Below the pieces are notes generated by a model. The model had not been told where the DNA came from. It made no database searches and was given only the letters and a program-made list of their open reading frames with translations. Shown piece after piece: positions 1 to 64,000 of a stretch of DNA of 64,000 nucleotides. The translations under genes were made by a program, and so were the position numbers. This DNA comes from Acidimicrobiia bacterium (lineage in GTDB: Bacteria; Acidobacteriota; Vicinamibacteria; Vicinamibacterales; CAVVIG01): contig VFZL01000014.1 of NCBI GenBank assembly GCA_016871175.1, positions 25,032 through 89,031 of the forward strand, written 5' to 3'. Positions within the stretch are counted from its first letter, which is position 1. Each line of letters starts with the position of its first letter.

Positions 1-948
1 GAGCGCGAGGGCGCCGACGGCCGCTGGCAGTTGCTCCACGAGCACCGTCGGTAGCACGAGGTTCTGACTGGCCATGCCGGGATGCGCGACCTGTGCCGCC
101 ATGCCGAGCGTGACCGGGAGGAACGAAAAGAGCGCAATCACCGCGGCCTGAGCGCCGATGCCGACGCGAATCGCGCGCTCGCTGCTTGCGCCGTACACCT
201 TCTGCAGCAGTCCCGGCGAGACGATGAAGTTTGGGCCGAGCAGGGCGAGCAAGGCGAACCCGGATCCGGCGCCGGCCGTGTACAGGACGTTCGAGAAGTC
301 CGCGTGCGCCGCGGCCGGGGCCGCCAACGCCGAAAGTCCGCCGACGCGCCACACCACGATTGGGGCCGCGACGAGGAAGCCCCCGAGCAGCACGACGAGC
401 TGCACGGCGTTCACCCAGGCCGAGCTGAGTAGCCCGCCAGCCATGAAGTAGACGGTCATCACCAGAGCGCTCGCGAGTGTGCCCGCCCAGCGCGGAATAT
501 CCGCGACGACGGTGAGTACCGCAGCGCCCGCGATGAGCTGCGCCGCGAGCACGGAGAGCGCACCAATCCAGATGATCGAGACCACAATGCCGCGGACAGT
601 GCTGCCGTACCGCAGTTCCAGATAGTCACCGGTCGTGTAGAGGTTGTGCGCGATTGCCACCCGCCACACGCGAGGGCCGACCCAGAGCGCAAGGACGAGC
701 GAGCCGATCGCGGCCGAGCCGTTCCACCACCACGCGCTGAGCCCGTCTCGATACGCGAGTCCGGCCGTCCCCACGGTGGTGCCTGCGCCAATGTTGGCCG
801 CCAGAACGGTCGCGAAGAGCAACGGCGCGCCGAGACGGCGTCCGGCGACGAAGAAGTCCGTGCTCCCTTTGACGAGGCGAGCCATCCACAGTCCGACGGC
901 GACCAGCGCCACCGAATACACGATGAGGAACACGAGGTGGACGTTCAT
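1..948 (-). CDS. sodium:solute symporter (SSF) family transporter, N-terminal part (3' end lies beyond the left edge)
   Basis: The minus frame is open from the window edge to the ATG at 948-946. Translation MNVHLVFLIVYSVALVAVGLWMARLVKGSTDFFVAGRRLGAPLLFATVLAANIGAGTTVG... is multi-TM and SSF-like. It is absent from the ORF track because its stop lies outside the window. There is an ATGA overlap with the phoD-like stop (945-948). Confidence 0.7.
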   Translation of the reverse strand, partial: MNVHLVFLIVYSVALVAVGLWMARLVKGSTDFFVAGRRLGAPLLFATVLAANIGAGTTVGTAGLAYRDGLSAWWWNGSAAIGSLVLALWVGPRVWRVAIAHNLYTTGDYLELRYGSTVRGIVVSIIWIGALSVLAAQLIAGAAVLTVVADIPRWAGTLASALVMTVYFMAGGLLSSAWVNAVQLVVLLGGFLVAAPIVVWRVGGLSALAAPAAAHADFSNVLYTAGAGSGFALLALLGPNFIVSPGLLQKVYGASSERAIRVGIGAQAAVIALFSFLPVTLGMAAQVAHPGMASQNLVLPTVLVEQLPAAVGALAL

Positions 949-2534
949 CGCGCGGGGGGGAGCTCCACGCGGTAGAGAGCCTTTCCCGTGAGGTCGTGGA
1001 GGCTGGCGGTCAGCACACGCGTGCGCGCCTCGACATGCAGCAAGCCGTAGAACTGAAGCCCGTCGCTCGGGGGGCGGTTCGGCTTCATCCCAGGAGGGAT
1101 GCCGATGAACCTTGGCTCGGGACCAAAGGTCGCATCGAGTGGATTCGGCCCGAAGGTGCCGGCGTGCAGCGGGCCCGCGACGAACTCCCAGAATGGATCG
1201 AAGTCGGTAAAGCGTGCGCGCGACGGGTCGTACTGATGGGCCGCACAATAGTGCACATCCGCGGTAATCCAGACCGTGTTGCGGATGCGCTGCGACTTGA
1301 TGAATCGCAGCAGGTCCGCGACCTCGAGCTCACGCCCAGACGGAGCCCCCGCCTCGCCGTTGGCGAACGCCTCGAAATGGCTCGGGCCGTCAGCCACGAC
1401 GATGCCGATGGGAAGGTCGCTGGCGATGACCTTCCACGTCGCGCGACTCGCCGCAAGCTGCGCTTTCAGCCACGCGACCTGCGATCGACCGAGCAATGCC
1501 GCGTGCTCGTCCAGCGTCGGTTGCCGATTCGGACTGTTCGCGCCGCGGTAGCTCCGCAGGTCCAGCGCGAACACCTCGACCGAGGGCCCGAGCCGCACGC
1601 TCCGGTAGATCCGCTCAGGATCGTCGCTGTCGAGGGGGAGTGGGTGGTACTCGCGAAAGGCCTGCTGCGCCCGCGCGGCGAGGAGCGCCACGCTCGTGAC
1701 CGCGTATCGCTTGTCGGCGCTGATGTCTCGCGCGTGATACCAGTTGTCGCGGACCTCGTGGTCATCCCAGATCGCGAGCTGGGGCACATCGGCATTGAAG
1801 CGACGCATGTGCTCGTCGAGGAGGTTGTACTGGTAGTTCCCTCTATAGTCGGCGATCGTCTGGGCCGGCTTCGACTTCGCCTCCGTGACGATGTTCCTCC
1901 AGATCGTCCCATCGTCGAGCTTGATCTCTGCCGGGATCGGCCCGTCTGCGTAGATCGTGTCGCCCAGGTTGATGAACACATCCGGCTGCGCGCGCCGCAT
2001 CGTCTCGTACAGGCGCAGGCCGCCCCAATCCCGGTTCAAGCCCCACCCTTGCCCAACCGTATCCGCGGAGAACGCGATCGTCAGATCTCGGCGGGCCGTC
2101 GCAGCCGCTGGTGGCGTCGTGAAGCTACCCTGGATCGGCTGGCTGACGGCGCGAAGATCCTCGAGGCTCTGAAACGTGACGCGATAGAAGATCCGTTGCC
2201 CCGCCGGCAGATCGCGCAACACGACGTGCGCGGTGAAGTCGGATTCCTCGAGCGCTGCAGGGCCCTGCACCCGCCGAAGGTCACGAAAGCTCTCCGTGGT
2301 GGAGTACTCCACGATGGATCGAGCCGCGCGATCGGCCCGGCTCCAGATGACCGCGCGCCCGCTGTGAGCATCGCCGGACGCAACGCCGTGCGTGATCTGA
2401 GGCAGCCCGCGTTCCGACGTGATGATCGCGGGTGCCTGCGCGCGGAGGATGGGCCACGGCGAGGCGAGCGCCGCGCCGAGCCGGAGCGTCCGCTGCACGA
2501 ACGTCCGCCGATCGATGCGCGACGGTCTGCTCAC
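945..2534 (-). CDS. phoD: PhoD-like alkaline phosphatase/phosphodiesterase with a Tat signal
   Basis: The 608-aa ORF contains PhoD-type metallophosphatase blocks (DLTIAFSADTVGQGWG, DVFINLGDTIYADGP, WDDHEVRDNW). The likely start is GTG 2534, giving VSRPSRIDRRTFVQRTLRLGAALASP, a twin-arginine leader. The upstream extension overlaps the neighbouring gene and looks like non-coding shadow sequence. Confidence 0.85.
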   Translation of the reverse strand: MSRPSRIDRRTFVQRTLRLGAALASPWPILRAQAPAIITSERGLPQITHGVASGDAHSGRAVIWSRADRAARSIVEYSTTESFRDLRRVQGPAALEESDFTAHVVLRDLPAGQRIFYRVTFQSLEDLRAVSQPIQGSFTTPPAAATARRDLTIAFSADTVGQGWGLNRDWGGLRLYETMRRAQPDVFINLGDTIYADGPIPAEIKLDDGTIWRNIVTEAKSKPAQTIADYRGNYQYNLLDEHMRRFNADVPQLAIWDDHEVRDNWYHARDISADKRYAVTSVALLAARAQQAFREYHPLPLDSDDPERIYRSVRLGPSVEVFALDLRSYRGANSPNRQPTLDEHAALLGRSQVAWLKAQLAASRATWKVIASDLPIGIVVADGPSHFEAFANGEAGAPSGRELEVADLLRFIKSQRIRNTVWITADVHYCAAHQYDPSRARFTDFDPFWEFVAGPLHAGTFGPNPLDATFGPEPRFIGIPPGMKPNRPPSDGLQFYGLLHVEARTRVLTASLHDLTGKALYRVELPPAR

Positions 2535-2544
2535 GAGCCGCTCG

Positions 2545-3657
2545 TCATCGAAGCCTCGCCGGCACCGTGCCGAGGTCGCGGGCGGCTGGCGTGCCGGCAA
2601 GTGACTCGGCCTTCGACACAGCTCGAACGATCGCCTCAGACAGCGCGTCGGCCGCGAGCGCGCCGACGATAGTGACGCTGATCGGTTCCGCCAGCCGCCC
2701 GGTCGCCAGCGAAAAGACCGTATCACCGTCCCCAATCGTGTGCGACGGGGTGATCGCGCGCGCCAGGCCATCGTCGGCCATCAACGCCACACGGTTGATC
2801 TCGGCCTTCGTGAGCGTCGCGTTCGTGGCGACCAGCGCGATGGTCGTGTTCTGGCCGGGTTGCGGCTGTGCCCGATTGGCACGTGGGAGCAGCGCGCCCG
2901 ACCTGATGAGCGTGCGCACGTCGGCCAGGCTCCTGCCGTCCTCAGTGCGCATGCCCGCGACGACCTTGCCGGTGGAGGGATCGATGACGTCTCCCACGGC
3001 GTTGACTGCGACGATGGCCCCAACCACGAGGCCGTTCGGGAGCGCAATGGCCGCGGATCCCACGCCGCCCTTCATCGAGCGTGGCGGTCGTCCGGATCCG
3101 AGCTTGCCGACCGTGGCGCCCGCACCTGCGCCGACATTGCCCTCCGCGACCGCCCCGTCGGTCGCTGTCTGGGCTGCCCTGTACCCGCACTCGGCGGTTG
3201 GCCGCACCTTCGGGTTCCCTCCGAAGCCCAGGTCCATCAAGATCGCGGCCGGGACGATGGGGACGACGCCGTTCTGACCGACCGGCCATCCGATGTTTCG
3301 TTCCTCGAGGTACCGTACGACACCCTGAGCGGCGTCGAGTCCATAGGCGCTGCCACCCGAGAGCACCACGGCATTCACTTTATCCACCATGTTCGACGGA
3401 TCGAGGAGGTCCGTCTCGCGTGTGCCGGGCGCGCCCCCGCGCTGCGAGACACCGCCTACGGCTCCGGGCCCATCGACGAGGATCACCGTGCACCCGGTCG
3501 GTCGTTCCGCCAGCGTGTGATGGCCCACCTTGAGGCCCTGGACCGCGGTGAGCCCCTTCGCCGCGACGGCGGACGTGGCCGTCGACGGTGCACGCGACGT
3601 ACCCGTCGCGGCCGCCGCTACGAGAAGGCCCACTGAGGCGAGAACGGTTCGTGACAT
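2545..3657 (-). CDS. P1/S58 family peptidase (DmpA-type L-aminopeptidase/D-esterase)
   Basis: 370 aa with a signal peptide. Family-typical blocks are GVSQRGGAPGTRETDLL, VVLSGGSAYGLDAA and NTTIALVATNATLTKAE. Confidence 0.85.
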   Translation of the reverse strand: MSRTVLASVGLLVAAAATGTSRAPSTATSAVAAKGLTAVQGLKVGHHTLAERPTGCTVILVDGPGAVGGVSQRGGAPGTRETDLLDPSNMVDKVNAVVLSGGSAYGLDAAQGVVRYLEERNIGWPVGQNGVVPIVPAAILMDLGFGGNPKVRPTAECGYRAAQTATDGAVAEGNVGAGAGATVGKLGSGRPPRSMKGGVGSAAIALPNGLVVGAIVAVNAVGDVIDPSTGKVVAGMRTEDGRSLADVRTLIRSGALLPRANRAQPQPGQNTTIALVATNATLTKAEINRVALMADDGLARAITPSHTIGDGDTVFSLATGRLAEPISVTIVGALAADALSEAIVRAVSKAESLAGTPAARDLGTVPARLR

Positions 3658-3696
3658 AGAGGACCCATCGGTGCCCCGTTGCCGCCGGCCGCACCT

Positions 3697-5294
3697 TCAG
3701 AAACTGTACTTGATCGCCAGCTGCACCACCCGTCCATCTTCAGCGGCAGTGATCTGGCCGAACTGAGGTGTGCCAGCCTGGTTGCCGGTCTGGGTCACTC
3801 CGGGTACGCCGGTGCCGGGATTGCGGAACTGCGTCTGATTCCAGAGGTTGAAGGCGCTTGAGGCGTGGCGCCGATGCGGTTGTACGAGATGCGCGCCACG
3901 TTGTAGAGATTTGAGCCAAAGATGTGGGTATCGGCCACCATCGCGTCCTAGAGGGTCGCCTTCGCCAACGTGCCGACCGGGCGCGTCGTCGGCGGATCTC
4001 GACGATCGGTGCGGCTGAGCATGTACCGGCCGAGGATGGAGTGCTGGACGGCGGGCTGGTAGTCGAACCGCAGCCCGAACTGATTCCGTTGGTCGATCGA
4101 GTCCGGCGAGAGCACGTACCGGGTGGTCCCCGTATTGGCAGCCGGCACGAAGTCGCGGACCAGTTGGAGCGCGGACTGATTCAGGCGGTCCGTGGGGATC
4201 TGATTGTTCGAGAACGGCAGACCCGTGAGGGGATCGCGGATCGTCGTCGTCCCGAAGTTCCCGGTTCGCTGGGCAGTGCTCAGGACCACGACGTTCTGAG
4301 TCACGCCGCTGGTGTTGCGGAAGCCCTCATAGTAGCCGAACCCGAACAAGCGGTTTCTGGCCAGCGGTCCGCCCAGGGTGCCGCCGAACTGATTCTGTTG
4401 GAGCTTGGGCTTGGCCTGGTCCGCCGCGGCGAAGTAGTTGCGCGCGTTCAGGGCGGTGCTGCGGTTGAAGTCCCACGCCGAGGCGTGAATGGCGTTCGTC
4501 CCACTGCGCGTCACGACGTTGACCACCGAGCCGGCGTTGCGTCCGTATTCAGCGCCGTAGGAGTGCGTCAGGATCTTGAACTCCTGAATGGCATCCGGCG
4601 GGGGACGCAGGACGAACCCCGTGTTGAACGTGTCGTTGTTGCTCGCGCCATCGAGCAGGAAGTTGTTGGACTGGTTCCGCTGGCCGTTCACGCTGAAGCC
4701 CGACGTGGCTGCGCCAAAGCCGCCCGGCGTGGCGTCGCCAGCGCCGCTACCGAGGGCAGCCGGTGGGGCGAACACGCCCGGCAGCAAGGTGCCGAGCTGC
4801 GTGAAGTTGCGGCCGTTGAGCGGCAGGTCGACGATCTGATCGCGCGTGACGACCAGACCGAGCGTCGCGTGTCGCGTTTCGACCAACGGGACAACGGCCG
4901 ATACCGAGACGGTCTCTTCGATACTGCCGACGTTGAGCTCGATGTCAACGCGCGCCGTGCTCGTGACGGTCACGGCGACATTCGAACGCTCGACGGCACG
5001 GAATCCTGAGAGCGAGCCCTTCACACGGTAGGCGCCTGGGGGCACCAGCGGAATCGTGTGGCGGCCGCTCTCGTCCGTCACGCCCGTTCGCGTCTGGTTC
5101 GTGTCGACGTTCGTCACGTCGATCGTCACCCCAGGCAGTACCCCACCGGACGTGTCAGTGACGACGCCGGCGATCGAACCGGTCGCCTGTGCGCGCAGGC
5201 TCGACACAGTTCCGAGCAGCGTCACGACGACGGCGAGCGGCACGCCGATTCTGCCCGCGGCCCGAGCTCTCACGATTGGCCTGCGCTCTTGCAA
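3697..5294 (-). pseudogene. TonB-dependent receptor (carboxypeptidase-regulatory-like N-terminus), disrupted and internally deleted
   Basis: Signal peptide (start TTG 5294 or GTG 5273), a GSIAGVVTDTSGGVLPGVTIDVTN domain and a plug (LPLNGRNFTQL). The ORF ends at in-frame TAG 3948-3950. The same frame continues DAMVADTHIFGSNLYNVARISYNRIG. The frame then changes and joins the canonical C-terminus AFNLWNQTQFRNPG...FGQITAAEDGRVVQLAIKYSF* (stop 3697-3699). Most of the barrel is missing. Confidence 0.7.
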
Positions 5295-5329
5295 CGTCCA
5301 GCCCTCAGCCGCGTTGGTGGCCTCGGCTT

Positions 5330-6604
5330 TCAGCTCTCCGTCAATGTCAACAACGACAGCGCCAGCACTTTCGTTGCGTTCACGAGGTCGTCGACGCTGC
5401 ACCACTCGTCTGGCTGGTGCGCGAGGTCCAGCACACCAGGACCGTACGCCACACAGTTGCGGATGCCGCCGATTCGATCGACGTGCTTGTGATCGTACGT
5501 CCCAGGGCTCGCCACATGGCTGGCCGGCCTGCCAAGCACGTCCAGGATATGTCGGTCCAGTACGGTCACGAGCGGTGAATCCGCCGGCGTATGGGTGGGA
5601 TGGACCACCATCAGGTCGCGCAGGTCGTAGCGGAACCCATTCCTTTCGGTGGCCAGCCGCTCGAGCAGCTCGACGATCTCTTCGCGGGTCGCCTCGAAAC
5701 CTTCCTCGAGGAGGAACCGTCGATCGAAAACCGCACGGCACTGGTCCGCGACACACGGCGTCTGAATCCCGTCCACCGGTTGTCCCCCCGCGATGCCGTT
5801 TACGTTGATCGTCGCGTGACGGGCGAGGTCAGGCACCACCGGCACGCTCGTCGTCCGGCTGGCCAGCCGTGGGATCAGTTCGTGGTGAATGTGCTCCAGT
5901 ACCCGCCTCATCTGATCAATCGCGCTGGCGCCGAGAAACGGCATGCTGCCGTGGGCGATGCGCCCGTGCGTCGTGACCTCGAACCAGTAGACGCCGCGAT
6001 GGCCAAGACAGACGCGGTCGACGTTCAGCGGCTCGGGAATGATAACGTGATCGACCGTGCGCGCGGTCAGATGGCCGCGCTCGGCCAACCACGCGACGCC
6101 CGCGAGGCCGCCGCTCTCTTCATCGACGGTCCCGCTGATCTCGATCGATCCACCCAAGGGGACATCCGCCCGGCGGATTGCCTCGGCGGCAAACACCGCT
6201 GCCGCCAGGCCGGCTTTCATGTCACATGCACCTCGCCCGTAGATCCGGCCGTCACGGACGATGCCGGCGAACGGATCGACCGTCCAGCCGTGTCCGGCTG
6301 GCACGACGTCGATGTGGCCGTTCAGGTGCACCGTCGGACGAGGGCGCTCGCCCTGTCGACGTCCGACCACGTTCACGCGCGGGAAGTCAGGCGTGTGCTC
6401 GGGCCGTCCATCGGCTTCGAGGTAGTGCACCTCGAACCCGCAGTCGCGGAGCCGACGGCCAAGCACTTCGGCACCTGTCTGGTACTCCATTCCAGGCGGA
6501 TTGACGGTCGGAATCTTGATGAGGGCCGCCGTGAAGTCGACAAGCTCGTCGCCGGCGGCTTCGACCGCCTTCAATACCCGCTCGCGCGCAGACGCGCTGA
6601 TCAT
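5330..6604 (-). CDS. M20 family metallopeptidase (ArgE/DapE/ACY1/CPG2 type)
   Basis: 424 aa with HLNGHIDVVPAG, GRGACDMKAG and GTVDEESGG metal-binding blocks. Confidence 0.85.
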   Translation of the reverse strand: MISASARERVLKAVEAAGDELVDFTAALIKIPTVNPPGMEYQTGAEVLGRRLRDCGFEVHYLEADGRPEHTPDFPRVNVVGRRQGERPRPTVHLNGHIDVVPAGHGWTVDPFAGIVRDGRIYGRGACDMKAGLAAAVFAAEAIRRADVPLGGSIEISGTVDEESGGLAGVAWLAERGHLTARTVDHVIIPEPLNVDRVCLGHRGVYWFEVTTHGRIAHGSMPFLGASAIDQMRRVLEHIHHELIPRLASRTTSVPVVPDLARHATINVNGIAGGQPVDGIQTPCVADQCRAVFDRRFLLEEGFEATREEIVELLERLATERNGFRYDLRDLMVVHPTHTPADSPLVTVLDRHILDVLGRPASHVASPGTYDHKHVDRIGGIRNCVAYGPGVLDLAHQPDEWCSVDDLVNATKVLALSLLTLTES

Positions 6605-6664
6605 CGCTTGAGGATAACGCGATTGGTCGCGGTTCGAAGGGTCGGGGGTTCACGGGCTCTGGGG

Positions 6665-7396
6665 TCATTTCACCTTGACGAGATGCCCGACGATCTCCCG
6701 CTGCTTGCCCATGAGTTGCGCAATGCCGTGATCGGCCAGGTCGAGCAGCTTGGTGAGCGATTCGCGCCCGAACGGAATCGCCTCAGCCGTACCCTGGACT
6801 TCGATGAACCGCCCGTCACCCGTCTTGACGATGTTCATGTCGACTTCGGCGCGCGAATCATCCTCGTACGCCAAGTCGAGCAGCGCTTCGCCGTCGACGA
6901 TCCCGACGCTGATCGCGGCGACGTAGTCATTCAGTGGAATCGCCTTCAGTAGATCGCGATCACGCAGCTTCTCGAGGGCGAGCGCCAACGCCACAAACGA
7001 GCCAGTGATCGCCGCGGTCCGCGTGCCGCCATCCGCTTGGATGACGTCGCAGTCGATCCAGATGGTTCGTTCGCCCAGCGCCTGGAGGTTGGTCACGGCG
7101 CGCAACGAGCGCCCGATCAGCCGTTGAATCTCTTGCGTCCGGCCACCGACTTTTCCCGCACTGGCCTCCCGCGTCATCCGCGTCGTCGTCGCGCGCGGCA
7201 GCATGCCGTACTCGGCGGTGACCCACCCCTTACCGGTGTTGCGCAAGAACGGTGGCACCCGATCTTCGAGGCTGGCGGTGCAGATGACTTTTGTGTGACC
7301 GGACTGGATGAGCACCGAGCCTTCGGCGTGCATCAAGTAGTGCGGCGTGATCGTGGTGGTTCGAAGCTGATTGGCCTGACGCTGATCGGATCGCAT
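6665..7396 (-). CDS. rph: ribonuclease PH
   Basis: [42 protein letters not shown]...[18 protein letters not shown] is unmistakably RNase PH. ATG 7396 is preferred over the GTG at 7408. Confidence 0.95.
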
Positions 7397-7408
7397 GTGG
7401 AGGTTCAC

Positions 7409-7978
7409 CTACTGAACCCACGTGGGGCTCGTGACGAGAGGTTGCCGCAGGTCGATGTGACCCGCGAGCGTGTCGACTTCCTTGCCGTTGACCAGGATCT
7501 GCACGCCGCCGACGGCCGGAAGATTGGCCTTGACCGCGGCGACGAGCGTGTAAATCGTCAGCGATTCGCTCAGCGTGCCGCCGGGATGGCCCGACACGAT
7601 CTCAGACGAGACGTCCACGTAGGCGTCACCGTTTGCCACGAAGACGGCGCGGAGGGTCGTGCCGCTCGGAATCGCAGACAGCAGCGGCGGCTCGGGAGAT
7701 GTGAGCTGGGCTTCCAGTATCGCGCGGGCTTGCGCCGTGGGGTCTGCCCCGAACGCGACGTCGCGTTCGACACCCGTCAACCCGTGACCATCGTCGGAGA
7801 CGAAGAAGAGCCGCGCCTTGATCTTGCGTTCGGGTGCGGCGGGCGCGTTCGACTCCACCGGGGGTTCCACGGCCGGTGGTGGCAGTGCGACCCAGCGGGG
7901 CAAGGCGATGAAGAGCCCCCATGCGAGGACTGCCGTGAGAAGTCCCACGGCTCCGACGACGATGGCGCGTCCTGGCAT
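7409..7978 (-). CDS. GerMN domain-containing protein
   Basis: 189 aa with an N-terminal TM segment, then a GerMN-like region (ARLFFVSDDGHGLTGVERDV...GGVQILVNGKEVDTLAGHIDL). Its ATG overlaps the amidase stop (ATGA at 7976-7980). It ends in a genuine TAG (7409-7411). Confidence 0.8.
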   Translation of the reverse strand: MPGRAIVVGAVGLLTAVLAWGLFIALPRWVALPPPAVEPPVESNAPAAPERKIKARLFFVSDDGHGLTGVERDVAFGADPTAQARAILEAQLTSPEPPLLSAIPSGTTLRAVFVANGDAYVDVSSEIVSGHPGGTLSESLTIYTLVAAVKANLPAVGGVQILVNGKEVDTLAGHIDLRQPLVTSPTWVQ

Positions 7979-9603
7979 CAGCGCTCGCCCTCCGGAGCGC
8001 GACCCAAGTAGTCACGAAAATCGACCACCGCGTCGACGATCGCGCCTGCGATGGAGCTCTGGAACTCGCTGTTGCCCAGCCGCGCCTCCTGTTCGGGGCT
8101 GCTCAGATAGCCCAACTCGATGAGGACAGCCGGCATATTCGCGGACGCGAGGATCCGGAGGAGAGCCCGGTCGGTGGGACGGACGTCGAGCGGGGCGGTT
8201 GCCCCGATGCGCCCCTGCAGGAGATCGGCGAGCACCGTCGATTGATCGATGTAACGAATCTGCGCCAGGCTCCAGGGGACGAGCTCGATGTCGCGGATGC
8301 CTCCGCCGAAGACCGGCACACGGTGAGGTTCCAGGACGCGGCGCGCAAGGCCTTCATCGGGGAACTGGGCCACGAAGACGGATGCGCCGGTGTTGGAGGG
8401 CCGGAACGAGGCATTGGCATGGAGGCTGATGAACAGATCGGTCTTGTTGTTATTCGCGACGGCAGTCCGGGCTTCGGGCGGTAGCTCGCGATCATCGTCG
8501 CGCGTCATCAGCACGCGGAGACCGAGCCGTGTCTCGAGCAGGGTCTTCACGCGGCGGCCCACGGCGAGCGTCAACGTCTTCTCCGTGAGGCCACCGCTGC
8601 CCTGGACCCCGAGGTCGGGACCGCCATGGCCCGGATCGATGGTGACCGTACGAATGGGGGACGTCGGCTGACCGAACGTGGGCAGATCCGCCGGTGGTGT
8701 GGGGACCGTCGAACCCGCCGGCGGAGTCGCTGCGAACCCTGGAGCGGATGACGCCGCCGCGCCTGGGGCACCCGCTGTCGCCGAGCCCGTTGACACCGAT
8801 GGCCCGTCGCTCGGAAGCGGGAGGAGGTCGAGGCTCAAGCGCGTCACGTTGTCGACGGCCTGCGTCGAGGACCGATACGATCCGAACCGCGGTCCGAGGT
8901 CGATCGCCAGCGTGACGGGATCCATCCGTCGAATGGCCTGAAGAAACCCCTGCGGCGGCACACCGGGAATGGTGGCGTCGATCGCGTCGGCGTCGAACTT
9001 CAGCGTGAGGTGATCCGCTTCGCGGGTCAGCGTGCTGGTCGTCGACGGCGTGATCTCGACGATCAGCCGGTGGCCCACCGGTTGCGGCTCGGATGTCATC
9101 GTCACGCGTGGCACTCTCAGATCGCCGACGATCAACAGATGCGACGCCCGACGCAGATCGATCCGCGTGTCGGCGATCGGCGCAAGCGCGCGACTGATGA
9201 AGTCCACCGGCACCCACAGCCGACCGGCGATGCGTGCTGGCCGCGTGGGAAGCGAGATCATCCGGCCCGCGACCGACGCAATCGTCTGCTCCGGGTTGAA
9301 GATGACCGTCCGCCCGCGAGACGAGACCGTGACAGCCCCTGCTTCCTCGCGGACCGTCAGTTGGAAGACGGCTGCGAGCTCATCCAGGGAGACGAGCTCC
9401 TGATCGTTGACCACCGCGAGGGGAAGCGCTCGGCGTGTGTCACGGGAGAGGAGCGTGAGCGATGTCTGGCCCTGTCCGAGCAGGCGGACCATCAACGACA
9501 CCGCAAGGACGAGCCCGACGGTAGCGAACCAGGCAATGGGACGGGCCACTCGACGTGCCGTCACCGCGGTGCGCGGTGGATCACGGATGATCAGACCCTC
9601 CAT
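7978..9603 (-). CDS. amiC: N-acetylmuramoyl-L-alanine amidase (Amidase_3, AmiC-like) with an AMIN-like N-terminal region
   Basis: 541 aa. The catalytic region reads VTIDPGHGGPDLGVQG...DLFISLHANAS...LIELGYLSSPEQE. Confidence 0.9.
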   Translation of the reverse strand: MEGLIIRDPPRTAVTARRVARPIAWFATVGLVLAVSLMVRLLGQGQTSLTLLSRDTRRALPLAVVNDQELVSLDELAAVFQLTVREEAGAVTVSSRGRTVIFNPEQTIASVAGRMISLPTRPARIAGRLWVPVDFISRALAPIADTRIDLRRASHLLIVGDLRVPRVTMTSEPQPVGHRLIVEITPSTTSTLTREADHLTLKFDADAIDATIPGVPPQGFLQAIRRMDPVTLAIDLGPRFGSYRSSTQAVDNVTRLSLDLLPLPSDGPSVSTGSATAGAPGAAASSAPGFAATPPAGSTVPTPPADLPTFGQPTSPIRTVTIDPGHGGPDLGVQGSGGLTEKTLTLAVGRRVKTLLETRLGLRVLMTRDDDRELPPEARTAVANNNKTDLFISLHANASFRPSNTGASVFVAQFPDEGLARRVLEPHRVPVFGGGIRDIELVPWSLAQIRYIDQSTVLADLLQGRIGATAPLDVRPTDRALLRILASANMPAVLIELGYLSSPEQEARLGNSEFQSSIAGAIVDAVVDFRDYLGRAPEGER

Positions 9604-9652
9604 TGTAGTCGCTGCGGTCCCCGCGCCAGCCAGCCGAGAGGGCGTGGAACCG

Positions 9653-10348
9653 CTACGGGACGAGTGGACGCAACCGCGTCCGATATGTGATCGTCCGGCC
9701 CGGTTCCACGTTCACCTCGAACGACACGGGTTCGAAGCCGTCACGTCGCACTTCGATGCGATGAGGTCCTGGCTCGAGGTTCAGATGCTGGAACGACCCG
9801 TCGAAGTCGTCGACCGTGCCAGCGTAGTACCCATCCACGTAGACCTCAGCATCGCGCTCGGCGAGGTCGATCCGGACACCGCCATATAGGCGGCCCACGC
9901 CGGGTGCGATTGCGGCGGAGTAGCCGAGTCCAGGGCCCCACGCGGGACCCCACCCGTAATTCCAAGCCGGACCCCAGCCGGGGCCCCACGCGGGTCCCCA
10001 GGCATACGGCGAGCCCCACCACGGATTGCCGAAGTAGAACCCTCCGTAGAGTCCAGATCCGTAGAAAGCGTACGGATAGCCGAGAAACCCGCCGTAGCGG
10101 ACACCCGGCCCGACGCCTCGATACCCGCGGTACCCGCGCGCCGGGATGAATCGGCCGGCCCGCGGCGCCGGGCGGAACGCGCCTCGTGGCACGGCTCGAC
10201 CCACGGGCCCTGATGCGCGCGGACCAGCTCCACGCCGCTGAGCGAACGACGGCGCGGGGCTCGCGAGCAGCACCACCACCATGGCGCATCCCACCGCGAT
10301 TGCCGCACCGGTCTGGCTGTTCGAGAGCATCTTCAGACGTGACCTCAT
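9653..10348 (-). CDS. PEGA domain protein with a Trp/Gly/Pro/Tyr-rich repeat region
   Basis: Start MRSRLKMLSN at 10348, with an ATGA overlap on the upstream MaoC stop. It has a signal peptide and a low-complexity WGPAWGPGWGPAWNYGWGPAWGPG stretch. The C-terminus is PEGA-like (VYVDGYYAGT...LEPGPHRIEVRRDGFEPVSFEVNVEPG). Confidence 0.7.
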   Translation of the reverse strand: MRSRLKMLSNSQTGAAIAVGCAMVVVLLASPAPSFAQRRGAGPRASGPVGRAVPRGAFRPAPRAGRFIPARGYRGYRGVGPGVRYGGFLGYPYAFYGSGLYGGFYFGNPWWGSPYAWGPAWGPGWGPAWNYGWGPAWGPGLGYSAAIAPGVGRLYGGVRIDLAERDAEVYVDGYYAGTVDDFDGSFQHLNLEPGPHRIEVRRDGFEPVSFEVNVEPGRTITYRTRLRPLVP

Positions 10349-10923
10349 GATGGACTCCGGCTCGAGGGGCTGGCATCCCCGTATCGCACGATCCATTCTG
10401 CAACAGCCGCGGGTCTCTCGGACCCCTCAAGTTCGATCGTGACCGCCCAGATGACCTGTACGCCACCGCCACCGCCGACCCCGGTCACCGAGGAGACTGC
10501 GAATCGCCCGCGCACGCGTTCGCCCGCTCGGACCGGTGTCACGAAGCGCACGCGATTCAGGCCGTAGTTGACCGCCATCGACGAGCCCGCGACCGACACC
10601 GTCTCACGCACCAACGGAGCCACGAGCGACAGCGTGAGAAACCCGTGGGCGATGGTCGACTCCCACCTCGACTCCCGCGCCCGAACGACGTCGACATGGA
10701 TCCACTGGTCGTCGCCCGTGACGTCGGCGAAACGGTTGATCCGATCTTGATCGATGACAATCCAATCGCTGACGGCAACCTCGTGCCCGACGTGCGCCTG
10801 GAGCGATTCGACGGTCAGAGTCGTGGGCACGGAAAGCTCCTGAAGTCGGCTGGCCTGACGAGCCGAGAGCGAGGGCAGTGTACAAGATCGCAGGCGTTGA
10901 AGAGCTTCGGCGTACCCGAGCAC
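10345..10923 (-). CDS. MaoC-like (R)-specific enoyl-CoA hydratase / hot-dog dehydratase
   Basis: DQDRINRFADVTGDDQWIHVD...TIAHGFLTLSL is a MaoC dehydratase signature. The true start may be GTG 10830 (VPTTLTVESL). Confidence 0.8.
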   Translation of the reverse strand: MLGYAEALQRLRSCTLPSLSARQASRLQELSVPTTLTVESLQAHVGHEVAVSDWIVIDQDRINRFADVTGDDQWIHVDVVRARESRWESTIAHGFLTLSLVAPLVRETVSVAGSSMAVNYGLNRVRFVTPVRAGERVRGRFAVSSVTGVGGGGGVQVIWAVTIELEGSERPAAVAEWIVRYGDASPSSRSPS

Positions 10924-11077
10924 GTCTTGTGGTTCACCGGGTCCGAGCCGGCGCTTCCAGGAGCAACAACGAACGCTGGAAATCTCCAGTGTTCCGGCGT
11001 CTACTTAACGGGAACACTACCAGCGGGCCGCTGGTGAGCGCTGGCCATTGAGCGGATGCAAGCACAGGGGATTCGCG

Positions 11078-12718
11078 ATGAGACGTCGTTTGGTCGTCGT
11101 GCAACGAGCGGTGTGGCTGGCCGTCGGCGTGGCCTCAGCCGTCGTTGTCCTCCGGGCACAGATCAATCCTTACACCCTCGTCATCAGGAACGCCCGGATC
11201 GTGGATGGAACCGGGAGTCCTTGGTACCGGAGCGACATCGCGGTTCGCGATGACGCCATCGTCGCCATAGCGCGCCACATTGAGGGACCCGCGGCGCGTG
11301 TCATTGATGCGGCCGATCAGGTGATCGCGCCAGGCTTCATCGATCTGCACGTCCATGCGTTTGGAGGCGTCGGACGGCCGCCATCTCCGCTGCCAATCAT
11401 TGAGGTTCCCACCGCCGACAACTACGTCCGTCAAGGTGTCACCACGCTCGTCGCGGGTCCCGATGGATTCTCTCCAGTCCCGCTCCGGCCCGCGCTCGAA
11501 CTCACCAAAAAGACGGGCATCGTCCCGAATCTTGCCGCCTTCATTGGACACGGCTCGATTCGCGATGCGGTATTTGGGAGCGTCAACCGAGCACCGACAC
11601 GCGAGGAGCTTGAACAAATGCGGGCTCTCGCGCGTCAGGGCATGCGAGACGGAGCGTTCGGGCTGAGCACGGGGCTGTTCTACGTTCCAGCCGCCTTCAG
11701 CAGGACCGACGAGGTGGTGGAGCTCGCCAAGGTCGTGGGAACGATGGGAGGCATCCACGTCTCTCACATCCGAGACGAAGAGCTGGGAGTCGAGGCGAGC
11801 GTCAGCGAAACCATCGCGATTGGCGAACAGGGTGGCTTACCGACGCAAGTCACCCACCACAAGACCATTGGCAAAGCGTCGTGGGGCAAGACCGCTAATA
11901 CGCTTCGTCTCATCGATGAGGCCAGGCAGCGGGGCGTCGACGTGACCCTCGATGTCTATCCCTATCCGGCATCCTCCACGACCGTATCCGCCGCCCTGCT
12001 GCCCACATGGGCTCAGGAAGGTACACGCGAAGACATCCTCAGGCGCCTTCGCGATCCCATCACCCGGCGACGCGTGGCTCTGGATACGATCCGGATCATT
12101 CTTGAAGGGAGAGGTGGTGGCGATCCCAACAACATCCTGCTCTCCGGTTGTGATTGGCGTCCGGCGTTGGCCGGAAAGCGACTCGATGAGGTTGCGCTTG
12201 GCCGGTGGAAATCCAGGTCGCTCGAGGACGCAGCTGACACCGCGTTGTGGCTTGTGGAGAACGGAGACTGCGGTGGCATCTACTTCGCGATGAATGAAGA
12301 AGACATTCAGCGTGTTCTGCGACATCCGGCATCGATGATCGCCTCGGATGGACAGGTGGTCATGCTTGGACGAGCGAATCCGCACCCGAGGAGTTATGGC
12401 ACCTTCGCGCGCGTTCTGGGTCGCTACGTTCGAGAGCTGAAGACACTAACGCTCGAAGACGCGATTCGCAAGATGTCCGCGTACCCGGCGCAGCGCATAG
12501 GGCTCGCTGACCGAGGTGTTCTCCGCGAGCGCATGAAGGCCGACTTCGTGGTGTTTGATCCGGCCACCGTCAGGGAGGTGGCGACATTCGAGCGACCCCA
12601 CCAGTACGCTGAGGGGGTGTCCGTCGTGGTCGTCAATGGTCAGGTGGTGTTCGAGAACGGCGCCATCACAGCGGCCAGGCCGGGGCGAGTACTTCTCGGG
12701 CCCGGCTACGTGCAGTGA
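11078..12718 (+). CDS. N-acyl-D-amino-acid deacylase (D-aminoacylase family amidohydrolase)
   Basis: Signal-like N-terminus, then IRNARIVDGTGSPWYRSDIAVRDDAIVAI...VIAPGFIDLHVH and a C-terminal VFDPATV...GVSVVVVNGQVVFENG. Confidence 0.85.
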   Translation: MRRRLVVVQRAVWLAVGVASAVVVLRAQINPYTLVIRNARIVDGTGSPWYRSDIAVRDDAIVAIARHIEGPAARVIDAADQVIAPGFIDLHVHAFGGVGRPPSPLPIIEVPTADNYVRQGVTTLVAGPDGFSPVPLRPALELTKKTGIVPNLAAFIGHGSIRDAVFGSVNRAPTREELEQMRALARQGMRDGAFGLSTGLFYVPAAFSRTDEVVELAKVVGTMGGIHVSHIRDEELGVEASVSETIAIGEQGGLPTQVTHHKTIGKASWGKTANTLRLIDEARQRGVDVTLDVYPYPASSTTVSAALLPTWAQEGTREDILRRLRDPITRRRVALDTIRIILEGRGGGDPNNILLSGCDWRPALAGKRLDEVALGRWKSRSLEDAADTALWLVENGDCGGIYFAMNEEDIQRVLRHPASMIASDGQVVMLGRANPHPRSYGTFARVLGRYVRELKTLTLEDAIRKMSAYPAQRIGLADRGVLRERMKADFVVFDPATVREVATFERPHQYAEGVSVVVVNGQVVFENGAITAARPGRVLLGPGYVQ

Positions 12719-12775
12719 TTGAAGGACCGACGACCGCCGCCGACCCAGGTGGCGAGGCCGCGGGCCTCAGCACGA

Positions 12776-13621
12776 ATGGCGAACGAGTCGCCTCACGGCC
12801 CTGATGCGCCTCGAATCGGGGCACAATCGCAGATAATCGGCTGCGTGATCAACCGACGTGACTTCCTCGGCGGGGCTGTGTGCGGCTCCGTCGCCGCCGT
12901 GGGCGCTGGAAGGTGGGGGGCGAGAAATCCGCCCCCGCCGTCGCCGACCCCAGCCGCACCCCCGCCCTTGCCCGAACACGCACGGCTCAGCTTCTCTCAG
13001 CAAGGCGAGGACATCGTCCTGTTCCACGCGTTGCATGAAGTGCTGAGGATCGCGGTGCCGACGTACCTAGACGTGGGCGCCGCCTATCCGGTGCGCAGCA
13101 ACAACACATACCTCCTGTATACGACCGGTGCCCGCGGCGTCCTGGTCGAGCCGAACCCGGTGCTGACGGCGCAGCTCCGTCGGGAACGCCCTGGCGACAT
13201 CGTGATTGAAGCCGGCATCGGCGTCGCCGACCGCGTCGAGGCGGACTACTACGAGATCCAGGAGAATCCGATGCTCAATACGTTTTCGGCCGAGCAAGTC
13301 GCGCGCCTTCAGCGCGGGAAGACCGAGAGCATTGTCGCGCGCGTCGTGAAGGTGCCGCTCCTCGACATCAACCGCGTGATGCAAGAGCAGTGGGGCCGGG
13401 CACCCGATCTGCTGTCCACCGACATTGAGGGTCTGGACGAGGCGATTATCCGCACTCTCAATCTGCCACAGTATCGTCCCGCGGTGATCTGCGCCGAGGC
13501 GGTTCCGGCGACGACGTCGGGACAACTGTCCAGCCTGACCAGCTACCTGATGTCGCAGGAGTACATCCCACGAGGGGGCTCGATGGTCAACACCGTCTAT
13601 CTCGATTCGCGGCGGTTGTGA
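12776..13621 (+). CDS. FkbM-like methyltransferase domain protein with a Tat-like leader
   Basis: LSFSQQGEDIVLFHAL...YLDVGAAYPVRSNNTYLLY...GVLVEPNP resembles the FkbM family. The N-terminus carries INRRDFLGGAVCGSVAAVGAG. The start is uncertain (ATG 12776; the track starts at TTG 12719). Confidence 0.6.
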   Translation: MANESPHGPDAPRIGAQSQIIGCVINRRDFLGGAVCGSVAAVGAGRWGARNPPPPSPTPAAPPPLPEHARLSFSQQGEDIVLFHALHEVLRIAVPTYLDVGAAYPVRSNNTYLLYTTGARGVLVEPNPVLTAQLRRERPGDIVIEAGIGVADRVEADYYEIQENPMLNTFSAEQVARLQRGKTESIVARVVKVPLLDINRVMQEQWGRAPDLLSTDIEGLDEAIIRTLNLPQYRPAVICAEAVPATTSGQLSSLTSYLMSQEYIPRGGSMVNTVYLDSRRL

Positions 13622-13806
13622 GGCCCGGCGCTCTCGCGGGCGTGACATGACCCTGCCTTCGAAACGATTCGTGCTCGTCATTGGCAGCTCGACCGGCGTG
13701 GACTCCTGGCTCGCGCACGGATGTTGCGAGACGGTGCGCGAACACGAGCGGCACTGGAGGGTGTGGCCCGCGTCCAGCGTGCCTTCAAGGGTGTAGAGTG
13801 GCAGCC

Positions 13807-15687
13807 ATGAAGAAGATCATCCCGCTTGTGGGCCTTGTTGCGGCGGCACTCGCCGTGTGGGTCGCAATGGGCCGCTCCGCTGCGTCGCAAGCCGCACGGG
13901 CCGTTCACGAAACGGTCGTTTACAGCAGCATCCAGCCGCCGAACTGGGATCTGTATCTCTTCGACCGCCCTGGTGCAGCGTCCCGCCGGCTGACAACGGA
14001 TCCGGCGCTCGACTACAAGCCTGCGATCTCGCCCGACGGGCGTTGGATCGTCTTCACGTCGGAGCGTGGCGGCAGCCCCGATCTCTACGCGATCGACCTG
14101 CAGAATCCTCCCGCGCCGACGCAGCTCACGAAGAGCCCCGCGATGGAAGATGCGGCGTCGTTCTCGCCAGATGGACGGCGATTGCTCTTCGTCAGCACGG
14201 AGAGCGGCAATCCGGATATCAAGGTGATGCCGTTCGCGCCCGAGAGCCCTGACGCCGCCGCCGCGAAGGCCGTCAGCCTTGCGTCACATCCTGCCGGAGA
14301 CTATCAGCCGACGTTCTCGCCCGACGCCCGGTGGATCGCCTTCTCGAGCAGCCGCGACGCGCCGGCAGCCGCCCTCACGTCGCCAGCCGTGCCGGGAAGC
14401 TATCAGGCCAGCGATGTGTACATCATGCGTGCCGATGGAACGGACATCCGGAGACTGACGCGCCACGAAGGCTGGGATGGATCACCGGCCTGGTTACCAG
14501 ATGGACGGGGCATCGTCTTCTACTCCGAAGAGGACGGCGAACCGCGCATCTTCCGGATGAACCGAGACGGCTCCGATCGGCAGGCCATCAGCGCCAAAGG
14601 AGAGCCAGCGCTCTCACCGACGTTCACGCCCGACGGTCGATTGAGTTTCGCGGTTCGTCGCGGCGGCCGATGGACGATCGTCTCGACCAACGCCGATGGC
14701 TCGGACCTCCGCACCGAGAGCGATACCGCCCGCGACTGTTGGGCACCTGCATACGCTCGGTCGTCGAAACGCGCGGTGTGTCATGGGCCTGGACCCACGG
14801 ACGAGGCCACGAGATTCGAAACCGACCTCCCGGGACCGTTCCTCGAGCATGTGATGCCGCACGTCGCTCTGCCCGACCGCACCCTCTCGTTGTATGCGGT
14901 TCGTGGCTATATCCCGGCGCTCAGTCCCGATCGCTCCGAGATCGCCACGAGCGAAGCCTTCTCACGCCTGGTGATCTCGCGAATCGATGGTTCGAACAAG
15001 CGAACGATCTTCGACCGAGCGCAGTCGGAACGGTATCGGGGGGAGCACTCCGCGTGGGGTCCCACGTGGTCCGCGGACGGCGCATGGCTGGCCTTCTGTG
15101 TGGGCGCGCCGTTTGGGGCCGGATCCGAGAAAGTAGACATCTGGAAGAGCCGTCCCGATGGCAGCGGCGCCGTGAACCTCACTCCCGATTCACCCGCCAA
15201 TGACGCCTGGCCGGACTTCTCCCATGACGGTCGTCGGATTGTCTTTCGCAGCGCCCGAGACGGCAACCAGGAGATCTATTTGATGAACGCCGATGGCAGC
15301 GACGTGCGGCGACTCACGCACCATGCCGCGACCGACACGATGCCGGCGTTCTCCTCTCGAGGCGACCGCGTGGCCTTCACCTCACAGCGGGATGGCGGCG
15401 ACTACGAGATCTACATTCTGCGGCTCAACGCGGACGGGACTCCCGGCCAGCTGGAACGGATCACGGACAGTCCCGGCCGCGACATGCACCCGAGGTTCTC
15501 TCCCGACGACAAGTGGTTGCTGTTCACGTCTCAGCGTGGCGGGCTCAATGACGAGCTGCCCCTCTTACGGGTAATCTTTCTGCCCCAGCCCTACGGCGAA
15601 CTCCATGCCGTTCGTTTGGAGGACAAGAAGGTCTTTCGCCTCACGCATGACAAGTGGGAGGATGGTCCATCCGCGTGGAGGCGCTGA
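13807..15687 (+). CDS. PD40/WD40-like beta-propeller repeat protein (TolB-like)
   Basis: Starts MKKIIPLVGLVAAALAVWVA (ATG 13807). It has many repeats of the ...SPDGRWIVFTSERGG..DLY... type. Confidence 0.8.
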   Translation: MKKIIPLVGLVAAALAVWVAMGRSAASQAARAVHETVVYSSIQPPNWDLYLFDRPGAASRRLTTDPALDYKPAISPDGRWIVFTSERGGSPDLYAIDLQNPPAPTQLTKSPAMEDAASFSPDGRRLLFVSTESGNPDIKVMPFAPESPDAAAAKAVSLASHPAGDYQPTFSPDARWIAFSSSRDAPAAALTSPAVPGSYQASDVYIMRADGTDIRRLTRHEGWDGSPAWLPDGRGIVFYSEEDGEPRIFRMNRDGSDRQAISAKGEPALSPTFTPDGRLSFAVRRGGRWTIVSTNADGSDLRTESDTARDCWAPAYARSSKRAVCHGPGPTDEATRFETDLPGPFLEHVMPHVALPDRTLSLYAVRGYIPALSPDRSEIATSEAFSRLVISRIDGSNKRTIFDRAQSERYRGEHSAWGPTWSADGAWLAFCVGAPFGAGSEKVDIWKSRPDGSGAVNLTPDSPANDAWPDFSHDGRRIVFRSARDGNQEIYLMNADGSDVRRLTHHAATDTMPAFSSRGDRVAFTSQRDGGDYEIYILRLNADGTPGQLERITDSPGRDMHPRFSPDDKWLLFTSQRGGLNDELPLLRVIFLPQPYGELHAVRLEDKKVFRLTHDKWEDGPSAWRR

Positions 15688-15702
15688 TTCAGATCTGATG
15701 CC

Positions 15703-17904
15703 CTACTGCCCAGGGTGGTACGCCCGCTCGATGTACCCCTTGAGCGCTGTCGGGTAGAAGTAGACGTCGCGGAGATGGCCCGTCGCGTAGCGTTCGGTCT
15801 GGTCGTTGAAGTGCTTGGAGCCGACGGCGCTGCTCAGGCCACCGGCGGTCACGGCTTTGGCGCGCACGCCGTCGTTCCCAAACTCGACGACGGCCACGAA
15901 GCTGTTGCCGGTGGTGCCGTAGATCTGCTTGCTGCCGTTGTACGAGCGCGCGCCGAATGATGCGAGCGACCCCCAGCGCCCGGACGCGAAGCCCACCGGC
16001 GTGCTCGGCTTGGCGTCGTCGAACGGGTGGACGATCGCGGGTGAGATGCGCTGGAAGCGATTGATCTCACCCCAGGGCGTCGCCCATGTCCCGAAGTTCG
16101 CGGCGATGGCGTCGGACGCGGTGGCCAGCGCTTCCAGACGCGCGCGTGCGGTGGCCTTTGTCCGCATAAAGGCGTAGACCGTCATTCCCGCCGCCCGCGC
16201 GGCCCCCTCCGACCTCGACCAGAGCTCCTCGCCCCAAAAATGCGCGAGCGACTGCGCCACCGATTTCACGTCCCAGCGATGGTCCCACCTCCGGAGCACC
16301 TCGATCTGCTCGCACAGCTTCCCCTTGAGCGGACTCGATGCGGGCTCCCGGTCCCAAGCCTTGATGAGGAGCGGAATCTGAACCTCGAACTCCGGCTGCT
16401 GGCTATCGAACGCCATCGCCGTGAGGGTGTCCATCGTGAAGTCCTTCCGGCCCTCGAGCCCTCGCACCGCGTGGACGCCTCGTGGATTCTCGCCAACCCG
16501 GTCGAAGTAGGCGGGAAACGCGGTGGCCTTGGGGCTGTCTGAGCCCTCGGCGGAGTACGGCCAGTTGTTCGTGTTTTGAATCTAGCCGCCCGGCGGATTC
16601 ACGACGTTCGGGCTCTCGTCGAACGTGTGAGTGCCCTGCCAGTCGTTGGCGGCGACGCTCGCGTCGACCGGCCTCGTCCAGTCGAGCCGCGGATTCCGCT
16701 TGGGCACGAAGTTCGAGTGGAAGTAGGCGATCGTGCCATCCGCATCGGCGTAGACGGTGTTGTTCGAGGAGTTGGTGTGGAGCGACATCACCTCCTTGTA
16801 ATCATCGAGGTTCCTGGCTTTGGTGCGCCGGAACGACTGCATGAGCGCCTTGAGTGGCTCTTCCATCATCCGCACGGCCACCCATCGACCGCCCTGTTCG
16901 CGGACGACTGGACCATGTGCGGTGCGATACACCGTGAACTCGCGCGTCGCGAGACCGGTGGACGTCCTGTAGGGCACGCGCATGGTCTTGGCGGTCACCG
17001 GGCGCTCCTTGCCGCCGACCAGGTAGACGCGCCCCGACCCTTTCTGGACGGTCGTCAGCAGGAACTCGTCGATGTTGTCCACGCTGCTCGACGTGTGCAT
17101 CCACCCGACGCGCTCGTTGAAACCCTGGTAAACGAAGAACTGCGCCCACGTGAGCGCGCCGTAGACGTTGAGCCCCTCCTCGCTCGTCACGTGCGCCTCC
17201 TCCCGGAAGAAGAACGAGGTGTGGGGATTGATGAAGAGCAACGACTTGCCGTTGGCGGTCTTGGAAGGCGCCACCGCGAAGCCATTGGAACCGGTCGGCT
17301 CGGACGGGTGGGCGGTGCGCGCGGGATTGGCCGCGGTACGCGCCAGGGCCGCCGGGTCCTGGCTGTAGAACGCTTCCAGCTGGGGGATCGAGACCTGCTC
17401 GATGTCGCCGCCGATGCTGCCCTCGCTGAAGCTCAACGCCATCCACGGCTCGAACCTCGTGATGACCCGCGGCTTCACATTGAGGTGCGTGTGCAGGTAG
17501 TAGTTGAGGCCGTCGGCCCACGCGTCCGTGAGCGCCTTGAGCCAAGCGGGCGCGTGCGCGTAGTCAGCCCTGAGTGCCTCCGGGTCGATGAAGAGCTTCA
17601 TACGGAGGTCGCGAAAGACCTCCTTCTCGCCCTCCGCCTCGGCGAGCCGTCCCATGGCGATGAGGTAGTTTGTCTCGATCCGGTTGAAGTCATCCTCGGC
17701 CTGGGCGTACATCAGCCCGAATACGGCGTCCGCATCCGTCTTGGCAGTGACGTGCGGCACGCCCCAGTCGTCGCGGACGATGGTGACGCCGTCCGCACGA
17801 GCCTGCCACGCCGCAATGTCCGGTGACACTGGCGACGCGGGCGGTGGCACCTGTTTGCACGACCAGGCGACCACGGCGATCAGGACGACCGCCACGCGTG
17901 TCAT
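15703..17904 (-). pseudogene. penicillin acylase (S45, Ntn-hydrolase) family gene interrupted by one in-frame TAG
   Basis: ORFs 16582..18015 and 15703..16467 are one reading frame. Lipoprotein-like start MTRVAVVLIAVVAWSC (ATG 17904) and a beta-subunit nucleophile context EPTGSNGFAVAPSKT. TAG 16582-16584 sits in NPPGG*IQNTNNWPY, and the frame continues to HPGQ* at 15703. Confidence 0.85.
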
Positions 17905-17947
17905 CGCCCTGGACCGGCGGGGCCTCAATTCCTCGGCTTCCTGCCCA

Positions 17948-19102
17948 CTAGCGAGTCTTGACATACTTGCGCAGGTTGTTGAACCCCACGTCCGCCGCAT
18001 AGATGTTTCCTGCACGATCGACGGCGATTCCCGAAGCGGAGGTCCCGGTGTCTGTCATCGTGCGAAGGTCCCCCGGATCGGGGATCAGATACTTCAGCTG
18101 GCCGGTCAGCGCATCGCCGATGACGATGGCCCGGTCGTTGGGCTCGTTGGACCGACCGGTTACCGACCCGCGGGCGGGGTCCTGATACGTCGCCCCGACA
18201 TAGAGATTGTCGGCTTCGTCGACGTGAACTGAGCTCGGCTGGCCGAACTGCTTCCAGGCAGCGACGAACGTGCCTTCCTGATCGAAGACCTGCACCCGAC
18301 TGTTCAAACGATCGGCGACGTAGACGTAGCCCCGCGAGCCACCGATCGCAATGTCGTGCGGATCACGGAACTCGCCGGGCGCCTCGCCGAGACGCCCCCA
18401 CGTCTTGAGGAAGGTGCCGTTGGCCGAGTACTTGACGACGCGCGCGGTGTTGGAGCGATTGCGCCAGTGACCATCGGACACGAAGATGCTTCCGTCCGAT
18501 GCGACCGCCACGCCCGTCGGGCGATCGAAGAGTGACGGTGCCGTGCCACCGACACCAGGCCTACCGAGGGTCATCAGCACTCGGCCGTCCGGGCTGATCT
18601 TGAGCACCGTTTGGCCAAAGGGCACGCCGCGATCGTTTCTCGCCGGTATGCCGAGGATCTCCACCTCATCGTTCGTGTCGGTCGCCCACAGGTTGCCTTG
18701 TCCGTCCACGGTGAATCCGTGCGGATGCGCGAACAAGCCCACCCCGGCGGTTCGCAACAACATGCCAGCCGGACTGAACTCGAGGATTGGGGGATTCATG
18801 TCGCCACGATTCAGGCAGGTGGCGTCGCCGTTCGGCTGGTCGTGGAAGCAGCGGTGGAAGACCCAGATGTTGCCGTTCGTTGCGGCGTGGACTCGGATCA
18901 CCTCGCCCCACTTGCGCCCGGCCGGCCCCTTGAAGGGCCGCGGCAACGCCGGCCAGTCGGGCACGAGCTCATAGGGATTTGGCAGCGACGGCTTCGGGAC
19001 AGGGCCATCTCGTCGTGGCTGGGCGGCGAGATCAACGTGTAGGACGCCCAGCGACACGGCACACACGAAAGCCGCAGGCCATCGAAACCACGTCATGATC
19101 AT
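17948..19102 (-). CDS. NHL-repeat six-bladed beta-propeller protein (peptidyl-hydroxyglycine lyase-like)
   Basis: 384 aa with a signal peptide and repeated FxxPxGVAVxxDGxIxVxD-type NHL blades. Confidence 0.75.
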   Translation of the reverse strand: MIMTWFRWPAAFVCAVSLGVLHVDLAAQPRRDGPVPKPSLPNPYELVPDWPALPRPFKGPAGRKWGEVIRVHAATNGNIWVFHRCFHDQPNGDATCLNRGDMNPPILEFSPAGMLLRTAGVGLFAHPHGFTVDGQGNLWATDTNDEVEILGIPARNDRGVPFGQTVLKISPDGRVLMTLGRPGVGGTAPSLFDRPTGVAVASDGSIFVSDGHWRNRSNTARVVKYSANGTFLKTWGRLGEAPGEFRDPHDIAIGGSRGYVYVADRLNSRVQVFDQEGTFVAAWKQFGQPSSVHVDEADNLYVGATYQDPARGSVTGRSNEPNDRAIVIGDALTGQLKYLIPDPGDLRTMTDTGTSASGIAVDRAGNIYAADVGFNNLRKYVKTR

Positions 19103-19309
19103 GGGTGTGACTCTACCGCTTCTTCGGCGTGAAGACGTGACTTCTCCTCTGAGTCGAGCAGGGTCGGCCTGAACTCGCGCTGAGGCTCGCGTATCGAGAT
19201 GCTGACCTCATCCACGTCGCGCGCAGCCACCCTCGCGCCGGTTCGGTCGCCGGCACACCAGGACTCGCCACAGCCGCGTGCGACGGCGCAGCGTGGCATC
19301 CGAGCACCC

Positions 19310-20545
19310 TCAATTCACTGTCCACAGCGCGAGCGACGACACGTCTCGCACGAAGATACGATTACCCGCGATCGCGGGCTGGCCCCATGTCTCGCTGGTC
19401 GCGACCGTGTAGCGCTTGACGGGCTCGAACCCGGTCGCGCTGGCGCGCAGGACGACGAGCTCCCCGTCCTCCTCGAGCGAGAAGATCGTCCTGCCAGCCC
19501 GCACCAGGGCCGCGTGCTCGGCCTGGCGAGGCTCGCTCTTCCAGAGCACCTTGCCGGTATCGAGATCGAGCGCGAAGTACTCGCCCCGGTTCAGGTGCGA
19601 GAGGCCGAACAGGACGTGGTCCAGGATGACGCAGTCGCTCAGATGCACCGACACCTCGTCGGTGTGCCACACATCCCTCGTCGCCCAGCGCTCGCCGTCG
19701 CGGACGACGTGGAATGCCGTGAAGCCATTGTTGCGCCCGCTCTCGATGACCAGATCCTTGTACAGCAGTGGCGTCTGGCTCGTCGTCGTGCTCGCCGTGG
19801 TATAGGGTCGCTGCCACAGGAGCCTCCCGGTCTCCAGCGAGACGCCCACGAACGACTTCTGTGTAAAAGTCGCCACCTGGCGCGTGCCGCCAAGGTCGAG
19901 TGTCAGCGGTGATCCGTACGCCGGACCGTCGCCACTCCAGCTCCACCGGACGTCGCCGGTCATGGCGGCAAAGGCGGTGAGGGCTCCCCGGTCGTGCCCG
20001 CCAACGTGGAGAATGACGAGGTTGCCGTCGACGAGCGGCGACATCGCGGTGTGATAGAGCGGTTCCACCGGAGGCGCCGGCTTCTGCCACAGGATCTTTC
20101 CACTTCTGGCCTCGAACGCCGAGACGATGCCGGAGATGCCGAGGGTGAAGAGCCGACCGTTGGCCAGCGTCGGCGTGGACTTCGGCCCGGGACCGTGACG
20201 CTTGGTCCCCGGGTTCATCTTGAAGCTGGCCGGATACGGCGTCCGCCAGAGGGTCTTCCCGGATGCGGCGTCGAGGGCGCGCATGACCTCATCCTCGCCC
20301 TCGCGGCTGAAGACGTAGACGCGCTCGCCGGCGACGATTGGCGTCGCATAGCCGGCGCCCACCTCGACCTTCCAGTGCTCGCCGAGCCTGTCAGGCCACG
20401 TCTGCGGCTCTTGGAACGATGGCACGACGCCGTCACGGCCAGGTCCGCGCCACTGTGGCCACTCCTGACCGCCCGCCACTGCGACCGTCATCGCCGTAAC
20501 CACCAACACCGCGCCGCACGACTGCGTTCGTGTCTTGCTCATCAT
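19310..20545 (-). CDS. PQQ-like beta-propeller repeat protein (BamB-like fold)
   Basis: 411 aa. QEWPQWRGPGRDGVV and recurrent G..LW motifs are typical of the outer-membrane-assembly/PQQ-like repeat family. Confidence 0.8.
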   Translation of the reverse strand: MMSKTRTQSCGAVLVVTAMTVAVAGGQEWPQWRGPGRDGVVPSFQEPQTWPDRLGEHWKVEVGAGYATPIVAGERVYVFSREGEDEVMRALDAASGKTLWRTPYPASFKMNPGTKRHGPGPKSTPTLANGRLFTLGISGIVSAFEARSGKILWQKPAPPVEPLYHTAMSPLVDGNLVILHVGGHDRGALTAFAAMTGDVRWSWSGDGPAYGSPLTLDLGGTRQVATFTQKSFVGVSLETGRLLWQRPYTTASTTTSQTPLLYKDLVIESGRNNGFTAFHVVRDGERWATRDVWHTDEVSVHLSDCVILDHVLFGLSHLNRGEYFALDLDTGKVLWKSEPRQAEHAALVRAGRTIFSLEEDGELVVLRASATGFEPVKRYTVATSETWGQPAIAGNRIFVRDVSSLALWTVN

Positions 20546-20666
20546 CTTCTCCAGAACGTCCTGCCCGCTTTCTCACTCACGGTGCTGCGCTCGCGTCGCC
20601 ATCTCGCGACGACCCATGGCTTGAGGGTGAATTGTCGCCTGAGAATGGTATCTCCCAGACGTCGGA

Positions 20667-21622
20667 TCATGGTTCGACGATCTCGAACGAGCTCAGGATC
20701 CGCTCCACTTCCCGGCTGACATCGTCCCTGGGCCAAGAGCGAACGCTGAGCGTAACGAGTGCGTCACCGGCGACGGCCAGGACCATCGTGAGCGTCTGCG
20801 GCTCCGCCGGGCTCGCGACCTCCGTCAAACCATCCAGCCGCACCGCATGCGGAGATCCTCTCACGACGATCGATCGCGGCGACACGGCATCGCGAAACAG
20901 GGTGGCGCGCGCCCGCACCGAGTCCCGTAGCGACCGCAGGCCGAGCGGCGTGACGTTGAACGCGATGACCGTGTGCGCATCGCCGCACAGGTAACCACCG
21001 AACGTTTCGGCGCGGCGCGATTCCTGGGGGATGGCGCGCATACCGCTGCCCGTGAGGGTCTCGGGCACCGACAGCCGATACACGTCGCGGACGACGATGC
21101 GATGGCCCACGGGTGCGGCGCGTAAGGCGGCGATCTCCTGCGCGGTCGGACGCGATCGCGGGCCGGGGAGCCACCATTCTTCGAGGGCCTGCTGCGCGTC
21201 GGTCTGATGGTGCGGCGACGCGTCGCCCAAGGCGACTTGCTCCAGAAAGACCTCACCACGCTTTCCTGATCGACGTTGAGGGTCGCCAGCCGCGGCGGGT
21301 ATCGGCCCAGAGGACGTAGCGATCGCACCAGCGCCTCGGTGACCATCGCCGGATCGCTGGGATGCCTCAACGCGTAGTCAATCAGGCGGGGCAGGTAGTG
21401 TCGCCACGAACCGGCATCGAGATACGTGATCCCCCAGAAGGCGAATCCTTCCAGGTACGCGTCCGTGGGATCGTCCGCGACGGGATCAAACGGCAGTGGC
21501 TGGTCGTAGCCGTCCACCGCGTGGGCTCCGCGCAGGGTCAGGGGCAGAGAAGCCATCGCCTCGGCTCGAAACACCTCCCATGCGCGATCGACAAGGGCTG
21601 TAGCACTCATGCCACTCACCAT
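20667..21622 (-). pseudogene. conserved hypothetical protein, frameshifted (two overlapping ORFs)
   Basis: ORF 20861..21622 is protein-like up to ...RLATLNVDQESVVRSF, then turns Arg/Pro-rich. ORF 20667..21230 in another frame continues plausibly as (F)LEQVALGDASPHHQTDAQQALEEWW...SFEIVEP*. The frame switch is near 21235-21250. The N-terminal part (AYLEGFAFWGITYLDAGSWRHYLPRLIDYAL) resembles small DUF-type immunity-like proteins, a weak call. Confidence 0.55.
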
Positions 21623-21706
21623 GAGGAGTCTTGATGTTATCGCGGGTCTGGGCTCGGACCCTGGTTCGGCTGGTCCTGTGTGACGTCGCCGGTGACCTCG
21701 TACGGA

Positions 21707-23185
21707 TCACCACCACCCGAGGGCCTTCCACCACAGCGCGCCCACGGTGAGCCAGACCGCGGTATTCAGCGTCGCGGCGAGAAATCCGTCGCGCCACCAC
21801 ATACCGGGAGTCGTGTAGCCGGCGCCATAGTAGATGGGCGACGTGGTCGTGCCGTAATGGGTCAGCGCCGCACCCAGAGACGAGACGTAGCTCATCGCGA
21901 AGACGGCCAGATGCGGCGGCGTGCCGGCGGCCAGGATGACGAGGAGGACGGCCGCGTACAGCGCCGAGACTCGCGCCGTGATGGTGGCAAACGCGTAGTG
22001 CGTGTAGAGGTAGGCGAACAGCAGCACCACGAGTACCAGCGGCCAGCTCACGCCCGTCAGGAGCTGGCCCGCCGTACGCGCGAGCGCCGACGTGAGGCCT
22101 GCGTCTCCCAGCGCCCGCGCCATCTGGAAGATGGCACCGTACCAGACGAAAGTGTCCCACCCACTCCGCTCGGCGAGCACATCGTCCCAGGTGAGGACGC
22201 CCCCAAGGAGGAGGGCGGCGAGACCCGTCAGCGCGGTGATGGCGTAGTCGATGTGGTGCCAGCTCGTGGTGAGCCACAGGACAGTCACCAGCGCAAAGAC
22301 GCTCAGCATGACCTTTTCGGCGCGCGCCATCGGGCCGAGTGCCTCGAGCTGTGCCCGGCCGAATTCTGCGGCGCCAGGCGTGCGCGTGACCTCCGGTGGC
22401 CGCCGGTAGTAGAAGAAGAGCGGCAGGACGATCACCGATGCGAGCGCCGGCGCCAATGCTCCGAGCGCCCACAGGCCGTAGCGGAGGTCGATGCCCGCGA
22501 CTTGTAGTGCGAGGGACGCGATGAGCGGGTTCGACGCGTTGCCGGTGAGAAAGAGCGCCGACACCGTGATGTCGCAGTGATACACCATGAGTGTGAGGAA
22601 GGTGCCGAGTCGGGTCGCCGTGGAACCCGGCCGAGAGTCGTAGGCTTCAGCTAGGCTTTTCACCACCGGGAATACGATGCCGCCCGCCCGTGCGCCGTTG
22701 GAGGGGATCACCATGCCCAGGACGGCGTCGCTCGCGACGAGCGCATAGCCCAGGCCGACGGAAGTGTGGCCCATGGCGCGGATGAAGATGAACGCGATGC
22801 GCCGGCCGAGGCCCGTCTTGATCATCCCTCGGGAGATGCAGAACGCGGCGAGCACCATCCACACGAGCGGCTCCGCGTAGCCGCCGAGGGCCTGCCCGGG
22901 GCTGAGCGCGCCCGAGAGCGCGGCCGCGGCCAGCCCCAGAAGGGCCATGGCGCCAAGGGGCAGCGGCTGCGACATGAGACCGGCAATGGTCGCGGCGAAG
23001 ATGGCCAGCAGCCGCCAGCCCTGCACTGTGATGCCTGCGGGAATCGGCAGGAGCAGAATGAGTGCCGGAGCCAACACCACGGGCAGCCAGCGAATGCCCG
23101 CGCGAGGGGAGTCCCGCGTGGAGACCGCCGGACGGGACGCCGCGGCCGTCGTGATAGAGTCGCCCGGCGGAGCTCCCGTGGACAT
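21707..23185 (-). CDS. DASS/SLC13 family anion (di/tricarboxylate) transporter
   Basis: Multi-TM with MIPSNGARAGGIVFPV and LFLTGNASNPL hairpin-type motifs. ATG 23185 is preferred but uncertain; a later GTG (about 23088) is possible. Confidence 0.85.
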   Translation of the reverse strand: MSTGAPPGDSITTAAASRPAVSTRDSPRAGIRWLPVVLAPALILLLPIPAGITVQGWRLLAIFAATIAGLMSQPLPLGAMALLGLAAAALSGALSPGQALGGYAEPLVWMVLAAFCISRGMIKTGLGRRIAFIFIRAMGHTSVGLGYALVASDAVLGMVIPSNGARAGGIVFPVVKSLAEAYDSRPGSTATRLGTFLTLMVYHCDITVSALFLTGNASNPLIASLALQVAGIDLRYGLWALGALAPALASVIVLPLFFYYRRPPEVTRTPGAAEFGRAQLEALGPMARAEKVMLSVFALVTVLWLTTSWHHIDYAITALTGLAALLLGGVLTWDDVLAERSGWDTFVWYGAIFQMARALGDAGLTSALARTAGQLLTGVSWPLVLVVLLFAYLYTHYAFATITARVSALYAAVLLVILAAGTPPHLAVFAMSYVSSLGAALTHYGTTTSPIYYGAGYTTPGMWWRDGFLAATLNTAVWLTVGALWWKALGWW

Positions 23186-24077
23186 CGACGAGTTGGGCAA
23201 GTGGATTGGCCGGAGCGAATCATACACGGATCGAGTCACGCCAACGCCGGTGGCCGCGCTCGCGGCCACGCTCGATCGCGACGATCCGCTACCGGCCCTG
23301 GGCGACCCACTGCCACCGCTCTGGCACTGGCTGTACTTCCTCCCGCTCCATCCCGCGCGCGACATCGGGCCCGATGGCCACGCGAAGCGCGGCGGGTTTC
23401 TCCCACCAGTGCCACTGCCGCGACGGATGTTCGCAGGCGGCCGCTACAGGTTCGATCGGCCGTTGCGCGTGGGCGACGCGATCACGCGGGTCTCGCGCAT
23501 CGTCGACGTCCGCGCAAAGGACGGCCGCAGCGGTCCCCTTGTCTTCGTCATCGTGCGCCACGAGGTCTCGAGCGAGGGCGAGCTGGCCCTCGTCGAAGAG
23601 CATGACATCGTCTACCGCGATCACGCGCGACTGGAGACCGTGGCCGGGCCAGCTGGTGCGCGTGCTTCCGCACAGGCAGCACGCGCCGTGGCCACGGACA
23701 CACCGGCGCGAACAGCCGAAGACGCCGCTGCGTGGCGCGAGCGGGTGTGCGCCGACGATGTGCTGCTCTTCCGGTATTCGGCCCTCACCTTCAACGGGCA
23801 CCGCATCCACTACGACCGCCGCTACGCGACCGAGGTCGAGGGCTATCCCGGGCTCGTCGTCCATGGGCCGCTCATCGCCACCCTTCTCGTCGATCTCCTG
23901 CGGCGGCGGATGCCGGGTGTGGACATCGCCGAGTTCTCTTTCCGGGCCGTGAGCCCGCTGTTCGATGTGGAGCCATTCTTCCTCTGCGGTGAGCCCAGGA
24001 ACGCGACCGGCGTGCGCCTCTGGGCCACCGATGCGGCAGGGAGACTGGCCATGGACGCATCAGCCACGCTCCGATGA
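23178..24077 (+). CDS. MaoC/HTD2-like acyl-CoA hydratase (itaconyl-/mesaconyl-CoA hydratase-like)
   Basis: VDIDELGKWIGRSESYTDRVTPTPVAALAATLD...PLWHWLYFLP...FRYSALTFNGHRIHYDRRYATEVEGYPGLVVHGPL. Start GTG 23178 (alternative GTG 23151). The stop overlaps the next gene's ATG (ATGA at 24074). Confidence 0.75.
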   Translation: MDIDELGKWIGRSESYTDRVTPTPVAALAATLDRDDPLPALGDPLPPLWHWLYFLPLHPARDIGPDGHAKRGGFLPPVPLPRRMFAGGRYRFDRPLRVGDAITRVSRIVDVRAKDGRSGPLVFVIVRHEVSSEGELALVEEHDIVYRDHARLETVAGPAGARASAQAARAVATDTPARTAEDAAAWRERVCADDVLLFRYSALTFNGHRIHYDRRYATEVEGYPGLVVHGPLIATLLVDLLRRRMPGVDIAEFSFRAVSPLFDVEPFFLCGEPRNATGVRLWATDAAGRLAMDASATLR

Positions 24078-25255
24078 CGACAGGCGTGAGAGCGAGCAGG
24101 AAAGACGGGCAGGGCCACGAAGAGATTCGCGCGGCCGTGAGCGACCTCTGCAGCCGATTTTCACCTGAGTACTTTCGGCGGGTCGACGAGTCACGCGGGT
24201 ATCCGGAGGAGTTCGTCGATGCGCTCACCAGAGCGGGCTGGCTCTCGGCGCTCATTCCAGAGGAATACGGCGGGGCGGGCCTCGGGCTCACCGAGGCGTC
24301 AGTGATCATGGAGGAGATCAACCGGTCGGGCGCCAACTCGGGAGCGTGCCACGGGCAGATGTACAACATGGGCACCCTCGTGCGTCACGGCTCAGAGGCG
24401 CAGAAACGCGAGCTGCTGCCGAAGATAGCCAGCGGCGAGCTCCGCCTGCAGTCGATGGGTGTGACCGAACCCACGACCGGCACTGACACCACGAAGATCG
24501 TGACGACCGCCGTCCGCAACGGCGACCGCTATGTGATCCGAGGACAGAAGGCGTGGATCTCGCGCATCCAGCACTCGGACCTGATGATTCTCCTCGCGCG
24601 CACCACGCCACTCGATCAGGTCAGGAAGAAGTCGGAGGGCCTGTCGATTCTTCTTGTGGATCTCCGGACGTCCATCGGCCGGGGCCTGACGGTGAAGCCC
24701 ATTGCCAACATGGTGAACCACGAGACCAACGAGCTGTTCTTCGACGATCTCGAGGTCCCGGCCGAGAACCTGATCGGCGAGGAAGGCAAGGGCTTCCGTT
24801 ACATTCTCGATGGCCTCAACGCCGAGCGTGCGCTCATTGCGGCCGAATGCATCGGTGACGGCTACTGGTTCATCGACAAGGTGACCCGATACGCGAGCGA
24901 GCGCGTCGTCTTCGGGCGGCCCATCGGCCAGAACCAGGGCGTACAGTTTCCCATTGCCAGGGCCTATGTGAACACGCGCGCCGCCGACCTTATGCGATAC
25001 CAGGCGTGTGCGCTCTTCGACGAGGGGCGGCCGTGCGGCGCCGAGGCCAACATGGCCCTGATGCTGGCCGCGGCCGCCTCGTGGGAGGCCGCGAATGCCT
25101 GCCTGCAGTTCCACGGCGGCTACGGGTTCGCGACCGAGTACGACATCGAGCGCAAGTTCCGCGAGACCCGGCTCTATCAGGTCGCCCCCATCTCGACCAA
25201 TCTCATCCTGTCCTACGTGGCCGAGCACGTCCTCCGGCTCCCGCGCTCGTTCTGA
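24074..25255 (+). CDS. acyl-CoA dehydrogenase
   Basis: 393 aa with typical ACAD blocks (GVTEPTTGTDTTKI, QKAWISR, LQFHGGYGFATEYDIERKFRETRLYQVAPISTN). Confidence 0.9.
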   Translation: MTTGVRASRKDGQGHEEIRAAVSDLCSRFSPEYFRRVDESRGYPEEFVDALTRAGWLSALIPEEYGGAGLGLTEASVIMEEINRSGANSGACHGQMYNMGTLVRHGSEAQKRELLPKIASGELRLQSMGVTEPTTGTDTTKIVTTAVRNGDRYVIRGQKAWISRIQHSDLMILLARTTPLDQVRKKSEGLSILLVDLRTSIGRGLTVKPIANMVNHETNELFFDDLEVPAENLIGEEGKGFRYILDGLNAERALIAAECIGDGYWFIDKVTRYASERVVFGRPIGQNQGVQFPIARAYVNTRAADLMRYQACALFDEGRPCGAEANMALMLAAAASWEAANACLQFHGGYGFATEYDIERKFRETRLYQVAPISTNLILSYVAEHVLRLPRSF

Positions 25256-25267
25256 GACCTCTCCGCC

Positions 25268-26074
25268 ATGCCGCCCCCCGTCCCGCGCTCCTACCTCTTC
25301 GTACCCGGTCATCGGCCGGATCGATTCGACAAGGCCGCGGCCTCCGGAGCCGACGCGGTGATCCTGGACCTCGAGGATGCGGTGGCGCCGGATGACAAGG
25401 GCGCCGCCCGCGAGCACGTGGCCCGGTGGCTGTCGGCCGAGCGAGCCGTGATCGTGCGAGTCAACGCTTACGGCACGCCGTGGTTCCAGGAGGACGTCCG
25501 CGTGTGCCGGCGTCCGGGGATCCGAGGTGTGATGCTGCCCAAGGCGGAGCGGCCAGAGCAGCTCGAGGCCGTCCGGGCGGCCGTAGGCGCCGCGACACCG
25601 CTCCTGCCCATCGTCGAGACCGCCTCGGGACTGTGGCAGGCGGAGCCGCTGGCGCGCGCGCCAGGCGTGGCGCGCCTCGTCTTTGGCGCACTCGACCTGG
25701 GCCTCGACCTGAGAGTGTCATCGGAAGAGGGGCTCGTTCCCTTTCGAGTGCAGGTGGTGCTCGTCTCGCGCGTGGCCGGTCTTCCGCCTCCGGTCGATGC
25801 GCCCACGACGTCGTTCACGGACCTCGACCGCGTGCGCGAAGAAGCGCTTCGCGCCCGCCGGCTCGGCTTCGGCGGGAAGCTTTGCATCCATCCGGCGCAG
25901 ATCTCGCCCGTGCACGCCGCCTTCGCGCCGACCGAGGAAGAAGTGGTGTGGGCGCGGCGCGTGCTCGCGGCTGAGGCCGCGGCGTCCGGCGGCGCCACGT
26001 CGCTCGATGGTCAGATGGTGGATCGGCCGGTGGCGGAGCGCGCGCGAGCCATCCTCGCCGCCCTCGATTCTTGA
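25268..26074 (+). CDS. HpcH/HpaI-CitE family acyl-CoA lyase (citramalyl-/malyl-CoA lyase-like)
   Basis: SYLFVPGHRPDRFDKAAASGADAVILDLEDAVAP...GFGGKLCIHPAQI is a CitE-like signature. Confidence 0.85.
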   Translation: MPPPVPRSYLFVPGHRPDRFDKAAASGADAVILDLEDAVAPDDKGAAREHVARWLSAERAVIVRVNAYGTPWFQEDVRVCRRPGIRGVMLPKAERPEQLEAVRAAVGAATPLLPIVETASGLWQAEPLARAPGVARLVFGALDLGLDLRVSSEEGLVPFRVQVVLVSRVAGLPPPVDAPTTSFTDLDRVREEALRARRLGFGGKLCIHPAQISPVHAAFAPTEEEVVWARRVLAAEAAASGGATSLDGQMVDRPVAERARAILAALDS

Positions 26075-26127
26075 GGCGCGACGATTGTCACCCGGGCGGC
26101 GCGCGGATCTCGAGCCCGTGCCGCCCG

Positions 26128-26694
26128 TCAGCGCGCAGGGTCGCGGCGCCACCGGGCTCTGGCGGTCTCGTGATAGTTCCCGCCGTGTCGATCAATGATC
26201 ACGACGGCCGGGAAGTCGTGCACCTCGAACCGGAACTGCGCCTCCGGGCCGAGATCGGGGAACGCCACGACCTCGGCGCGCTGAACCTGTTTCCCGAGGA
26301 GCGCACCAAGACCGCCTATGGCCGCGAAGTAGACAGCGCCCGCTTTCTCGAACTCGCGCATGATCGGACCGTGAAGCTCGCCCTTGGCGATGATGCCGCG
26401 CACGCCCTGCTCGAAGAAGAACGGCAGGTAGGCGACAAACCGCTCGATGGTGGTCGGACCTGCTGAGCCCACGACCTGTCCAGGCCTGGCCGGGGACGGT
26501 CCGACCGCATAGAGCAGCCGCCCGCCGAGATGGACGGGCAGCGGTTGACCCGTTGCGGCCAGTTCGACCAGACGTTTCGCCGTGGCGTCACGAATCGTGA
26601 TGAGCTCACCGGAGAGGCTCACCGCGTCACCGGCCTTGAGCGCGTGGATCGCCGCGGGATCGACGGTTGGCCGGCATTCGAGTCCAATCACCAT
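26128..26694 (-). CDS. class I Fe-S hydro-lyase beta subunit (fumarate hydratase / tartrate dehydratase / mesaconase type)
   Basis: 188 aa with GRLLYAVGPSPARPGQVVGSAGPTT...GIIAKGE...AVYFAAIGG. Confidence 0.85.
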   Translation of the reverse strand: MVIGLECRPTVDPAAIHALKAGDAVSLSGELITIRDATAKRLVELAATGQPLPVHLGGRLLYAVGPSPARPGQVVGSAGPTTIERFVAYLPFFFEQGVRGIIAKGELHGPIMREFEKAGAVYFAAIGGLGALLGKQVQRAEVVAFPDLGPEAQFRFEVHDFPAVVIIDRHGGNYHETARARWRRDPAR

Positions 26695-26697
26695 CGT

Positions 26698-27540
26698 TCA
26701 CAGCTCGGTCGACACGCGCCGGTTGGAGTGACACCCGATGTTGACGGCCACGGGCAAGCCCGCGATGTGGGTCGGGTAGAGCTCGACGTTCACGGCCAAA
26801 GCGGTCACGACGCCGCCGAGTCCCTGCGGCCCGATGCCGAGGCAGTTGATGCGGTCGAGGAGCTCGGCTTCGAGTGCGGCGGTCTCCGGGCGCTGGTGGC
26901 GACGATCGATCGGCCGAAGGACGGCTTTCTTGGCGAGCAGCGCGGCCTTTTCGAACGTGCCGCCGATGCCCACGCCGACGATGACGGGCGGACACGCGTT
27001 GGCACCGGCGTGCTCGATCACGTCGACGATGAAGTCCTTCACGGCAGCCGGCCCGTCAGCCGGCGCGAACATGCGAAGCGCGCTCATGTTCTCGGCGCCG
27101 AAGCCCTTCGACGCGAGCGTGAGGCGCACGCGATCGCCCTCGACGATCTCGTAGTGAATCACGCCGGGCGGGGCCCCCGCCGCGGTTCGGCGCGCGATGG
27201 GGTCGCCGACGACCGACACGCGCAGGTAGCCGTTCGACGTGCCGCGCCGGATGCCCTCGAAAATGGCCTGCTCGATCGAGCCTCCCGTCCAGTGCACCTC
27301 CTGCCCGGTTTCGAGGAGCACCACCGTGACGCCGCTGTCCTGGCACACGGGCAGCCGTTCGGCCGCCGCCACTTCGTAGTTGCGCACGAGGTGAGCCAAG
27401 GTCTGCCGACCGATCTCGGACTGTTCACTCTTGGCCGCCGCGCGCAGGGCTTCGAGAATGTCGGGCGGAATCTGGTAGTTGGCTTCGACGAGCAGGCGCG
27501 CCGTGGTGTCGCAGAGAACCCGCACGTCAAGGGTGCGCAT
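26698..27540 (-). CDS. class I Fe-S hydro-lyase alpha subunit (fumarate hydratase type)
   Basis: 280 aa with LPVCQDSGVTVVLLETG, CPPVIVGVGIGGT and NIGCH blocks. Confidence 0.9.
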   Translation of the reverse strand: MRTLDVRVLCDTTARLLVEANYQIPPDILEALRAAAKSEQSEIGRQTLAHLVRNYEVAAAERLPVCQDSGVTVVLLETGQEVHWTGGSIEQAIFEGIRRGTSNGYLRVSVVGDPIARRTAAGAPPGVIHYEIVEGDRVRLTLASKGFGAENMSALRMFAPADGPAAVKDFIVDVIEHAGANACPPVIVGVGIGGTFEKAALLAKKAVLRPIDRRHQRPETAALEAELLDRINCLGIGPQGLGGVVTALAVNVELYPTHIAGLPVAVNIGCHSNRRVSTEL

Positions 27541-27543
27541 ACT

Positions 27544-28731
27544 ATGTGTCCCATGCTACCCCTGAAAGGCGTCACCGTCGTGGCGCTCGAGCAGGCCGTG
27601 GCGGCGCCCTTTGCCACCCGACAGCTCGCCGACCTCGGCGCCCGCGTGATCAAGGTGGAACGTCCGGGCGCAGGCGACTTCGCTCGCGGGTACGACACGG
27701 CGGTTCGCGGGATGTCGAGCCACTTCGCCTGGCTCAACCGATCGAAGCAGTCGCTGACGCTCGACGTGAAGCACCCTGAAGCGCGCGAGGTGCTCCGCCA
27801 ACTGCTCGCGAGGAGCGATGTCTTCATTCACAACCTCGCGCCGGGCGCCGTGGATCGCCTCGGCTTGGCCGCCGCCGATCTCAGAGCGGCCCTCCCGCGG
27901 CTCATCATTTGCCGGGTGACCGGATACGGCGCCGACGGCCCGTATCGCGACCGCAAGGCGTACGACCTCCTCGTGCAGAGCGAAGCCGGTCTCTTGTCGA
28001 TCACCGGCACGGCCGAGACACCGTCGAAGGTGGGCATTTCGGTAGCCGACATTGCTGCGGGCATGTATGCCTACAGCGGCGTCCTCGCCGCGCTTATCTC
28101 GCGCGTCTCGACGGGTGAAGGCACCGTGCTCGACGTGTCGCTCTTCGACGCGCTCACCGAGTGGATGGGGTTTCCGCTCTACTACGCGCTCTACGGTGGA
28201 AGCGAACCGCCTCGCTCGGGGCCACGCCACGCCGCCATTGCTCCGTACGGGCCGTACGTGGCTGCGGACGGAAAGGCGGTGTTCCTGGCTGTTCAGAACG
28301 AGCGCGAGTGGGGGAGCTTCTGTCGAGCCGTGCTCGAGATGCCGGATCTCGTCGAAGACCCTCGATTCGCGACCAACGCCCGCCGTGTCGTGCATCGCAA
28401 TGCGCTCGAGGCCCTGCTCGACGAGCGCTTTCGTGCGATGTCCTCGGATGCGCTCGTGGCCAGGCTCGAGCGCGCGAGTATCGCCAATGGCCGCATGAAC
28501 AGCGTTCGCGAGTTGGCGCAGCACCCTCAGCTCGTCGAGCGGAGACGCTGGCAGGACATCGGCTCACCCGTCGGGCCCATCCGCGCGTTGCCGCCACCGG
28601 TCACGATGGCGGGCGTGACACCCGTGATGGAACCGATCCCGGCCGTCGGCGAGCATACCGATGCCATCCTGCGTGAGATCGGCATCGAGGAGCAGACGAT
28701 TGCGGCCTGGCGCGCGAGGGGCATCGTGTGA
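27544..28731 (+). CDS. family III (CaiB/BaiF) CoA-transferase
   Basis: MCPMLPLKGVTVVALEQAVAAPFATRQLADLGARVIKVERPGAGDFAR... Start at ATG 27544 or 27553. The long N-terminal extension of the 733-aa track ORF is antisense to the hydro-lyase genes. Confidence 0.9.
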   Translation: MCPMLPLKGVTVVALEQAVAAPFATRQLADLGARVIKVERPGAGDFARGYDTAVRGMSSHFAWLNRSKQSLTLDVKHPEAREVLRQLLARSDVFIHNLAPGAVDRLGLAAADLRAALPRLIICRVTGYGADGPYRDRKAYDLLVQSEAGLLSITGTAETPSKVGISVADIAAGMYAYSGVLAALISRVSTGEGTVLDVSLFDALTEWMGFPLYYALYGGSEPPRSGPRHAAIAPYGPYVAADGKAVFLAVQNEREWGSFCRAVLEMPDLVEDPRFATNARRVVHRNALEALLDERFRAMSSDALVARLERASIANGRMNSVRELAQHPQLVERRRWQDIGSPVGPIRALPPPVTMAGVTPVMEPIPAVGEHTDAILREIGIEEQTIAAWRARGIV

Positions 28732-28761
28732 CGCCGGTGGAGGTCACGAATCTGTCGCCGC

Positions 28762-30672
28762 TCAATAGGCCATCGCGTAGCAGTCCCGGCGCGGATCGCC
28801 GGCCGCGATGCGATTGCCGTTTGCCGGATCGATCAGGACGGCGGTCGCGCAGCCGGACATGCCGAACTCTCTCAGCCGCCTGACGTCGTGTCCACGCGCT
28901 TGCAGCTCCTTGTACACCGCATCCGACACCGCGGCTTCGACGTTCAGCTTGTTGAGCCCCGTCGTGTGCGGCCAGAACGATCCGTAGAAGTGCTCGGTCT
29001 GGATCCTTGGACGTTCGAGGGCGCCGTGCAAGTTGGGATACCACGCGTCCCAGAACTCGACCGTGCTGAGGAACGCCTGGAGAATCGTCTGGTCCTGATT
29101 GTCGCCGCCAGGGCTGCCGAGCGCCATGAACGGGGCGCCGTTCTTGAAGACGAGGCTCGGGGTCAACGTGTATCGGGGCCGCGCGCGCGGACGGATCTGA
29201 TTGGCTCGCGTCGTGTCGAGGAAGAACTGCTCCCCTCGTACGCTCATGCCGATCCCGGTGTCGCCCAGGATGACCGCCCCGGTGATCCAGCCGCCGCTCG
29301 GCGTGGCATCGAACACGTTGCCATCCTTGTCGACCACCGCGATGTGCGTCGTGTCCTTGCTGACGCCGGTCGAATCGAGCCCGAGTGACGCCTGGACGTC
29401 GGCGACCGGCGGTTGGATGCGGGCACCGTTGGGGGTCAGTTCGGTGACATTCGCCCGCCAGTACGACCACGTCTTCACCTGGTCGTCGTATGTCATCGGA
29501 TCGCCGGCGACGAACGCTCGACTGGCGCGAGAACGGTCGACGAGCCTGGCGCGCTCGCGGGCGTAGGCCTTGGAGAGCAGCCCTTGCTCGGGTGCCTTCA
29601 CGAACGCGGGGTCCGCGTAGTACGTGTCGCGGTCGGCGTAGGCGAGCTTCATGGCCTCGGCGATCGTATGCAGGTAATCGGCGCTCGCATGGCCCATGGC
29701 CTTCAGGTCGAACTGCTCCAGGATATTGAGCGTCTGGAGGAGGAACGGTCCCTGACTGCCGAAGCCGTGCTTGTAGACGGTGTATCCGCGGTAGGTCGTC
29801 TGCGCGGGCGCCTCGATGCGGGCGAAGAACTCGCTGAAGTCAGACAGGTCGAAGGGCGCCTGGTGGCGTTGGAGGAAGTCCACCATCTCGCGTGCGATGT
29901 CGCCCTTGTAGAAGCGGTCGCGCGCCGCCACGATGCCGGCCCTGCGTCCCTTGGCTTTGGCCGAGCGTTCCGCCTCCACCATCCGTTTGAGCGTCCGCGC
30001 GAGGGCGGGCAGACGAATGGTGTCGCCCGCCTTGTAGTGGGATCCGTCCGGCTTGTACCAGGTCTTCTGATTACTGGGCCACTTGTCGATGAGCGGTTTC
30101 TGGTTCTCGATCGCGCGTGCCGTGCTGACGCGCAGCGGGAACCCGCGTTCGGCGTAATCGATCGCAGGCGCCGCGACCTGCTCGAAGCTCATCGTGCCCC
30201 ACGTGTCGAGGACGGTCAGAGCCGCGTGAAGGGCCCCCGGTACCACCGCCGGGTCGAGCCCCTCGCCGAGCAGTGTCTTGCCGCGGGACAGATACCAGTC
30301 GACGTTCACCGCCTTCGGCGCCCACCCTTGGCCGACGACCGAGGTGACCTTGCCCTCCGCACGTGGATAGACGAGCACGAGCGCCTCGCCGCCAAGACCG
30401 TAGAGATCCTGTTCGACAACCCCACCCACGAGCAGCGCGGCGACGCCCGCATCGAAGGCGTTCCCACCCTTGAGCAGTATCGCCAAGGCAGTGGCCGACG
30501 TGAGGGGATGCCCCGCCGACACGCCGCCCGAGGGCCCGGCCACCGCCGGTCGCAAGGGCAGGCCCGCGGCCTGCTGGTCCTGAACCGGCACCTGGGCCCG
30601 CGTCGGAAACGTGACGGCGATAGCGACCGAAAGGACCGTGGCGACGCTCACGTGCACGCGTGTGAAGGTCAT
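28762..30672 (-). CDS. ggt: gamma-glutamyltransferase family protein
   Basis: Start MTFTRVHVSVATVLSVAIAVTFPTRAQ (ATG 30672). GGT-type nucleophile region KDTTHIAVVDKDGNVFDATPSGGW. Confidence 0.85.
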   Translation of the reverse strand: MTFTRVHVSVATVLSVAIAVTFPTRAQVPVQDQQAAGLPLRPAVAGPSGGVSAGHPLTSATALAILLKGGNAFDAGVAALLVGGVVEQDLYGLGGEALVLVYPRAEGKVTSVVGQGWAPKAVNVDWYLSRGKTLLGEGLDPAVVPGALHAALTVLDTWGTMSFEQVAAPAIDYAERGFPLRVSTARAIENQKPLIDKWPSNQKTWYKPDGSHYKAGDTIRLPALARTLKRMVEAERSAKAKGRRAGIVAARDRFYKGDIAREMVDFLQRHQAPFDLSDFSEFFARIEAPAQTTYRGYTVYKHGFGSQGPFLLQTLNILEQFDLKAMGHASADYLHTIAEAMKLAYADRDTYYADPAFVKAPEQGLLSKAYARERARLVDRSRASRAFVAGDPMTYDDQVKTWSYWRANVTELTPNGARIQPPVADVQASLGLDSTGVSKDTTHIAVVDKDGNVFDATPSGGWITGAVILGDTGIGMSVRGEQFFLDTTRANQIRPRARPRYTLTPSLVFKNGAPFMALGSPGGDNQDQTILQAFLSTVEFWDAWYPNLHGALERPRIQTEHFYGSFWPHTTGLNKLNVEAAVSDAVYKELQARGHDVRRLREFGMSGCATAVLIDPANGNRIAAGDPRRDCYAMAY

Positions 30673-31047
30673 GTCGATCTCCCGGCGGGCATGATACTGG
30701 CGACGGCCGGCGAGCGCCATTCTTGAAGAGGCCACCCACTCGAAGCCCATCCGGATCGATGCCATTCGGAGAACGGACGACATCGAGCGTGAATCGCGTC
30801 GATCGGGATGGAACGCCGATCGCGCCCGGGGCGTCCCGCGTTGTCATCGCTCGTCCCGAATCGAGGTGCCTGCAGGTCCCAAGTGCCGACAACGCGCTCA
30901 GAACCGAAATCCGGCCAAGACGGCCACGTCCTGACTCTTTGCTGACTCGAGGAACGGACCGAACACGGAGATGAGCCCCCGCAACGTGGGCTCGTGACCT
31001 CCGGCCTTGACGAATCCAGCCAAAAGATCGTCGCGATCTTTGAAGAT

Positions 31048-31680
31048 CTACGTGAGCCCTTGCGTGAACCGCACTTCGACGAGCAGTCGTCGAAACGTCC
31101 AACCGGCCACGGCCGCCACTGACATCTGCGTCGGGCGCAGCAAGTCTGGCGCCCCGTACGCCAGAAATTGGACCGCGCAGATATTGGTGGCTGGATTCCC
31201 GACCCGCAGACTCGGGTCCGAACTCTTCGCGTCCTCGCCGACCTTGAAGCCGAGGACAGGCCCCGCGGCAGCGTAGAAGCGACTGAAACCTCCTGTGGGG
31301 ATGGTCGCACGCGCCAACGCCACGGCGTCGACGTAGTCCCTTCTGAAAGAGAGCGTGACGTTCTCGTACGGCTGCAGGTCCACTGCATGCTGCCGCCGCG
31401 AGTACAGGAGCTCGCCTTGCACGCCGAACCATCCGGCGATCGGCGCAGCCACGAACACGCCGGCGGTGCCGTTGATGCCAGCTTGCGAATCGACCCTCGC
31501 ATGCGGGAACAACGGGTGACAACAAAGCACCCAATCGTAGTAATCAGCGACCTCGCTCACGGAGGACGACGTGATGCCGGCCTTAGCGCCCCATTGGACC
31601 GACTGCGCGTCGCTCCGCCCCGCGGTCCACACCACGATCGCCACAGCGGCGATTGAAGTCCGAATCACGTCCGTGTTCAT
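31048..31680 (-). CDS. outer-membrane beta-barrel domain protein (porin/OmpW-like), putative
   Basis: Start MNTDVIRTSIAAVAIVVWTAGRSDAQS (ATG 31680). It shows an alternating beta-strand pattern (GVFVAAPIAGWFGVQGELLYSRR...). The upstream part of the track ORF is not protein-like. Confidence 0.55.
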   Translation of the reverse strand: MNTDVIRTSIAAVAIVVWTAGRSDAQSVQWGAKAGITSSSVSEVADYYDWVLCCHPLFPHARVDSQAGINGTAGVFVAAPIAGWFGVQGELLYSRRQHAVDLQPYENVTLSFRRDYVDAVALARATIPTGGFSRFYAAAGPVLGFKVGEDAKSSDPSLRVGNPATNICAVQFLAYGAPDLLRPTQMSVAAVAGWTFRRLLVEVRFTQGLT

Positions 31681-31861
31681 GCTCGCTAACCCTAGATCGC
31701 TTGCGGTCTGCGGTCTGGCCTGCTGCTCGCTGGCCTGTTCGCACCCTACTTCATATCGGCGCTGAATGAACAGTGGACGATTCGCACGAAACGTGGACGA
31801 CTCCCAGCGCACCAGCGAGTGGACCGGCGATCCGCCAAGCGGAGCGGTTCGGGGAGGGCCC

Positions 31862-33103
31862 ATGATGGAGAGACTGATCGCCGTCGCGATGCTCGTCGCG
31901 ACCGCCGCAGCGCTCGCCGCGCAGATGGCACCGAGCGTCACGCGCTTCTGGATCCTGGACGTCGGGGCTATCACCGGCGCCACCGAGCCGTCGCGCGTCA
32001 ATAACAGCGGCGCGATGATCTGGAATTCCGGCGGACACGCCTTCGTGTTCCAGAACTGCCAGTCGCGCGACATCGGACACCTCGGCGGCGGTCGAACCGT
32101 GGCCTGGGCCATTGGGCCCGACGGCAGCGTGGTTGACCGGTCGCTGAATGCCAGCGGAAGGTGGCGGGCTTTCCGCTATGCCGGCGGCGTGATGAAAGAT
32201 CTCGGCGGCGGCGCCTCCAGCACCCTCATCCAGGAGGAGGCGACCGCGACCAATTTCTGGGGCGACGTCGCGGGCGTCGAGTCGGTGGGCGCGACCAACC
32301 TCAGCCCGACCGCGGTGCGCTATCAGGATGGCGGTGCCTATGGAATGGCCTTCGCGTCGCTGCCGCCCGCCGGATTTGTTCGCGTCCAGCACGTGGTCGA
32401 TATGAACGACAGCCGCATGGTACTCGGCGCGGTCACCATCAGCGGCGCGATTACGACGTTCATCTCCAACAACCTTGGCTACCAGTGGACCACCGTCAAC
32501 GGTGTGCCTGGTCGGGAGTTCTCCACGTTTCCCAGCGCGATGAACCGTGTCGGGCACGTTACCGGGACTGCTGGCCAGGGCGTCGTCCGTGCCTTTCTGT
32601 CGCGTGATCCGACGCTTCCGGCGGCGGACCTCGGCACCCTCGGCGGTCCGATCTCAATCGGAAACGGGATCAACAATTACGACTGGGTGGTCGGTTTGTC
32701 GCCACGGGCCTTCGTTCACGACGGGAGCACGATGCACGACCTGAACGACCGCGTTTGGAACGGCACGGGTTGGGAACTGCGCGAGGCGTTTGACATCAAC
32801 GACTTCGGCGTGATCGTCGGCCAAGGCGTGCTGAACGGCGCGAAGCACGCCTTTATGCTGCTGCCAATGTCGCGCTTTCCGCGGACTCCGCCGTGCCTGG
32901 TGACGCACTCAACTCTAACCATATCTAGGAGTTACAGTTCAGACGACAGCCGATCGTCACATCGCAGGGCGCTGACCTGGTCTTACGTGCATGATGGCCC
33001 CACGGCGTCGCCGGACCCCTCTGATGACGTCGGCCGAACCGGCTCGCAGCATGACGCGTCGCCGTGTGCACCTCGACGTGGGCGCCGTGACTTACATCGA
33101 TGA
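31862..33103 (+). CDS. HAF-family extracellular repeat protein; C-terminal tail doubtful
   Basis: Signal peptide MMERLIAVAMLVATAAALAAQ. HAF-like repeats end in AFDINDFGVIVGQGVLNGAKHAFMLLP. The last roughly 75 codons (32870-33103) are not protein-like and cross a locally AT-richer patch. Confidence 0.6.
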   Translation: MMERLIAVAMLVATAAALAAQMAPSVTRFWILDVGAITGATEPSRVNNSGAMIWNSGGHAFVFQNCQSRDIGHLGGGRTVAWAIGPDGSVVDRSLNASGRWRAFRYAGGVMKDLGGGASSTLIQEEATATNFWGDVAGVESVGATNLSPTAVRYQDGGAYGMAFASLPPAGFVRVQHVVDMNDSRMVLGAVTISGAITTFISNNLGYQWTTVNGVPGREFSTFPSAMNRVGHVTGTAGQGVVRAFLSRDPTLPAADLGTLGGPISIGNGINNYDWVVGLSPRAFVHDGSTMHDLNDRVWNGTGWELREAFDINDFGVIVGQGVLNGAKHAFMLLPMSRFPRTPPCLVTHSTLTISRSYSSDDSRSSHRRALTWSYVHDGPTASPDPSDDVGRTGSQHDASPCAPRRGRRDLHR

Positions 33104-33309
33104 GAGGCAGGGCCGACCCGCGGTGCAGCGCCACGTCGTCGCCGTTCTCGAGAACGTCACTCCCTGCGAAGCGCAACCCTGTCCGCTATTCTTTCCTCCG
33201 GGTGATCCACGCTCGCTCGCCGTCCTGGAACTGCCGGCTGGAGCGGGCGTCACGACTGGCATCACCGTGGGATCTGCGGTGATGACCAGGTCGAGCGCAT
33301 CGATCCTCT

Positions 33310-33339
33310 AAAAACGCCGACGGGCGCTGCGCGCCCGTC
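33310..33339 (-). terminator. GC-rich hairpin plus T-tract downstream of the corrected NLR stop (intrinsic terminator and/or DGR-type target hairpin)
   Basis: The minus strand reads GACGGGCGC-gca-GCGCCCGTC-ggcg-TTTTT (9-bp perfect stem 33319-33339, T-run 33310-33314). Confidence 0.6.
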
Positions 33340-33391
33340 AGAGCACAGTGGATCAGCAGTCCAGTGATCAGCGCTATCAGTGAACAGCCGT

Positions 33392-33510
33392 TCAACGGAT
33401 GGGGGAGACACACACCACACGAAACCCGATGAGGCTGCCCCGGTCGACGGGGTCGTAGTTGCCGCGGGACGTCGCGCGCGCTGTCCCGAATGTAGCTCCA
33501 AGACCCGCCG
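33392..33510 (-). other. putative DGR variable-region-like 3' end of the FGE-sulfatase domain
   Basis: In the corrected frame this reads GGSWSYIRDSAR..TSRGNYDPVDRGSLIGFRVVCVSPIR*. 18 of 23 codons after GGSW are NNC (ggc aac tac gac / gtc gac / ggc agc ctc atc). That is the pattern expected from AAC-templated adenine mutagenesis. No matching full template repeat is present in the window. Confidence 0.4.
33398..33431 (-). repeat. copy A of a roughly 35-nt direct repeat (3' end of the NLR coding sequence)
   Basis: The exact 24-mer GGGAGACACACACCACACGAAACC (plus strand, 33403-33426) recurs at 37627-37650. Flanks extend the match to about 35 nt with one mismatch and one 1-nt indel. Confidence 0.9.
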
Positions 33511-36500
33511 CGCAACACCCGGCGCACCCCTTCCAGGTCTGCATTCTCGCGACCATCCTTCGCGTCGTATCGGTACCGCTGGTACGCCGAGCTGGTCCAC
33601 TCCCATACGTTGCCTGCCATGTCGGCAATGCCGTCGGGCGTCTCGCCGTCCGGGAAGATGCCGACTGGGGTCGTACCGCGCACGTGGCTTTCGAACGTGT
33701 TGCAGTGAGTGGCCTCGAACATGTTGCCCCAGGGGTACACGCGGGATCTTCTGAAGGGGTTGAGGCTCACCTGGCTCCCACGCGCGGCGCTCTCCCACTC
33801 CGCTTCCGTCGGGAGCCGCCACGCCTGGCCGGTTTGCGCCGACAACCACGCGCAATAGGCCCGCGCCTCGTGCCAGCACACACCGACCACAGGTTGCGAC
33901 GGGTGGTTGAACGCCGGGTCGTTCCACTGAGCGGGCTGCGTGCGGCGTCCCGCTGGGTACCACTTTTCGAGAAGCTCCTCGAAGGCCGCATCGTTCATCC
34001 GTGCGATGACCTGAAAGCCTTCAGCCTGAGCACTTGTGATGCGACCTTGCCGCTGAAACTCAGGGATGCGATCGAAATGCTCCTGATACAGCTTTCGGTT
34101 TTCGCGCTGTTGCGACTTCGGTCCGTCAGCGGTGCTCTCGCCGCGACGCCAACGCCGCGCGGCTTCTGTCTGCCACCATCGGTCGTCTTCATACCCGCCG
34201 GCCTGCATGAAGAGGCTCCACTCAGCATTGGTCACCGGGAAGCGCGCGATCGCGAAGGCGCCGAGAGACACGTCGTGCGCAGGTCGCTCATCCTCCGGGC
34301 CATCGTCGCGGCCAATGCGATACACGCCAGGAGACACCGCCACGAGCGGTGGCTGCAGATAGTCACCGTGAGGACCGTGTTGGCGCGCGAAGCGAGGATC
34401 GCCGAGTTCGGCCAGAGCCCGGGCCGCAGCGATGCGCGCGAGCAGATCGGCCTCTGGGTCGCGGCTCCGGACCAGCAGATCGCGCGTGAGGGTGCTGCGG
34501 CACACCTCCGAGATCCGCACGTCGGGCTGCGCGGCGCATCGCCCGGCGAGCGGGAGATTGACGGTCATCACCGCGTGGACGAACGAATCGGCGGTGGCCG
34601 ACGCGTGGCCCGAGGCACCATCAGCTGCCGCCATGGGCGAAGCGAGCATGAAGGTGTCCTCCCAGCCAGTTTGAGGCGCCGGCGGGAGTGGGTCGTTGTC
34701 GCTCTCGAACCGCGGCGGCGGCAGCTGCTGCACTCGCCACGGCGTCGCGACGAGCTGCGCGCGATCGGCGAGCGACGACGGCGCCGTAGCGGCGATCGCC
34801 CGTGCGGCGAAATACTCCTGTAGCAGCTGATGGACGAACAGCACCTCGTCGCGCGCACGGTCGTCGTCGAGCACCTGCAACGCGACGCCGGCCTCGAGCA
34901 GCCTGTCGGGCGCGGAGCTGCCGAGGAGGACCCGCGCGAGGTCAAGCGGCACGCGCACTTGCGCGCCCTCGCCGGCCGTCCGCTGCTCCTGCATCCCGAC
35001 GGCGAGCGACGACAACGCGGGCACGAGCGGCCCACGCGCGGGCACATCATACGCGTCGCGCCACGTGGCGTTCACCAGGCGCGCGTGCTCGCGCGCATCG
35101 AAGAGCACGCCCGGCTCGAAGAGCGGATGCTGGGCACGCACCTCACGGTCGAGCGCCTGCCGGAGGAATCTCGTAAAGAGCGCCGCGCGGCCTGGCGGCA
35201 GTGCCCCGTCGGGCTCCGCCTCCGCGACCAGCATCTTGAGATAGAACGGCGGTCGAAAGAGATCGAGTTGCGGCGTGCCCTTCACGTTCCGCCACATCGC
35301 GTCGCCGTGGTCGGGGCTGCACACCAAGAGAAACGACTCGACTTGTTCATCGGACAACCGTTCGATGCGCACGTGCGGCACGGAGAGCTCTGCCGTGGAG
35401 AGCGGCTCGCTATAGTCCAGACTTCGGCACGAGATCACGACGCGCGTGCCCGGCGCGCGTCGTACGACATCGGCAACCAGCCCTCGCCAGAGGCTGACGC
35501 GCTCGCGGTAGTCCTCGCCGCTCGAGTGGGGCATCTCATTGAGAGCGTCGAGCAACAGCACCAATCGCCCGGAGCGTAGCACCACATCAAACGCTGGCAG
35601 GTGCGGGAACTCACGGGACTACTGCGCGGCGAGCCACGCGTCCGGTGTGGGCACGCCTTCACTGGGTGACGCCGCACGATGGCTGCCAAGCCGGACGAAC
35701 ATGGTCCAGCCTCAGGTTCCCGCCGATTCACCTAACGCCGCTGCGGCCAGGTCCAACTCAAGGCGCCGCAGGAGCGTGCTTTTACCGCTCCCAGGAGGGC
35801 CGAGCACGACGATGGCCGGCGCCGTCTCGGCGACGGCGGTGAGCACGTCGCGGAGGTCGTCGAACGACTCGGGTCGGACCTGCCAGCGCGCGCCGTCCGC
35901 GTCGCGGCCCTGGTCGACCAGGAGCGTCAGGCGGGTGAAGCGCTTATCGAGCGCGAACTGCGGCTGTGACCACGCGGCGATGCGATGCAGGCAGAATTCC
36001 TCGTGCGTCCGTGGCGCATGCCGGAGGATGCGGGCCAGGATCTCGTCGGGTGTGCCGGCCGCGACCTCTGCCGCCTCGGGTGGGGACGCGACCCGCTCCC
36101 GCAGCACAGCGAGCGCCTCTAACGTGGCGGCGTCCACGGGCGGCCGAGGACGGTCGTTCAGACTCCAACCGTCGCGCAGCACCAGTCGACAGAGGCCCTC
36201 GAGCGAGTCAAAGGCTGCCCAGTGCTTCCCCGAGGCCTTGATCTCCGCGACGAACGCACGTTGCTGTGACGCCTCGACCTCGGCTTGCGCCGATGGGTGG
36301 GTGCGCAGGAATTGATCGGAGGCGAGGTAGACGTACATCGGTTTCGGCTCAGCACGCTGCCCGTCGAGCCGTTCCCCACGTGCGAAGCCGTACTCCCACT
36401 GCGTGTAGGACCGTGGAGGCGCCCCCTCGGGCACCGCGTCGCCACTCGCTTCGAACCCGTAGGCGTCGCCGACGAGGGCAATCACACGGTCGCAGCCCGC

Positions 36501-36649
36501 CACGTACTCCTCGAGCCGTTCGAGGAGCGTCCGTGGCCCGGTCTGAAAATCCTCCTGGACCTTGACCTCGCAGCCGATGGCGGCGAGGTCGCTGCGTAAG
36601 GCGTCGCGGCACGCCTTGAACTGGGCGGTGACGGCGGACAGGAACACTC

Positions 36650-37120
36650 TCATCGACGCGCCCGAAAGCGTATGCCAAACCAGGCTACCTCGAACAGGTG
36701 CGCGCCTAAGCCCCACGTGTCGCCGTACCGGACATGAGCGAGCCACCCCTGGACCGAGGCGTCGAGCGCCGCGAAGCTGACGTGGCCCGCGTGATACGCG
36801 CCCACGCGGCTCCGTAGGCGTCGAGTGGCCGCACGAACCTTGCGGGCTTTGACACGCCGGTGCGTGGGGAACACCACGAACCCAAGCCATGGAATGCCGT
36901 TGGCGACCGGCTGCACCTGGGCGGCCGACTCGTGCAGCGTGAGTCGCAGACGAGCGAGTCGTTCGATGATGGCGCGCTTCCAGCCCCACAGCGTGCGCGC
37001 GTCGTCGCCGAAGAGGCAGAAGTCATCCACGTATCTGACGTAGGCGCGGCAACCCAGCTGCCGTGTCACGAACTGGTCGAACGAGTGCGTGGTGAAGGAG
37101 GTGAAGTGGTGGCCGATGAG
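36650..37120 (-). pseudogene. reverse transcriptase C-terminal fragment (DGR-type), N-terminal motifs missing
   Basis: ...[27 protein letters not shown] (YxDD at 37019-37042), then [34 protein letters not shown]...[17 protein letters not shown]. About 157 aa are recognisable. Upstream residues of the 330-aa track ORF are antisense to the avd-like gene. The stop overlaps the NLR ATG (ATGA 36650-36653). Confidence 0.75.
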
Positions 37121-37450
37121 ATGGTGATCTTCACGCGCTGTTTCGATCTGCTGACGTGGCTCTTGCCCAAGGTGGACACGTTTCCGCGCGCACACCGTTT
37201 TACCGTGACGAAGCGCCTCATGGACGCTGCGCTCGACCTGCAAGAGACACTGATCGAGGCGCAAAGCCAACGCGGCCAGCCCCGGCTCGAGGCGCTGCGG
37301 GTCGCCGACGCGGCACTCGCCAGGCTGCGTCTGTACTTGAGATTGGCGCATCGATGGCAGTGGATGAGCGTCGGGCAGTATGCCCACGTCAGCGCAGTGG
37401 TGGCTGAGATTGGACGTCTGCTGGGCGGGTGGCTGAAGCAGGCCACATGA
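37121..37450 (+). CDS. avd: four-helix-bundle protein, Avd-like (DGR accessory variability determinant family)
   Basis: [48 protein letters not shown]...[37 protein letters not shown] matches the FPK..RF.L..R pattern of the four-helix-bundle/Avd family. An alternative start is GTG 37109, 7 nt after AAGGAGGTG (37093-37101). Confidence 0.8.
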
Positions 37451-37455
37451 AAGGC

Positions 37456-37491
37456 GGAACGCCTTGAGGCGCGGCGCCCGAAAGGCGTTCC
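37456..37491 (+). terminator. hairpin immediately after the avd-like stop (possible intrinsic terminator)
   Basis: GGAACGCCTT (37456-37465) pairs perfectly with AAGGCGTTCC (37482-37491). The loop is GC-rich and 16 nt long, followed by tgttgtgta. Confidence 0.5.
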
Positions 37492-37621
37492 TGTTGTGTA
37501 TGCGCCCGACGCGCGCGCTGCTGAACGCGCGGCGTGCGGACGGGACGTGCCTGCGCCATCCTGGCTCGTCACCTCGGCCCCCAACCGTGGTCGGGACGCA
37601 ATGCCGGTCTACGCGACGATC

Positions 37622-37656
37622 GATGTGGGAGACACACACCACACGAAACCTCGATG
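37622..37656 (-). repeat. copy B of the roughly 35-nt direct repeat (candidate residual template-repeat 3' end)
   Basis: Non-coding position between the avd-like gene and DUF2971. On the minus strand it reads catcgAGGTTTCGTGTGGTGTGTGTCTCCCAcatc, versus copy A catcgGGTTTCGTGTGGTGTGTGTCTCCCCcatc. The single substitution is A in copy B and C in copy A, and copy B has one extra A. Confidence 0.85.
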
Positions 37657-37678
37657 GCGAGCCCTTGGCTACCCGAAA

Positions 37679-38389
37679 ATGGAAAGCGAGACGATCACGC
37701 TACCGCCTCCGGGAGACTTTCGTCGCGTTTACCACATGATGAAGGCGAAATGGGCGCTCGACGCTGTCGAAGACCAACGTCTCAGGGTCTCCAGGTTCGC
37801 TGACCTCAACGACCCCTTCGAGCTGTTCCCGGTCAATCGCCACACTCACGCCGCCCGAAAAGCCTCGAAGGCATTTGCTCGATATTTCTGGGGCAGGCGT
37901 GGCCTTCTGTCCTTCGGTGGCGACTGGTCAAGTCCGGTCATGTGGAGTCACTACGCTGAAAACCATCGTGGCATCTGCCTGGGGCTCGACGTCCGCAGAG
38001 ATAGCCTGGAGCAGGTCTGCTACGAAGCGGAACGTCTGCGCTTCACATTTGACGAACCCTTCGATCCTGCCGCATGGACCGACGATACGTTCCGAACCTT
38101 CGCCTGTACCAAAGGCCAAGACTGGTCCTACGAGAACGAGTTTCGAAGGCTTATCGATTTGTCGAAGGTGGTGTCCGAACCACCGGACTACTTCATTCCC
38201 TTCGACGATGACATGCGTTTGGCGGAAGTGATCATTGGTGAGCGGTGCGAAGCGCCTCTTGCCCCGACCCGTGAACGCGTTTGCGCGACAGCGCCTTCGG
38301 CCGTGACGTTCAAAGCCCGCCTCGCCTACCGATCGTTTCGCGTGGTTCTGAACGGTCGCACGCGGCCACCTGACTCGCCGCAGGGATAG
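37679..38389 (+). CDS. DUF2971 family protein
   Basis: [49 protein letters not shown]...[19 protein letters not shown] matches the DUF2971 pattern (LR.S....lNDP.E ... mWshYa..h.G.c.g.d). Confidence 0.8.
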
Positions 38390-38806
38390 AACAGCGCGTC
38401 GAACACTGGCGGCCACAGCGGAACGCCCGGTCGCTCAGGCGAAACCTGCGCCGTTGCCGATGCGACACCGAGCGCCGTCACGATGGCCCTGTGTCGACCC
38501 AGGTTCCGACAGCTCCGATCGTCACTCAGTCAACGACGCGGTGACGGACGACCCTCCGCTCGCGTTTGAGCCGGGGCAGGACGGAGGCGTTCCGTCGTGC
38601 CACGAGAGGTGTCGGCGCTGGACACCGACGCGCGTGCCCGCAGCCGTCTTCCCTTGCTACTCGGTGGTGAGCTGCCGCAGAATCGGGCGTGACCACGGCC
38701 CCATCCTCGCTGTCGAAAGGGGGCATGGGGCTGCGTGGGTCCGAGGACGGGCGACAGACCTGATGCGGTGTTCCGCTTCGCAGACAACGCACGATTGGAG
38801 GATGCC

Positions 38807-39679
38807 GTGACACGACGAACGCTGGGCTTCGCGCTGATCACCTTGTCACTGTTGGCCGTGGCCTCGTCTGCGTCGGCGCAGCTCGTCGTCGCCAAGGACG
38901 GCGCCGTGGTGTATGGCCACCATCACCTGAACGTCACGGCGATCGAGCCGCACAAGAAGTTCTTCGTCGATGCGCTCGGCGGGTCAGCCATCAAGATTGG
39001 CACCAACAACCTCGAGATCGTCAAGTTCCCGGGCGTGCTCATCTTCTTCACCCAGCGCGCGCCGACAGGCGGCACGATTGGGACGACCGCCAACCACATC
39101 GGCTTCTCCGTGCCAGACGTGCGGACCGTGGTCGACAGGATAAAAGCGAATGGCTTCAAGATGGTCACCGCCACCGAAGCCGTCGGTCGCCAGGTGAAAG
39201 ACGACATCGCCGCGCCCTTGCAACCCGGCGGAGCGTCCATCGCGTTTGCGCTCGGACCTGATGACGCGAAGGTCGAGCTCGTCGAGGCGCGCCAGCAGAC
39301 CGTCCCGGTCCAACTGCACCACATCCACTTCTTCGCGCAGCAGAACACCGAGATGCAGGCGTGGTACGGGAAGGTCTTCGGCGCCAAGCCACGACGGCCG
39401 GCGGCAGGCGCCGCCTTCGTGTCGTCCGATCTCCCAGGCGTCGCGCTCAACTTCACGCCTTCCCCCACGCCCGTTGTCGGTACGCAGGGACGTGCGGTCG
39501 ACCATGTGGGGTTCGAGGTCCAGAACCTCGACGCGTTCGTCAAGAAGCTCGAAGCGGACGGCATCAAGCTCGAGCGTCCGTACACGAAGGTGGCCGCGCT
39601 CGACATCGCGATCGCGTTTGTCAGGGATCCCTGGGGGACCTACATCGAATTGACGGACGGGCTCGTGAAGGTGCGGTAG
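38807..39679 (+). CDS. secreted tandem VOC (glyoxalase/bleomycin-resistance/dioxygenase) family protein
   Basis: GTG 38807 gives VTRRTLGFALITLSLLAVASSASAQ. There are two VOC-like halves (HHHLNVT...ANHIGFSV and LHHIHFF...VDHVGFEV). Confidence 0.7.
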   Translation: MTRRTLGFALITLSLLAVASSASAQLVVAKDGAVVYGHHHLNVTAIEPHKKFFVDALGGSAIKIGTNNLEIVKFPGVLIFFTQRAPTGGTIGTTANHIGFSVPDVRTVVDRIKANGFKMVTATEAVGRQVKDDIAAPLQPGGASIAFALGPDDAKVELVEARQQTVPVQLHHIHFFAQQNTEMQAWYGKVFGAKPRRPAAGAAFVSSDLPGVALNFTPSPTPVVGTQGRAVDHVGFEVQNLDAFVKKLEADGIKLERPYTKVAALDIAIAFVRDPWGTYIELTDGLVKVR

Positions 39680-39734
39680 GCAAGCTGCACGAGACGCACG
39701 GGTGCGTCAGTTCCTCCTTCGCACGGATGCTGGC

Positions 39735-40745
39735 CTACCGCTTGGTGGTTGCCTCTTTCTCGGCGGCCCGCTGCCCGGAGAGGATGTTCGTCATGCTGTA
39801 GTTCCCCTCGTGGCACGCGTACTCGTACATCGGAAGCTCCGAGCGGCGCAGCGGAATCGCGGCGGTCCAGGGGCTGGTCCACGTCTCCGGATCGATCACC
39901 GTGTACTTGTATTCCAGCGTGTCGGCATCGATGCGCGTTAAGCGCTCGATCAACCGCATGCTCCCGGTCGCGCCTCGCCAACCCCGCTGCTGGTTGAAGT
40001 TGGCGGTTTCGATGGCCAACGTGTCGCCTTCCCAGTGTCCGCGCGAGGCGCCAGACCACTGGCGGATCTGGGGGGGCAGGGCGGGACGTCCGTCAAGCGG
40101 GACGATGCGGGCGGTGTGGATCATTTCGGTGACCAGCGCCACATGATCCTTGGTGAGGGAGATCTGGAGGTTCTGGTTGTAGCCGCCGGGCGTGAGTGGC
40201 GGACCGGCATTGAACCCGACCAGGCACCGGTCCGAGGCGCTGCGGTCCTGCGCCGAATCGGCCGGATGCTCGCGAAGGTAGGCGCGTCGTTCCTCCGCCC
40301 GCCGCTGAGCGGCTGGCGTCAGGGCCGGCAATCGTCCGCTTGGCGGATCGATGACGAGCGAGGTCCGCCGCGTGCCAACCGGCTTGGTGCCGCCGTCCAG
40401 CCAGAAGTTGTTGTAGAAACCGGGTGACCCGTCCTCGCGGAAGTCGACGTTACCGCCGGCGGTCGTCCTCTCGGCCGGACGCTCGTTGAGGCGACGGTTG
40501 CGTTCGATGACATCCTGTTCAGCCTTCGCGGCTTCCTCTTCGGTCAGGAACTCCTTGTTGCCCAGCTCGGCCGGCCGTTCCAGCGGCGTGATGGTGCGGA
40601 AGTCCCAGACACCGCTCAAGTCCGGCTTGCCCCAGGCCGTCCTCGGGACCTTGCTGCCTTGGGCTCCTACAGGCACGGCCAGCCACGACGCCATCACGAG
40701 GACGGCGGCGGCGCGACACACGGAAGCGAGCGGTCGATGGCCCAT
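39735..40745 (-). CDS. conserved secreted hypothetical protein (YEYACHEGNY-motif family), paralog A
   Basis: Start MGHRPLASVCRAAAVLVMASWLAVPVGAQG (ATG 40745). It shares multiple blocks with 59505..60602. Confidence 0.6.
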   Translation of the reverse strand: MGHRPLASVCRAAAVLVMASWLAVPVGAQGSKVPRTAWGKPDLSGVWDFRTITPLERPAELGNKEFLTEEEAAKAEQDVIERNRRLNERPAERTTAGGNVDFREDGSPGFYNNFWLDGGTKPVGTRRTSLVIDPPSGRLPALTPAAQRRAEERRAYLREHPADSAQDRSASDRCLVGFNAGPPLTPGGYNQNLQISLTKDHVALVTEMIHTARIVPLDGRPALPPQIRQWSGASRGHWEGDTLAIETANFNQQRGWRGATGSMRLIERLTRIDADTLEYKYTVIDPETWTSPWTAAIPLRRSELPMYEYACHEGNYSMTNILSGQRAAEKEATTKR

Positions 40746-41030
40746 TTCATCCCCCTGGGAGGTCGCGGCTTTGCGGTTCGATATCACGCCGAGGCTACGG
40801 GGTTCCCTGAGCCGTGTCAAATCGGCAGTCGCAGTGAATAATCAGCCGCTCCAACCGAATTCCAAGCGGGCACCGGATCGACCTCCTGCATTCCGAGGCG
40901 GTGACGCACCTGCCTCCGCATCGTGAAGCCCTGCGCATCTGCGGGGGATCTGCGCCCAGCCTTCGGTCGGGAAAGCTATTGTCCTGGGTCTAGAATTGCG
41001 TCAGTCTTACACGGACACGAGGGTGCCGAC

Positions 41031-42527
41031 ATGCGCAGGACAAGCATTGGTGGCGTCGTCGCGATCGTGCTCTCCGCCGCCGGTCTGGACGGGGCGAGCG
41101 CGGATCTGCGCCTGATCGACGCGGCGAAGCGGTCGGACGTGACCGCCGCGCGCACACTGGTGAAGCAAGGGCTGGACGTGAACACGCGCGCGGGTGACGG
41201 CGCGACGGCCCTGCACTGGGCGGCGTACCGGGATCAGGCGGAACTGGTGCAGCTGCTCATCCGATCGAACGCCGCGGTGAACGCGACCAACGATCTTGGC
41301 GTCACACCCCTCTGGGTAGCCGTCAGCGGCCAGGGCACGGCGACGGTGGAGGCGCTGCTCACGGCGGGCGCGAAGCCGAATCTCGCGCCAGCCACAGGCG
41401 AAACGCCCCTGATGATCGCGTCGCGCACCGGCAATCTCACGGCGCTCAAGCTGTTGCTCGCCCACGGCGCCGACGTCAACGCGAAGGAGGCGGCACGGGG
41501 TCAAACCGCGCTGATGTGGGCCCTGTCGGATCGTCAGCCGCAGGCGGCGAAACTGCTCATCGAAGCGGGGGCCGATCTTCGCGCCCGGACCGTGTCATCG
41601 AAGCAGTTCGTGCAGTTGTGCTGCTCGGAGTACAACGGGGACACCCGGGGCACCGCGTGGGTGGACTACGGGGGATTCACGCCGCTTCTGTTCGCGGCCC
41701 GTGAAGGCGAGCTCGACGCGGCGAGATACCTGCTGGAGGCTGGCGCCGATGTGAACGACGCCGGGGCGGACGGCGCAACCGCCCTCGTGGTGGCTGCCTT
41801 CAGCGGACAGCCGGCCGTGGCGCAGTTGCTCATCGAGCACGGCGCCAATGTGAACGCCGCCGGCGGCGGGTACGCGGCGCTGCACGCGACGGTGCTTCGC
41901 GGCGATCTGAGCCTCGCGAAGTCGCTCATCGCGCACGGCGCGGATTTGAACGTACGGCTCACCAAGGCGACCCAGGCGAGACGGACACATGACGACTTCG
42001 CCTTCGATAAGAAGATGATCGGCGCGACGCCGTTCCTGTTGGCGGCCAAGGACGGCGAGGCCGCGTTCATGCGAGCCTTGGCTGCGGCGGGCGCGGACCA
42101 ATCGATCGGCCGGCTCGATGGCGCGCCGCCGCTGGTCGTGGCCGCGCTGGGCGAGCAGCACGCCAGAAACGCCGTCACCTTCATGGTCGAGCCAGGCCAG
42201 CGGGCAACCCGCGAGGCCGAGCGACGGGCGCTCGAGGCCACAAAGGTCGTGCTCGAACTCGGGGCGGACGTCAACGGCGCGGACAGAGCGGGCGACACCG
42301 CCCTGCACGTGGCCGCGCGTAAGCGGTTCGAGAGCGTCATCCGGCTTTTGATCGACAAGGGCGCCCGCATCGAGCCGAAGAACCAGCTGGGCGAGACGCC
42401 GCTCGCGCTGGCGCTGCGGCCCCTTCCTCCCCCACCGGGCGCTGTGATCGCCACATTCGGCATGGCCCTCACCGACGACGGACCGCGCATCGCCGAGGTC
42501 CTGCGAAGCCTCGGGGCGAAGGAGTGA
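41031..42527 (+). CDS. ankyrin repeat protein (secreted)
   Basis: Signal peptide followed by many G.TALHWAA...LL..GA.VN repeats. Confidence 0.85.
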   Translation: MRRTSIGGVVAIVLSAAGLDGASADLRLIDAAKRSDVTAARTLVKQGLDVNTRAGDGATALHWAAYRDQAELVQLLIRSNAAVNATNDLGVTPLWVAVSGQGTATVEALLTAGAKPNLAPATGETPLMIASRTGNLTALKLLLAHGADVNAKEAARGQTALMWALSDRQPQAAKLLIEAGADLRARTVSSKQFVQLCCSEYNGDTRGTAWVDYGGFTPLLFAAREGELDAARYLLEAGADVNDAGADGATALVVAAFSGQPAVAQLLIEHGANVNAAGGGYAALHATVLRGDLSLAKSLIAHGADLNVRLTKATQARRTHDDFAFDKKMIGATPFLLAAKDGEAAFMRALAAAGADQSIGRLDGAPPLVVAALGEQHARNAVTFMVEPGQRATREAERRALEATKVVLELGADVNGADRAGDTALHVAARKRFESVIRLLIDKGARIEPKNQLGETPLALALRPLPPPPGAVIATFGMALTDDGPRIAEVLRSLGAKE

Positions 42528-42531
42528 CCGG

Positions 42532-45102
42532 ATGGTGAGGCAGACACTCGCGCGCTGGAACGGATCGATCACGATCGTCGCGGTTGGCTGGGCGCTCTGG
42601 TCGCTGCCGACTTCGGTATCCGCTCAGGGCACGCCGAACGCCAGTCGCACCGCAACCTCTCCGGTGCCTGCCGTCGCCACGAACAGCACTGAGGCTGGCG
42701 CGGCGGCGCCCCAGCGCGCGTTGCTCGATCAGTACTGTGTGGCCTGCCACAATCAGCGACTGAGGAGCGGCAATCTGGCGCTCGATACGCCGGACGTGAC
42801 GAAGGTGGGTGCCGAACCCGAGGTCTGGGAACGGGTCGTCCGCAAGCTCCGTCTCAACGCGATGCCACCACCCGGTCGGCCGCGACCGGACGCGGCGTCG
42901 AGCCAGGCGCTTGTCTCGTTTTTGAAGACCGAGATCGACCGGGCAGCCGCTTCCCATCCCAACCCGGGCCGCGTCGACACCTTCCACCGGTTGAATCGCG
43001 CCGAGTACAAGAACGCCGTTCGCGACCTTCTGCTCGTCGACGCGGACGTCGCCTCGCTGCTGCCGGCTGACGACAGCGATCGCCATGGCTTCGACAACAC
43101 GGCCAGCATGTTGTCCGTGTCACCGGTGCTCATCGAGCGCTACCTGTCCGCTGCGAAGAAGATCAGCCGCGTCGCCGTCGGTATGGCCAGCGGCGGGGTG
43201 TCGCGGGACACGTATCAGGCCATCATCTACGAAGTCGAGGACGATCAAGCCAATGCCAGCGACGAGCTGCCGTTTGGATCGCGGGGCGGCGTGGCCGTGC
43301 GTCACACGTTCCCCGTAGACGCCGAATACGAGATCAGCGTGCGCCTGCGCCGCAACGGCTACGACTTCATCGTCGGCTCTGCCGAACCGCATCAGATCGA
43401 GATTCGCCTCGACGGCCAGCGCGTCAGTTCGTTCACCGTCGGGGGCGAGATCAAGGGCACACCCGCGCCGCTCGGGTTCGCCGGGAACCTTCCCGGGTCT
43501 CCCGAATGGGAGCGGTACGTGACGACGTACGACGACAAGCTCAAGGTGCGCGTGCCGGTCAAGGCCGGTGCCCGCAGTGTCGGGGTGTCTTTCGTCTCGC
43601 GGCCGACCAAACCGGAAGGCATCCGTCAGCGACCCGAGACCGTGATGTCGCAGTCGCTGACGTGGGACAACCCGTACGGCAATCCGGCCGTGGAGAACAT
43701 CAAGATCGACGGGCCGTTCCATGCGGCGGGCGTGTCTGACACGCCCAGCCGCCGGCGGCTCTTCATCTGCCAGCCCTCCGGGACGAACGCGAGCGAGGAG
43801 GCCGGCTGTGCGCGGAAGATTCTGGCGCAGGTGGCGCGGCGCGCCTACCGCCGCCCGGTCACCGACGCCGAAGTGGACACGCTGGTCGGCTTCTTTAAGG
43901 CTGGCCGCGGCAAGGGCTTCGACGCCGGCATCGAGCTCGCGCTCGAGCGGATCCTCACCGATCCGAACTTCCTGTTCCGCGTCGAGCGGGATCCGGCGAC
44001 CGCTGCGCCCGGCGCCGCGTACCGGATCAGCGACCTGAACCTCGCGTCGCGGCTCTCCTTCTTCCTGTGGAGCAGCATTCCAGATGACGAGCTCCTCGAG
44101 GTGGCCGTGCGCGAACAGCTGCGGGAGCCGGCCACGCTCGCCCAGCAGGTGCGGCGCATGATGGCCCATCCGAAGGCGAGCGCGCTCGTGGAGAATTTCG
44201 CCGGCCAGTGGCTGCAGCTGCGCAACATCGAACGGGTCGCGCCGAACGAGCGGGCGTTTCCGGAGTTCGGCGAGCTGCTGCGCCGCGCGATGCGGCGAGA
44301 GACCGAGCTGTTTGTCGAACACACCCTGCGCGAGGACCGGAGTCTCCTCGAGCTTCTGACCGCGAACTACTCATTCGTGAACGGGCGGCTGGCACGGCAC
44401 TACAAGATCCCGAACGTGTACGGCGAGCAGTTCCGGCGCGTGACTTTCGACGAGAGCGCGGACCGCGGCGGGCTGCTCGGCCAGGGTAGCCTCCTGACGC
44501 TGACGTCCTATCCCACGCGCACGTCGCCGGTCCTGCGCGGCAAGTGGGTGCTCGAGAACCTGCTGGGAAGCCCACCGCCCCCGCCGCCGCCCAACGTCCC
44601 CGGCCTGCCGGAGCGGGGCGAAGGCGGCAAGGCGGCGTCGGTCCGTGAGCGGCTCGAGCAGCATCGAAAGAACCCGCCGTGCTCGACGTGCCACGCGCCC
44701 ATGGATCCACTCGGGTTTGCGCTCGAGACCTTCGACGCGATCGGCAAGGCTCGGCGCGTGACCGAGGCCGGCTCCCCGGTCGACGCCAAGGGGGCGTTTC
44801 CGACCGGAGAGGTGTTCGAGGGGCTGGCGGGACTCCGGTCCTTCATCCTGGGCCACCGTGATGCCTTCGTCGAGACGGTTATCGAGAAGCTGCTGGCCTA
44901 CGCTCTTGGCCGGGAGATCGAGACCCACGATCACCCCACGATCAGAAAAATCGAGCAGCTCGCGCGCACAACGGACTATCAGTGGTCGTCCGTGATTCTC
45001 GGCATCGTGACGAGCGCGCCTTTTCAGATGCGGACGGCACTGCCGCGGGACGGGCGTGAAGTGGCCGGCGTAGCGGCCCCGGCACGCGGCGGCCAGCGCT
45101 AG
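42532..45102 (+). CDS. DUF1592/DUF1595/DUF1587/DUF1588/DUF1585 multi-domain protein with a cytochrome-c-like CxxCH
   Basis: LLDQYCVACHNQRLRSGNLALD and a C-terminal CSTCHAPMDPLGFALE. It is the classic partner of DUF1552. It ends in a genuine TAG (45100-45102). Confidence 0.85.
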   Translation: MVRQTLARWNGSITIVAVGWALWSLPTSVSAQGTPNASRTATSPVPAVATNSTEAGAAAPQRALLDQYCVACHNQRLRSGNLALDTPDVTKVGAEPEVWERVVRKLRLNAMPPPGRPRPDAASSQALVSFLKTEIDRAAASHPNPGRVDTFHRLNRAEYKNAVRDLLLVDADVASLLPADDSDRHGFDNTASMLSVSPVLIERYLSAAKKISRVAVGMASGGVSRDTYQAIIYEVEDDQANASDELPFGSRGGVAVRHTFPVDAEYEISVRLRRNGYDFIVGSAEPHQIEIRLDGQRVSSFTVGGEIKGTPAPLGFAGNLPGSPEWERYVTTYDDKLKVRVPVKAGARSVGVSFVSRPTKPEGIRQRPETVMSQSLTWDNPYGNPAVENIKIDGPFHAAGVSDTPSRRRLFICQPSGTNASEEAGCARKILAQVARRAYRRPVTDAEVDTLVGFFKAGRGKGFDAGIELALERILTDPNFLFRVERDPATAAPGAAYRISDLNLASRLSFFLWSSIPDDELLEVAVREQLREPATLAQQVRRMMAHPKASALVENFAGQWLQLRNIERVAPNERAFPEFGELLRRAMRRETELFVEHTLREDRSLLELLTANYSFVNGRLARHYKIPNVYGEQFRRVTFDESADRGGLLGQGSLLTLTSYPTRTSPVLRGKWVLENLLGSPPPPPPPNVPGLPERGEGGKAASVRERLEQHRKNPPCSTCHAPMDPLGFALETFDAIGKARRVTEAGSPVDAKGAFPTGEVFEGLAGLRSFILGHRDAFVETVIEKLLAYALGREIETHDHPTIRKIEQLARTTDYQWSSVILGIVTSAPFQMRTALPRDGREVAGVAAPARGGQR

Positions 45103-45115
45103 GAGGACCAGCGTC

Positions 45116-46426
45116 ATGTATATCTCGAAGCTTTCGATTCCGCGGCGCACCTTCCTGCGAGGCGTCGGCACCGCGTTGGCGCTGCCGCTGCTCGATGCGA
45201 TGGTTCCGGCGCTCACCCCCACGGTGAAGACAGCGGCCAAGCCGGTCAAGCGTTTCGGCGTGGTGTACGTCCCGAACGGCATCACGATGGCGGCGTGGAC
45301 ACCCAAAGCGAGCGGGGCTGCGTTCGAGCTGACGCCCATCCTGCAATCGATGGCGCCGGTCCGCGAGCGCATGCTGGTCATCTCGGGGCTCAATGGGGCC
45401 GGCGGATTCGGGCACACCGGTGCCGCCACGGAGTTCCTGACGGGCGTGAAGGTCGAAACCGGCGCAATTGCCGGGCCGTCGATCGATCAGCTGATCGCAG
45501 CCGAGTCCGGGAAAGAGACGCAGCTCTCGTCGCTCGAGCTCGCCATCGATCCGCGCGACGGCACCGGCAATTGCGACGGGCAGAGCTGCGCACTCAGTAA
45601 CACGATTTCCTGGCGCTCGTCGACGCTGCTCCTCCCGATGGAGAACGATCCGCGCATCGTCTTCGAGCGCCTGTTCGGGGACAGTGGCACGAGCGATTCC
45701 GCGGTGCGCCGCGAGCGGCTCCAGCTCGATCGCAGCATCCTCGACTCGGTGACGGCCAGCGTTGCGGATCTGCAGCGCGGCCTCGGAACGGGCGACCGCC
45801 ACCGGATCGTCGAATACCTGGAATCGGTTCGCGATGTCGAACGGCGGATTCAGCGCGCCGAGGAGCAGAGCGCGCGGGAGCTGCCGGTGGTCTCGCAGCC
45901 GGGCGGTATCCCGCGGACGTTCGAGGAACACGCCCGCCTGATGTACGACCTGCAGCTGCTGGCGTTCCAGTGCGACCTGACCCGCGTGACGACCTTCATG
46001 ATGGGCCGCGAGCTGAGCCCACGGACCTACCCGGAGATCGGCATCTTCGAAGCCCATCATCCGCTGTCGCACCATCAAGGCGACCCGATCAAGATCGAGA
46101 ACATCACCAAGCTCAACACTTATCATGTGAGCTTCTTTGCGTCGTACCTGGAGAAGCTGCGGAACACGCCGGACGGCGACGGCTCGCTGCTCGACCACAG
46201 CCTCTTCCTGTACGGCGCGGGGATGAGCGAAGGCAACACGCACGATCACACGAACTTGCCGCTCATGGTCGTGGCTGGGAAGGACTTCGTGCCTGGGGAC
46301 CGTCATCTCATGTTCAACGGCGATCCGGCGGCGAACCTGCTCCTGTCGATCGCCGACAAGATGGACGTCCCCATCGACACACTGGGGAACAGCCGCGGCA
46401 AGCTGCTGTTGCACACGCTGCTCTAG
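45116..46426 (+). CDS. DUF1552 domain protein (Tat-type leader)
   Basis: MYISKLSIPRRTFLRGVGTALALPLLDAM. A GGAGG sits 9 nt upstream of the ATG. Confidence 0.85.
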   Translation: MYISKLSIPRRTFLRGVGTALALPLLDAMVPALTPTVKTAAKPVKRFGVVYVPNGITMAAWTPKASGAAFELTPILQSMAPVRERMLVISGLNGAGGFGHTGAATEFLTGVKVETGAIAGPSIDQLIAAESGKETQLSSLELAIDPRDGTGNCDGQSCALSNTISWRSSTLLLPMENDPRIVFERLFGDSGTSDSAVRRERLQLDRSILDSVTASVADLQRGLGTGDRHRIVEYLESVRDVERRIQRAEEQSARELPVVSQPGGIPRTFEEHARLMYDLQLLAFQCDLTRVTTFMMGRELSPRTYPEIGIFEAHHPLSHHQGDPIKIENITKLNTYHVSFFASYLEKLRNTPDGDGSLLDHSLFLYGAGMSEGNTHDHTNLPLMVVAGKDFVPGDRHLMFNGDPAANLLLSIADKMDVPIDTLGNSRGKLLLHTLL

Positions 46427-46640
46427 GTTGGCTCGAGGTTGGCCTCAGCGCGGTCGTCGCTGGCGATGCGCGCTTGCCGCCGCGCCAGGCATGGCCGCGC
46501 TCGTCGGGGGAGGGATCCGCTCGTGATCTCGATGGTTGGCAGCATGCCTACATGATCACGACGTGGCGTCTCTCGCGCCGTGTGTGGCAGGCCCCGAAAG
46601 GCGCACGGCTCAGCGGCGGAGCGAACGCCAATGCTGCGGG

Positions 46641-48761
46641 TCAGTCCGAGTACAGCGTGCGGCCCTCGGAGACCAAGCGTTCGAGCAGCGGAGCCGGCTC
46701 CCAGTGGGTGCCCAGTCGCGATCGGTACTCGCGGACGCGCTCCAAGATCAGCGGAAGGCCGATGGTGTGCGCGTAGAACATCGGACCACCGCGGTGGCGC
46801 GGGAAGCCGAAGCCGTGGCAGTACACGACGTCGATGTCACCCGCACGTTGCGCGAAGCCTTCCTCGAGCACGCGCAGCCCTTCGTTGGCCAGCGCCGTCG
46901 TGATCCGCGACACGATCTCCTGGTCGTCCACGCGCGCACGCGTGATGCCGCGGGCACGAGCCGCGTCTCGCGCAAGCTCTTCGATCACTGGATCCGGAAT
47001 CCGCTCGCGGCTGCCTGGCTCATAGCGATACCACCCGGCGCTGGTCTTCTGCCCGTGGCGGCCGAGCGCGTACAGCACGTCGGGGAGCGGTGAGCGCGGA
47101 CCCTCGGCCCAGCCGAGACCGGCCGCGGCGCGATGTTGCCGAATCCGCGCGCCGACATCGATACCGGCGATGTCTTCCATCGCAAACGGTCCGACGGGCA
47201 GCCCAAAGGCCGTCATGGCACCGTCCACCTGTTGCACCGTGGCGCCTTCTTCGACGAGCAGCAGCGCCTCGCGCAGGTAGTACCCCAGCATGCGGTTCGC
47301 CACGAAGCCGAAGCAGTTGCCGACGATGACAGGCGTCTTGCCGAGGCGTTTGGCGAGCTGGAGCGACGTCGCGAGGACGACGGGGGTCGTGTGGCGCCCG
47401 CGCACGATCTCCAGCAGCGTCATGATGTGCGCGGGGCTGAAGAAATGGTGGCCCACCACCTGGCCTGGGCGTCCGCTGGCTGCGGCGATCACGTCCACGT
47501 CGAGCGTCGAGGTGTTCGTCGCGAGCACGCAGTCCTCGCTCGTCACCTGCGCGAGCTCTGCGAAGGTCCGCTGCTTGAGCGCCTGGTCCTCGAACACCGC
47601 TTCGATGACGATGTCTGCCTCGGCGAAGGCGTCGTAGCCTGTCGTCGGCGTGATGAGCGCGAGGCGCTTGTCCCGTTCGGCGCCATCGAATCGACCCTTT
47701 GCGACTGCCGATTCGTACGTGCGCCGAATGGTCGCGACACCCCGTAGCAGCGCGGCGGCGTCGACCTCCTTGAGCACGACTCGGAGCCCGGCGTTGGCAT
47801 AGGCCATCGCAATGCCTGTCCCCATCGTGCCGGCTCCGACGACCGCGACGACCTGAATGTCGAGCGCGCCCGCCGGCTTCACGTCCGCCGGGAGCTTGGC
47901 GGCGTCGCGTTCGGCGAAGAACAGATGCCGAAGGGCACGGCTCTCCGTCGAGACCACACACTCCGCGAAGAGCTCTCGCTCCCGGATGGAACCGGCCTCG
48001 AACGAGTGGCGCACACACGCCTCGATGGCGTCGACCGCGGCCAGCGGTGCGCGTAGCCCTCGGCTCGCGTTCGCGAGCGCGGCCCGCGTCGACGCGCACG
48101 CGCTCAGCCCGGCTTCCATCGCGCTCGGTGGCAGGGCGATGTCGCGTGTTCGACGGACCGTTCGCGAGGCGGCCTTTGCTGTCGCGGACTGGATGGCCGC
48201 CGCTTTCAGATCGCCGGTCACGACCTCGTCCAGCAAGCCGATCTCCAGTGCGCGACGGGCGTCGATCGACTGGCCATCCGTGCACAGACGGAGCGCCGCC
48301 TCGGTGCCGCACAAACGGGGAAGGCGCTGGGTACCGCCTGCGCCCGGAATGATGCCGAGGAGGACTTCAGGCTGGCCGAGCTTCGCGTCGCGCGTGGCGA
48401 CACGAAAGTGGCACGCCAGGGCGAGCTCGAGGCCGCCGCCCAACGCGTGTCCATGAATCGCGGCGACGAGCGGCTTCGCCGTGTCCTCGATGCGGCGAAG
48501 GAGAGCGTGGATCGCAGCGGATCGCGCCATCGCGTCGGCAGGTGTCCTCAGTGCTTTGAAGATGTGGATGTCGGCGCCGGCCACGAACGTCGCACCCCCG
48601 CCCATCAGGACGATCGCATCGACGGACGAGTTGGACGACGCGTCGATGATGGCCGCTTCGATGGCCTCCCACACGCCTGTGCCCAGCGCGTTGACCGGTG
48701 GGTTCTCGATCGTCAGCACGGCCACTCGCCCGTCGATTTCGGTGCGAACGAAGGTGTTCAT
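46641..48761 (-). CDS. bifunctional enoyl-CoA hydratase / 3-hydroxyacyl-CoA dehydrogenase (FadJ/FadB-like)
   Basis: Start MNTFVRTEIDGRVAVLTIENPPVNAL (ATG 48761, ATGA overlap with the upstream stop). Crotonase fold, then VVGAGTMGTGIA and a HHFFSPAHIMTLLEIV dehydrogenase domain. Confidence 0.9.
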   Translation of the reverse strand: MNTFVRTEIDGRVAVLTIENPPVNALGTGVWEAIEAAIIDASSNSSVDAIVLMGGGATFVAGADIHIFKALRTPADAMARSAAIHALLRRIEDTAKPLVAAIHGHALGGGLELALACHFRVATRDAKLGQPEVLLGIIPGAGGTQRLPRLCGTEAALRLCTDGQSIDARRALEIGLLDEVVTGDLKAAAIQSATAKAASRTVRRTRDIALPPSAMEAGLSACASTRAALANASRGLRAPLAAVDAIEACVRHSFEAGSIRERELFAECVVSTESRALRHLFFAERDAAKLPADVKPAGALDIQVVAVVGAGTMGTGIAMAYANAGLRVVLKEVDAAALLRGVATIRRTYESAVAKGRFDGAERDKRLALITPTTGYDAFAEADIVIEAVFEDQALKQRTFAELAQVTSEDCVLATNTSTLDVDVIAAASGRPGQVVGHHFFSPAHIMTLLEIVRGRHTTPVVLATSLQLAKRLGKTPVIVGNCFGFVANRMLGYYLREALLLVEEGATVQQVDGAMTAFGLPVGPFAMEDIAGIDVGARIRQHRAAAGLGWAEGPRSPLPDVLYALGRHGQKTSAGWYRYEPGSRERIPDPVIEELARDAARARGITRARVDDQEIVSRITTALANEGLRVLEEGFAQRAGDIDVVYCHGFGFPRHRGGPMFYAHTIGLPLILERVREYRSRLGTHWEPAPLLERLVSEGRTLYSD

Positions 48762-49330
48762 CGTTTCGGCTCGACCAGGAGACAGGTCGTGGTGCCGTGC
48801 GCGTAGAGCTTGCCGTGCCGATCCACGATCTTGCCTTCCGCCGTGGCCGTCCGGTTGCCAACGTGAAGGACCGTGGCCTCGCACCGCAGCGGACCGACGT
48901 CGTTGTGTAGCGGCCGGGTGAGGTTGACCTTCAGTTCGAGCGTGGCGAACACCTTGCCCGCCGGCATCATCGAGTTGACGGCGCAGCCCATCGCCGAATC
49001 CAGCAGTGCCGCGGACCAGCCTCCATGGATGACGCCCACACCGTTGTAGTACTCCTCCTTCGGCTCAGCGGTGAAGACGATCCGTCCCGGCGTCGCTTCG
49101 ACAAGTCTGAAGCCGAGCAGTGCAACGAGCGGTGGCGCAGGCAGCTCGCCCGAGGCGAGCCGTTGGAAGAATTCCAATCCGCTCATCACCTCCCGCAGCT
49201 GGCGTCCGCCATGGGCCGCGAGCACCGAATCCGCCCGCAGCGCCCGCGGGCCTTTCGACTGCGACACCCCGTGAGACCGCCGTCGTGTCGTCGGGCGCGT
49301 CGTAGCACGGCGTTTCGGTGGGGAGCTCAT
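48758..49330 (-). CDS. PaaI-family hot-dog thioesterase
   Basis: FFQRLASGELPAPPLVALLGFRLVEATPGRIVFTAEP...GVIHGGWSAALLDSAMG. The basic N-terminal extension is uncertain; the start may be MSGLEFF. Confidence 0.75.
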   Translation of the reverse strand: MSSPPKRRATTRPTTRRRSHGVSQSKGPRALRADSVLAAHGGRQLREVMSGLEFFQRLASGELPAPPLVALLGFRLVEATPGRIVFTAEPKEEYYNGVGVIHGGWSAALLDSAMGCAVNSMMPAGKVFATLELKVNLTRPLHNDVGPLRCEATVLHVGNRTATAEGKIVDRHGKLYAHGTTTCLLVEPKR

Positions 49331-49334
49331 GGCG

Positions 49335-50114
49335 CTACGTCACACTCCATCCACCATCGACGGCGATAGTCTGGCCGGTGATGTAGCTCGACGCATCTGA
49401 CGCCAGAAACACCGCAACACCCATCAGCTCGCCCGTCGCACCCACCCGCGGAATCGGGCTGTGCGTCTTGATGTCGTCTTCCACCAGGGGGATCACAGGG
49501 TCCGCGAGCCGGGAATGGAAGAAGCCGGGGGCGATGGCGTTGACCCGAATGCCTTGCCTGCCCCACGACGCGGCCAGCTCACGCGTCAACCCTATCAGTC
49601 CCGCCTTGCTGGCCGAATACGCCGCATAGTGAGGGCCGTTGACGAGCGAGAAGAGACCGGCGATGGACGCGATGTTGATGATGCGCCCATCCTTGCGGGT
49701 CAGCATGTCGCGCGCCGCGGCCTGCGCAAAAAGGAACGCACCGGTCAAGTTCGTGTCGAGGACCTGCCGCCATTTCTCGACGGCCATCGTTTCCGGCCGC
49801 TCGCCCCAACTGATGCCGGCGTTGTTGACGAGCACGTCGACTTTGCCAAAGGTCGCGATGGTCTTGTCGACAACGGCCTGCACCTGAGGTGGACTGGTGA
49901 CATCGCACGCCATCCCGTCGACCGTGAAGGTGGCGCCGCGCAGTTCCGCGAGCGCGGGCGCGAGCCACGTGTCGCGCCGGGCGCAGATCATCACGCGCGC
50001 GCCGGCCTGAGCGAGACCGTGGGTGATCTCGAGGCCCAGGCCCCGCGATCCCCCCGTGACGATGGCGACACGGCCGGTGAGGTCGAACAGCTCTCGAAGA
50101 GGACGCATGACCAT
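49335..50114 (-). CDS. SDR family oxidoreductase
   Basis: VAIVTGGSRGLGLEI...NNAG...YAAYSASKAG. It ends in a genuine TAG (49335-49337). Confidence 0.9.
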   Translation of the reverse strand: MVMRPLRELFDLTGRVAIVTGGSRGLGLEITHGLAQAGARVMICARRDTWLAPALAELRGATFTVDGMACDVTSPPQVQAVVDKTIATFGKVDVLVNNAGISWGERPETMAVEKWRQVLDTNLTGAFLFAQAAARDMLTRKDGRIINIASIAGLFSLVNGPHYAAYSASKAGLIGLTRELAASWGRQGIRVNAIAPGFFHSRLADPVIPLVEDDIKTHSPIPRVGATGELMGVAVFLASDASSYITGQTIAVDGGWSVT

Positions 50115-50320
50115 GGCTTATAGCACGAGCGGGCCGCCTTCCTCGTCCAGGACCTTGGACTCTCCAGTGTCCGCTTCCTGGTTCGGGAGTGGGCGCCGTC
50201 AGGCGCGCGTCCGTAGGTCGGCGAGGACAGGTCGCCCAGCCATCGTGACGGGAGTCGTGACGAGAAGGGAGGAGGCAGGGTATGAGGCACTAACGTGGCA
50301 CGGCTCGAGCGCGGAGAGAG

Positions 50321-50499
50321 CACCTCCGTGCCGATCCAGTCGCCGGCCGCGATCCGGCGCGCCAGTTGTCGTACGCCTGGGCGTCTCCGAGCAGGACGCT
50401 GAAGAACGGCGCGTCGTGGATCTGCCAGAGGTGGATGAGCCGTGCGAGGAACGCGACGCCGCCAATGATGAGGACAAACGTCAGACGACCACCAGCGTC
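50321..50499 (-). pseudogene. frameshifted N-terminal fragment of a TPR/PMT-like membrane protein (tentative)
   Basis: The minus strand reads GRLTFVLIIGGVAFLARLIHLWQIHDAPFFSVLLGDAQAYDNW, then in another frame ARRIAAGDWIGTEV. No plausible continuation exists before the SDR gene start at 50114. Confidence 0.35.
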
Positions 50500-50510
50500 G
50501 TGGGCGGCGT

Positions 50511-50522
50511 GGGGGGGGGGGG
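50511..50522. repeat. G12/C12 homopolymer tract
   Basis: Twelve consecutive G on the plus strand, in the 575-nt gap between the SDR and redoxin genes. It lies directly upstream (minus sense) of the fragment above. Confidence 0.95.
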
Positions 50523-50688
50523 AGCCTCGACTGGTTCCGCGTCAGGCGGTGCCGTGGGGTCTGTCCGTATGCTAGAATCTCGCTAAAGCCTTGAGACATG
50601 GGGATTTCTCCGCCCTCGTCCGCGAATCGACGCGCGGCATGCGGTTGGCGTTGTCCGAAGCGCCGCCCCCTTTCGGTTGGAGTGAGAG

Positions 50689-51297
50689 ATGGCCAGCTGG
50701 CATCGCGCGCGAATCGTGCCCGCACTCGCGGCGGCGCTCTTGCTGCTGGATCGTCCGATCGCGCTGTCGGCGCGCGAGCCGTCGGTCAAAGTCGAGTCAC
50801 TCGAGGGGCGCACCGTCGAGCCGTTGACGCTTGCACCTGGCGTCAAGGCCGCGGTGTTCGTGTTCGTCAGCGTTGATTGTCCGATCTCGAACCGCTACGC
50901 ACCCGAGGTACGACGCCTGTACCAGGCGTTTCAGGAGAAGGGCGTCCAGTTCACCTTGGTGTACCCGAACCCGGCCGAATCTGTGCCCGCGATCCGCGAA
51001 CATCTCCGGGCTTACGACTATCCAGCCGGCGCTGTCCGCGATCTGAAGCACGCGCTGGTGAAGCACGCGCAGATTTCAGTCACTCCGGAAGTCGCGGTGT
51101 TCACGCCTGATGGGTCGTTGGTCTATCGCGGCCGGATCGACAATCGTTACGTGCGGCTCGGCGTCGAACGGCCGGCCGCCACGCAGCGCGACCTCGCGTC
51201 CGCGCTTGTTGCGGTTCTCGATGGGAAGTCGGTCCGCGAGCCGCGCACGCCGGCCGTGGGCTGTTATGTGGCCGACTTCGCGCGGACAGGCCACTAG
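50689..51297 (+). CDS. thioredoxin-fold redoxin (AhpC/TSA-like) protein
   Basis: Signal peptide, then VFVFVSVDCPISNRYAPEV...VTPEVAVFTPDGSLVYRGRIDN. Confidence 0.8.
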   Translation: MASWHRARIVPALAAALLLLDRPIALSAREPSVKVESLEGRTVEPLTLAPGVKAAVFVFVSVDCPISNRYAPEVRRLYQAFQEKGVQFTLVYPNPAESVPAIREHLRAYDYPAGAVRDLKHALVKHAQISVTPEVAVFTPDGSLVYRGRIDNRYVRLGVERPAATQRDLASALVAVLDGKSVREPRTPAVGCYVADFARTGH

Positions 51298-51325
51298 ACT
51301 CACACGGCTCGCTAGTGGTCAGCCT

Positions 51326-51763
51326 TCAGTTCTTGATCCGCAAGAGCTCGATGTCGAAAACAAGCATGCCGTACGGTGCGCGTTGGCCTCGGTAGGCGAG
51401 CGGTTCGGGGATCCAGAAGCGCGTCTTCTCACCGACGACCATGAGTTGCACCCCTTCGGTCCAGCCCTTGATCACACGGTTCAATGGGAACTCGGCCGGC
51501 AAGCCGCCCGTGAGCGAGCTGTCGAACATTTTTCCGTCCGTGGTCCACCCGGTGTAGTGGACGCGCACCTCGCTGGTCTCGGTCGGGTGCTCCTTGCCCG
51601 TCCCCGGCGTCAGGACCTTGTACGCCAGCCCGCTCTTGGTCTTCTTTGCATCCTTCGGTGGCGCGGCGACGTCGGGTGGTGCCGGAATGGGCGTCTGCGC
51701 CGGAGTCAGTGTTGGCATGGCCAGCAGCGCGGCCACCGCAGCAATCGCGGAGATCAGTCTCAT
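51326..51763 (-). CDS. FKBP-type peptidyl-prolyl cis-trans isomerase (secreted)
   Basis: SGLAYKVLTPGTGKEHPTETSEVRVHYTGWTTDGKMFDSS...VIKGWTEGVQLMVVGEKTRFWIP...LVFDIELL. Confidence 0.9.
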   Translation of the reverse strand: MRLISAIAAVAALLAMPTLTPAQTPIPAPPDVAAPPKDAKKTKSGLAYKVLTPGTGKEHPTETSEVRVHYTGWTTDGKMFDSSLTGGLPAEFPLNRVIKGWTEGVQLMVVGEKTRFWIPEPLAYRGQRAPYGMLVFDIELLRIKN

Positions 51764-51894
51764 ACGGTTCCTTTCGCGCACGTCAATGAGATTTAGGAAT
51801 CTCGCAGGTTCAGCTTACGCTCAAATGCCGTCGATGGCCTTCTCGCTCCTCGCGTCCTTTCGCGACGGGGCCGCTACGGGCCAAGGCCTTCACC

Positions 51895-52228
51895 TCACGC
51901 TTTGGTCGGCTGTACCCTGCCCCGCAGCAGCGCTCCGATGGCCCCCATGACAAGCGTGCTGCCACCGGCGATGCCGAGGTTGCTCAACGGGACATCTCCG
52001 AGCGCGGTCGACACGAGACTCCCGATGACGCCGGCCACGCCACCGGCCAGGCCGCCCGACACCGCTTGACCGCTGGCCGCCCGCCAACCATCCGGTGAAC
52101 AGGCCGATGAGCGTGCCCGCGATGGGGAAGAGTCCCATCTGCTGGAGCGACGGGACGAAGTGGCCCACGACCACCATGGCGATCTGCAGCAACGTCCCGG
52201 TGCCGAGGGCTCCCAAGGGAAGGTTCAT
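51895..52228 (-). pseudogene. small Gly-rich membrane protein, frameshifted
   Basis: The N-terminal frame MNLPLGALGTGTLLQIAMVVVGHFVPSLQQMGLFPIAGTLIGLFTGWLAGG turns Arg-rich after about 52080. Another frame continues plausibly as SGQAVSGGLAGGVAGVIGSLVSTALGDVPLSNLGIAGGSTLVMGAIGALLRGRVQPTKA* (stop 51895-51897). Confidence 0.5.
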
Positions 52229-52341
52229 GGCCTACCTCCTGTGTCGATTGAGCAAGACCGACACGCTTCTGCGAGTGAAGTCTACGCCGACCACGAGCAT
52301 CGATGGCCCTTTCGCGCGTCGCGTCCTTCGCCATAGGGCGA

Positions 52342-53676
52342 CTATCTCGCCTCTCCTATCTCGGCTCGCCTGTTTCCGTCTTCGTTGTCCCGTACGAACC
52401 CATGAATGATGTAGCCCGCCCCGACGAGGACGACCAGCACCATCAGCCACCGCAGGACCATCGCCAGGAACAAGGCGTCAATCACCGGCCAGACGAACTG
52501 GTACTGGGTCAACTGGTCGTAGCGCTCCCACGTCCAATGCCACGCCGTGTGGGCCACTAACGCCGAGAGGACGATGGTGCCGATGCGCTCGGCGACCGCG
52601 AACTGGAAGAACAGCGTGAGCGCCGGCACGAGGAGAGCGACGAGGAGCAGCAGGCCAGCCTCGATGCCGATGTTGAACGCGACCAGCGATGCGAAAACGT
52701 GTCCGCCGGCGAACTGGAGCGTCTGCTGTAAGGGAAACGCAAACGCGAATCCGTGTGCCAGACCGAACGCGAAGGTCATGATCCACCGGCGTTCCAGTCG
52801 AGGTCCCACGATGTTCTCGAGCGCCAGATACAGGATGGATGCCGCCGTCAGCAAGTCGACAAACGTCGGGAACCACAACGCGGCAGGCGTCATGTCATAC
52901 ACCGACGCGAGAATCGTGAGCGTCTGCGCCAACGTGAACGAGGTGACGATGGGGACGAGCGCCCTGAGTCGCCGGAACGGCACCAGCAGCACGAACAGGA
53001 ACAGGAGGTGCTCGGCGCCATCGATGATGTGGAAAAAGCCTTCTTTGACGAAGCGCCAGGCCGCCTCGAACCACCGCGGGTCGAGCAGAATCATCCCGCC
53101 GTCGCCGTGGATCTCGAACACCCGTTCCGGCTGACCCGGCGCGAGGAACCGGATGATGGTTTGCGTTTGGCTGGAAAGCCGAGCGAAGCGCGGGTAGATG
53201 GCGAACCGCGACTGATCCGAGCCGATCGGGAACTCGAACAGGACGTCGATCATCCCTTGGTTCTTGACCAGTCGTGCGTCGTTCGGCAGCCGTTCCCCCG
53301 TCGTTTGTGTGACGGCCGTCTCGTAGGCTTCGAACGCGCGATCGCTCGGTAGCGAGGCGCGCACCGCCGCTACGGTCGGATACGGCAGCGGGACGCCGTT
53401 CTCGGTGACGAAGACGTTGTCACCGAGCCAAAGCGTCGACGCGTCCCGCAGGAACGGGTCGGCGCGCGGCACGTCGAGCAGTCCCTCGATGCCGACGAGC
53501 GGCCAATCGATGTCTGTCATCGCCTCGAGGGGCGCGCGGACGAGCACACGCAAGCGCTGACCTTCGGGCTTGAAGAAGAGCAGAATGCGTACTTCGCTGG
53601 GGATTTCATGGGCACCGACCGGCACGGACCACTGGACGTCGGTCAGTGTGAGGACGACAAACACCAGCAGCGCCAT
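52342..53676 (-). CDS. HupE/UreJ family membrane protein with an N-terminal periplasmic domain
   Basis: C-terminal half FFHIIDGAEHLLFLFVLLVP...FAFGLAHGFAFA...NIGIEAGLL. The start is uncertain (ATG 53676; the track ORF starts at 53796). Confidence 0.7.
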   Translation of the reverse strand: MALLVFVVLTLTDVQWSVPVGAHEIPSEVRILLFFKPEGQRLRVLVRAPLEAMTDIDWPLVGIEGLLDVPRADPFLRDASTLWLGDNVFVTENGVPLPYPTVAAVRASLPSDRAFEAYETAVTQTTGERLPNDARLVKNQGMIDVLFEFPIGSDQSRFAIYPRFARLSSQTQTIIRFLAPGQPERVFEIHGDGGMILLDPRWFEAAWRFVKEGFFHIIDGAEHLLFLFVLLVPFRRLRALVPIVTSFTLAQTLTILASVYDMTPAALWFPTFVDLLTAASILYLALENIVGPRLERRWIMTFAFGLAHGFAFAFPLQQTLQFAGGHVFASLVAFNIGIEAGLLLLVALLVPALTLFFQFAVAERIGTIVLSALVAHTAWHWTWERYDQLTQYQFVWPVIDALFLAMVLRWLMVLVVLVGAGYIIHGFVRDNEDGNRRAEIGEAR

Positions 53677-53880
53677 CGCCGCGCGCGGTCGACGCGGAGG
53701 GACGAGTCCCTGCGGCCCAGGCGGCCGGGTGAGGCCGACCCGCTCGCCCAGCCTGAGACACCCCACAGTGGCGCCCCGATACCTCATGTGCGGCACAAGT
53801 GGTCAGCCTATCGGCAGTCCGCGGGTTCAAGCAAGTCCACCACACCGACGACTCGGGCGCCTGAGGTATACTTCGCGGCC

Positions 53881-55086
53881 ATGACGAGAGTCAGCAGACG
53901 TCGATGGACGATGGCGGCGGTGTGTGTTGCGGCGGTGAGCGCGCTCGGCCTGGCCCAGGCCTACCTCCAGCGTGTAGCGGCTCAGGCCAAAGGCGGGCCC
54001 CAGGCGCCCCGCTTCGAGGTCGATCCGTTCTGGCCGAAACCGCTGCCGAACCACTGGGTGCTCGGCTCGACAATCGGCGTGGATGTCGACGCGAACGACA
54101 ACGTGTGGATCATCCATCGCGGCCGAGCCACGCAGGATCCCAAAGAGATTTACGCGGCGCAGAATCCGCCGATGGCCGAATGCTGTTCGCCGGCGCCGCC
54201 TGTGCTCGCGTTCGATGGGTCCGGGAAGCTGATCCGGTCCTGGGGCGGGCCGGGTGAAGGCTACGAATGGCCGCAGTCGAACCACGGCATCACCGTCCAG
54301 GGCGACGGGACGGTCTGGATTGGTGGCAATGGCGGCAATGACGGTCACGTCGTGAAGTTCACGAGCGACGGGAAGTTCCTCAAGCAGTTCGGTTTCATGT
54401 ACGCGAACGCCGGGAGCACCGACCCATGGGCGTTTCGGCAGGTTGCCAAGATCTTCCTGGACGAGACGGCGAAGGAAGCGTACCTCGCCGACGGCTACGG
54501 GAACCACCGCGTCGCCGTGATCGACATGGACACCGGGAAGATGAAGCGGTTCTGGGGCGCTTATGGCCGGCCTCCGACCGACGAGAACCTCGGGCGGTAC
54601 AACCCGACTGCCCCGCCCGCGCAGCAATTCCGCAATCCGGTCCACTGCGCCGAGGTGTCCAAGGATGGCCTGGTCTACGTGTGCGACCGCCCCAATAACC
54701 GGCTGCAGATCTTCAGCAAGGACGGCAAGTTCCAGAAGGAAGTGATCGTCGCGAAGAACACGCTGGGCGACGGCGCCGTGTGGGAGGTCGAGTTCTCGAA
54801 GGATCCCGCGCAGCGATACCTGTATGTGGCCGATGGTGCGAACCACCACATTTACGTGTACGACCGCGCGTCGATGGAACTGTTGACCCAGTTCGGCGAC
54901 GGCGGCCGCCAGCCCGGCCAGTGGTACGCCGTTCACAGCATCGCTGCGGACTCCAAGGGGAACCTCTACACGACGGAGACCTACGAGGGGAAGCGCGTGC
55001 AGAAGTTCGTCTACAAAGGCCTGGCGCCGGTCACCAAGAAGGACCAGGGGACGGTCTGGCCCGCCACGGCCACGGGGACCAAGTAG
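53881..55086 (+). CDS. NHL-repeat beta-propeller protein, tandem paralog 1
   Basis: MTRVSRRRWTMAAVCVAAVSALGLAQA...QAPRFEVDPFWPKPLPNHWVLGSTIGVDVD...GNLYTTETYEGKRVQKFVYKG. Confidence 0.8.
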   Translation: MTRVSRRRWTMAAVCVAAVSALGLAQAYLQRVAAQAKGGPQAPRFEVDPFWPKPLPNHWVLGSTIGVDVDANDNVWIIHRGRATQDPKEIYAAQNPPMAECCSPAPPVLAFDGSGKLIRSWGGPGEGYEWPQSNHGITVQGDGTVWIGGNGGNDGHVVKFTSDGKFLKQFGFMYANAGSTDPWAFRQVAKIFLDETAKEAYLADGYGNHRVAVIDMDTGKMKRFWGAYGRPPTDENLGRYNPTAPPAQQFRNPVHCAEVSKDGLVYVCDRPNNRLQIFSKDGKFQKEVIVAKNTLGDGAVWEVEFSKDPAQRYLYVADGANHHIYVYDRASMELLTQFGDGGRQPGQWYAVHSIAADSKGNLYTTETYEGKRVQKFVYKGLAPVTKKDQGTVWPATATGTK

Positions 55087-55268
55087 GTTCAAGGGGAACC
55101 CCGGAACCCGTGACACCCGTCGGATTGGGCTTTCCTTTATTGCGTTGCGTGCTTTGGCGTATACTGACGCCCTCGCAGGGGTTGGCTGAGCGTCCGACCA
55201 GGGGGGCGCGGCCACGCGTTCGTCCCGGGGATGAGCGGGATTGTGCTTCGAGGTTGAGGGAGGCGTTT

Positions 55269-56474
55269 ATGAAGGGGAGACGGAACCTGTGCGCGGGGGT
55301 CGTCACACTTGGGCTCCTGGGCGCGCTGGGCGCGGGCCAGCAGTGGCTGGAGACCAAAGCCGTGGCGGCGCAGGGTGGCGGTGGCAAGCAGGCGCCGCGG
55401 TTCGAGGTGGATCCGCTGTGGCCGAAGCCGCTGCCGAATCACTGGCTGCTCGGCAACGCCATCGGCGTGGCAGTCGACACGAAGAATCACGTGTGGGTGG
55501 TCCACCGCAGCTCGGCGACTCTCGGCAACAACGAGAAGGGCCAGGAACTCTCTCCCGCGACGTCGACGCACTGCTGCAAGGGTGCGCCTCCCATTCTCGA
55601 ATTCGATCCGGCCGGCAACGTCGTGGGCTCCTGGGGCGGTCCGGTAGCCGGTGCGCCCTATGAATGGCCCGATTCCAACCACGGCATCGACGTCGAAGCC
55701 GACGGCACCGTGTGGATCGGCGGCAACGGGCCGAAGGACGGTCACGTCCTGAAGTTCACCCGTGAGGGCAAGTTCATCCAGCAGATCGGGAAGAAGGGCG
55801 TCGGCGCCAACAGCAGCGCAACCGACCACTTCTTCCAGGTCGCCAAGGTCTTCGTCGACGAGAGGGGCAACGAGACCTATGTCGCGGACGGGTACGGCAA
55901 CAAGCGCGTGGCGGTGATCGACCGCAAGACCGGCGCGATGAAGCGTTTCTGGGGTGCGTACGGCAACAAGCCCAGCGATGAGAACCTCGGCCGCTACAAT
56001 CCGACCGCGCCGCTCGTCCAGCAGTTCCGCAATCCGGTGCACTGCGCCGAGCTCTCCAACGACAACATCGTCTACGCGTGCGACCGCGTGAACAACCGCA
56101 TCCAGAGCTTCACGAAGGAAGGCAAGTTCCTAAAGGAAGTCCAGATCGAGAAGGAATCCCTCGCCGACGGTTCGGTGTGGGATCTGGTGTTCTCGACCGA
56201 TCCGAAGCAGCAGTTCATCTTCGTGGCGGACGGGCGCAACCAGAAGATCCACGTCTTGGATCGCGCGTCGCTCGAAGTGCTCTATGCGTTCGGCGATGGC
56301 GGGCGGTATCCGGGTCAGTGGTACGGGCTGCACAGCATCGCCGCCGACTCGCAGGGCAACCTCTACACGACCGAAACGTACGAGGGCAAGCGCCTTCAGA
56401 AGTTCGTCAACAAAGGCATGGCCCCGGTGAAGGAACGCTACGTCACCAACGTGCGCCCGACGGGTACTCGCTAA
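55269..56474 (+). CDS. NHL-repeat beta-propeller protein, tandem paralog 2
   Basis: MKGRRNLCAGVVTLGLLGALG...QAPRFEVDPLWPKPLPNHWLLGNAIGVAVD...GNLYTTETYEGKRLQKFVNKG. It is collinear with paralog 1 over its full length. Confidence 0.8.
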   Translation: MKGRRNLCAGVVTLGLLGALGAGQQWLETKAVAAQGGGGKQAPRFEVDPLWPKPLPNHWLLGNAIGVAVDTKNHVWVVHRSSATLGNNEKGQELSPATSTHCCKGAPPILEFDPAGNVVGSWGGPVAGAPYEWPDSNHGIDVEADGTVWIGGNGPKDGHVLKFTREGKFIQQIGKKGVGANSSATDHFFQVAKVFVDERGNETYVADGYGNKRVAVIDRKTGAMKRFWGAYGNKPSDENLGRYNPTAPLVQQFRNPVHCAELSNDNIVYACDRVNNRIQSFTKEGKFLKEVQIEKESLADGSVWDLVFSTDPKQQFIFVADGRNQKIHVLDRASLEVLYAFGDGGRYPGQWYGLHSIAADSQGNLYTTETYEGKRLQKFVNKGMAPVKERYVTNVRPTGTR

Positions 56475-56683
56475 TACGTTGCTTCTCGGTCCGGCGCGCG
56501 CAACCCGCGCGTCGGACCGCTTTCCCTCGTCTCGTTCTTCCTGACATCGCCGTCTCTTCGTTGCGGGCGCTCGCCTACGCGCAGCCGCCCGCGTCTTCTT
56601 GTGCTGACAGGTGCCCGAAGCTGTTGGAGAACCGCCGGTCTGCCCGGTATACTGAAAGGCCGTTGTTCCCTGGAGAGTGTGCG

Positions 56684-59020
56684 TTGACGGTGTGTGCGCG
56701 CGCAGGCATTGTCGCCACGGCGTTGGCGATTGGCGTGGCCAGCGCGGCCTCGGCGGGACAGGCTCGCGGCGGCGGCTCGGGGGGCGGGGGCGGGGGCGGG
56801 GGAGAGCAAGGCCCCCGAGGCACCGTGCCGAGCGCCACGACCAAGCGCATGACCGGGACGCGCGTCACCGAATCGCCCGTGATCGACGGCCTGATGGACG
56901 ATGCGGTATGGCAGCGCGCGACCCCCATCACGGAGTTCACGCAGGCGGAGCCCTTCGAGGGGACGCCGGCGACTGAGAACACCGAGGTCCGACTCCTCTA
57001 CGACGACCGCGCCATCTACATCGGGATCATCTGCTTCGATTCGGACCCGTCGCAGATCGTGACCACCGACGCGCGTCGTGACTCGAGCTTGAACGACTCC
57101 GATTCGGTGCAGATCATCTTCGACACCTATCACGATCGGCAGAATGGCTTCATCTTCGGCACCAACCCAGCCGGAATGGAGTACGACGCGCAGGTGCGCA
57201 GCGAAGGCGAGACACAATCGAGTGGTCCACCGACGCTGGGCCGTGTCGGTGGTGGATCCGGCGGCGGGATGAACGTGAACTGGGATGGTGTCTGGACGGT
57301 CAAGTCGCAGATCACCGACAAGGGTTGGTCGACGGAGTTCCAGATTCCGTTGCGGACGCTTCGCTACGGTTCGGCGCCGCAGACATGGGGCGTCAACTTC
57401 TCGCGCAATATTCGACGCAAGCGCGAGCAGGTGTATTGGTCGCCCATCTCACGCGCGTTCAACATCACCCGGCTTTCGGCGGCTGGTGAGGTCACCAACC
57501 TCGAGCTGAAGACGCCGATGAACCTCAAGGTGATGCCGTACGCGATCAATACGTCCAACCGGAACTTCACGCCTGGCGCGCGCCTCGATAACAACTCCGA
57601 TTGGGGCGTCGACGCGAAGGTCGGCGTGACGTCGAGCATGAACCTGGACCTGACCTACAACACCGACTTCGCGCAGGTGGAGGTCGACGAGCAGCAGATC
57701 AACCTCACGCGGTTCAACCTGCTGTTCCCCGAGAAGCGGCCCTTCTTCCTCGAGAACCGCGGGTTGTTCGCGGTCGGCCGTGGCGGCGATGTGGATCTGT
57801 TCTTCAGCCGGACGATCGGAATCAGCAACGGCGTGTTCACGCCGATTGCCGGCGGCGCTCGTCTGACGGGGCGAACGCACGGGTTTAACGTTGGCATCAT
57901 CGACATGCAGAGCGAAGCGGTTGGCGATCCCTCTCGGCCGTCGACGTACGCGCCATCGAACAACTTCTTCGCTGGCCGATTGCAGAAGGAGCTGTCGAGC
58001 CGCTCGAACGTTGGCGTCATGTTCGTCAATCGCCAGGCGACCGGGACAGGCCCGGGTTCCGATGGGTGGAACCGCACGTGGGGTGCCGACGGACGCTGGG
58101 GCGTGAATCAGAACCTGACCGTGAACGGATTCGTCGCCCGGACCGAGACGCCTGGCGCGACGGGTCCAGAGCACGCGTACAACGGTGGCCTCGAGTACCG
58201 CGACCGGGCCAACCGCGCCTACTTCGACTACACCGAGGTTGGTGCCGACTTCAATCCCGAGGTCGGGTTCCTCGAGCGCCCGGATGCCTATCGGCAAGTC
58301 AGTACCGGCTACTTCAAGAACCTGCGGCGTCCTTGGCTGCTGAAGACGCTGAAACTGCGGGAGTATCGACCCCACCTGACCTACGAGGGCTACTGGGGAT
58401 TCGACGGTGTGAACGAAACCGGGTTCCTGCACTTCGATCACGCGCTGGACTTCGAAAGCGGCAACTTCATCAGTCCCGGTATGAACGTCCAACGCGAGAC
58501 GCTGAGGGTGCCGTTTGCCGTCTACAACCCGCCAGGTCGACGATCGGAGTGGATCGTCGTGCCACCTGGCGACTACACGACGCCGTATTTCTTCCTGCAG
58601 TCGAACACGGATCGCAAGCGGCTCATCTCCGGTGGCCTCGCGTGGAACATCGGTGGTTTCCTGTCCGGCCAGCAGAACGCGCAGGCGCCGACAGTGACCG
58701 TCCGCAACCCATCTGGCAGCTTCACGTCTACGTTTCGCTGGACGCGCAGTGACATCAGTTTGCCTGAGGGTAACTTCGTGACCAACGTCGGGTCGCTGCG
58801 CATGACCTACAACTTCACGCCGCGGATCAATGTTCAGGGGCTCCTCCAATACAATGACGTGACCGGTCGCTGGTCCAGTAACATTCGGTTCAATCTCCAG
58901 CAGACCGCTGCGACCGGTCTCTACATGGTCTACAACGACACCGAGGCGTTCAACGGACTCGGTCCGATCAATCGCGCGTTCATCATCAAGTACGTGCACA
59001 TGTGGGACGTGTTCCAATAG
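56684..59020 (+). CDS. CBM9-like / DUF5916 family large secreted or outer-membrane protein
   Basis: Start TTG 56684 or GTG 56690. Signal peptide, then a poly-Gly linker (GGGSGGGGGGGGE), then VIDGLMDDAVWQRATPITEFTQAEPFEG...VQIIFDTYHDRQNGFIFGTNP. Confidence 0.8.
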   Translation: MTVCARAGIVATALAIGVASAASAGQARGGGSGGGGGGGGEQGPRGTVPSATTKRMTGTRVTESPVIDGLMDDAVWQRATPITEFTQAEPFEGTPATENTEVRLLYDDRAIYIGIICFDSDPSQIVTTDARRDSSLNDSDSVQIIFDTYHDRQNGFIFGTNPAGMEYDAQVRSEGETQSSGPPTLGRVGGGSGGGMNVNWDGVWTVKSQITDKGWSTEFQIPLRTLRYGSAPQTWGVNFSRNIRRKREQVYWSPISRAFNITRLSAAGEVTNLELKTPMNLKVMPYAINTSNRNFTPGARLDNNSDWGVDAKVGVTSSMNLDLTYNTDFAQVEVDEQQINLTRFNLLFPEKRPFFLENRGLFAVGRGGDVDLFFSRTIGISNGVFTPIAGGARLTGRTHGFNVGIIDMQSEAVGDPSRPSTYAPSNNFFAGRLQKELSSRSNVGVMFVNRQATGTGPGSDGWNRTWGADGRWGVNQNLTVNGFVARTETPGATGPEHAYNGGLEYRDRANRAYFDYTEVGADFNPEVGFLERPDAYRQVSTGYFKNLRRPWLLKTLKLREYRPHLTYEGYWGFDGVNETGFLHFDHALDFESGNFISPGMNVQRETLRVPFAVYNPPGRRSEWIVVPPGDYTTPYFFLQSNTDRKRLISGGLAWNIGGFLSGQQNAQAPTVTVRNPSGSFTSTFRWTRSDISLPEGNFVTNVGSLRMTYNFTPRINVQGLLQYNDVTGRWSSNIRFNLQQTAATGLYMVYNDTEAFNGLGPINRAFIIKYVHMWDVFQ

Positions 59021-59032
59021 CGTGCGACGCGT

Positions 59033-59326
59033 GTGTATCGCAGGGATCCGATCGCGTTCCTCTCGATTGAGCCGCGATCGGTTTCATCGCTCGCGTGGCA
59101 GATGGGGCTGCCTCGAGGCGATATGGAGGAAGACCTGCGGCACGCTCTATGGTCCGCGCGTGCCGCTGGCCACCAGGTCACCATCCTTCCTGCGCAGTGC
59201 CGCACGTGCGGCTTCGCCTTCGGAGAGGATCGACTCGCCAAGCCGGGGAAGTGCCCGCAGTGCAGAGGCACGCGAATCCTGGAGGCACAGATAGCGCTGA
59301 CGTCTTCCAGTAGTTCTGAGTGTTGA
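59033..59326 (+). CDS. small HTH plus Zn-ribbon transcriptional regulator (COG3357-like)
   Basis: ...SVSSLAWQMGLPRGDMEEDLRHALWSARAAGHQVTILPAQCRTCGFAFGEDRLAKPGKCPQCRGTRILEAQI, with a CxxC...CxxC ribbon after a winged-helix-like segment. Confidence 0.6.
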   Translation: MYRRDPIAFLSIEPRSVSSLAWQMGLPRGDMEEDLRHALWSARAAGHQVTILPAQCRTCGFAFGEDRLAKPGKCPQCRGTRILEAQIALTSSSSSEC

Positions 59327-59504
59327 GTGTTGAGGCACTCCAGCATGCATGGCACGGGTTTGTGCGAGGCTGGTCGCAGCTCGGGCAGGTGCCCCGTCTG
59401 CAGATTACGCTGGTAGTGCGCGGCATGTTGCCGTAACCTCGATCGAGACGGTGGTGCCTGTAAGGGTTCCGCCCGAGGATGTAATCGCTGCGAGGAGAGC
59501 ACCG

Positions 59505-60602
59505 ATGAGACATGCGCTTGCGACCGCACTGTTGACGCTCGCGGTCAATGCGTACGCACAAGCAGCCGGCACTGCCAAGCCCGTGCAGACGGGAACGGCG
59601 GCCGCAGCCAAAGCCGCCGCGCCGACCACGCCGACGAGAACGGCGGGGGGCGTGCCGCGGACGCCGTGGGGTCACCCCGATCTGCAAGGCGTCTGGGACT
59701 ACTGGACGTTCACGCCGCTCGAGCGGCCCGCCGAGTACAAAGACAAGCCGATCCTGAGCGACGTCGAGCACGCGGCGCTGATCAAGCGGCTCAACGGACA
59801 GGCCGCCGCGCTCGATTCACGAGCGCCCGCTCAGGGCGATCCGGGCGGGTACAGCCAGGAGGTATGGACTGAGCGCGCACGGCCGACCGCGCTCAAGCAA
59901 ACGTCCATCCTCATCGAACCGGAGGACGGCAAGGTTCCGCCGATGACGCCTCAGGCGCAACAGAAGGATGCCGTCGAGAAGGCCAGCGGAAGGCAGCCGG
60001 TTCGCATGCGGAGCGACGGTGTGGCGGATGACAATCCCGAGGATCGCGGTCTATCCGAGAGGTGTCTCCTGGGATTCAGCACCGGCCCGCCGTTCCAGCC
60101 CGGTGGCTACAACAACAACGTCCAGATCGTGCAGACGAAGGACTACGTACTGCTGCACCTCGAGATGAACCACGACGCGCGGATCGTACCGCTCGACAAC
60201 CGTCCGCATCTGCCCGGGCACGTCAAGACGTGGCTGGGCGACTCGCGCGCTCGATGGGAAGGCGACACGCTCGTCGTCGAGAGCACGAACTTCACGCCGA
60301 AGATGGCGGCGTTCAGCGCCCGGCGTGGAGCCGGCGGCTATGAGTTTGGATCAGCCGAGAATGTGAAGCTCATCGAACGCTTCCGTCGCGTTGACGCCAA
60401 AACGCTCGAGTACGAGTTCACGGTCAACGATCCGACGACGTTCACCAGGCCGTTCACGGGTCGGATTCCGATGAGCCTCAGTGCCGAGCCGATCTACGAG
60501 TACGCCTGTCACGAAGGCAACTACGGTCTATTGAACATCTTGCGTGGCGGACGGGCGGAGGACGCGCGCAAGGCGCAGTCCGGTGGAGGGCCTGCTCGCT
60601 AG
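59505..60602 (+). CDS. conserved secreted hypothetical protein (YEYACHEGNY-motif family), paralog B
   Basis: Start MRHALATALLTLAVNAYAQA (ATG 59505). It shares WG.PDL.GVWD, TPLERPAE, SERCL.GF, PGGYN.N.QI, ARIVPLD.RP.LP, WEGDTL..E.TNF and YEYACHEGNY blocks with 39735..40745. Confidence 0.65.
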   Translation: MRHALATALLTLAVNAYAQAAGTAKPVQTGTAAAAKAAAPTTPTRTAGGVPRTPWGHPDLQGVWDYWTFTPLERPAEYKDKPILSDVEHAALIKRLNGQAAALDSRAPAQGDPGGYSQEVWTERARPTALKQTSILIEPEDGKVPPMTPQAQQKDAVEKASGRQPVRMRSDGVADDNPEDRGLSERCLLGFSTGPPFQPGGYNNNVQIVQTKDYVLLHLEMNHDARIVPLDNRPHLPGHVKTWLGDSRARWEGDTLVVESTNFTPKMAAFSARRGAGGYEFGSAENVKLIERFRRVDAKTLEYEFTVNDPTTFTRPFTGRIPMSLSAEPIYEYACHEGNYGLLNILRGGRAEDARKAQSGGGPAR

Positions 60603-60604
60603 CG

Positions 60605-62344
60605 TCAGCGCACGCGGGCGGGTGTCGTCGGGAGGAGCCCCTGTTCGACAAGGACTGGTGGCCTTCTGAGTCTCGTCGCCTGTTCCCACGCGTACGCGAT
60701 GGTGAGTAAGTCGCCGTCTTTCCATGGGTGTCCCGAGAACTCGAGCCCAAAGGGCAGTCCGCTCGCGTAGAAGCCTGCCGGGACCACGATGGCCGGGACG
60801 CCAAGCATGTTCACCCAACTCGTGGCCGAGTGTGGACCCTCGCTCAGGCGCCCATCCTGCGGCATCGTCTCGTCGGGCGGCGGCATCTGGATGGCGGGGT
60901 AGACATAGCCGTCGAGCTTCAGACGATCGAGGGGCTCCTGGTAGGCCGCGAGGGCCGCGCGCCGCGGCGCATGGTAGTCACGTTCGGCGGCAGGGTCGGT
61001 GTCGAACGATCGCTGCTCGATCTCGAGGCCCCCGAGCCGTCTGAACGCCCCCTCCGAGCCGATCGAGGACGCGAAGAGCGGGACGCCCACGGCTTTGCGG
61101 TACGCTTCTGCGGATTGATACGCTGGCGGGCCGAACCTCGCCAAGAAGCGATCGGTCCCATCCCTCACATAGGCGTACGTCGCGATGCGCGTTGCGGCCC
61201 GTGCGAACTCCACGGGGAGGATCGCGTCGTCGCTCACCACGTCCGCGCCGGTCGCACGCAGCATCTCGACGGCCTTCATGAACATGTCGCGCGTGTCGCG
61301 GTTAAGCGACACATGTGCAGCCTGGCGGAGTCGGTCGGCCACTTCGGGAGGCACCGCCGACGGGATGCCGTGGAAATAGGTGCCCTCGCCAGCCAGGATG
61401 AACGGGGGTACGCCGAAGCGACGGCCCTTCAGAGTGGCCGCTTTCAGGTATCGCTCGTAAGGGGGCCTCTGCGCGGCGGGCGGGATGTCGCGCGTGCGCG
61501 CATCGAGCGCGTCTTCGCCGGCCATGACCGACAGCGCGACGGCCGCATCGGTGACGGTGCGCGCGATCGGGCCCGTATTGTCCAGAAGCCAATCCAACGG
61601 CACGATGCCCGCGATGCTCACGAGTCCTCGCGTCGGGAAGACACCGACGAGCGCGCTCGTCGCCGCGGGCATGCGGATGGAGTTGCCCGTGTCCGTGCCG
61701 TTACCGAGTACCCCGAAGTTGGCCGCTACGGCGGTCGCGGAGCCCCCCGACGAGCCTCCGGGCGAGAACCGCACGTCGTAGGCGTTGCCCGTGCGACCGA
61801 ACGAGGAACTGCGGTTCGTGTCGCTTGCGGCGAGGTCAGGCATGTTGGTGTGACCCAGAATCACCGCGCCGGCCGACCTGAGCTTCGTGACGATGGTCGC
61901 GTCCTCGGGCGCGACGAGCTCGTAGCTCGGGCGTGTGAAGCCGGACCAGCCCGCGGTCGTGACGTAGCCTCTGACGCTGGTATTCGCCTTGACGACGATC
62001 GGCACGCCCCAGAGCGGCCCTCGACTCGTGGCCGTGCCGCCTTTGAAGGCATCTGCATCCAACCTGACCGCGAGCGCGACCGCGTCATCGCGGAACACGG
62101 TCTCGACCGCGCCGTACACGCCGTTGTAGCGGTCGATTCGGTCGAGGTGCCACCTGACCACTTGCGTGACGGTGTAGGTCTTCTGATCGTAGAAGCGGTG
62201 AAGCCGCTCGACCGTCACGTCGAGCAGATCGCGGTCTACCTGCCTGACCGCCGACCCCGACACGGCCGGCGGTGGCAACGGCGTGCGGCAGGCGAACGTG
62301 AGTGCGATGACGACGAAAAGGGTCGCGCAGCGGCGCCGGGGCAT
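60605..62344 (-). CDS. amidase-signature family amidase
   Basis: GPLWGVPIVVKAN...GGSSGGSATAVAANFGVLGNGTDTGNSIRMPAA. Confidence 0.9.
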   Translation of the reverse strand: MPRRRCATLFVVIALTFACRTPLPPPAVSGSAVRQVDRDLLDVTVERLHRFYDQKTYTVTQVVRWHLDRIDRYNGVYGAVETVFRDDAVALAVRLDADAFKGGTATSRGPLWGVPIVVKANTSVRGYVTTAGWSGFTRPSYELVAPEDATIVTKLRSAGAVILGHTNMPDLAASDTNRSSSFGRTGNAYDVRFSPGGSSGGSATAVAANFGVLGNGTDTGNSIRMPAATSALVGVFPTRGLVSIAGIVPLDWLLDNTGPIARTVTDAAVALSVMAGEDALDARTRDIPPAAQRPPYERYLKAATLKGRRFGVPPFILAGEGTYFHGIPSAVPPEVADRLRQAAHVSLNRDTRDMFMKAVEMLRATGADVVSDDAILPVEFARAATRIATYAYVRDGTDRFLARFGPPAYQSAEAYRKAVGVPLFASSIGSEGAFRRLGGLEIEQRSFDTDPAAERDYHAPRRAALAAYQEPLDRLKLDGYVYPAIQMPPPDETMPQDGRLSEGPHSATSWVNMLGVPAIVVPAGFYASGLPFGLEFSGHPWKDGDLLTIAYAWEQATRLRRPPVLVEQGLLPTTPARVR

Positions 62345-62434
62345 GGCGCCATTGTGACCCAGGCGCAGGCGGTTCGGACGCTTCGGTTGAGTCCCCCGTG
62401 GCGCCGGCGTGAATGTGCGTGAGATTCGGACCCT

Positions 62435-63712
62435 CTAGCGGCGATAGCTGATGCGATAGATCGCGTGAGCGCGATCGTCTGAGACGAGCAGCGAACCGTC
62501 AGGCAACTCGAGGATGTCCACCGGCCGTCCCCAAGCCTGACGACCCTGTTCCAACCAGCCCTGCGCGAAGACGTCGTACCCGACGACCTGTGACCCGCTG
62601 ACCTTCGCCACCATGATTCGATAGCCCGTATGCCCGCTGGCGGGTGTGCGATTCCACGATCCGTGCTGAGCGATGAAGAGCTGCTTCCGGTACTCGGACG
62701 GGAACATCGCGCCTTGGTAGAAGGCGAGACCGAGCGGCGCGACGTGTGGCCCCATCTTCTGCGCGGGGCCTTGGAACTCTCCACACGACCGGTTCTTGCC
62801 GAACTCGGGGTCAGCGATCGTTCCTTCGTGGCAGTGCGGGTATCCGAAGTGTAGGCCGGCCTTCGGCGCGACGTTCAGCTCGTCATTCGGTTGATCATCG
62901 CCCAGCATGTCGCGACCGTTGTCCGTGAACCAGAGCGCCCCGGTGTCTGGATGCCACGTGAAGCCGACCGAGTTGCGGATGCCACGTGCGAACGTCTCGA
63001 GACCCGTACCGTCGGGTCGCACGCGGAGGATGCTGGCGAACGGCTGCTCGCGATCGCAGATGTTGCAGGGTGCGCCCACGGGCACGTACAGGTAGCCGTC
63101 AGGTCCCATCCGCAGATACTTCCATCCGTGATGGCGCTCGGACGGCAGCCTGTCAAACACGACCGTTGGTGTCAGCGGCGCCATCGCCGGCTTGACCGAC
63201 GCCAGCACGTTGTCGAACCGAAGGATCCGATTGACCTCGGCTACGTATAACGTCCCATCCTCGAACGCGACCCCATTGGGCATCGTCAGGCCGGAGGCGA
63301 TGGTAATCACCGAATCCGCGCGCTGATCGTTGTTCCGATCGGCCAGGGCGTAGACGTTGCCTGCCTGCCACGTGCCCACGAAGACCGTGCCGTCGGACGC
63401 CAGGGTCATCGTCCGTGGACCACGAACGTTCTCGGCCCAAATCGCGACCGAGAAGCCAGGCGGCAGCTTGAGCTTCTCGGGTTGCGGCTTTGCGCCCTCG
63501 GGCGGAAGGGGGGCGCCAAGCCCATCAGTCCCTTGCGCGACGTTCGGCGGAGCGCCCTGAGCCGCGAGCCCTCGTGAGTCGACCAGGACGGCGATCGACC
63601 ACGCGCAGATTGCCGCAGCGATCGCGCCGCATACGGTCCACGTTTTGTAAAGAGTTCTTTGGTTCCGAGTCACATTCAGCCCCGTTTGAAACCGCCCGAG
63701 CTCGCAGCTCAT
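62435..63712 (-). CDS. PQQ-dependent sugar (glucose/sorbosone) dehydrogenase family protein
   Basis: PGFSVAIWAENVRGPRTMTLASDGTVFVG...LHFGYPHCHEG...GRPVDILELPDGSLLVSDD. ATG 63712 avoids overlap with the upstream gene. Confidence 0.8.
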   Translation of the reverse strand: MSCELGRFQTGLNVTRNQRTLYKTWTVCGAIAAAICAWSIAVLVDSRGLAAQGAPPNVAQGTDGLGAPLPPEGAKPQPEKLKLPPGFSVAIWAENVRGPRTMTLASDGTVFVGTWQAGNVYALADRNNDQRADSVITIASGLTMPNGVAFEDGTLYVAEVNRILRFDNVLASVKPAMAPLTPTVVFDRLPSERHHGWKYLRMGPDGYLYVPVGAPCNICDREQPFASILRVRPDGTGLETFARGIRNSVGFTWHPDTGALWFTDNGRDMLGDDQPNDELNVAPKAGLHFGYPHCHEGTIADPEFGKNRSCGEFQGPAQKMGPHVAPLGLAFYQGAMFPSEYRKQLFIAQHGSWNRTPASGHTGYRIMVAKVSGSQVVGYDVFAQGWLEQGRQAWGRPVDILELPDGSLLVSDDRAHAIYRISYRR

Positions 63713-63740
63713 GTTGCCAGCTTGAGAGCCGGCACTCCGG

Positions 63741-64000
63741 TCAGTAGAACAACAGATACGCAATCACAGCACCAACGACAGCCATCGACAAGCCCCAAGC
63801 GAGGAGCTTATTGAAGAGCTGACGGCTTTCCTCAGCGCTCGCCCCGGCGACACACAGCGCACCGATGGTCGAGAGCGGTGACACATCGACGAGGTGCCCG
63901 CCGATATTCATCGCCGCCGCGATGGCCACCGGATTGGCGCCGACGAGCTGAGCCGCCAGGCCCGGTACCATCGGCAAGAAGGCCGGCAGGACGACCCCGG
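63741..64000 (-). CDS. ion-transporter-superfamily permease, C-terminal end (5' part beyond the right edge)
   Basis: The frame is open to the window edge. ...VVLPAFLPMVPGLAAQLVGANPVAIAAAMNIGGHLVDVSPLSTIGALCVAG...AVVGAVIAYLLFY*. The family assignment is tentative. Confidence 0.5.
   Translation of the reverse strand, partial: GVVLPAFLPMVPGLAAQLVGANPVAIAAAMNIGGHLVDVSPLSTIGALCVAGASAEESRQLFNKLLAWGLSMAVVGAVIAYLLFY

Follow-up and report, generated by a model that had tools for sequence, protein, structure and literature searches.

Is the run of C-ending codons at the end of an FGE-sulfatase gene on this contig the variable region (VR) of a DGR, and, if so, is it still being diversified? The question was raised by an initial annotation of the window, by which we mean the whole 64-kb stretch of DNA analysed here, out of a 105.6 kb NCBI contig. 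That annotation was made from the letters alone, and it described 33392-33510 as a VR-like region in which most codons after a conserved GGSW motif have the form NNC, as adenine-specific mutagenesis of AAC codons in a template repeat (TR) would produce. The coordinates of all features discussed below are collected in Table 1.

The flagged stretch crosses a frameshift and is enriched in NNC codons

Read from 33510 to 33392 on the minus strand, the flagged stretch runs from RGGSW to a TGA stop, and its coordinates check out. It forms the 3' end of a long ORF (35585->33186, minus strand) whose product has an FGE-sulfatase domain. The frame of this ORF contains RVLRGGSWSYIRDSAR, and the main frame reads through RVLRGGSWSYIRDSARDVPRQ and on to 33186. 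The other frame, that of an ORF at 33628->33392 (minus strand), reads TSRGNYDPVDRGSLIGFRVVCVSPIR followed by a stop, which is the canonical end of an FGE domain. The frame break was located in a (GC)n run (33473-33481), and the "corrected frame" used in the initial annotation proved to be real, with the RGGSW side and the GFR side lying in the frames of the two ORFs.

When codons are counted across this frameshift, the interval from W to GFR contains 18 NNC codons out of 23, in full agreement with the claim. A count kept within a single frame gives 15 of 23, which seems to speak against the claim, and it was set aside in favour of the count across the frameshift. With the local third-position C frequency of 0.45 (0.40-0.50 in local genes) the binomial p is 1.2e-3, and at least 18 NNC codons were reached by 5 of 2617 background 23-codon windows drawn from six local genes. 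In the core of the stretch (TCC..ATC, 33469-33428), 13 of 14 codons are NNC (p=2.5e-4), a density found in none of the 2371 background 14-codon windows from local genes. The enrichment is thus significant against the local background; as the annotation had itself cautioned, however, such a signal is moderate and, in a genome of 66% GC, it is not decisive alone. The scaffold on which these codons are laid out was found as well, in the form W-xxx-x-xx-AR-...-R-xxxx-P-xx-R-xxx-I-GFR.

Table 1. Features of the DGR locus in the window, and contigs of other assemblies that cover it
Feature	Coordinates in the window	Strand	Remarks
Intrinsic terminator hairpin	33317..33341	-	11 pairs and a T-run, 53 nt past the corrected stop
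Original stop TGA, corrected frame	33392..33394	-	tails of homologs end there
Target pseudogene, DUF4062 - P-loop NTPase - FGE/CLec	33392..36653	-	one continuous frame with two stops
VR	33398..33525	-	homologous to TRs of related DGRs; codes for the FGE/CLec domain's C-terminal end
VR 3' end, conserved, IMH-like, GGTTTCGTGTGGTGTGTGTCTCCCCCATC	33398..33426	-	VR-type CCCCCA
Diversified codon blocks	33431..33497	-	AGC TAC ATT / GAC AGC / GGC AAC TAC GAC / GTC GAC / GGC AGC CTC
(GC)n run with 2-nt deletion	33473..33481	-	frameshift inside the VR
Second in-frame stop, TAG	35619..35621	-	context WLAAQ*SREF, between Walker A and B; region identical in L011, L012 and L013
In-frame TGA	35712..35714	-	between Walker A and Walker B; also in L011, L012 and L013
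DGR RT, C-terminal fragment	36650..37123	-	YVDD motif and thumb; stop overlaps the target start (ATGA)
avd, intact	37124..37450	+	divergent from RT; Pfam bAvd 3e-20
Conserved structured spacer	37451..37621	-	directly 3' of the TR; nucleotide blocks conserved in five loci
DUF2971 gene	37601..38389	+	abuts the TR breakpoint, outside the DGR; Pfam DUF2971 3.3e-7
TR remnant, last ~39 nt	37622..37660	-	TR-type end CCCACATC; 94% match to the VR 3' end
Contig L001, Logan SRR7053297	39827-35879		no differences
Contig L011, Logan SRR7990526, 9.9 kb	39827-29900		SNP at 31323
Contig L013, Logan SRR16108670	37339-35327		no differences
Contig L006, JGI 3300020193	34257-32846		SNP at 32992
Contig L012, JGI 3300020193	39748-34254		SNP at 39733

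The stretch diverges from related template repeats at adenines

The VR aligns over its full length to the TRs and VRs of four related loci (L003, L004, L007 and L008, described below). Its diversified blocks, separated by the invariant scaffold codons R, A-R, R, P and R, fall on AAC, AAT and CAC codons of the four related TRs. These TRs are about 70% identical and serve as proxies, being those of relatives and not the window element's own. In these heterologous proxies, the columns with A in all four (n=20) occupy codon positions 1-2 only, so that diversified codons take the form NNC, in keeping with the AAC-template reading of the initial annotation. At these 20 columns the window VR keeps A at 7 and differs at 13, whereas at the 24 non-A columns shared by the four TRs it agrees at 23 and differs at 1. 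This divergence is adenine-specific (Fisher p=1.7e-5), and the alignment to the TRs of related DGRs, which had been proposed as a check, thus came out on the side of the proposal. All 13 related TR and VR sequences are 2 nt longer at the (GC)n run, hence the window VR carries a 2-nt deletion; tblastn of a relative's target switches frame at this same run.

Variation among homologous tails (n=74, 50-66% identical) follows the same layout. The columns with more than 3 bits of entropy correspond to SYI, DS, GNYD, D and SL of the window tail, and of their neighbours V (2.67 bits) and G (3.0 bits) lie just under the 3-bit line. Between the variable columns, which are rich in N/D/S/Y/G/H, stand near-invariant W, A-R, R, P, R and G-F-R, and the hypervariable positions match the NNC blocks. 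A lack of NNC enrichment and an unsuitable pattern of tail variation were the two outcomes that the initial annotation had named as counting against it; both checks were run, and neither went against it.

For the 3' end, an alignment of 15 sequences was used (TRs, VRs, the window VR and a remnant at 37.6 kb). TRs have TC(C/T)CACA (4/4) and VRs have TC(C/T)CCCA (10/10), the diagnostic base being A versus C. The flagged stretch is of the VR form (CCCCCA) and the 37.6 kb remnant is of the TR form (CCCACA), with 29 nt common to both; a fixed VR/TR difference in a shared 3' element (IMH / IMH* of DGRs) is present at this locus. As in other DGRs, the VR lies at the C-terminus of a CLec domain, here FGE-type, with variable AAC-type positions 1-2.

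avd and remnants of RT and TR lie upstream of the target

The proposal of a DGR variable region on an FGE/lectin-fold scaffold gains further support from Avd, an RT fragment and a TR remnant 3.6-4.2 kb upstream. The RT fragment matches residues 195-317 of bRT, the 328-aa RT of the Bordetella phage DGR (8ub7, E=3.7e-11), and residues 206-349 of the L004 RT (63% identity), and it comprises the C-terminal 40% of RT, i.e., its last ~145 residues. In tblastn with a full-length relative's RT as query, residues 1-205 of the L004 RT found no match anywhere in the 64-kb window. These absent residues include LPIGNLTSQ of the relatives' RTs, which is the (I/L)GxxxSQ motif 4 of DGRs, and the fragment lacks the full RT motif set. 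Pfam RVT_1 gave no match to the fragment at E<=0.01, so that PDB and homolog searches were needed for its identity; the homologs found were 714 RTs.

The avd product scored 91.7 bits with NCBIfam DivGenRetAVD (cutoff 80), over profile positions 3-104 of 104, and is an Avd by this measure. We considered an inversion that broke the cassette, since avd is opposite to RT, and rejected it: avd is divergent from RT in every relative with avd (its orientation is the same in L002, L003, L004 and L007). The window thus has the arrangement usual in this lineage rather than a rearranged one.

A BLAST search of the region against the window returned one other copy of the last ~35 nt of the VR, at 37622-37656, in the same orientation and with 94% identity. 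This TR remnant is followed by the spacer, as relatives' TRs are, unlike their VRs. Over the 171 nt between the remnant and the avd stop, the nucleotide sequence is conserved with that found downstream of the TR in L003, L004, L007 and L008, and RNAalifold gave a common multi-hairpin fold of 47 pairs, 15 of them with compensatory changes. By analogy with the Bordetella phage, 37451..37621 probably represents the RNA spacer of this DGR lineage; an Rfam search of 32.5-39 kb, spacer included, gave no match. The interval between TR and avd is ~170-230 nt across distant hosts (the window, L003, L004, L007 and L008).

Homology to TRs ends at ~37660, and the sequence 5' of there is unrelated. An adenine-tolerant scan of both strands over 64 kb found no template repeat; the window holds no TR/VR pair with adenine-only mismatches, and of the TR only the 39-nt 3' remnant. 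The DUF2971 gene that abuts the breakpoint has a GC content of 0.593 versus 0.662 for the window, which suggests a tie to the loss of the 5' part of the TR. This gene may mark an insertion or replacement that took away this part together with any upstream target. A search for mobile-element footprints at the two breakpoints of the window gave short chance-level repeats only, and a tRNA scan for a clue to an integration site found none.

The target gene is a pseudogene

Pfam searches of the target gave DUF4062 (TIR-like, at the N-terminus; 7.4e-11), FGE-sulfatase (PF03781; 2.8e-49, 168.5 bits vs a cutoff of 23.3; domain at about 34260-33392) and weak AAA_16/NACHT. The ORF with DUF4062 and Walker A shares its frame with the FGE ORF, so both belong to one target gene, 36653->33392. 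Walker A (GPPGSGKS) and a Walker B-like motif (LLLDALNE) are visible. The NTPase domain is split by the two stops, and its fragment upstream of the stop scored 30.0 bits with AAA_16 (cutoff 32.6) and 18.9 with NACHT (cutoff 26.7). PDB relatives of the C-terminal domain are FGE-fold proteins. The strong terminator falls within the spurious frameshifted extension of the ORF and, given its distance from the corrected stop, it marks the original end of the gene.

The NCBI model of the DUF4062 ORF (MBM3771527.1) has 392 aa, compared with 313 aa here (window 35712-36653, minus strand), as it is extended upstream across the RT fragment, so that neither the RT remnant nor the pseudogene state is apparent from the public annotation. 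Convergent with the target lies a 445-aa ORF (31766-33103, plus strand) with no Pfam match. The gene calls of another assembly place a 412-aa gene on the opposite strand of this interval (L011 6725-7963).

Related loci show the native layout and further RT breaks

The relatives are the genomic contexts of RT-fragment homologs, 55-70% identical across the matches listed. Their native layout is target 1 (VR1) - TR - spacer - avd (opposite strand) - RT - target 2 (opposite strand, VR2), and the 37.6 kb repeat of the window occupies the position of their TR. Target 1 of the relatives consists of TIR or DUF4062, NACHT/nSTAND1 and FGE, and their RT has ~360 aa with LPIGNLTSQ. TR/VR sets were mapped in L003, L004, L007 and L008; with the exception of L003 VR2, TR->VR mismatches in these four amount to 15, 18, 19, 16, 15, 16 and 12 at A, and to 0-1 at other bases.

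Several of these RTs are themselves broken. L009 retains residues 163-349 only (L009:2594-3247) and L010 residues 194-349 only (L010:6911-7378), both without avd and TR, and the L004 RT has an in-frame stop. In L002 (7815-7920) and L003 (5600-5746) RT is split after YPGDD (~residue 190) by an insert of 110-150 nt with a perfect 12-bp inverted repeat (GGGAGCGCCGGC...GCCGGCGCTCCC), a duplicated GDD and a MITE/REP-like look; despite this insert, the TR/VR pairs of both loci have clean A-only mismatches. In L008 (6135-6457) avd homology is spread over three reading frames, and RT homology over two. Long-read indel error is the more likely cause of these split frames, rather than biology, which calls for caution in judging "decay" from single MAGs.

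The break points of RT come from unrelated hosts; they lie at residue 206 in the window, 194 in L010, 163 in L009 and ~190 in L002/L003 (the MITE-like insert), and the frame of L007/L008 breaks at ~147-157. One could read the loss or interruption at residues ~145-206 as a position-biased off-switch, by which mobile elements shut down hypermutation time and again and freeze the VRs of STAND-sensor DGRs, and not as random decay, but we regard this as very unlikely. The best 120 of the 714 RT-fragment homologs include none longer than 276 aa, and ascertainment bias (a C-terminal query, with short matches picked) together with long-read indel errors explains most of the clustering.

A related VR was also seen in the Vicinamibacterales MAG CAWJOG010000010.1 (L005:1598-4173), where a NACHT-FGE target, split into two ORFs, comes after a kinase gene. 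The 3' end of this VR (~40 nt) is identical to that of the window, while the rest upstream is ~67% identical, which shows constraint on the VR 3' element at the nucleotide level. No avd, RT or TR was found within 4 kb, and it may be another orphan or eroded VR. A scan for TR/VR ends in a species-representative genome collection, to which the source genome does not belong, matched only the L005 VR.

The same lesions are present in other assemblies

Five contigs, which come from at least four datasets, hardly differ from the window (Table 1). The three SNPs among them all lie outside the DGR parts. In L006 and L011 the VR is identical to that of the window and has the same 2-nt deletion; both stops are present in L011, L012 and L013, and the truncated RT in every contig that covers RT. 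L001 was rejected as independent confirmation, as it is 100% identical and so lends assembly support only. L006, L011 and L012, each with an SNP of its own, are better controls. The genes next to the locus are full length (GGT, profile positions 2-511 of 512; CoA-transferase, 1-366 of 366). Taken with the recurrence of the same lesions in these contigs, this indicates damage specific to the DGR locus and no artefact of assembly.

At the consensus level, no VR allele differences were found between the window, L006 and L011 despite the SNPs elsewhere, although these are consensus assemblies of perhaps one clonal population (3 SNPs in the ~20 kb compared), from which low-frequency variants would escape. 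Since an intact TR would erase the 2-nt deletion through homing, the persistence of the deletion speaks against any homing after it arose. The identity as a VR that was first proposed therefore stands, but for a former variable region and not for one that varies today: its TR is deleted, the element has a truncated RT and a pseudogene for a target, and independent assemblies agree on one VR sequence.

A frozen relic is the best explanation

Other readings of these data have to be weighed. The NNC run could be ordinary codon bias of a GC-rich genome in a conventional FGE-sulfatase enzyme with no DGR history. The local third-position C frequency is compatible with this, and 18/23 alone (p~1e-3) does occur in the background, but 13/14 never does. 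Moreover, Avd, the RT fragment, the TR remnant and the spacer adjoin, the divergence from four TRs is adenine-specific and the NNC blocks match the family's hypervariable columns. Codon bias, already refuted by genomic context and TR alignments, is left with virtually no probability. It is also extremely unlikely that the frameshift and the stops are sequencing or assembly artefacts and that target and VR are intact in the organism. Hypervariable regions and GC repeats are indeed error-prone in assemblies, and the frameshifts of L007 and L008 resemble long-read indel errors. However, the same deletion occurs in L006 (JGI) and L011 (Logan) and the same stops in three contigs, these contigs come from different runs and assemblers, the flanking genes have full-length profile coverage, and the truncation of RT and the loss of the TR are structural, hence beyond base errors. 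The repeat at 37.6 kb might instead be the VR tail of a second, lost target gene, and an upstream target could well have existed, given that relatives have two targets flanking the cassette. Yet its diagnostic base is A, the TR form (4/4 TRs vs 0/10 VRs), it precedes the conserved TR spacer, whereas VRs run into a stop codon and then unrelated sequence, and it lies directly upstream of the reversed avd, which is the TR position in relatives; we see only the slightest chance for a lost target here.

There is a better case, though still a very unlikely one, for an eroded redundant paralog whose VR is rewritten in trans by an intact sister DGR (TR end GGTTTCGTGTGGTGTGTGTCTCCCACATC) elsewhere in the genome. 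Rewriting of this kind has been reported at RT-less and TR-less loci of Thiohalocapsa PB-PSB1, where eight of nine DGRs are diversified in nature (PMC10907252). In addition, the recognition element at the VR 3' end is undamaged, its nucleotide sequence is conserved even in the Vicinamibacterales MAG L005, and the 64 kb cover only part of the genome. Against this, all assemblies that reach the VR show the same sequence for it, the 2-nt deletion persists although homing would repair it, and with two nonsense codons in the target diversification would bring no benefit at the protein level. Furthermore, among the best 120 of 714 matches, the fragment itself aside, no RT homolog exceeds 67% identity, in a database that includes the NCBI proteins of the MAG.

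We thus consider it very probable that the flagged stretch is the VR of a DGR that is no longer functional, i.e., a frozen relic. By the Bordetella phage paradigm and the intact relatives, the ancestral element would have had an AAC-rich TR upstream of a divergent avd and an RT of ~360 aa, and it would have worked by mutagenic retrohoming. RT and Avd would have reverse-transcribed the RNA of the TR and the structured spacer with misincorporation opposite adenines, and the cDNA, guided by the conserved 3' element, would have replaced the VR. About 14 codons would have been rewritten in this way at AAC-type positions 1-2, hence NNC, on what would be the ligand-binding face of an FGE/C-type-lectin fold. 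The diversified protein, a DUF4062 - P-loop (STAND-like) NTPase, is a putative NLR-like sensor. In the course of decay, a deletion or replacement took all of the TR except its last ~39 nt, RT lost residues 1-205, and the target gained two nonsense codons and, within the VR, the 2-nt deletion. The present NNC pattern would then be the frozen last state of hypermutation.

No new mechanism is revealed by this locus. It adds one more case of erosion of a STAND-sensor DGR, by TR deletion, RT truncation and target pseudogenisation, with avd, the spacer and the VR 3' element persisting. It also shows that the codon cue alone, NNC runs on a GGSW...GFR scaffold, can correctly flag the VR of a DGR without a template. 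This is useful for orphan or fossil VRs, which DGR finders based on TR/VR pairs miss by design.

Comparison with known systems

The closest known systems are the STAND-sensor DGRs of RT clade 5, especially 5D (Roux et al./Doré et al. 2024, PMC10907252), e.g., DGR 3 and DGR 6 of Thiohalocapsa PB-PSB1. As in these, the target combines an effector-like N-terminus (DUF4062/TIR), a P-loop/STAND NTPase and a single C-terminal CLec (FGE-type) that carries the VR. It is common for clade 5D loci to possess two single-CLec targets in which an nSTAND1/NACHT NTPase is central (PMC10907252), and the closest RT relatives, with two flanking single-CLec STAND targets, match this description; the window RT is likened to the clade by architecture and not by phylogeny. 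Compared with STAND-sensor DGRs, the window lacks a TR and keeps only the last ~145 residues of RT and a pseudogene as target. The only target left is located on the RT strand, downstream of RT. The host is labelled Acidimicrobiia by NCBI. In Thiohalocapsa, MITE-like arrays and transposons have taken the place of RT genes and of a TR (PMC10907252), and the palindromic MITE-like insert of L002 and L003 resembles this erosion. A literature search for degraded or orphan DGRs found nothing relevant. With erosion documented in PMC10907252, we regard the window locus as a previously undescribed but ordinary, decayed case of the known STAND-sensor DGR kind.

With the DGR of Bordetella phage BPP-1 (Mtd/Avd/TR/bRT) the window shares homologous RT and Avd. 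Both follow one logic: the TR is rich in AAC, changes in the VR are adenine-specific, and the conserved 3' element has distinct VR and TR versions (IMH vs IMH*). Unlike in BPP-1, avd is on the opposite strand, between the TR spacer and RT, and in place of the phage tail-fibre protein Mtd the target is a cytoplasmic-type NTPase fused to an FGE-type CLec. The element itself is chromosomal and inactive.

The VR scaffold ends an FGE-type fold, as it does in TvpA of Treponema denticola (2y3c; sequence match E=2.7e-7), but TvpA is a lipoprotein without an NTPase module, and the window domain is closer in sequence to FGE-fold proteins that are not DGR targets (ToxD kinase 7spq, PvdO, SUMF2) than to TvpA. 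With formylglycine-generating enzymes, EgtB and PvdO it shares the Pfam domain and the fold family. Unlike them, it scores far under the cutoff with all NCBIfam enzyme equivalogs (e.g., EgtB, 118 bits vs 360), is fused to an NTPase and carries the VR of a DGR.

Follow-up and report, generated by a model that had tools for sequence, protein, structure and literature searches.

A reverse transcriptase remnant, an intact avd gene and a STAND-NTPase pseudogene: very probably the relic of a DGR of the TR-(avd)-RT type

The stretch of DNA analysed here (64 kb, referred to below as the window) carries on its minus strand the 3' remnant of a DGR reverse transcriptase (RT) gene at 36650..37096, which we delimited with a clade profile, tblastn and an alignment to the Bordetella RT (bRT). 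Only the C-terminal ~40% of the RT survives (window 37096→36650, minus strand), and this part retains palm motif 5 (YVDD), motifs 6-7 and the thumb. Its frame is open over 148 codons, without a stop or frameshift, down to the TGA at 36652-36650, and has a GC3 of 0.80. With tblastn, residues 156-299 of the full-length RT of one relative (locus L001; 307 aa from the first start codon) matched window 37123-36692, and no other match to this RT in the 64-kb window was better than E=0.5. A clade RT profile of 361 nodes, derived from the full-length RTs of 80 related loci, aligned its nodes 216-352 with residues 183-319 of the 330-aa ORF in which the remnant lies (window 37096-36686; 220 bits); the homology ends at 37096 and is strong only from 37087. 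The same profile found no second RT piece in any of the six frames of the window. The Pfam RVT_1 model gave no match to the 330-aa ORF at E≤0.1, and the remnant aligned to residues 198-317 of bRT (8ub7_A, 328 aa) with E=6e-11. A protein search returned 715 homologues, the best of which share 66-70% identity and sit within complete TR/avd/VR cassettes, and a search of metagenomes with the RT fragment, aimed at an intact and closer relative, produced no match above 68% protein identity.

The missing portion of the RT amounts to 215 of the 361 profile positions and comprises the N-terminal extension, the fingers, catalytic motif 3 and the DGR-specific motif 4. The complete polymerase core of a functional DGR, with its DGR-type motif 4, (I/L/V)GxxxSQ, is thus lacking from the locus; the form of this motif that is invariant among the clade relatives, IGNLTSQ, is absent from the window RT. 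In the bRT structure it is the N-terminal extension that touches Avd, and the three catalytic aspartates include D138 (bioRxiv 10.1101/2023.10.23.563531). Because the Avd-contacting extension, the D138 region and IGNLTSQ are all missing, the fragment is predicted to be incapable of acting as a polymerase. A previous, sequence-only reading of this DNA had confined the RT similarity to the 3' part of the ORF, had considered the 5' motifs absent from the window and had proposed that the fragment be mapped onto full-length DGR RTs; the tblastn and profile matches agree with the first two points, and the profile and bRT alignments supply the map.

On the opposite strand, at 37109..37450 (plus), lies an intact avd accessory gene, recognized by Pfam bAvd PF22296 and by matches in the PDB. 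Its product of 113 aa, read from a GTG start, matches positions 1-106 of the 107 in the Pfam profile (E=6e-21) and aligns with the Avd structures 4dwl and 8ub7_B (E=2e-6 to 3e-7). The protein is 60-73% identical to the Avd proteins of relatives, and the N-terminus is conserved. Since this N-terminus corresponds to the conserved M-A-D/E-E-M-V-I-F-T-R of the relatives, we place the homologous start at GTG 37109. Relatives have a Shine-Dalgarno-like GGAG 6-10 nt before the avd start, and the window has its counterpart, GGAGG, just upstream of 37109. The GC3 of avd is 0.78, compared with 0.675 for the antisense frame. No second avd was found in the 64-kb window. The sequence-only reading had placed an avd-like gene on the plus strand, abutting the point at which the RT is broken, and this holds. 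The gene is real and complete, and the deletion junction, a strandless interval between the end of the RT homology and the avd start, falls at about 37088..37108. Roughly 0.65 kb (RT codons about 1-215) is missing between this junction and the avd start, and a Shine-Dalgarno-like AAGGAGG upstream of avd, at 37095-37101, has been kept at the junction. The residues LIGHHFTS, encoded at 37123-37100, were considered as a remnant of motif 4 (IGNLTSQ) and rejected, since 37109-37123 encodes the conserved start of Avd, VADEM, on the opposite strand. Directly after the avd stop a terminator-like hairpin is present at 37473-37489 (plus strand), whose antisense strand forms the final helix of the spacer RNA described next; this sequence may serve both strands, as a terminator and as a spacer helix.

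Between the avd stop and the TR end, the minus strand contains a conserved DGR spacer (Sp-like) RNA region at 37451..37621, which was identified with an nhmmer DNA profile built from more than 70 relatives and covering the 240 nt that follow the 3' end of their avd. Its single match in the window is at 37650-37442, minus strand (E=8e-21), and conserved blocks are visible. Across Acidobacteriota, Gammaproteobacteria, Chloroflexota and others the spacer is a conserved, covarying structured RNA. The alignment of this region (A6) covers 34 loci (for example L001 5285-5495 and L003 4475-4685) and yields a structure of 28 pairs in five helices, in which 92% of the cells are paired as against 74% in shuffles, with a covariation score of 0.50 as against 0.19 in shuffled and at most 0.15 in slid controls. 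A scan of the 64-kb window with Rfam matched no family. The spacer RNA is presumably the counterpart of the BPP-1 Sp RNA, which primes cDNA synthesis and binds RT-Avd.

Next to the spacer lies what is left of the TR, a stump at 37622..37650 (minus strand) recognized as a 29-nt direct repeat, 97% identical, of the VR end at the 3' end of the target gene (33398-33426 repeated at 37622-37650). All that survives of the TR is its last 29 nt (about 36 nt at most when a 1-nt indel is tolerated), with an IMH*-type end, CTCCCACATC; the VR has the IMH CTCCCCCATC. Where the VR has CCCCCATC, the stump has CCCACATC, and the identical IMH*/IMH difference occurs in L001 and L003, both of which share the C/A end difference CCCACA (TR) versus CCCCCA (VR). 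TRs of relatives are about 120-135 nt long, and about 100 nt of TR body are missing here; upstream of the stump, beyond 37650, there is no VR similarity, no AAC-rich sequence and no TR body. The adenine-bearing part of the TR is gone, and the locus lacks the TR/VR pair differing mainly at TR adenines that marks a functional DGR. A second TR was not found in the 64-kb window.

With these features placed, the 330-aa ORF at 36650..37642 (minus strand) proves to be composite: it runs through TR stump and spacer, continues along the exact antisense frame of avd and ends in the RT 3' remnant. Its C-terminal part is clear RT sequence, including the residues GIPWLGFVV. Its N-terminal 172 residues score -3.4 bits against the clade RT profile and give no Pfam signal either; the sequence-only reading had named an RT-profile hit in these ~170 residues as one observation that would contradict it, and none appeared. 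Over the avd stretch the ORF and avd, on opposite strands, have exactly the same codon boundaries, and the GC1 of 0.78 and GC3 of 0.675 of the ORF frame form the signature of a shadow frame; the GC3 values for comparison are 0.78 in avd, 0.80 in the RT remnant and 0.80-0.82 in the target, in a genome of 66% GC. The unusual length of the ORF would be explained by the fact that the exact antisense frame of a GC-rich gene seldom has stop codons. The earlier suggestion that everything upstream of the RT part is the antisense of avd is correct for 37109-37450 and incorrect for 37451-37642, which is non-coding spacer and TR stump in sense orientation. The ORF is a composite shadow ORF and no gene as a whole, in agreement with the advice of the same reading that it is unfit for annotation as a full RT.

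Downstream of the RT remnant, on the same strand, the target of the DGR is present as a pseudogene at 33392..36653 (minus), which was recognized by its Pfam domains and in-frame translation. Its ATG overlaps the RT stop (ATGA, 36653-36650). It encodes a DUF4062/TIR-like domain, a P-loop/NACHT-type STAND NTPase and an FGE-sulfatase domain with the C-type-lectin fold, a combination typical of DGR targets, and the Pfam matches are to DUF4062 (E=1.4e-10), AAA_16/NACHT and FGE-sulfatase PF03781 (E=2.8e-49). Two in-frame stops, TGA at 35714-35712 and TAG at 35621-35619, interrupt otherwise NACHT-like sequence, and the ORFs of 799 and 425 aa are two pieces of this one pseudogene. The natural stop is at 33394-33392 and is followed by a strong terminator hairpin at 33341-33317. 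A VR with its IMH end occupies 33398..33530 (minus), as located by alignment with TR and VR sequences of relatives. Compared with seven such sequences, the VR shows a single 2-nt gap at about 33474/33475. This deletion shifts the frame, so that the listed ORF runs on to 33186, and the canonical VR ending (…GNYDPVDRGSLIGFRVVCVSPIR*) lies out of frame, in the +1 frame. Instead of the intact target with a 3' VR that belongs to a functional DGR, the locus therefore contains a gene with two stops and a 2-nt VR deletion. The VR domain with the C-type-lectin/FGE fold, which speaks for DGR descent, is still found at the target C-terminus. No second lectin-fold target was found in the 64-kb window. Of the 46 informative relatives, three have a target that is co-oriented with the RT and overlaps the RT stop, so that the window shows a minority form.

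We compared the orientation of avd with that in other members of the RT clade. A scan of species-representative genomes returned more than 583 loci of this clade, of which the best 80, all with a full-length RT, were kept. Among these best 80, avd lies on the opposite strand directly upstream of the RT in 75, and a co-oriented avd occurs in none; in the remaining five avd was undetected, and two of those five have less than 250 nt of upstream sequence. The two starts stand back to back, about 0-30 nt apart (in L003, for instance, avd starts at 5025 and the RT at 5040, with only 14 nt between them), and the TR lies beyond the avd 3' end, at a median of 240 nt. Of the 49 loci in which the TR could be oriented, 46 have its adenine-specific mismatches on the RT strand and three on the avd strand. 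L001 illustrates the complete cassette, with VR1 at 4861-4987, TR at 5197-5323, avd at 5492-5848 (minus), RT at 5890-6813 and VR2 at 6928-7053 (minus). The relatives span Acidobacteriota, Gammaproteobacteria, Chloroflexota and others. In the three loci with the TR on the avd strand (L044, L049 and L053; T-type mismatches) the TR is only 45-110 nt beyond avd, and these constitute a second sub-architecture within the clade, in which avd and then TR are divergent from the RT.

The predominant layout is the TR-(avd)-RT architecture named B3 by Wu et al. 2018 (PMC5758913), who found it mostly in CPR bacteria. In the window, the minus strand reads TR stump (37650-37622), spacer, avd on the plus strand (37109-37450) and RT remnant from 37096, so that avd lies opposite the RT and between TR and RT, as in B3. 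The sequence-only reading expected avd, TR and RT to share one orientation, a premise that does not hold in this RT clade, and the inversion plus deletion that it proposed can be separated into a part that stands, the deletion (the RT 5' part is indeed missing), and a part that does not, the inversion, as a divergent avd is the norm of the clade. Since the window is collinear with the B3 layout, deletion alone suffices and no inversion is needed. The full form of that proposal starts from a canonical co-oriented avd-TR-RT cassette in which avd was inverted and a deletion occurred, with one breakpoint inside the RT. It would account for the head-to-head meeting of avd and RT fragment within about 10-20 nt and for the loss of the RT 5' half. 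However, the head-to-head arrangement is the conserved state of the clade, shared by all 75 relatives in which avd was detected, with 0-30 nt between the two starts; the order and orientation of TR stump, spacer and avd are native; no inverted repeats flank avd; and inversion would be an extra, needless event. We therefore consider this account very improbable.

An invertible, phase-variable segment whose alternative orientation restores the RT, also raised by the sequence-only reading, can be excluded. A search for inverted repeats bracketing avd (37100-37460) found none, and a single orientation is seen in all assemblies. Flipping the avd segment could not restore the RT, because neither of its strands encodes an RT N-terminus.

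The proteins of the locus are also present in JGI and Logan assemblies, and the locus could be compared with overlapping assemblies from six other runs or samples: SRR7053297, SRR7990526, ERR14789950 (together with ERR14789951), JGI 3300020193, ERR14822414 and ERR14822415. The contig from SRR7053297 (L004) covers window 35879-39827 and has no differences from it; that from SRR7990526 (L143, of which L137 is a shorter cut) covers 29900-39827 with 1 SNP; that from ERR14789950 (L142) covers 29630-39827 with 16 SNPs and no indels; that from ERR14789951 (L138) covers 33601-39827 with 9 SNPs, identical to those of L142 in this span; that from JGI 3300020193 (L139) covers 34254-39748 with 1 SNP; and those from ERR14822414 (L140) and ERR14822415 (L141) cover 37331-38748, with 1 SNP and a 1-nt gap at 37480, and 37399-38489, with 1 SNP. 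The ERR14789951 contig equals that of ERR14789950 wherever the two overlap. All of these assemblies are collinear with the window, and the gap in L140 is the sole difference in length. The RT/avd junction and the TR stump are unchanged in four assemblies (L004, L143/L137, L142/L138 and L139); L140 and L141 begin within avd (at 37331 and 37399, respectively) and extend over TR stump and spacer only. Both target stop codons are unchanged in L143, L142 and L139, with L004 starting above them at 35879, and the 2-nt VR deletion is present in L142 and L143, both of which cover the VR. The three Logan contigs L004, L142 and L143, from different runs, all end exactly at window 39827, a position inside or next to a minus-strand ORF at 39735-40820, which suggests a repeat or strain-variable site there.

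The RT/avd junction is not an assembly artefact. The idea that it is one, or that it represents a minority structural variant in a population whose real locus has an intact RT and TR, draws on the origin of the sequence from a metagenome-assembled genome and on the observation by Doré et al. that long reads revealed intact structural variants of some 'degenerate' loci (PMC10907252). Against it, the contigs of six other runs or samples are collinear apart from the 1-nt gap in L140, four of them span the junction, one collinear contig comes from a strain distinguishable by 16 SNPs, and the nonsense codons of the target independently indicate loss of function. Taken as a whole, this explanation is very unlikely.

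The strain represented by L142 differs from the window by its 16 SNPs in 10.2 kb. One of them creates an extra nonsense codon at 33498, inside the VR, where the conserved W of GGSW becomes a stop. With the exception of this G-to-A nonsense change, the VR is identical in three assemblies, and no adenine-type differences were seen between the assemblies covering the VR. Two of the strain SNPs fall in the RT fragment, and one of these is non-synonymous (window 36687, V to A). Judged from these sequences, the pattern looks like that of a fixed relic decaying neutrally, and it speaks against a diversification that still goes on in trans. Such diversification is the core of a further alternative, in which the degenerate or remote target locus is served by a complete DGR elsewhere in the genome, avd and Sp belonging to a system that still works. 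In its favour, degenerate loci of this clade are reported to be diversified in trans (PMC10907252), an IMH-type end persists in the VR, and neither avd nor the spacer is damaged. Nevertheless, with two or three nonsense codons and a frameshift in the target, diversification would be pointless; the VR sequences agree between assemblies bar the one nonsense change, with no adenine-site pattern; and the searches of the 64-kb window for a second RT, avd, TR or lectin-fold target were negative. We give service in trans a very small probability.

It is also conceivable that the RT thumb fragment or avd has acquired a new role, for example as a leader ORF translationally coupled to the target or in an Avd-only function. 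The frame of the RT remnant is open with its GC3 of 0.80, its stop overlaps the target ATG (ATGA), and gene callers predict a product of 139 aa. But the downstream gene to which it would be coupled is a pseudogene, one of the two strain SNPs in the fragment changes an amino acid, stand-alone thumb fragments that share a conserved start, and so form a family, were not found, and the short database homologues are independently disrupted RTs, through an insertion in L002/L003 and an integrase trio in L006. A new role of this kind is exceedingly improbable.

The abundance of ~145-150-aa RT fragments among the homologues looked like a hot spot of RT breakage, an explanation rejected on account of the separate causes in L002/L003 and L006; a selection bias is involved as well, as a query consisting of the C-terminus only favours such fragments. 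In L003 (5040-6273) and L002, from two MAG assemblies, about 120 nt of extra sequence between 'YPGDD' and 'NPFDHF' interrupts the RT and results in separate ORFs of 237 and 148 aa; the insertion may be MITE-like. In L006 (1629-6474; ENA ERZ25039600 contig_20116) three tyrosine-recombinase (Phage_integrase) genes lie side by side at 2825-5846 and separate the N-terminal from the C-terminal part of a related DGR RT, which looks like the insertion of a recombinase-trio element into the RT.

Taken together, the locus is very probably a degenerate, non-functional DGR of the TR-(avd)-RT type (architecture B3). It is DGR-derived by descent, given the RT homology, the Avd, the IMH and IMH* ends and the lectin-fold VR. 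The ancestral cassette would have read, on the minus strand, TR, Sp spacer RNA, avd on the opposite strand, RT and a co-oriented STAND-NTPase target with a C-terminal lectin-fold VR, and five independent lesions have accumulated since. A single deletion of ~0.65 kb removed RT codons about 1-215, ending a few nucleotides from the avd start; lost with it were the fingers, the N-terminal extension that contacts Avd, the first of the catalytic aspartates and IGNLTSQ, the motif for adenine mutagenesis. A second lesion cost the TR about 100 nt and left the 29-nt stump; two nonsense mutations in the NTPase domain of the target are the third and fourth, and the 2-nt deletion in the VR is the fifth. 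While these steps are shown by the window sequence and its comparison with relatives, we infer from them that mutagenic retrohoming could not start from the locus, because it has neither a polymerase core nor a template, and that the intact avd, the spacer and the RT thumb portion are leftovers yet to decay; the cause proposed above for the length of the 330-aa ORF is likewise inferred.

Two observations fit this reading less well, namely the co-oriented target overlapping the RT stop, as a minority form, and the absence of lesions from avd, spacer and RT remnant. The latter points either to recent deletions or to residual selection on some part, with few SNPs available. Avd and spacer together have no lesions over 0.5 kb and few strain SNPs. 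That avd and the structured spacer RNA have been retained by selection, for example as a helper for a DGR RT elsewhere or in an RT-independent role of Avd, is highly doubtful. We conclude that the locus is an ordinary, fixed DGR relic of known architecture.

The locus matters mainly to annotators. The label of reverse transcriptase is wrong for the 330-aa ORF, the ORFs of 799 and 425 aa belong to one pseudogene, and an avd gene opposite and beside a DGR RT is the standard layout of a large, widespread DGR clade rather than a rearrangement. The locus adds a further example of the piecemeal decay of DGR cassettes that target STAND-NTPase sensors. The relic has as neighbours, all on the plus strand, genes for a DUF2971 protein (37496-38389), a glyoxalase-family protein (38735-39679) and an ankyrin-repeat protein (40923-42527), followed at 42532-46426 by a gene pair encoding PSD/PSCyt (DUF1592/1588/1587/1585/1595) and DUF1552 proteins; this set of neighbours fits Planctomycetota or Acidobacteriota better than the label 'Acidimicrobiia' carried by the MAG.

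In comparison with known systems, the B3 DGRs (PMC5758913) resemble the window in having a target with an FGE/C-type-lectin VR and an IMH/IMH* pair, but the window differs from them in an RT without 215 of the 361 profile positions, a TR without about 100 of about 130 nt and a target that is a pseudogene. The hosts differ as well: the B3 systems of Wu et al. are mostly from CPR, whereas the relatives identified here belong to Acidobacteriota, Gammaproteobacteria, Chloroflexota and others. The RT clade includes the DGRs of Thiohalocapsa PB-PSB1, whose chromosome is one of our loci (L037). In this organism, Clade 5 DGRs diversify STAND-NTPase/CLec 'antigen sensor' proteins (Doré et al. 2024, PMC10907252), so that both the RT clade and the kind of target (TIR-like/NACHT/nSTAND plus CLec) are shared with the window. 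PB-PSB1 also has 'degenerate' loci, in which the RT, TR or accessory gene is missing or pseudogenized (PMC10907252). Most of these still have VR diversity, in trans or through intact variants, and their disruptions are tied to transposons and MITEs (PMC10907252), whereas in the window the breakpoints show no mobile element, the target is dead and the VR is static across samples. In the DGR of Bordetella phage BPP-1 (mtd-avd-TR-brt; 8ub7, 4dwl), unlike in the window, avd, TR and brt all point the same way, the target is a phage tail fibre and the RT is complete; the BPP-1 RT and Avd are nevertheless homologous to those described here, and this DGR has, like the window, a structured spacer RNA downstream of the TR.

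Follow-up and report, generated by a model that had tools for sequence, protein, structure and literature searches.

The window is the whole stretch of DNA analysed here and is 64 kb long. Related loci, designated by L numbers, were compared with it. Contigs of several relatives came from protein-search matches to the reverse transcriptase (RT); four more metagenomic loci were located by a degenerate DNA pattern of the template repeat (TR) end. Six loci possess complete TRs (L002, L003, L006, L007, L008 and L009). L001 nearly duplicates L002, and for L010 the comparison covered TR and spacer. The features of the window are:

33310-33391, minus strand: flank downstream of the variable repeat (VR), rich in CTG, CACTG and CTGATC, followed by a GC-rich hairpin (33341-33317) and a T-run; conserved with L005 and L008.
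33392-36653, minus strand: target pseudogene with DUF4062, a STAND/NACHT-type NTPase and a C-terminal FGE-sulfatase (CLec-fold) domain, assigned by Pfam.
33398-33528, minus strand: VR; its 3' end (33398-33431) is the IMH-like repeat copy, and the VR ends two codons before the stop.
36650-37088, minus strand: C-terminal remnant of a DGR reverse transcriptase, about residues 211-355 of about 366 (some 145 residues); YVDD and thumb are kept, motifs 1-4 are gone.
37089-37120, no strand assigned: avd 5' leader and deletion junction, from blastn of L008 against the window and a local junction alignment.
37121-37450, plus strand: bAvd accessory gene, full-length, 109 aa (PF22296, E 5.4e-21, profile positions 1-106 of 107).
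37451-37621, minus strand: conserved structured spacer from the TR 3' end to the avd stop (DGR RNA spacer), from BLAST, shared blocks and a consensus fold.
37622-37656, minus strand: very probable DGR template repeat stub (TR 3' end, IMH*-like), sense strand CATCGAGGTTTCGTGTGGTGTGTGTCTCCCACATC, holding the exact 24-mer at 37627-37650.
37682-38389, plus strand: DUF2971 gene, outside the DGR (Pfam PF11185, E 1.8e-7).

The domains of the target are all present. Pfam reports DUF4062 (1.4e-10), P-loop matches to AAA_16, nSTAND5 and NACHT, and FGE-sulfatase (PF03781, 2.8e-49). The VR is located at the 3' end of this CLec/FGE-type gene, as is characteristic of a DGR. An intact tripartite ORF of the NLR-like/antiviral STAND type does not exist, i.e., the frame is interrupted by two in-frame stops between Walker A and Walker B (TGA at 35712-35714, TAG at 35619-35621) and by a frameshift in the sensor. 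Relative to the TRs of the family, 2 nt are deleted in a (GC)n run of the VR at about 33472-33482. By this deletion the terminal ...ATSRGNYDPVDRGSLIGFRVVCVSPIR* (the GFRVVCVSPIR frame) is disconnected from the main target ORF. The nonsense codons and the 2-nt deletion lie outside the independent contig described below and, therefore, could in principle be errors of assembly or base-calling.

The stop codon of the RT remnant (TGA, 36650-36652) overlaps the start codon of the target (ATGA). A protein search with the remnant returned 528 homologues. The unrelated top matches are 55-77% identical, the best of them 60-70%, and are annotated as RNA-directed DNA polymerase or PF00078; identity with the intact RT of L008 is 64%. 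The ancestry is clear, the enzyme is incomplete as the set of catalytic motifs 1-7 is only partially present. In a tblastn search with the intact 366-aa RT of L008 only residues 200-355 were matched, and the RT N-terminus is absent from the 64 kb. Compared with L008, about 690 nt (L008 1094-1784, comprising the avd-RT intergenic region and RT codons 1 to about 211) are replaced by 5 nt at 37089-37093.

Three other interpretations of this region were rejected. The resemblance of 'LIGHHFTS' to RT motif 4 (IGNLTSQ) is a coincidence; homology at the DNA level begins at 37088. A conserved split or recoded RT was considered, as database homologues have 271-274 aa and none exceeds 274 aa; in L006, however, a single frame is open across the RT and upstream of V(V)HHALCN, where gene callers place the start, and the clustering of lengths is an artefact of gene calling. 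Finally, an inversion of a segment comprising avd, TR and the RT N-terminus is contradicted by the orientation of the repeat and by the divergent avd, which is native in all relatives that retain this gene. The orientation of avd in the window is therefore no rearrangement. The RT break at about residue 211 and an independent break in L011 (about residue 214) are only some 9 nt apart, and the IS in L009, where RT homology ends at about residues 195-208, is near. The proximity of the breaks in the window and L011 may be coincidence, may reflect microhomology (CGTTC in L011) or may indicate a hot spot.

Repeat finding and BLAST gave an identical order in L001/L002, L003, L006, L007 and L008: TR(+), spacer, bAvd(-), RT(+). 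In related loci the TR 3' end is 160-250 nt from the avd stop, with 184-250 nt in the loci just named, and the avd start is next to the RT start. An upstream target with a VR1 is optional; often a convergent second target with a VR2 is present. The second target of the relatives is convergent with the RT, whereas the target in the window is co-directional and start/stop-coupled. Thus, the cassette layouts are not identical. In the window a full-length bAvd adjoins the RT and the TR end, which again is a property of DGRs.

The spacer between the repeat and avd is conserved. In blastn it matches L009 with 76% identity over 212 nt (E 1e-33) and, with avd included, L008 with 71% over 542 nt. Across eight loci, i.e., the window and seven relatives, the blocks CCGG.A.TGC, GACCACGGT, GGCCGAGG, GATGGCGCAGG, GTCCCGTCCGCACG and CGTCGGGCGCATA are invariant. 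RNAalifold predicts a consensus fold with 45 pairs, 16 of which display compensatory changes. The spacers of the relatives are located at 4452-4686 in L002, 7135-7321 in L003, 6171-6414 in L006, 5917-6127 in L007, 502-752 in L008, 5172-4995 in L009 and 349-590 in L010. At a permissive threshold no Rfam family was assigned to 33000-38500. According to a terminator scan the distal hairpin of the spacer (37473-37489) is predicted to double as terminator of avd on the plus strand. The spacer is a conserved RNA-like element and probably the equivalent in this clade of the Sp priming region of BPP-1.

On the opposite side of the repeat the character of the DNA changes. Between 37650 and 38350, beginning at the break point of the TR, the GC content is 57-60% compared to about 67% in the flanks, and GC3 is 0.68 compared to about 0.8. 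This base composition suggests, short of proof, that the DUF2971 DNA was horizontally acquired and replaced the TR body. The avd/spacer block is now co-oriented with the low-GC DUF2971 gene and possibly co-transcribed. Gene callers start the DUF2971 ORF at a GTG at 37496, across spacer and stub, which probably is a mis-start. A further ORF of 330 codons (36650-37642, minus strand) has a GTG start inside the stub in the VR frame (VVCVSHID...) and reads on without a stop across spacer and antisense avd as far as the RT remnant; most likely it is an accident of high GC content. The ORFs in the wider flanks are ordinary housekeeping and metabolic genes by Pfam. Pfam analysis of the flanking ORFs, tblastn and TR scans found no other DGR parts in the 64 kb.

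The first-pass annotation of this DNA had drawn attention to a 24-mer present twice in the same orientation. A pattern search in the 64-kb window bears this out: GGGAGACACACACCACACGAAACC has exactly two copies on the plus strand, at 33403-33426 and 37627-37650, and further copies with up to 3 mismatches do not exist in the window. The flanks had been said to extend the match to some 35 nt with one substitution and one 1-nt indel. Precisely this was obtained in a Smith-Waterman comparison of 33300-33700 with 37400-37800. The sole alignment pairs 33398-33431 with 37622-37656 in 35 columns with one G/T substitution and one 1-nt indel; the comparison with the reverse complement yielded noise only (best score 20, versus 58 for the forward alignment). 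The copy at 33.4 kb is coding on the minus strand as proposed, yet the protein does not end with ...SPI. It encodes ...GFRVVCVSPIR*, the last residues of the FGE-sulfatase domain, with the stop at 33392-33394. For the copy at 37.6 kb a distance to avd of about 170 nt had been given; 172 nt separate it from the avd stop at 37450. Similarity had been placed as ending around 37660 at the beginning of the DUF2971 gene. Homology to the window's own VR as well as to the TRs of the relatives ends at 37656; the ATG of DUF2971 is at 37682.

What is the copy at 37.6 kb? It is on the sense strand of RT and VR, 172 nt from the stop of the antisense avd, and continues into the conserved spacer. This is the position of a TR. 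The complete TR of L009 ends with CATCGGGTTTCGTGTGGTGTGTGTCTCCCACATCGA and equals the window copy except for a single extra A; the TR 3' end of L008 differs at 2 positions. The extra A, in CATCGAGG, is specific to the window copy, which has it in comparison to the window VR as well as to the L009 TR. Upstream the similarity to a TR ceases. In the six complete TRs among the seven matched by the terminal-motif scan described below, ATCGG is preceded by AACAACAAC or AACGACAAC (AAC AAC AAC or AAC GAC AAC); the window has ...agggctcgcc instead and no AAC codons upstream. A complete TR comprises about 125-135 nt with an AAC-rich body homologous to the entire VR. With the AAC body absent and homology ending at 37656, the window copy qualifies as a stub, not as a TR. 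In an adenine-tolerant scan neither strand of the 64 kb yielded a trace of a TR body. Similarly, 37650-42000 was compared by Smith-Waterman with the 5' segments of the TRs of L008 and L009 and with that of the window VR; the scores did not exceed those of shuffles, and the TR body was therefore not simply displaced by the DUF2971 DNA. The 5' break is situated somewhere within CATCG(A)GG, where the 5-nt CATCG may represent leftover homology, microhomology at the junction or a coincidence.

We consider it very probable that the copy at 37.6 kb constitutes the 3'-terminal 30-35 nt, approximately, of the TR of a now-dead chromosomal DGR with an NLR-like target. The proposal in the first-pass annotation, the 3' end of a template repeat which had lost its 5' part, is supported by position, strand, the TR-specific ending, the spacer and the missing AAC-rich body. 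A comparison with the TR/IMH architecture of relatives points in the same direction: their complete TRs fix position and ending, and the stub fits.

The TR-specific ending warrants closer inspection. A terminal-motif scan matched seven independent TRs of relatives (L002, L003, L007, L008, L009, L010 and L011; L001 is the near-identical copy of L002, and the divergent TR of L006 was unmatched). All seven end with TC(C/T)CACA(T/C)C and then continue into the spacer. Likewise, 12 of 12 independent VR ends matched, from the window, L002, L003, L005, L007, L008, L009 and L011, end with CCCCCAT(C/T). In eleven of these a stop codon comes next, then a CTG/CACTG-rich stretch and, mostly, a GC-rich hairpin with a T-run; the flank of the twelfth, the second match in L009, is unrelated. 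In every TR/VR set examined an A in the TR is opposed to a C in the VR at the same position. The two copies in the window conform to this rule. The stub reads the TR-type CCCACATC and runs into the spacer; the copy at 33.4 kb reads CCCCCATC followed by TGA, the CTG-rich flank and the hairpin. A stub of merely 35 nt can thus be assigned to donor (TR) or recipient (VR) by a one-base marker together with the downstream flank.

As judged from the aligned sequences, the A/C difference is a fixed distinction of donor and recipient at the 3' border (IMH*/IMH-like) or else a strongly or universally selected Pro codon. The A in the 37.6 kb copy in place of the C in the coding copy, as well as the extra A, had been recorded correctly in the earlier annotation. 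As a sign of adenine mutagenesis the observation fails: the A/C difference is a family-wide marker and, consequently, no evidence of such mutagenesis at this locus. The sense strand of the 24-mer is devoid of adenine; hence TR and VR are identical across it. Both repeats share an adenine-free 24-mer, which continues as CCCCCATC in the VR but as CCCACATC in the TR, and only the VR is followed by an inverted repeat rich in GC; this is an arrangement of the IMH/IMH* type, with a putative function. IMH and IMH* and the 3' boundary of mutagenesis have been described (PMC5758913, PMC3240598). Further, the 34-nt VR ends of the window and of L005 are identical even though the DNA of their FGE domains is only about 67% identical, which suggests a constraint at the nucleotide level.

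Has the window VR been diversified in the past? The window's own TR/VR pair consists of 35 nt with a single, family-fixed A/C difference and is too short for a direct test of adenine-specific mismatches. Alignments of the window VR with the TRs of L008, L009 and L010 contain 25-32 mismatches, 15-18 of which are on TR adenines (Fisher p 5e-8, 7e-6 and 6e-6, respectively). As an example, against the L008 TR mismatches occur at 18 of 32 A sites and at 9 of 106 other sites (p 5e-8). This concentration on adenines indicates past diversification of the window VR, and is indicative and not proof because these TRs are heterologous, stem from other organisms and are 74-79% identical.

A flank found after VRs, never after TRs, is common in the clade. 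CTG, CACTG and CTGATC motifs are repeated every 7-15 nt over 50-80 nt in the window, L003, L005, L007, L008, L009 and L011, mostly with a hairpin of the type GACGGGCGCG-CAG-CGCCCGTC and a T-run. It may be a recognition element on the recipient side or simply a terminator. In L005, a Vicinamibacterales MAG (CAWJOG010000010.1), the VR end is at 4135-4167 on the plus strand and the downstream hairpin is identical or nearly so to that of the window. A transposase fragment is located just downstream of this VR end, and the 8 kb of this locus that were covered contain neither RT nor avd.

The repeat, its homology to a TR end with spacer, the deletions and the pseudogenisation are observed; the ancestral mechanism as well as the order and cause of the lesions we infer as follows. 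By analogy with the Bordetella phage model, an RNA covering the TR and the structured spacer would have been reverse-transcribed from the TR 3' end, with random misincorporation when adenines were copied. The cDNA would then have replaced the VR, anchored at the 3' side by the adenine-free, GC-rich GGTTTCGTGTGGTGTGTGTCTCCC which is identical in TR and VR. The ancestral target would be the gene directly downstream of the RT encoding DUF4062, the STAND NTPase and FGE-sulfatase. The 3' border is marked by the fixed difference, ...CCCACATC in the TR and ...CCCCCATC in the VR, with the CTG-rich flank and GC hairpin after the VR only. One deletion or replacement removed the AAC-rich TR body of about 100 nt and everything upstream, and low-GC DUF2971 DNA now abuts the break. 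A second deletion of about 690 nt took the avd-RT intergenic region and RT residues 1 to about 211. Between the two, the block of avd, spacer and stub survives intact. The target has two nonsense codons, and the 2-nt deletion in its VR has been left unrepaired by retrohoming.

The truncations of RT and TR and the unrepaired VR frameshift lead us to predict that retrohoming activity of the cassette is absent. An active DGR would be expected to overwrite a 2-nt lesion in its VR. The lesion persists, and the cassette is read as dead. It is very unlikely that the cassette is still alive through an intact DGR of its clade (with a TR ending ...TCTCCCACATC) located elsewhere in the genome, with which the avd/spacer/stub block, the VR or both would act in trans. 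Admittedly, avd is full-length, the spacer has kept all conserved blocks, the putative recognition features on the VR side are intact including a 34-nt VR end identical to that of other lineages, and genomes with several related DGR loci, some of them degenerate, are known (PMC10907252). However, the stub has none of the mutable adenines of the TR body and is therefore unable to serve as a template for diversification. The target carries two stops, the deletion inside the VR has not been repaired and no other DGR part is present within 64 kb. An intact avd of 330 nt would be expected by chance at the lesion density of the 3.2-kb target.

The chance is slimmer still that the copy at 37.6 kb is a remnant of a second VR, i.e., the 3' end of a lost upstream target comparable to target 1 of the relatives. 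Relatives do have a co-oriented upstream target with a VR ending 170-300 nt ahead of the TR, and sequences of the 24-mer type are common to VR ends. Yet the stub has the TR-type CAC where 12 of 12 independent VR ends have CCC. It is followed by a TR-type spacer conserved with seven relatives and not by a stop codon, CTG-rich flank or hairpin, and the 172 nt to avd suit a TR, not a VR. A TR stub thus remains by far the preferred reading.

TR/VR repeats are known to confuse assemblers, and the window probably stems from a MAG, as does its nearest relative, L005. That the shortened layout is an artefact of assembly, a mis-join or a collapsed TR/VR repeat, is nevertheless extremely improbable. An independent Logan contig (SRR7053297) is 100% identical to the window over 3,949 nt (35879-39827) and runs from the glyoxalase gene through DUF2971, stub, avd and RT junction into the beginning of the NLR-like gene; moreover, a TR collapsed onto a VR would not yield a spacer-plus-stub context. 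Finally, next to nothing speaks for a chance match or a dispersed short repeat unconnected to the retroelement: the 24-mer is of low complexity (GT/CA-rich) and short repeats abound in high-GC genomes, with many 70-75% matches listed, yet a 24-mer is expected to occur 0 times by chance, none of 100 dinucleotide shuffles of the window had a match, the flanks of the two copies show family-specific TR and VR contexts, and a scan of 185,579 representative genomes, which also answers the earlier concern that the 24-mer might be dispersed, gave a single match, which lies in a Vicinamibacterales MAG where a homologous FGE-sulfatase gene has its 3' end and with it a homologous VR end.

The dead cassette in the window has company. 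L009 has kept TR and spacer, lost avd, and carries an IS in the RT (region 2990-4380, DDE transposase ORF 2790-3602). L011 (100-1740) has lost avd and RT residues 1-213, its TR is truncated and an ORF of 396 aa is inserted in the spacer. The RT of L001/L002 is split by a MITE-like insert of 146 nt (L002 5600-5746) with terminal inverted repeats CTGAGGGCGTGACAGAACGTT...AACGTTCTGTCACGCCGTCAG and a 10-bp target duplication, GGCGATGATC. The RT of L003, a Betaproteobacteria MAG, has an in-frame stop at 7983-7985 (about aa 91, ...RII*PGFERVF) where the relatives have Glu. This stop is specific to L003; it may be a true nonsense mutation or stem from an error of assembly. Altogether, lesions in RT, TR, avd or target affect 5 of 9 independent loci, the window counted. 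DGR cassettes which diversify NLR-like sensors appear to decay often.

One may speculate beyond this point. The lesions might be non-random, caused by a recombination or insertion hot spot in the RT or by an RT-independent co-option of the avd/spacer block; separately, the A/C difference and the CTG-periodic VR-only flank might represent the entire code by which donor and recipient are discriminated in this clade. We regard these two propositions, taken jointly, as unlikely. By itself the locus matters little. It is a fossil of a well-understood system and a useful worked example. Automated DGR finders would miss or mis-score decayed loci of this kind. The spacer and the VR-only flank, now defined for the clade by the comparative set, could guide experiments on target recognition.

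The closest counterparts of the window are L008 (Ga0209515_10033626) and L009 (Ga0233425_10018859), which share with it the TR 3' ends, the spacer blocks and similar avd and RT sequences at 71-76% nucleotide identity. They differ from the window in state of preservation. L008 possesses a complete TR of 133 nt, an intact RT of 366 aa and two VRs; L009 has a complete TR, but avd is gone and the RT is interrupted by an IS. The window has one co-directional target coupled to the RT by the start/stop overlap, whereas the relatives have two flanking targets.

The DGR of the Bordetella phage BPP-1 (mtd with VR, avd, TR and brt; IMH at the VR end, IMH* at the TR end; PMC5758913, PMC3240598) has several traits in common with the window: an adenine-poor, GC-rich 3' segment in both TR and VR followed by a short, imperfect stretch in which donor and recipient diverge, a GC-rich inverted repeat confined to the downstream side of the VR, Avd, and a CLec-fold target with a C-terminal VR. 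Unlike BPP-1, avd in the window is divergent and positioned between TR/spacer and RT. In place of a phage tail fibre, the target is a STAND NTPase of the NLR-like kind with a CLec domain of FGE type, the hairpin is about 55 nt from the VR end and resembles an intrinsic terminator, and the element is chromosomal and defunct.

DGRs with STAND NTPase-CLec 'antigen sensors' constitute clade 5D of Dore et al. 2024 (PMC10907252). As in these loci, the target in the window combines an N-terminal effector/adaptor, a STAND NTPase and a C-terminal FGE/CLec domain with the VR; it is set beside them by layout, not by phylogeny. Judged by the nearest genome match alone, the likely host is a Vicinamibacterales-like member of the Acidobacteriota. 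Degenerate DGR loci, often duplicated, with machinery missing or pseudogenised and with IS elements and MITEs involved, are known as well (PMC10907252), and the pattern of decay in the window and in L001/L002, L009 and L011 resembles that of degenerate clade 5D loci. The window locus is a further example of a degenerate DGR in a clade that diversifies NLR-like sensors, of a kind already known.
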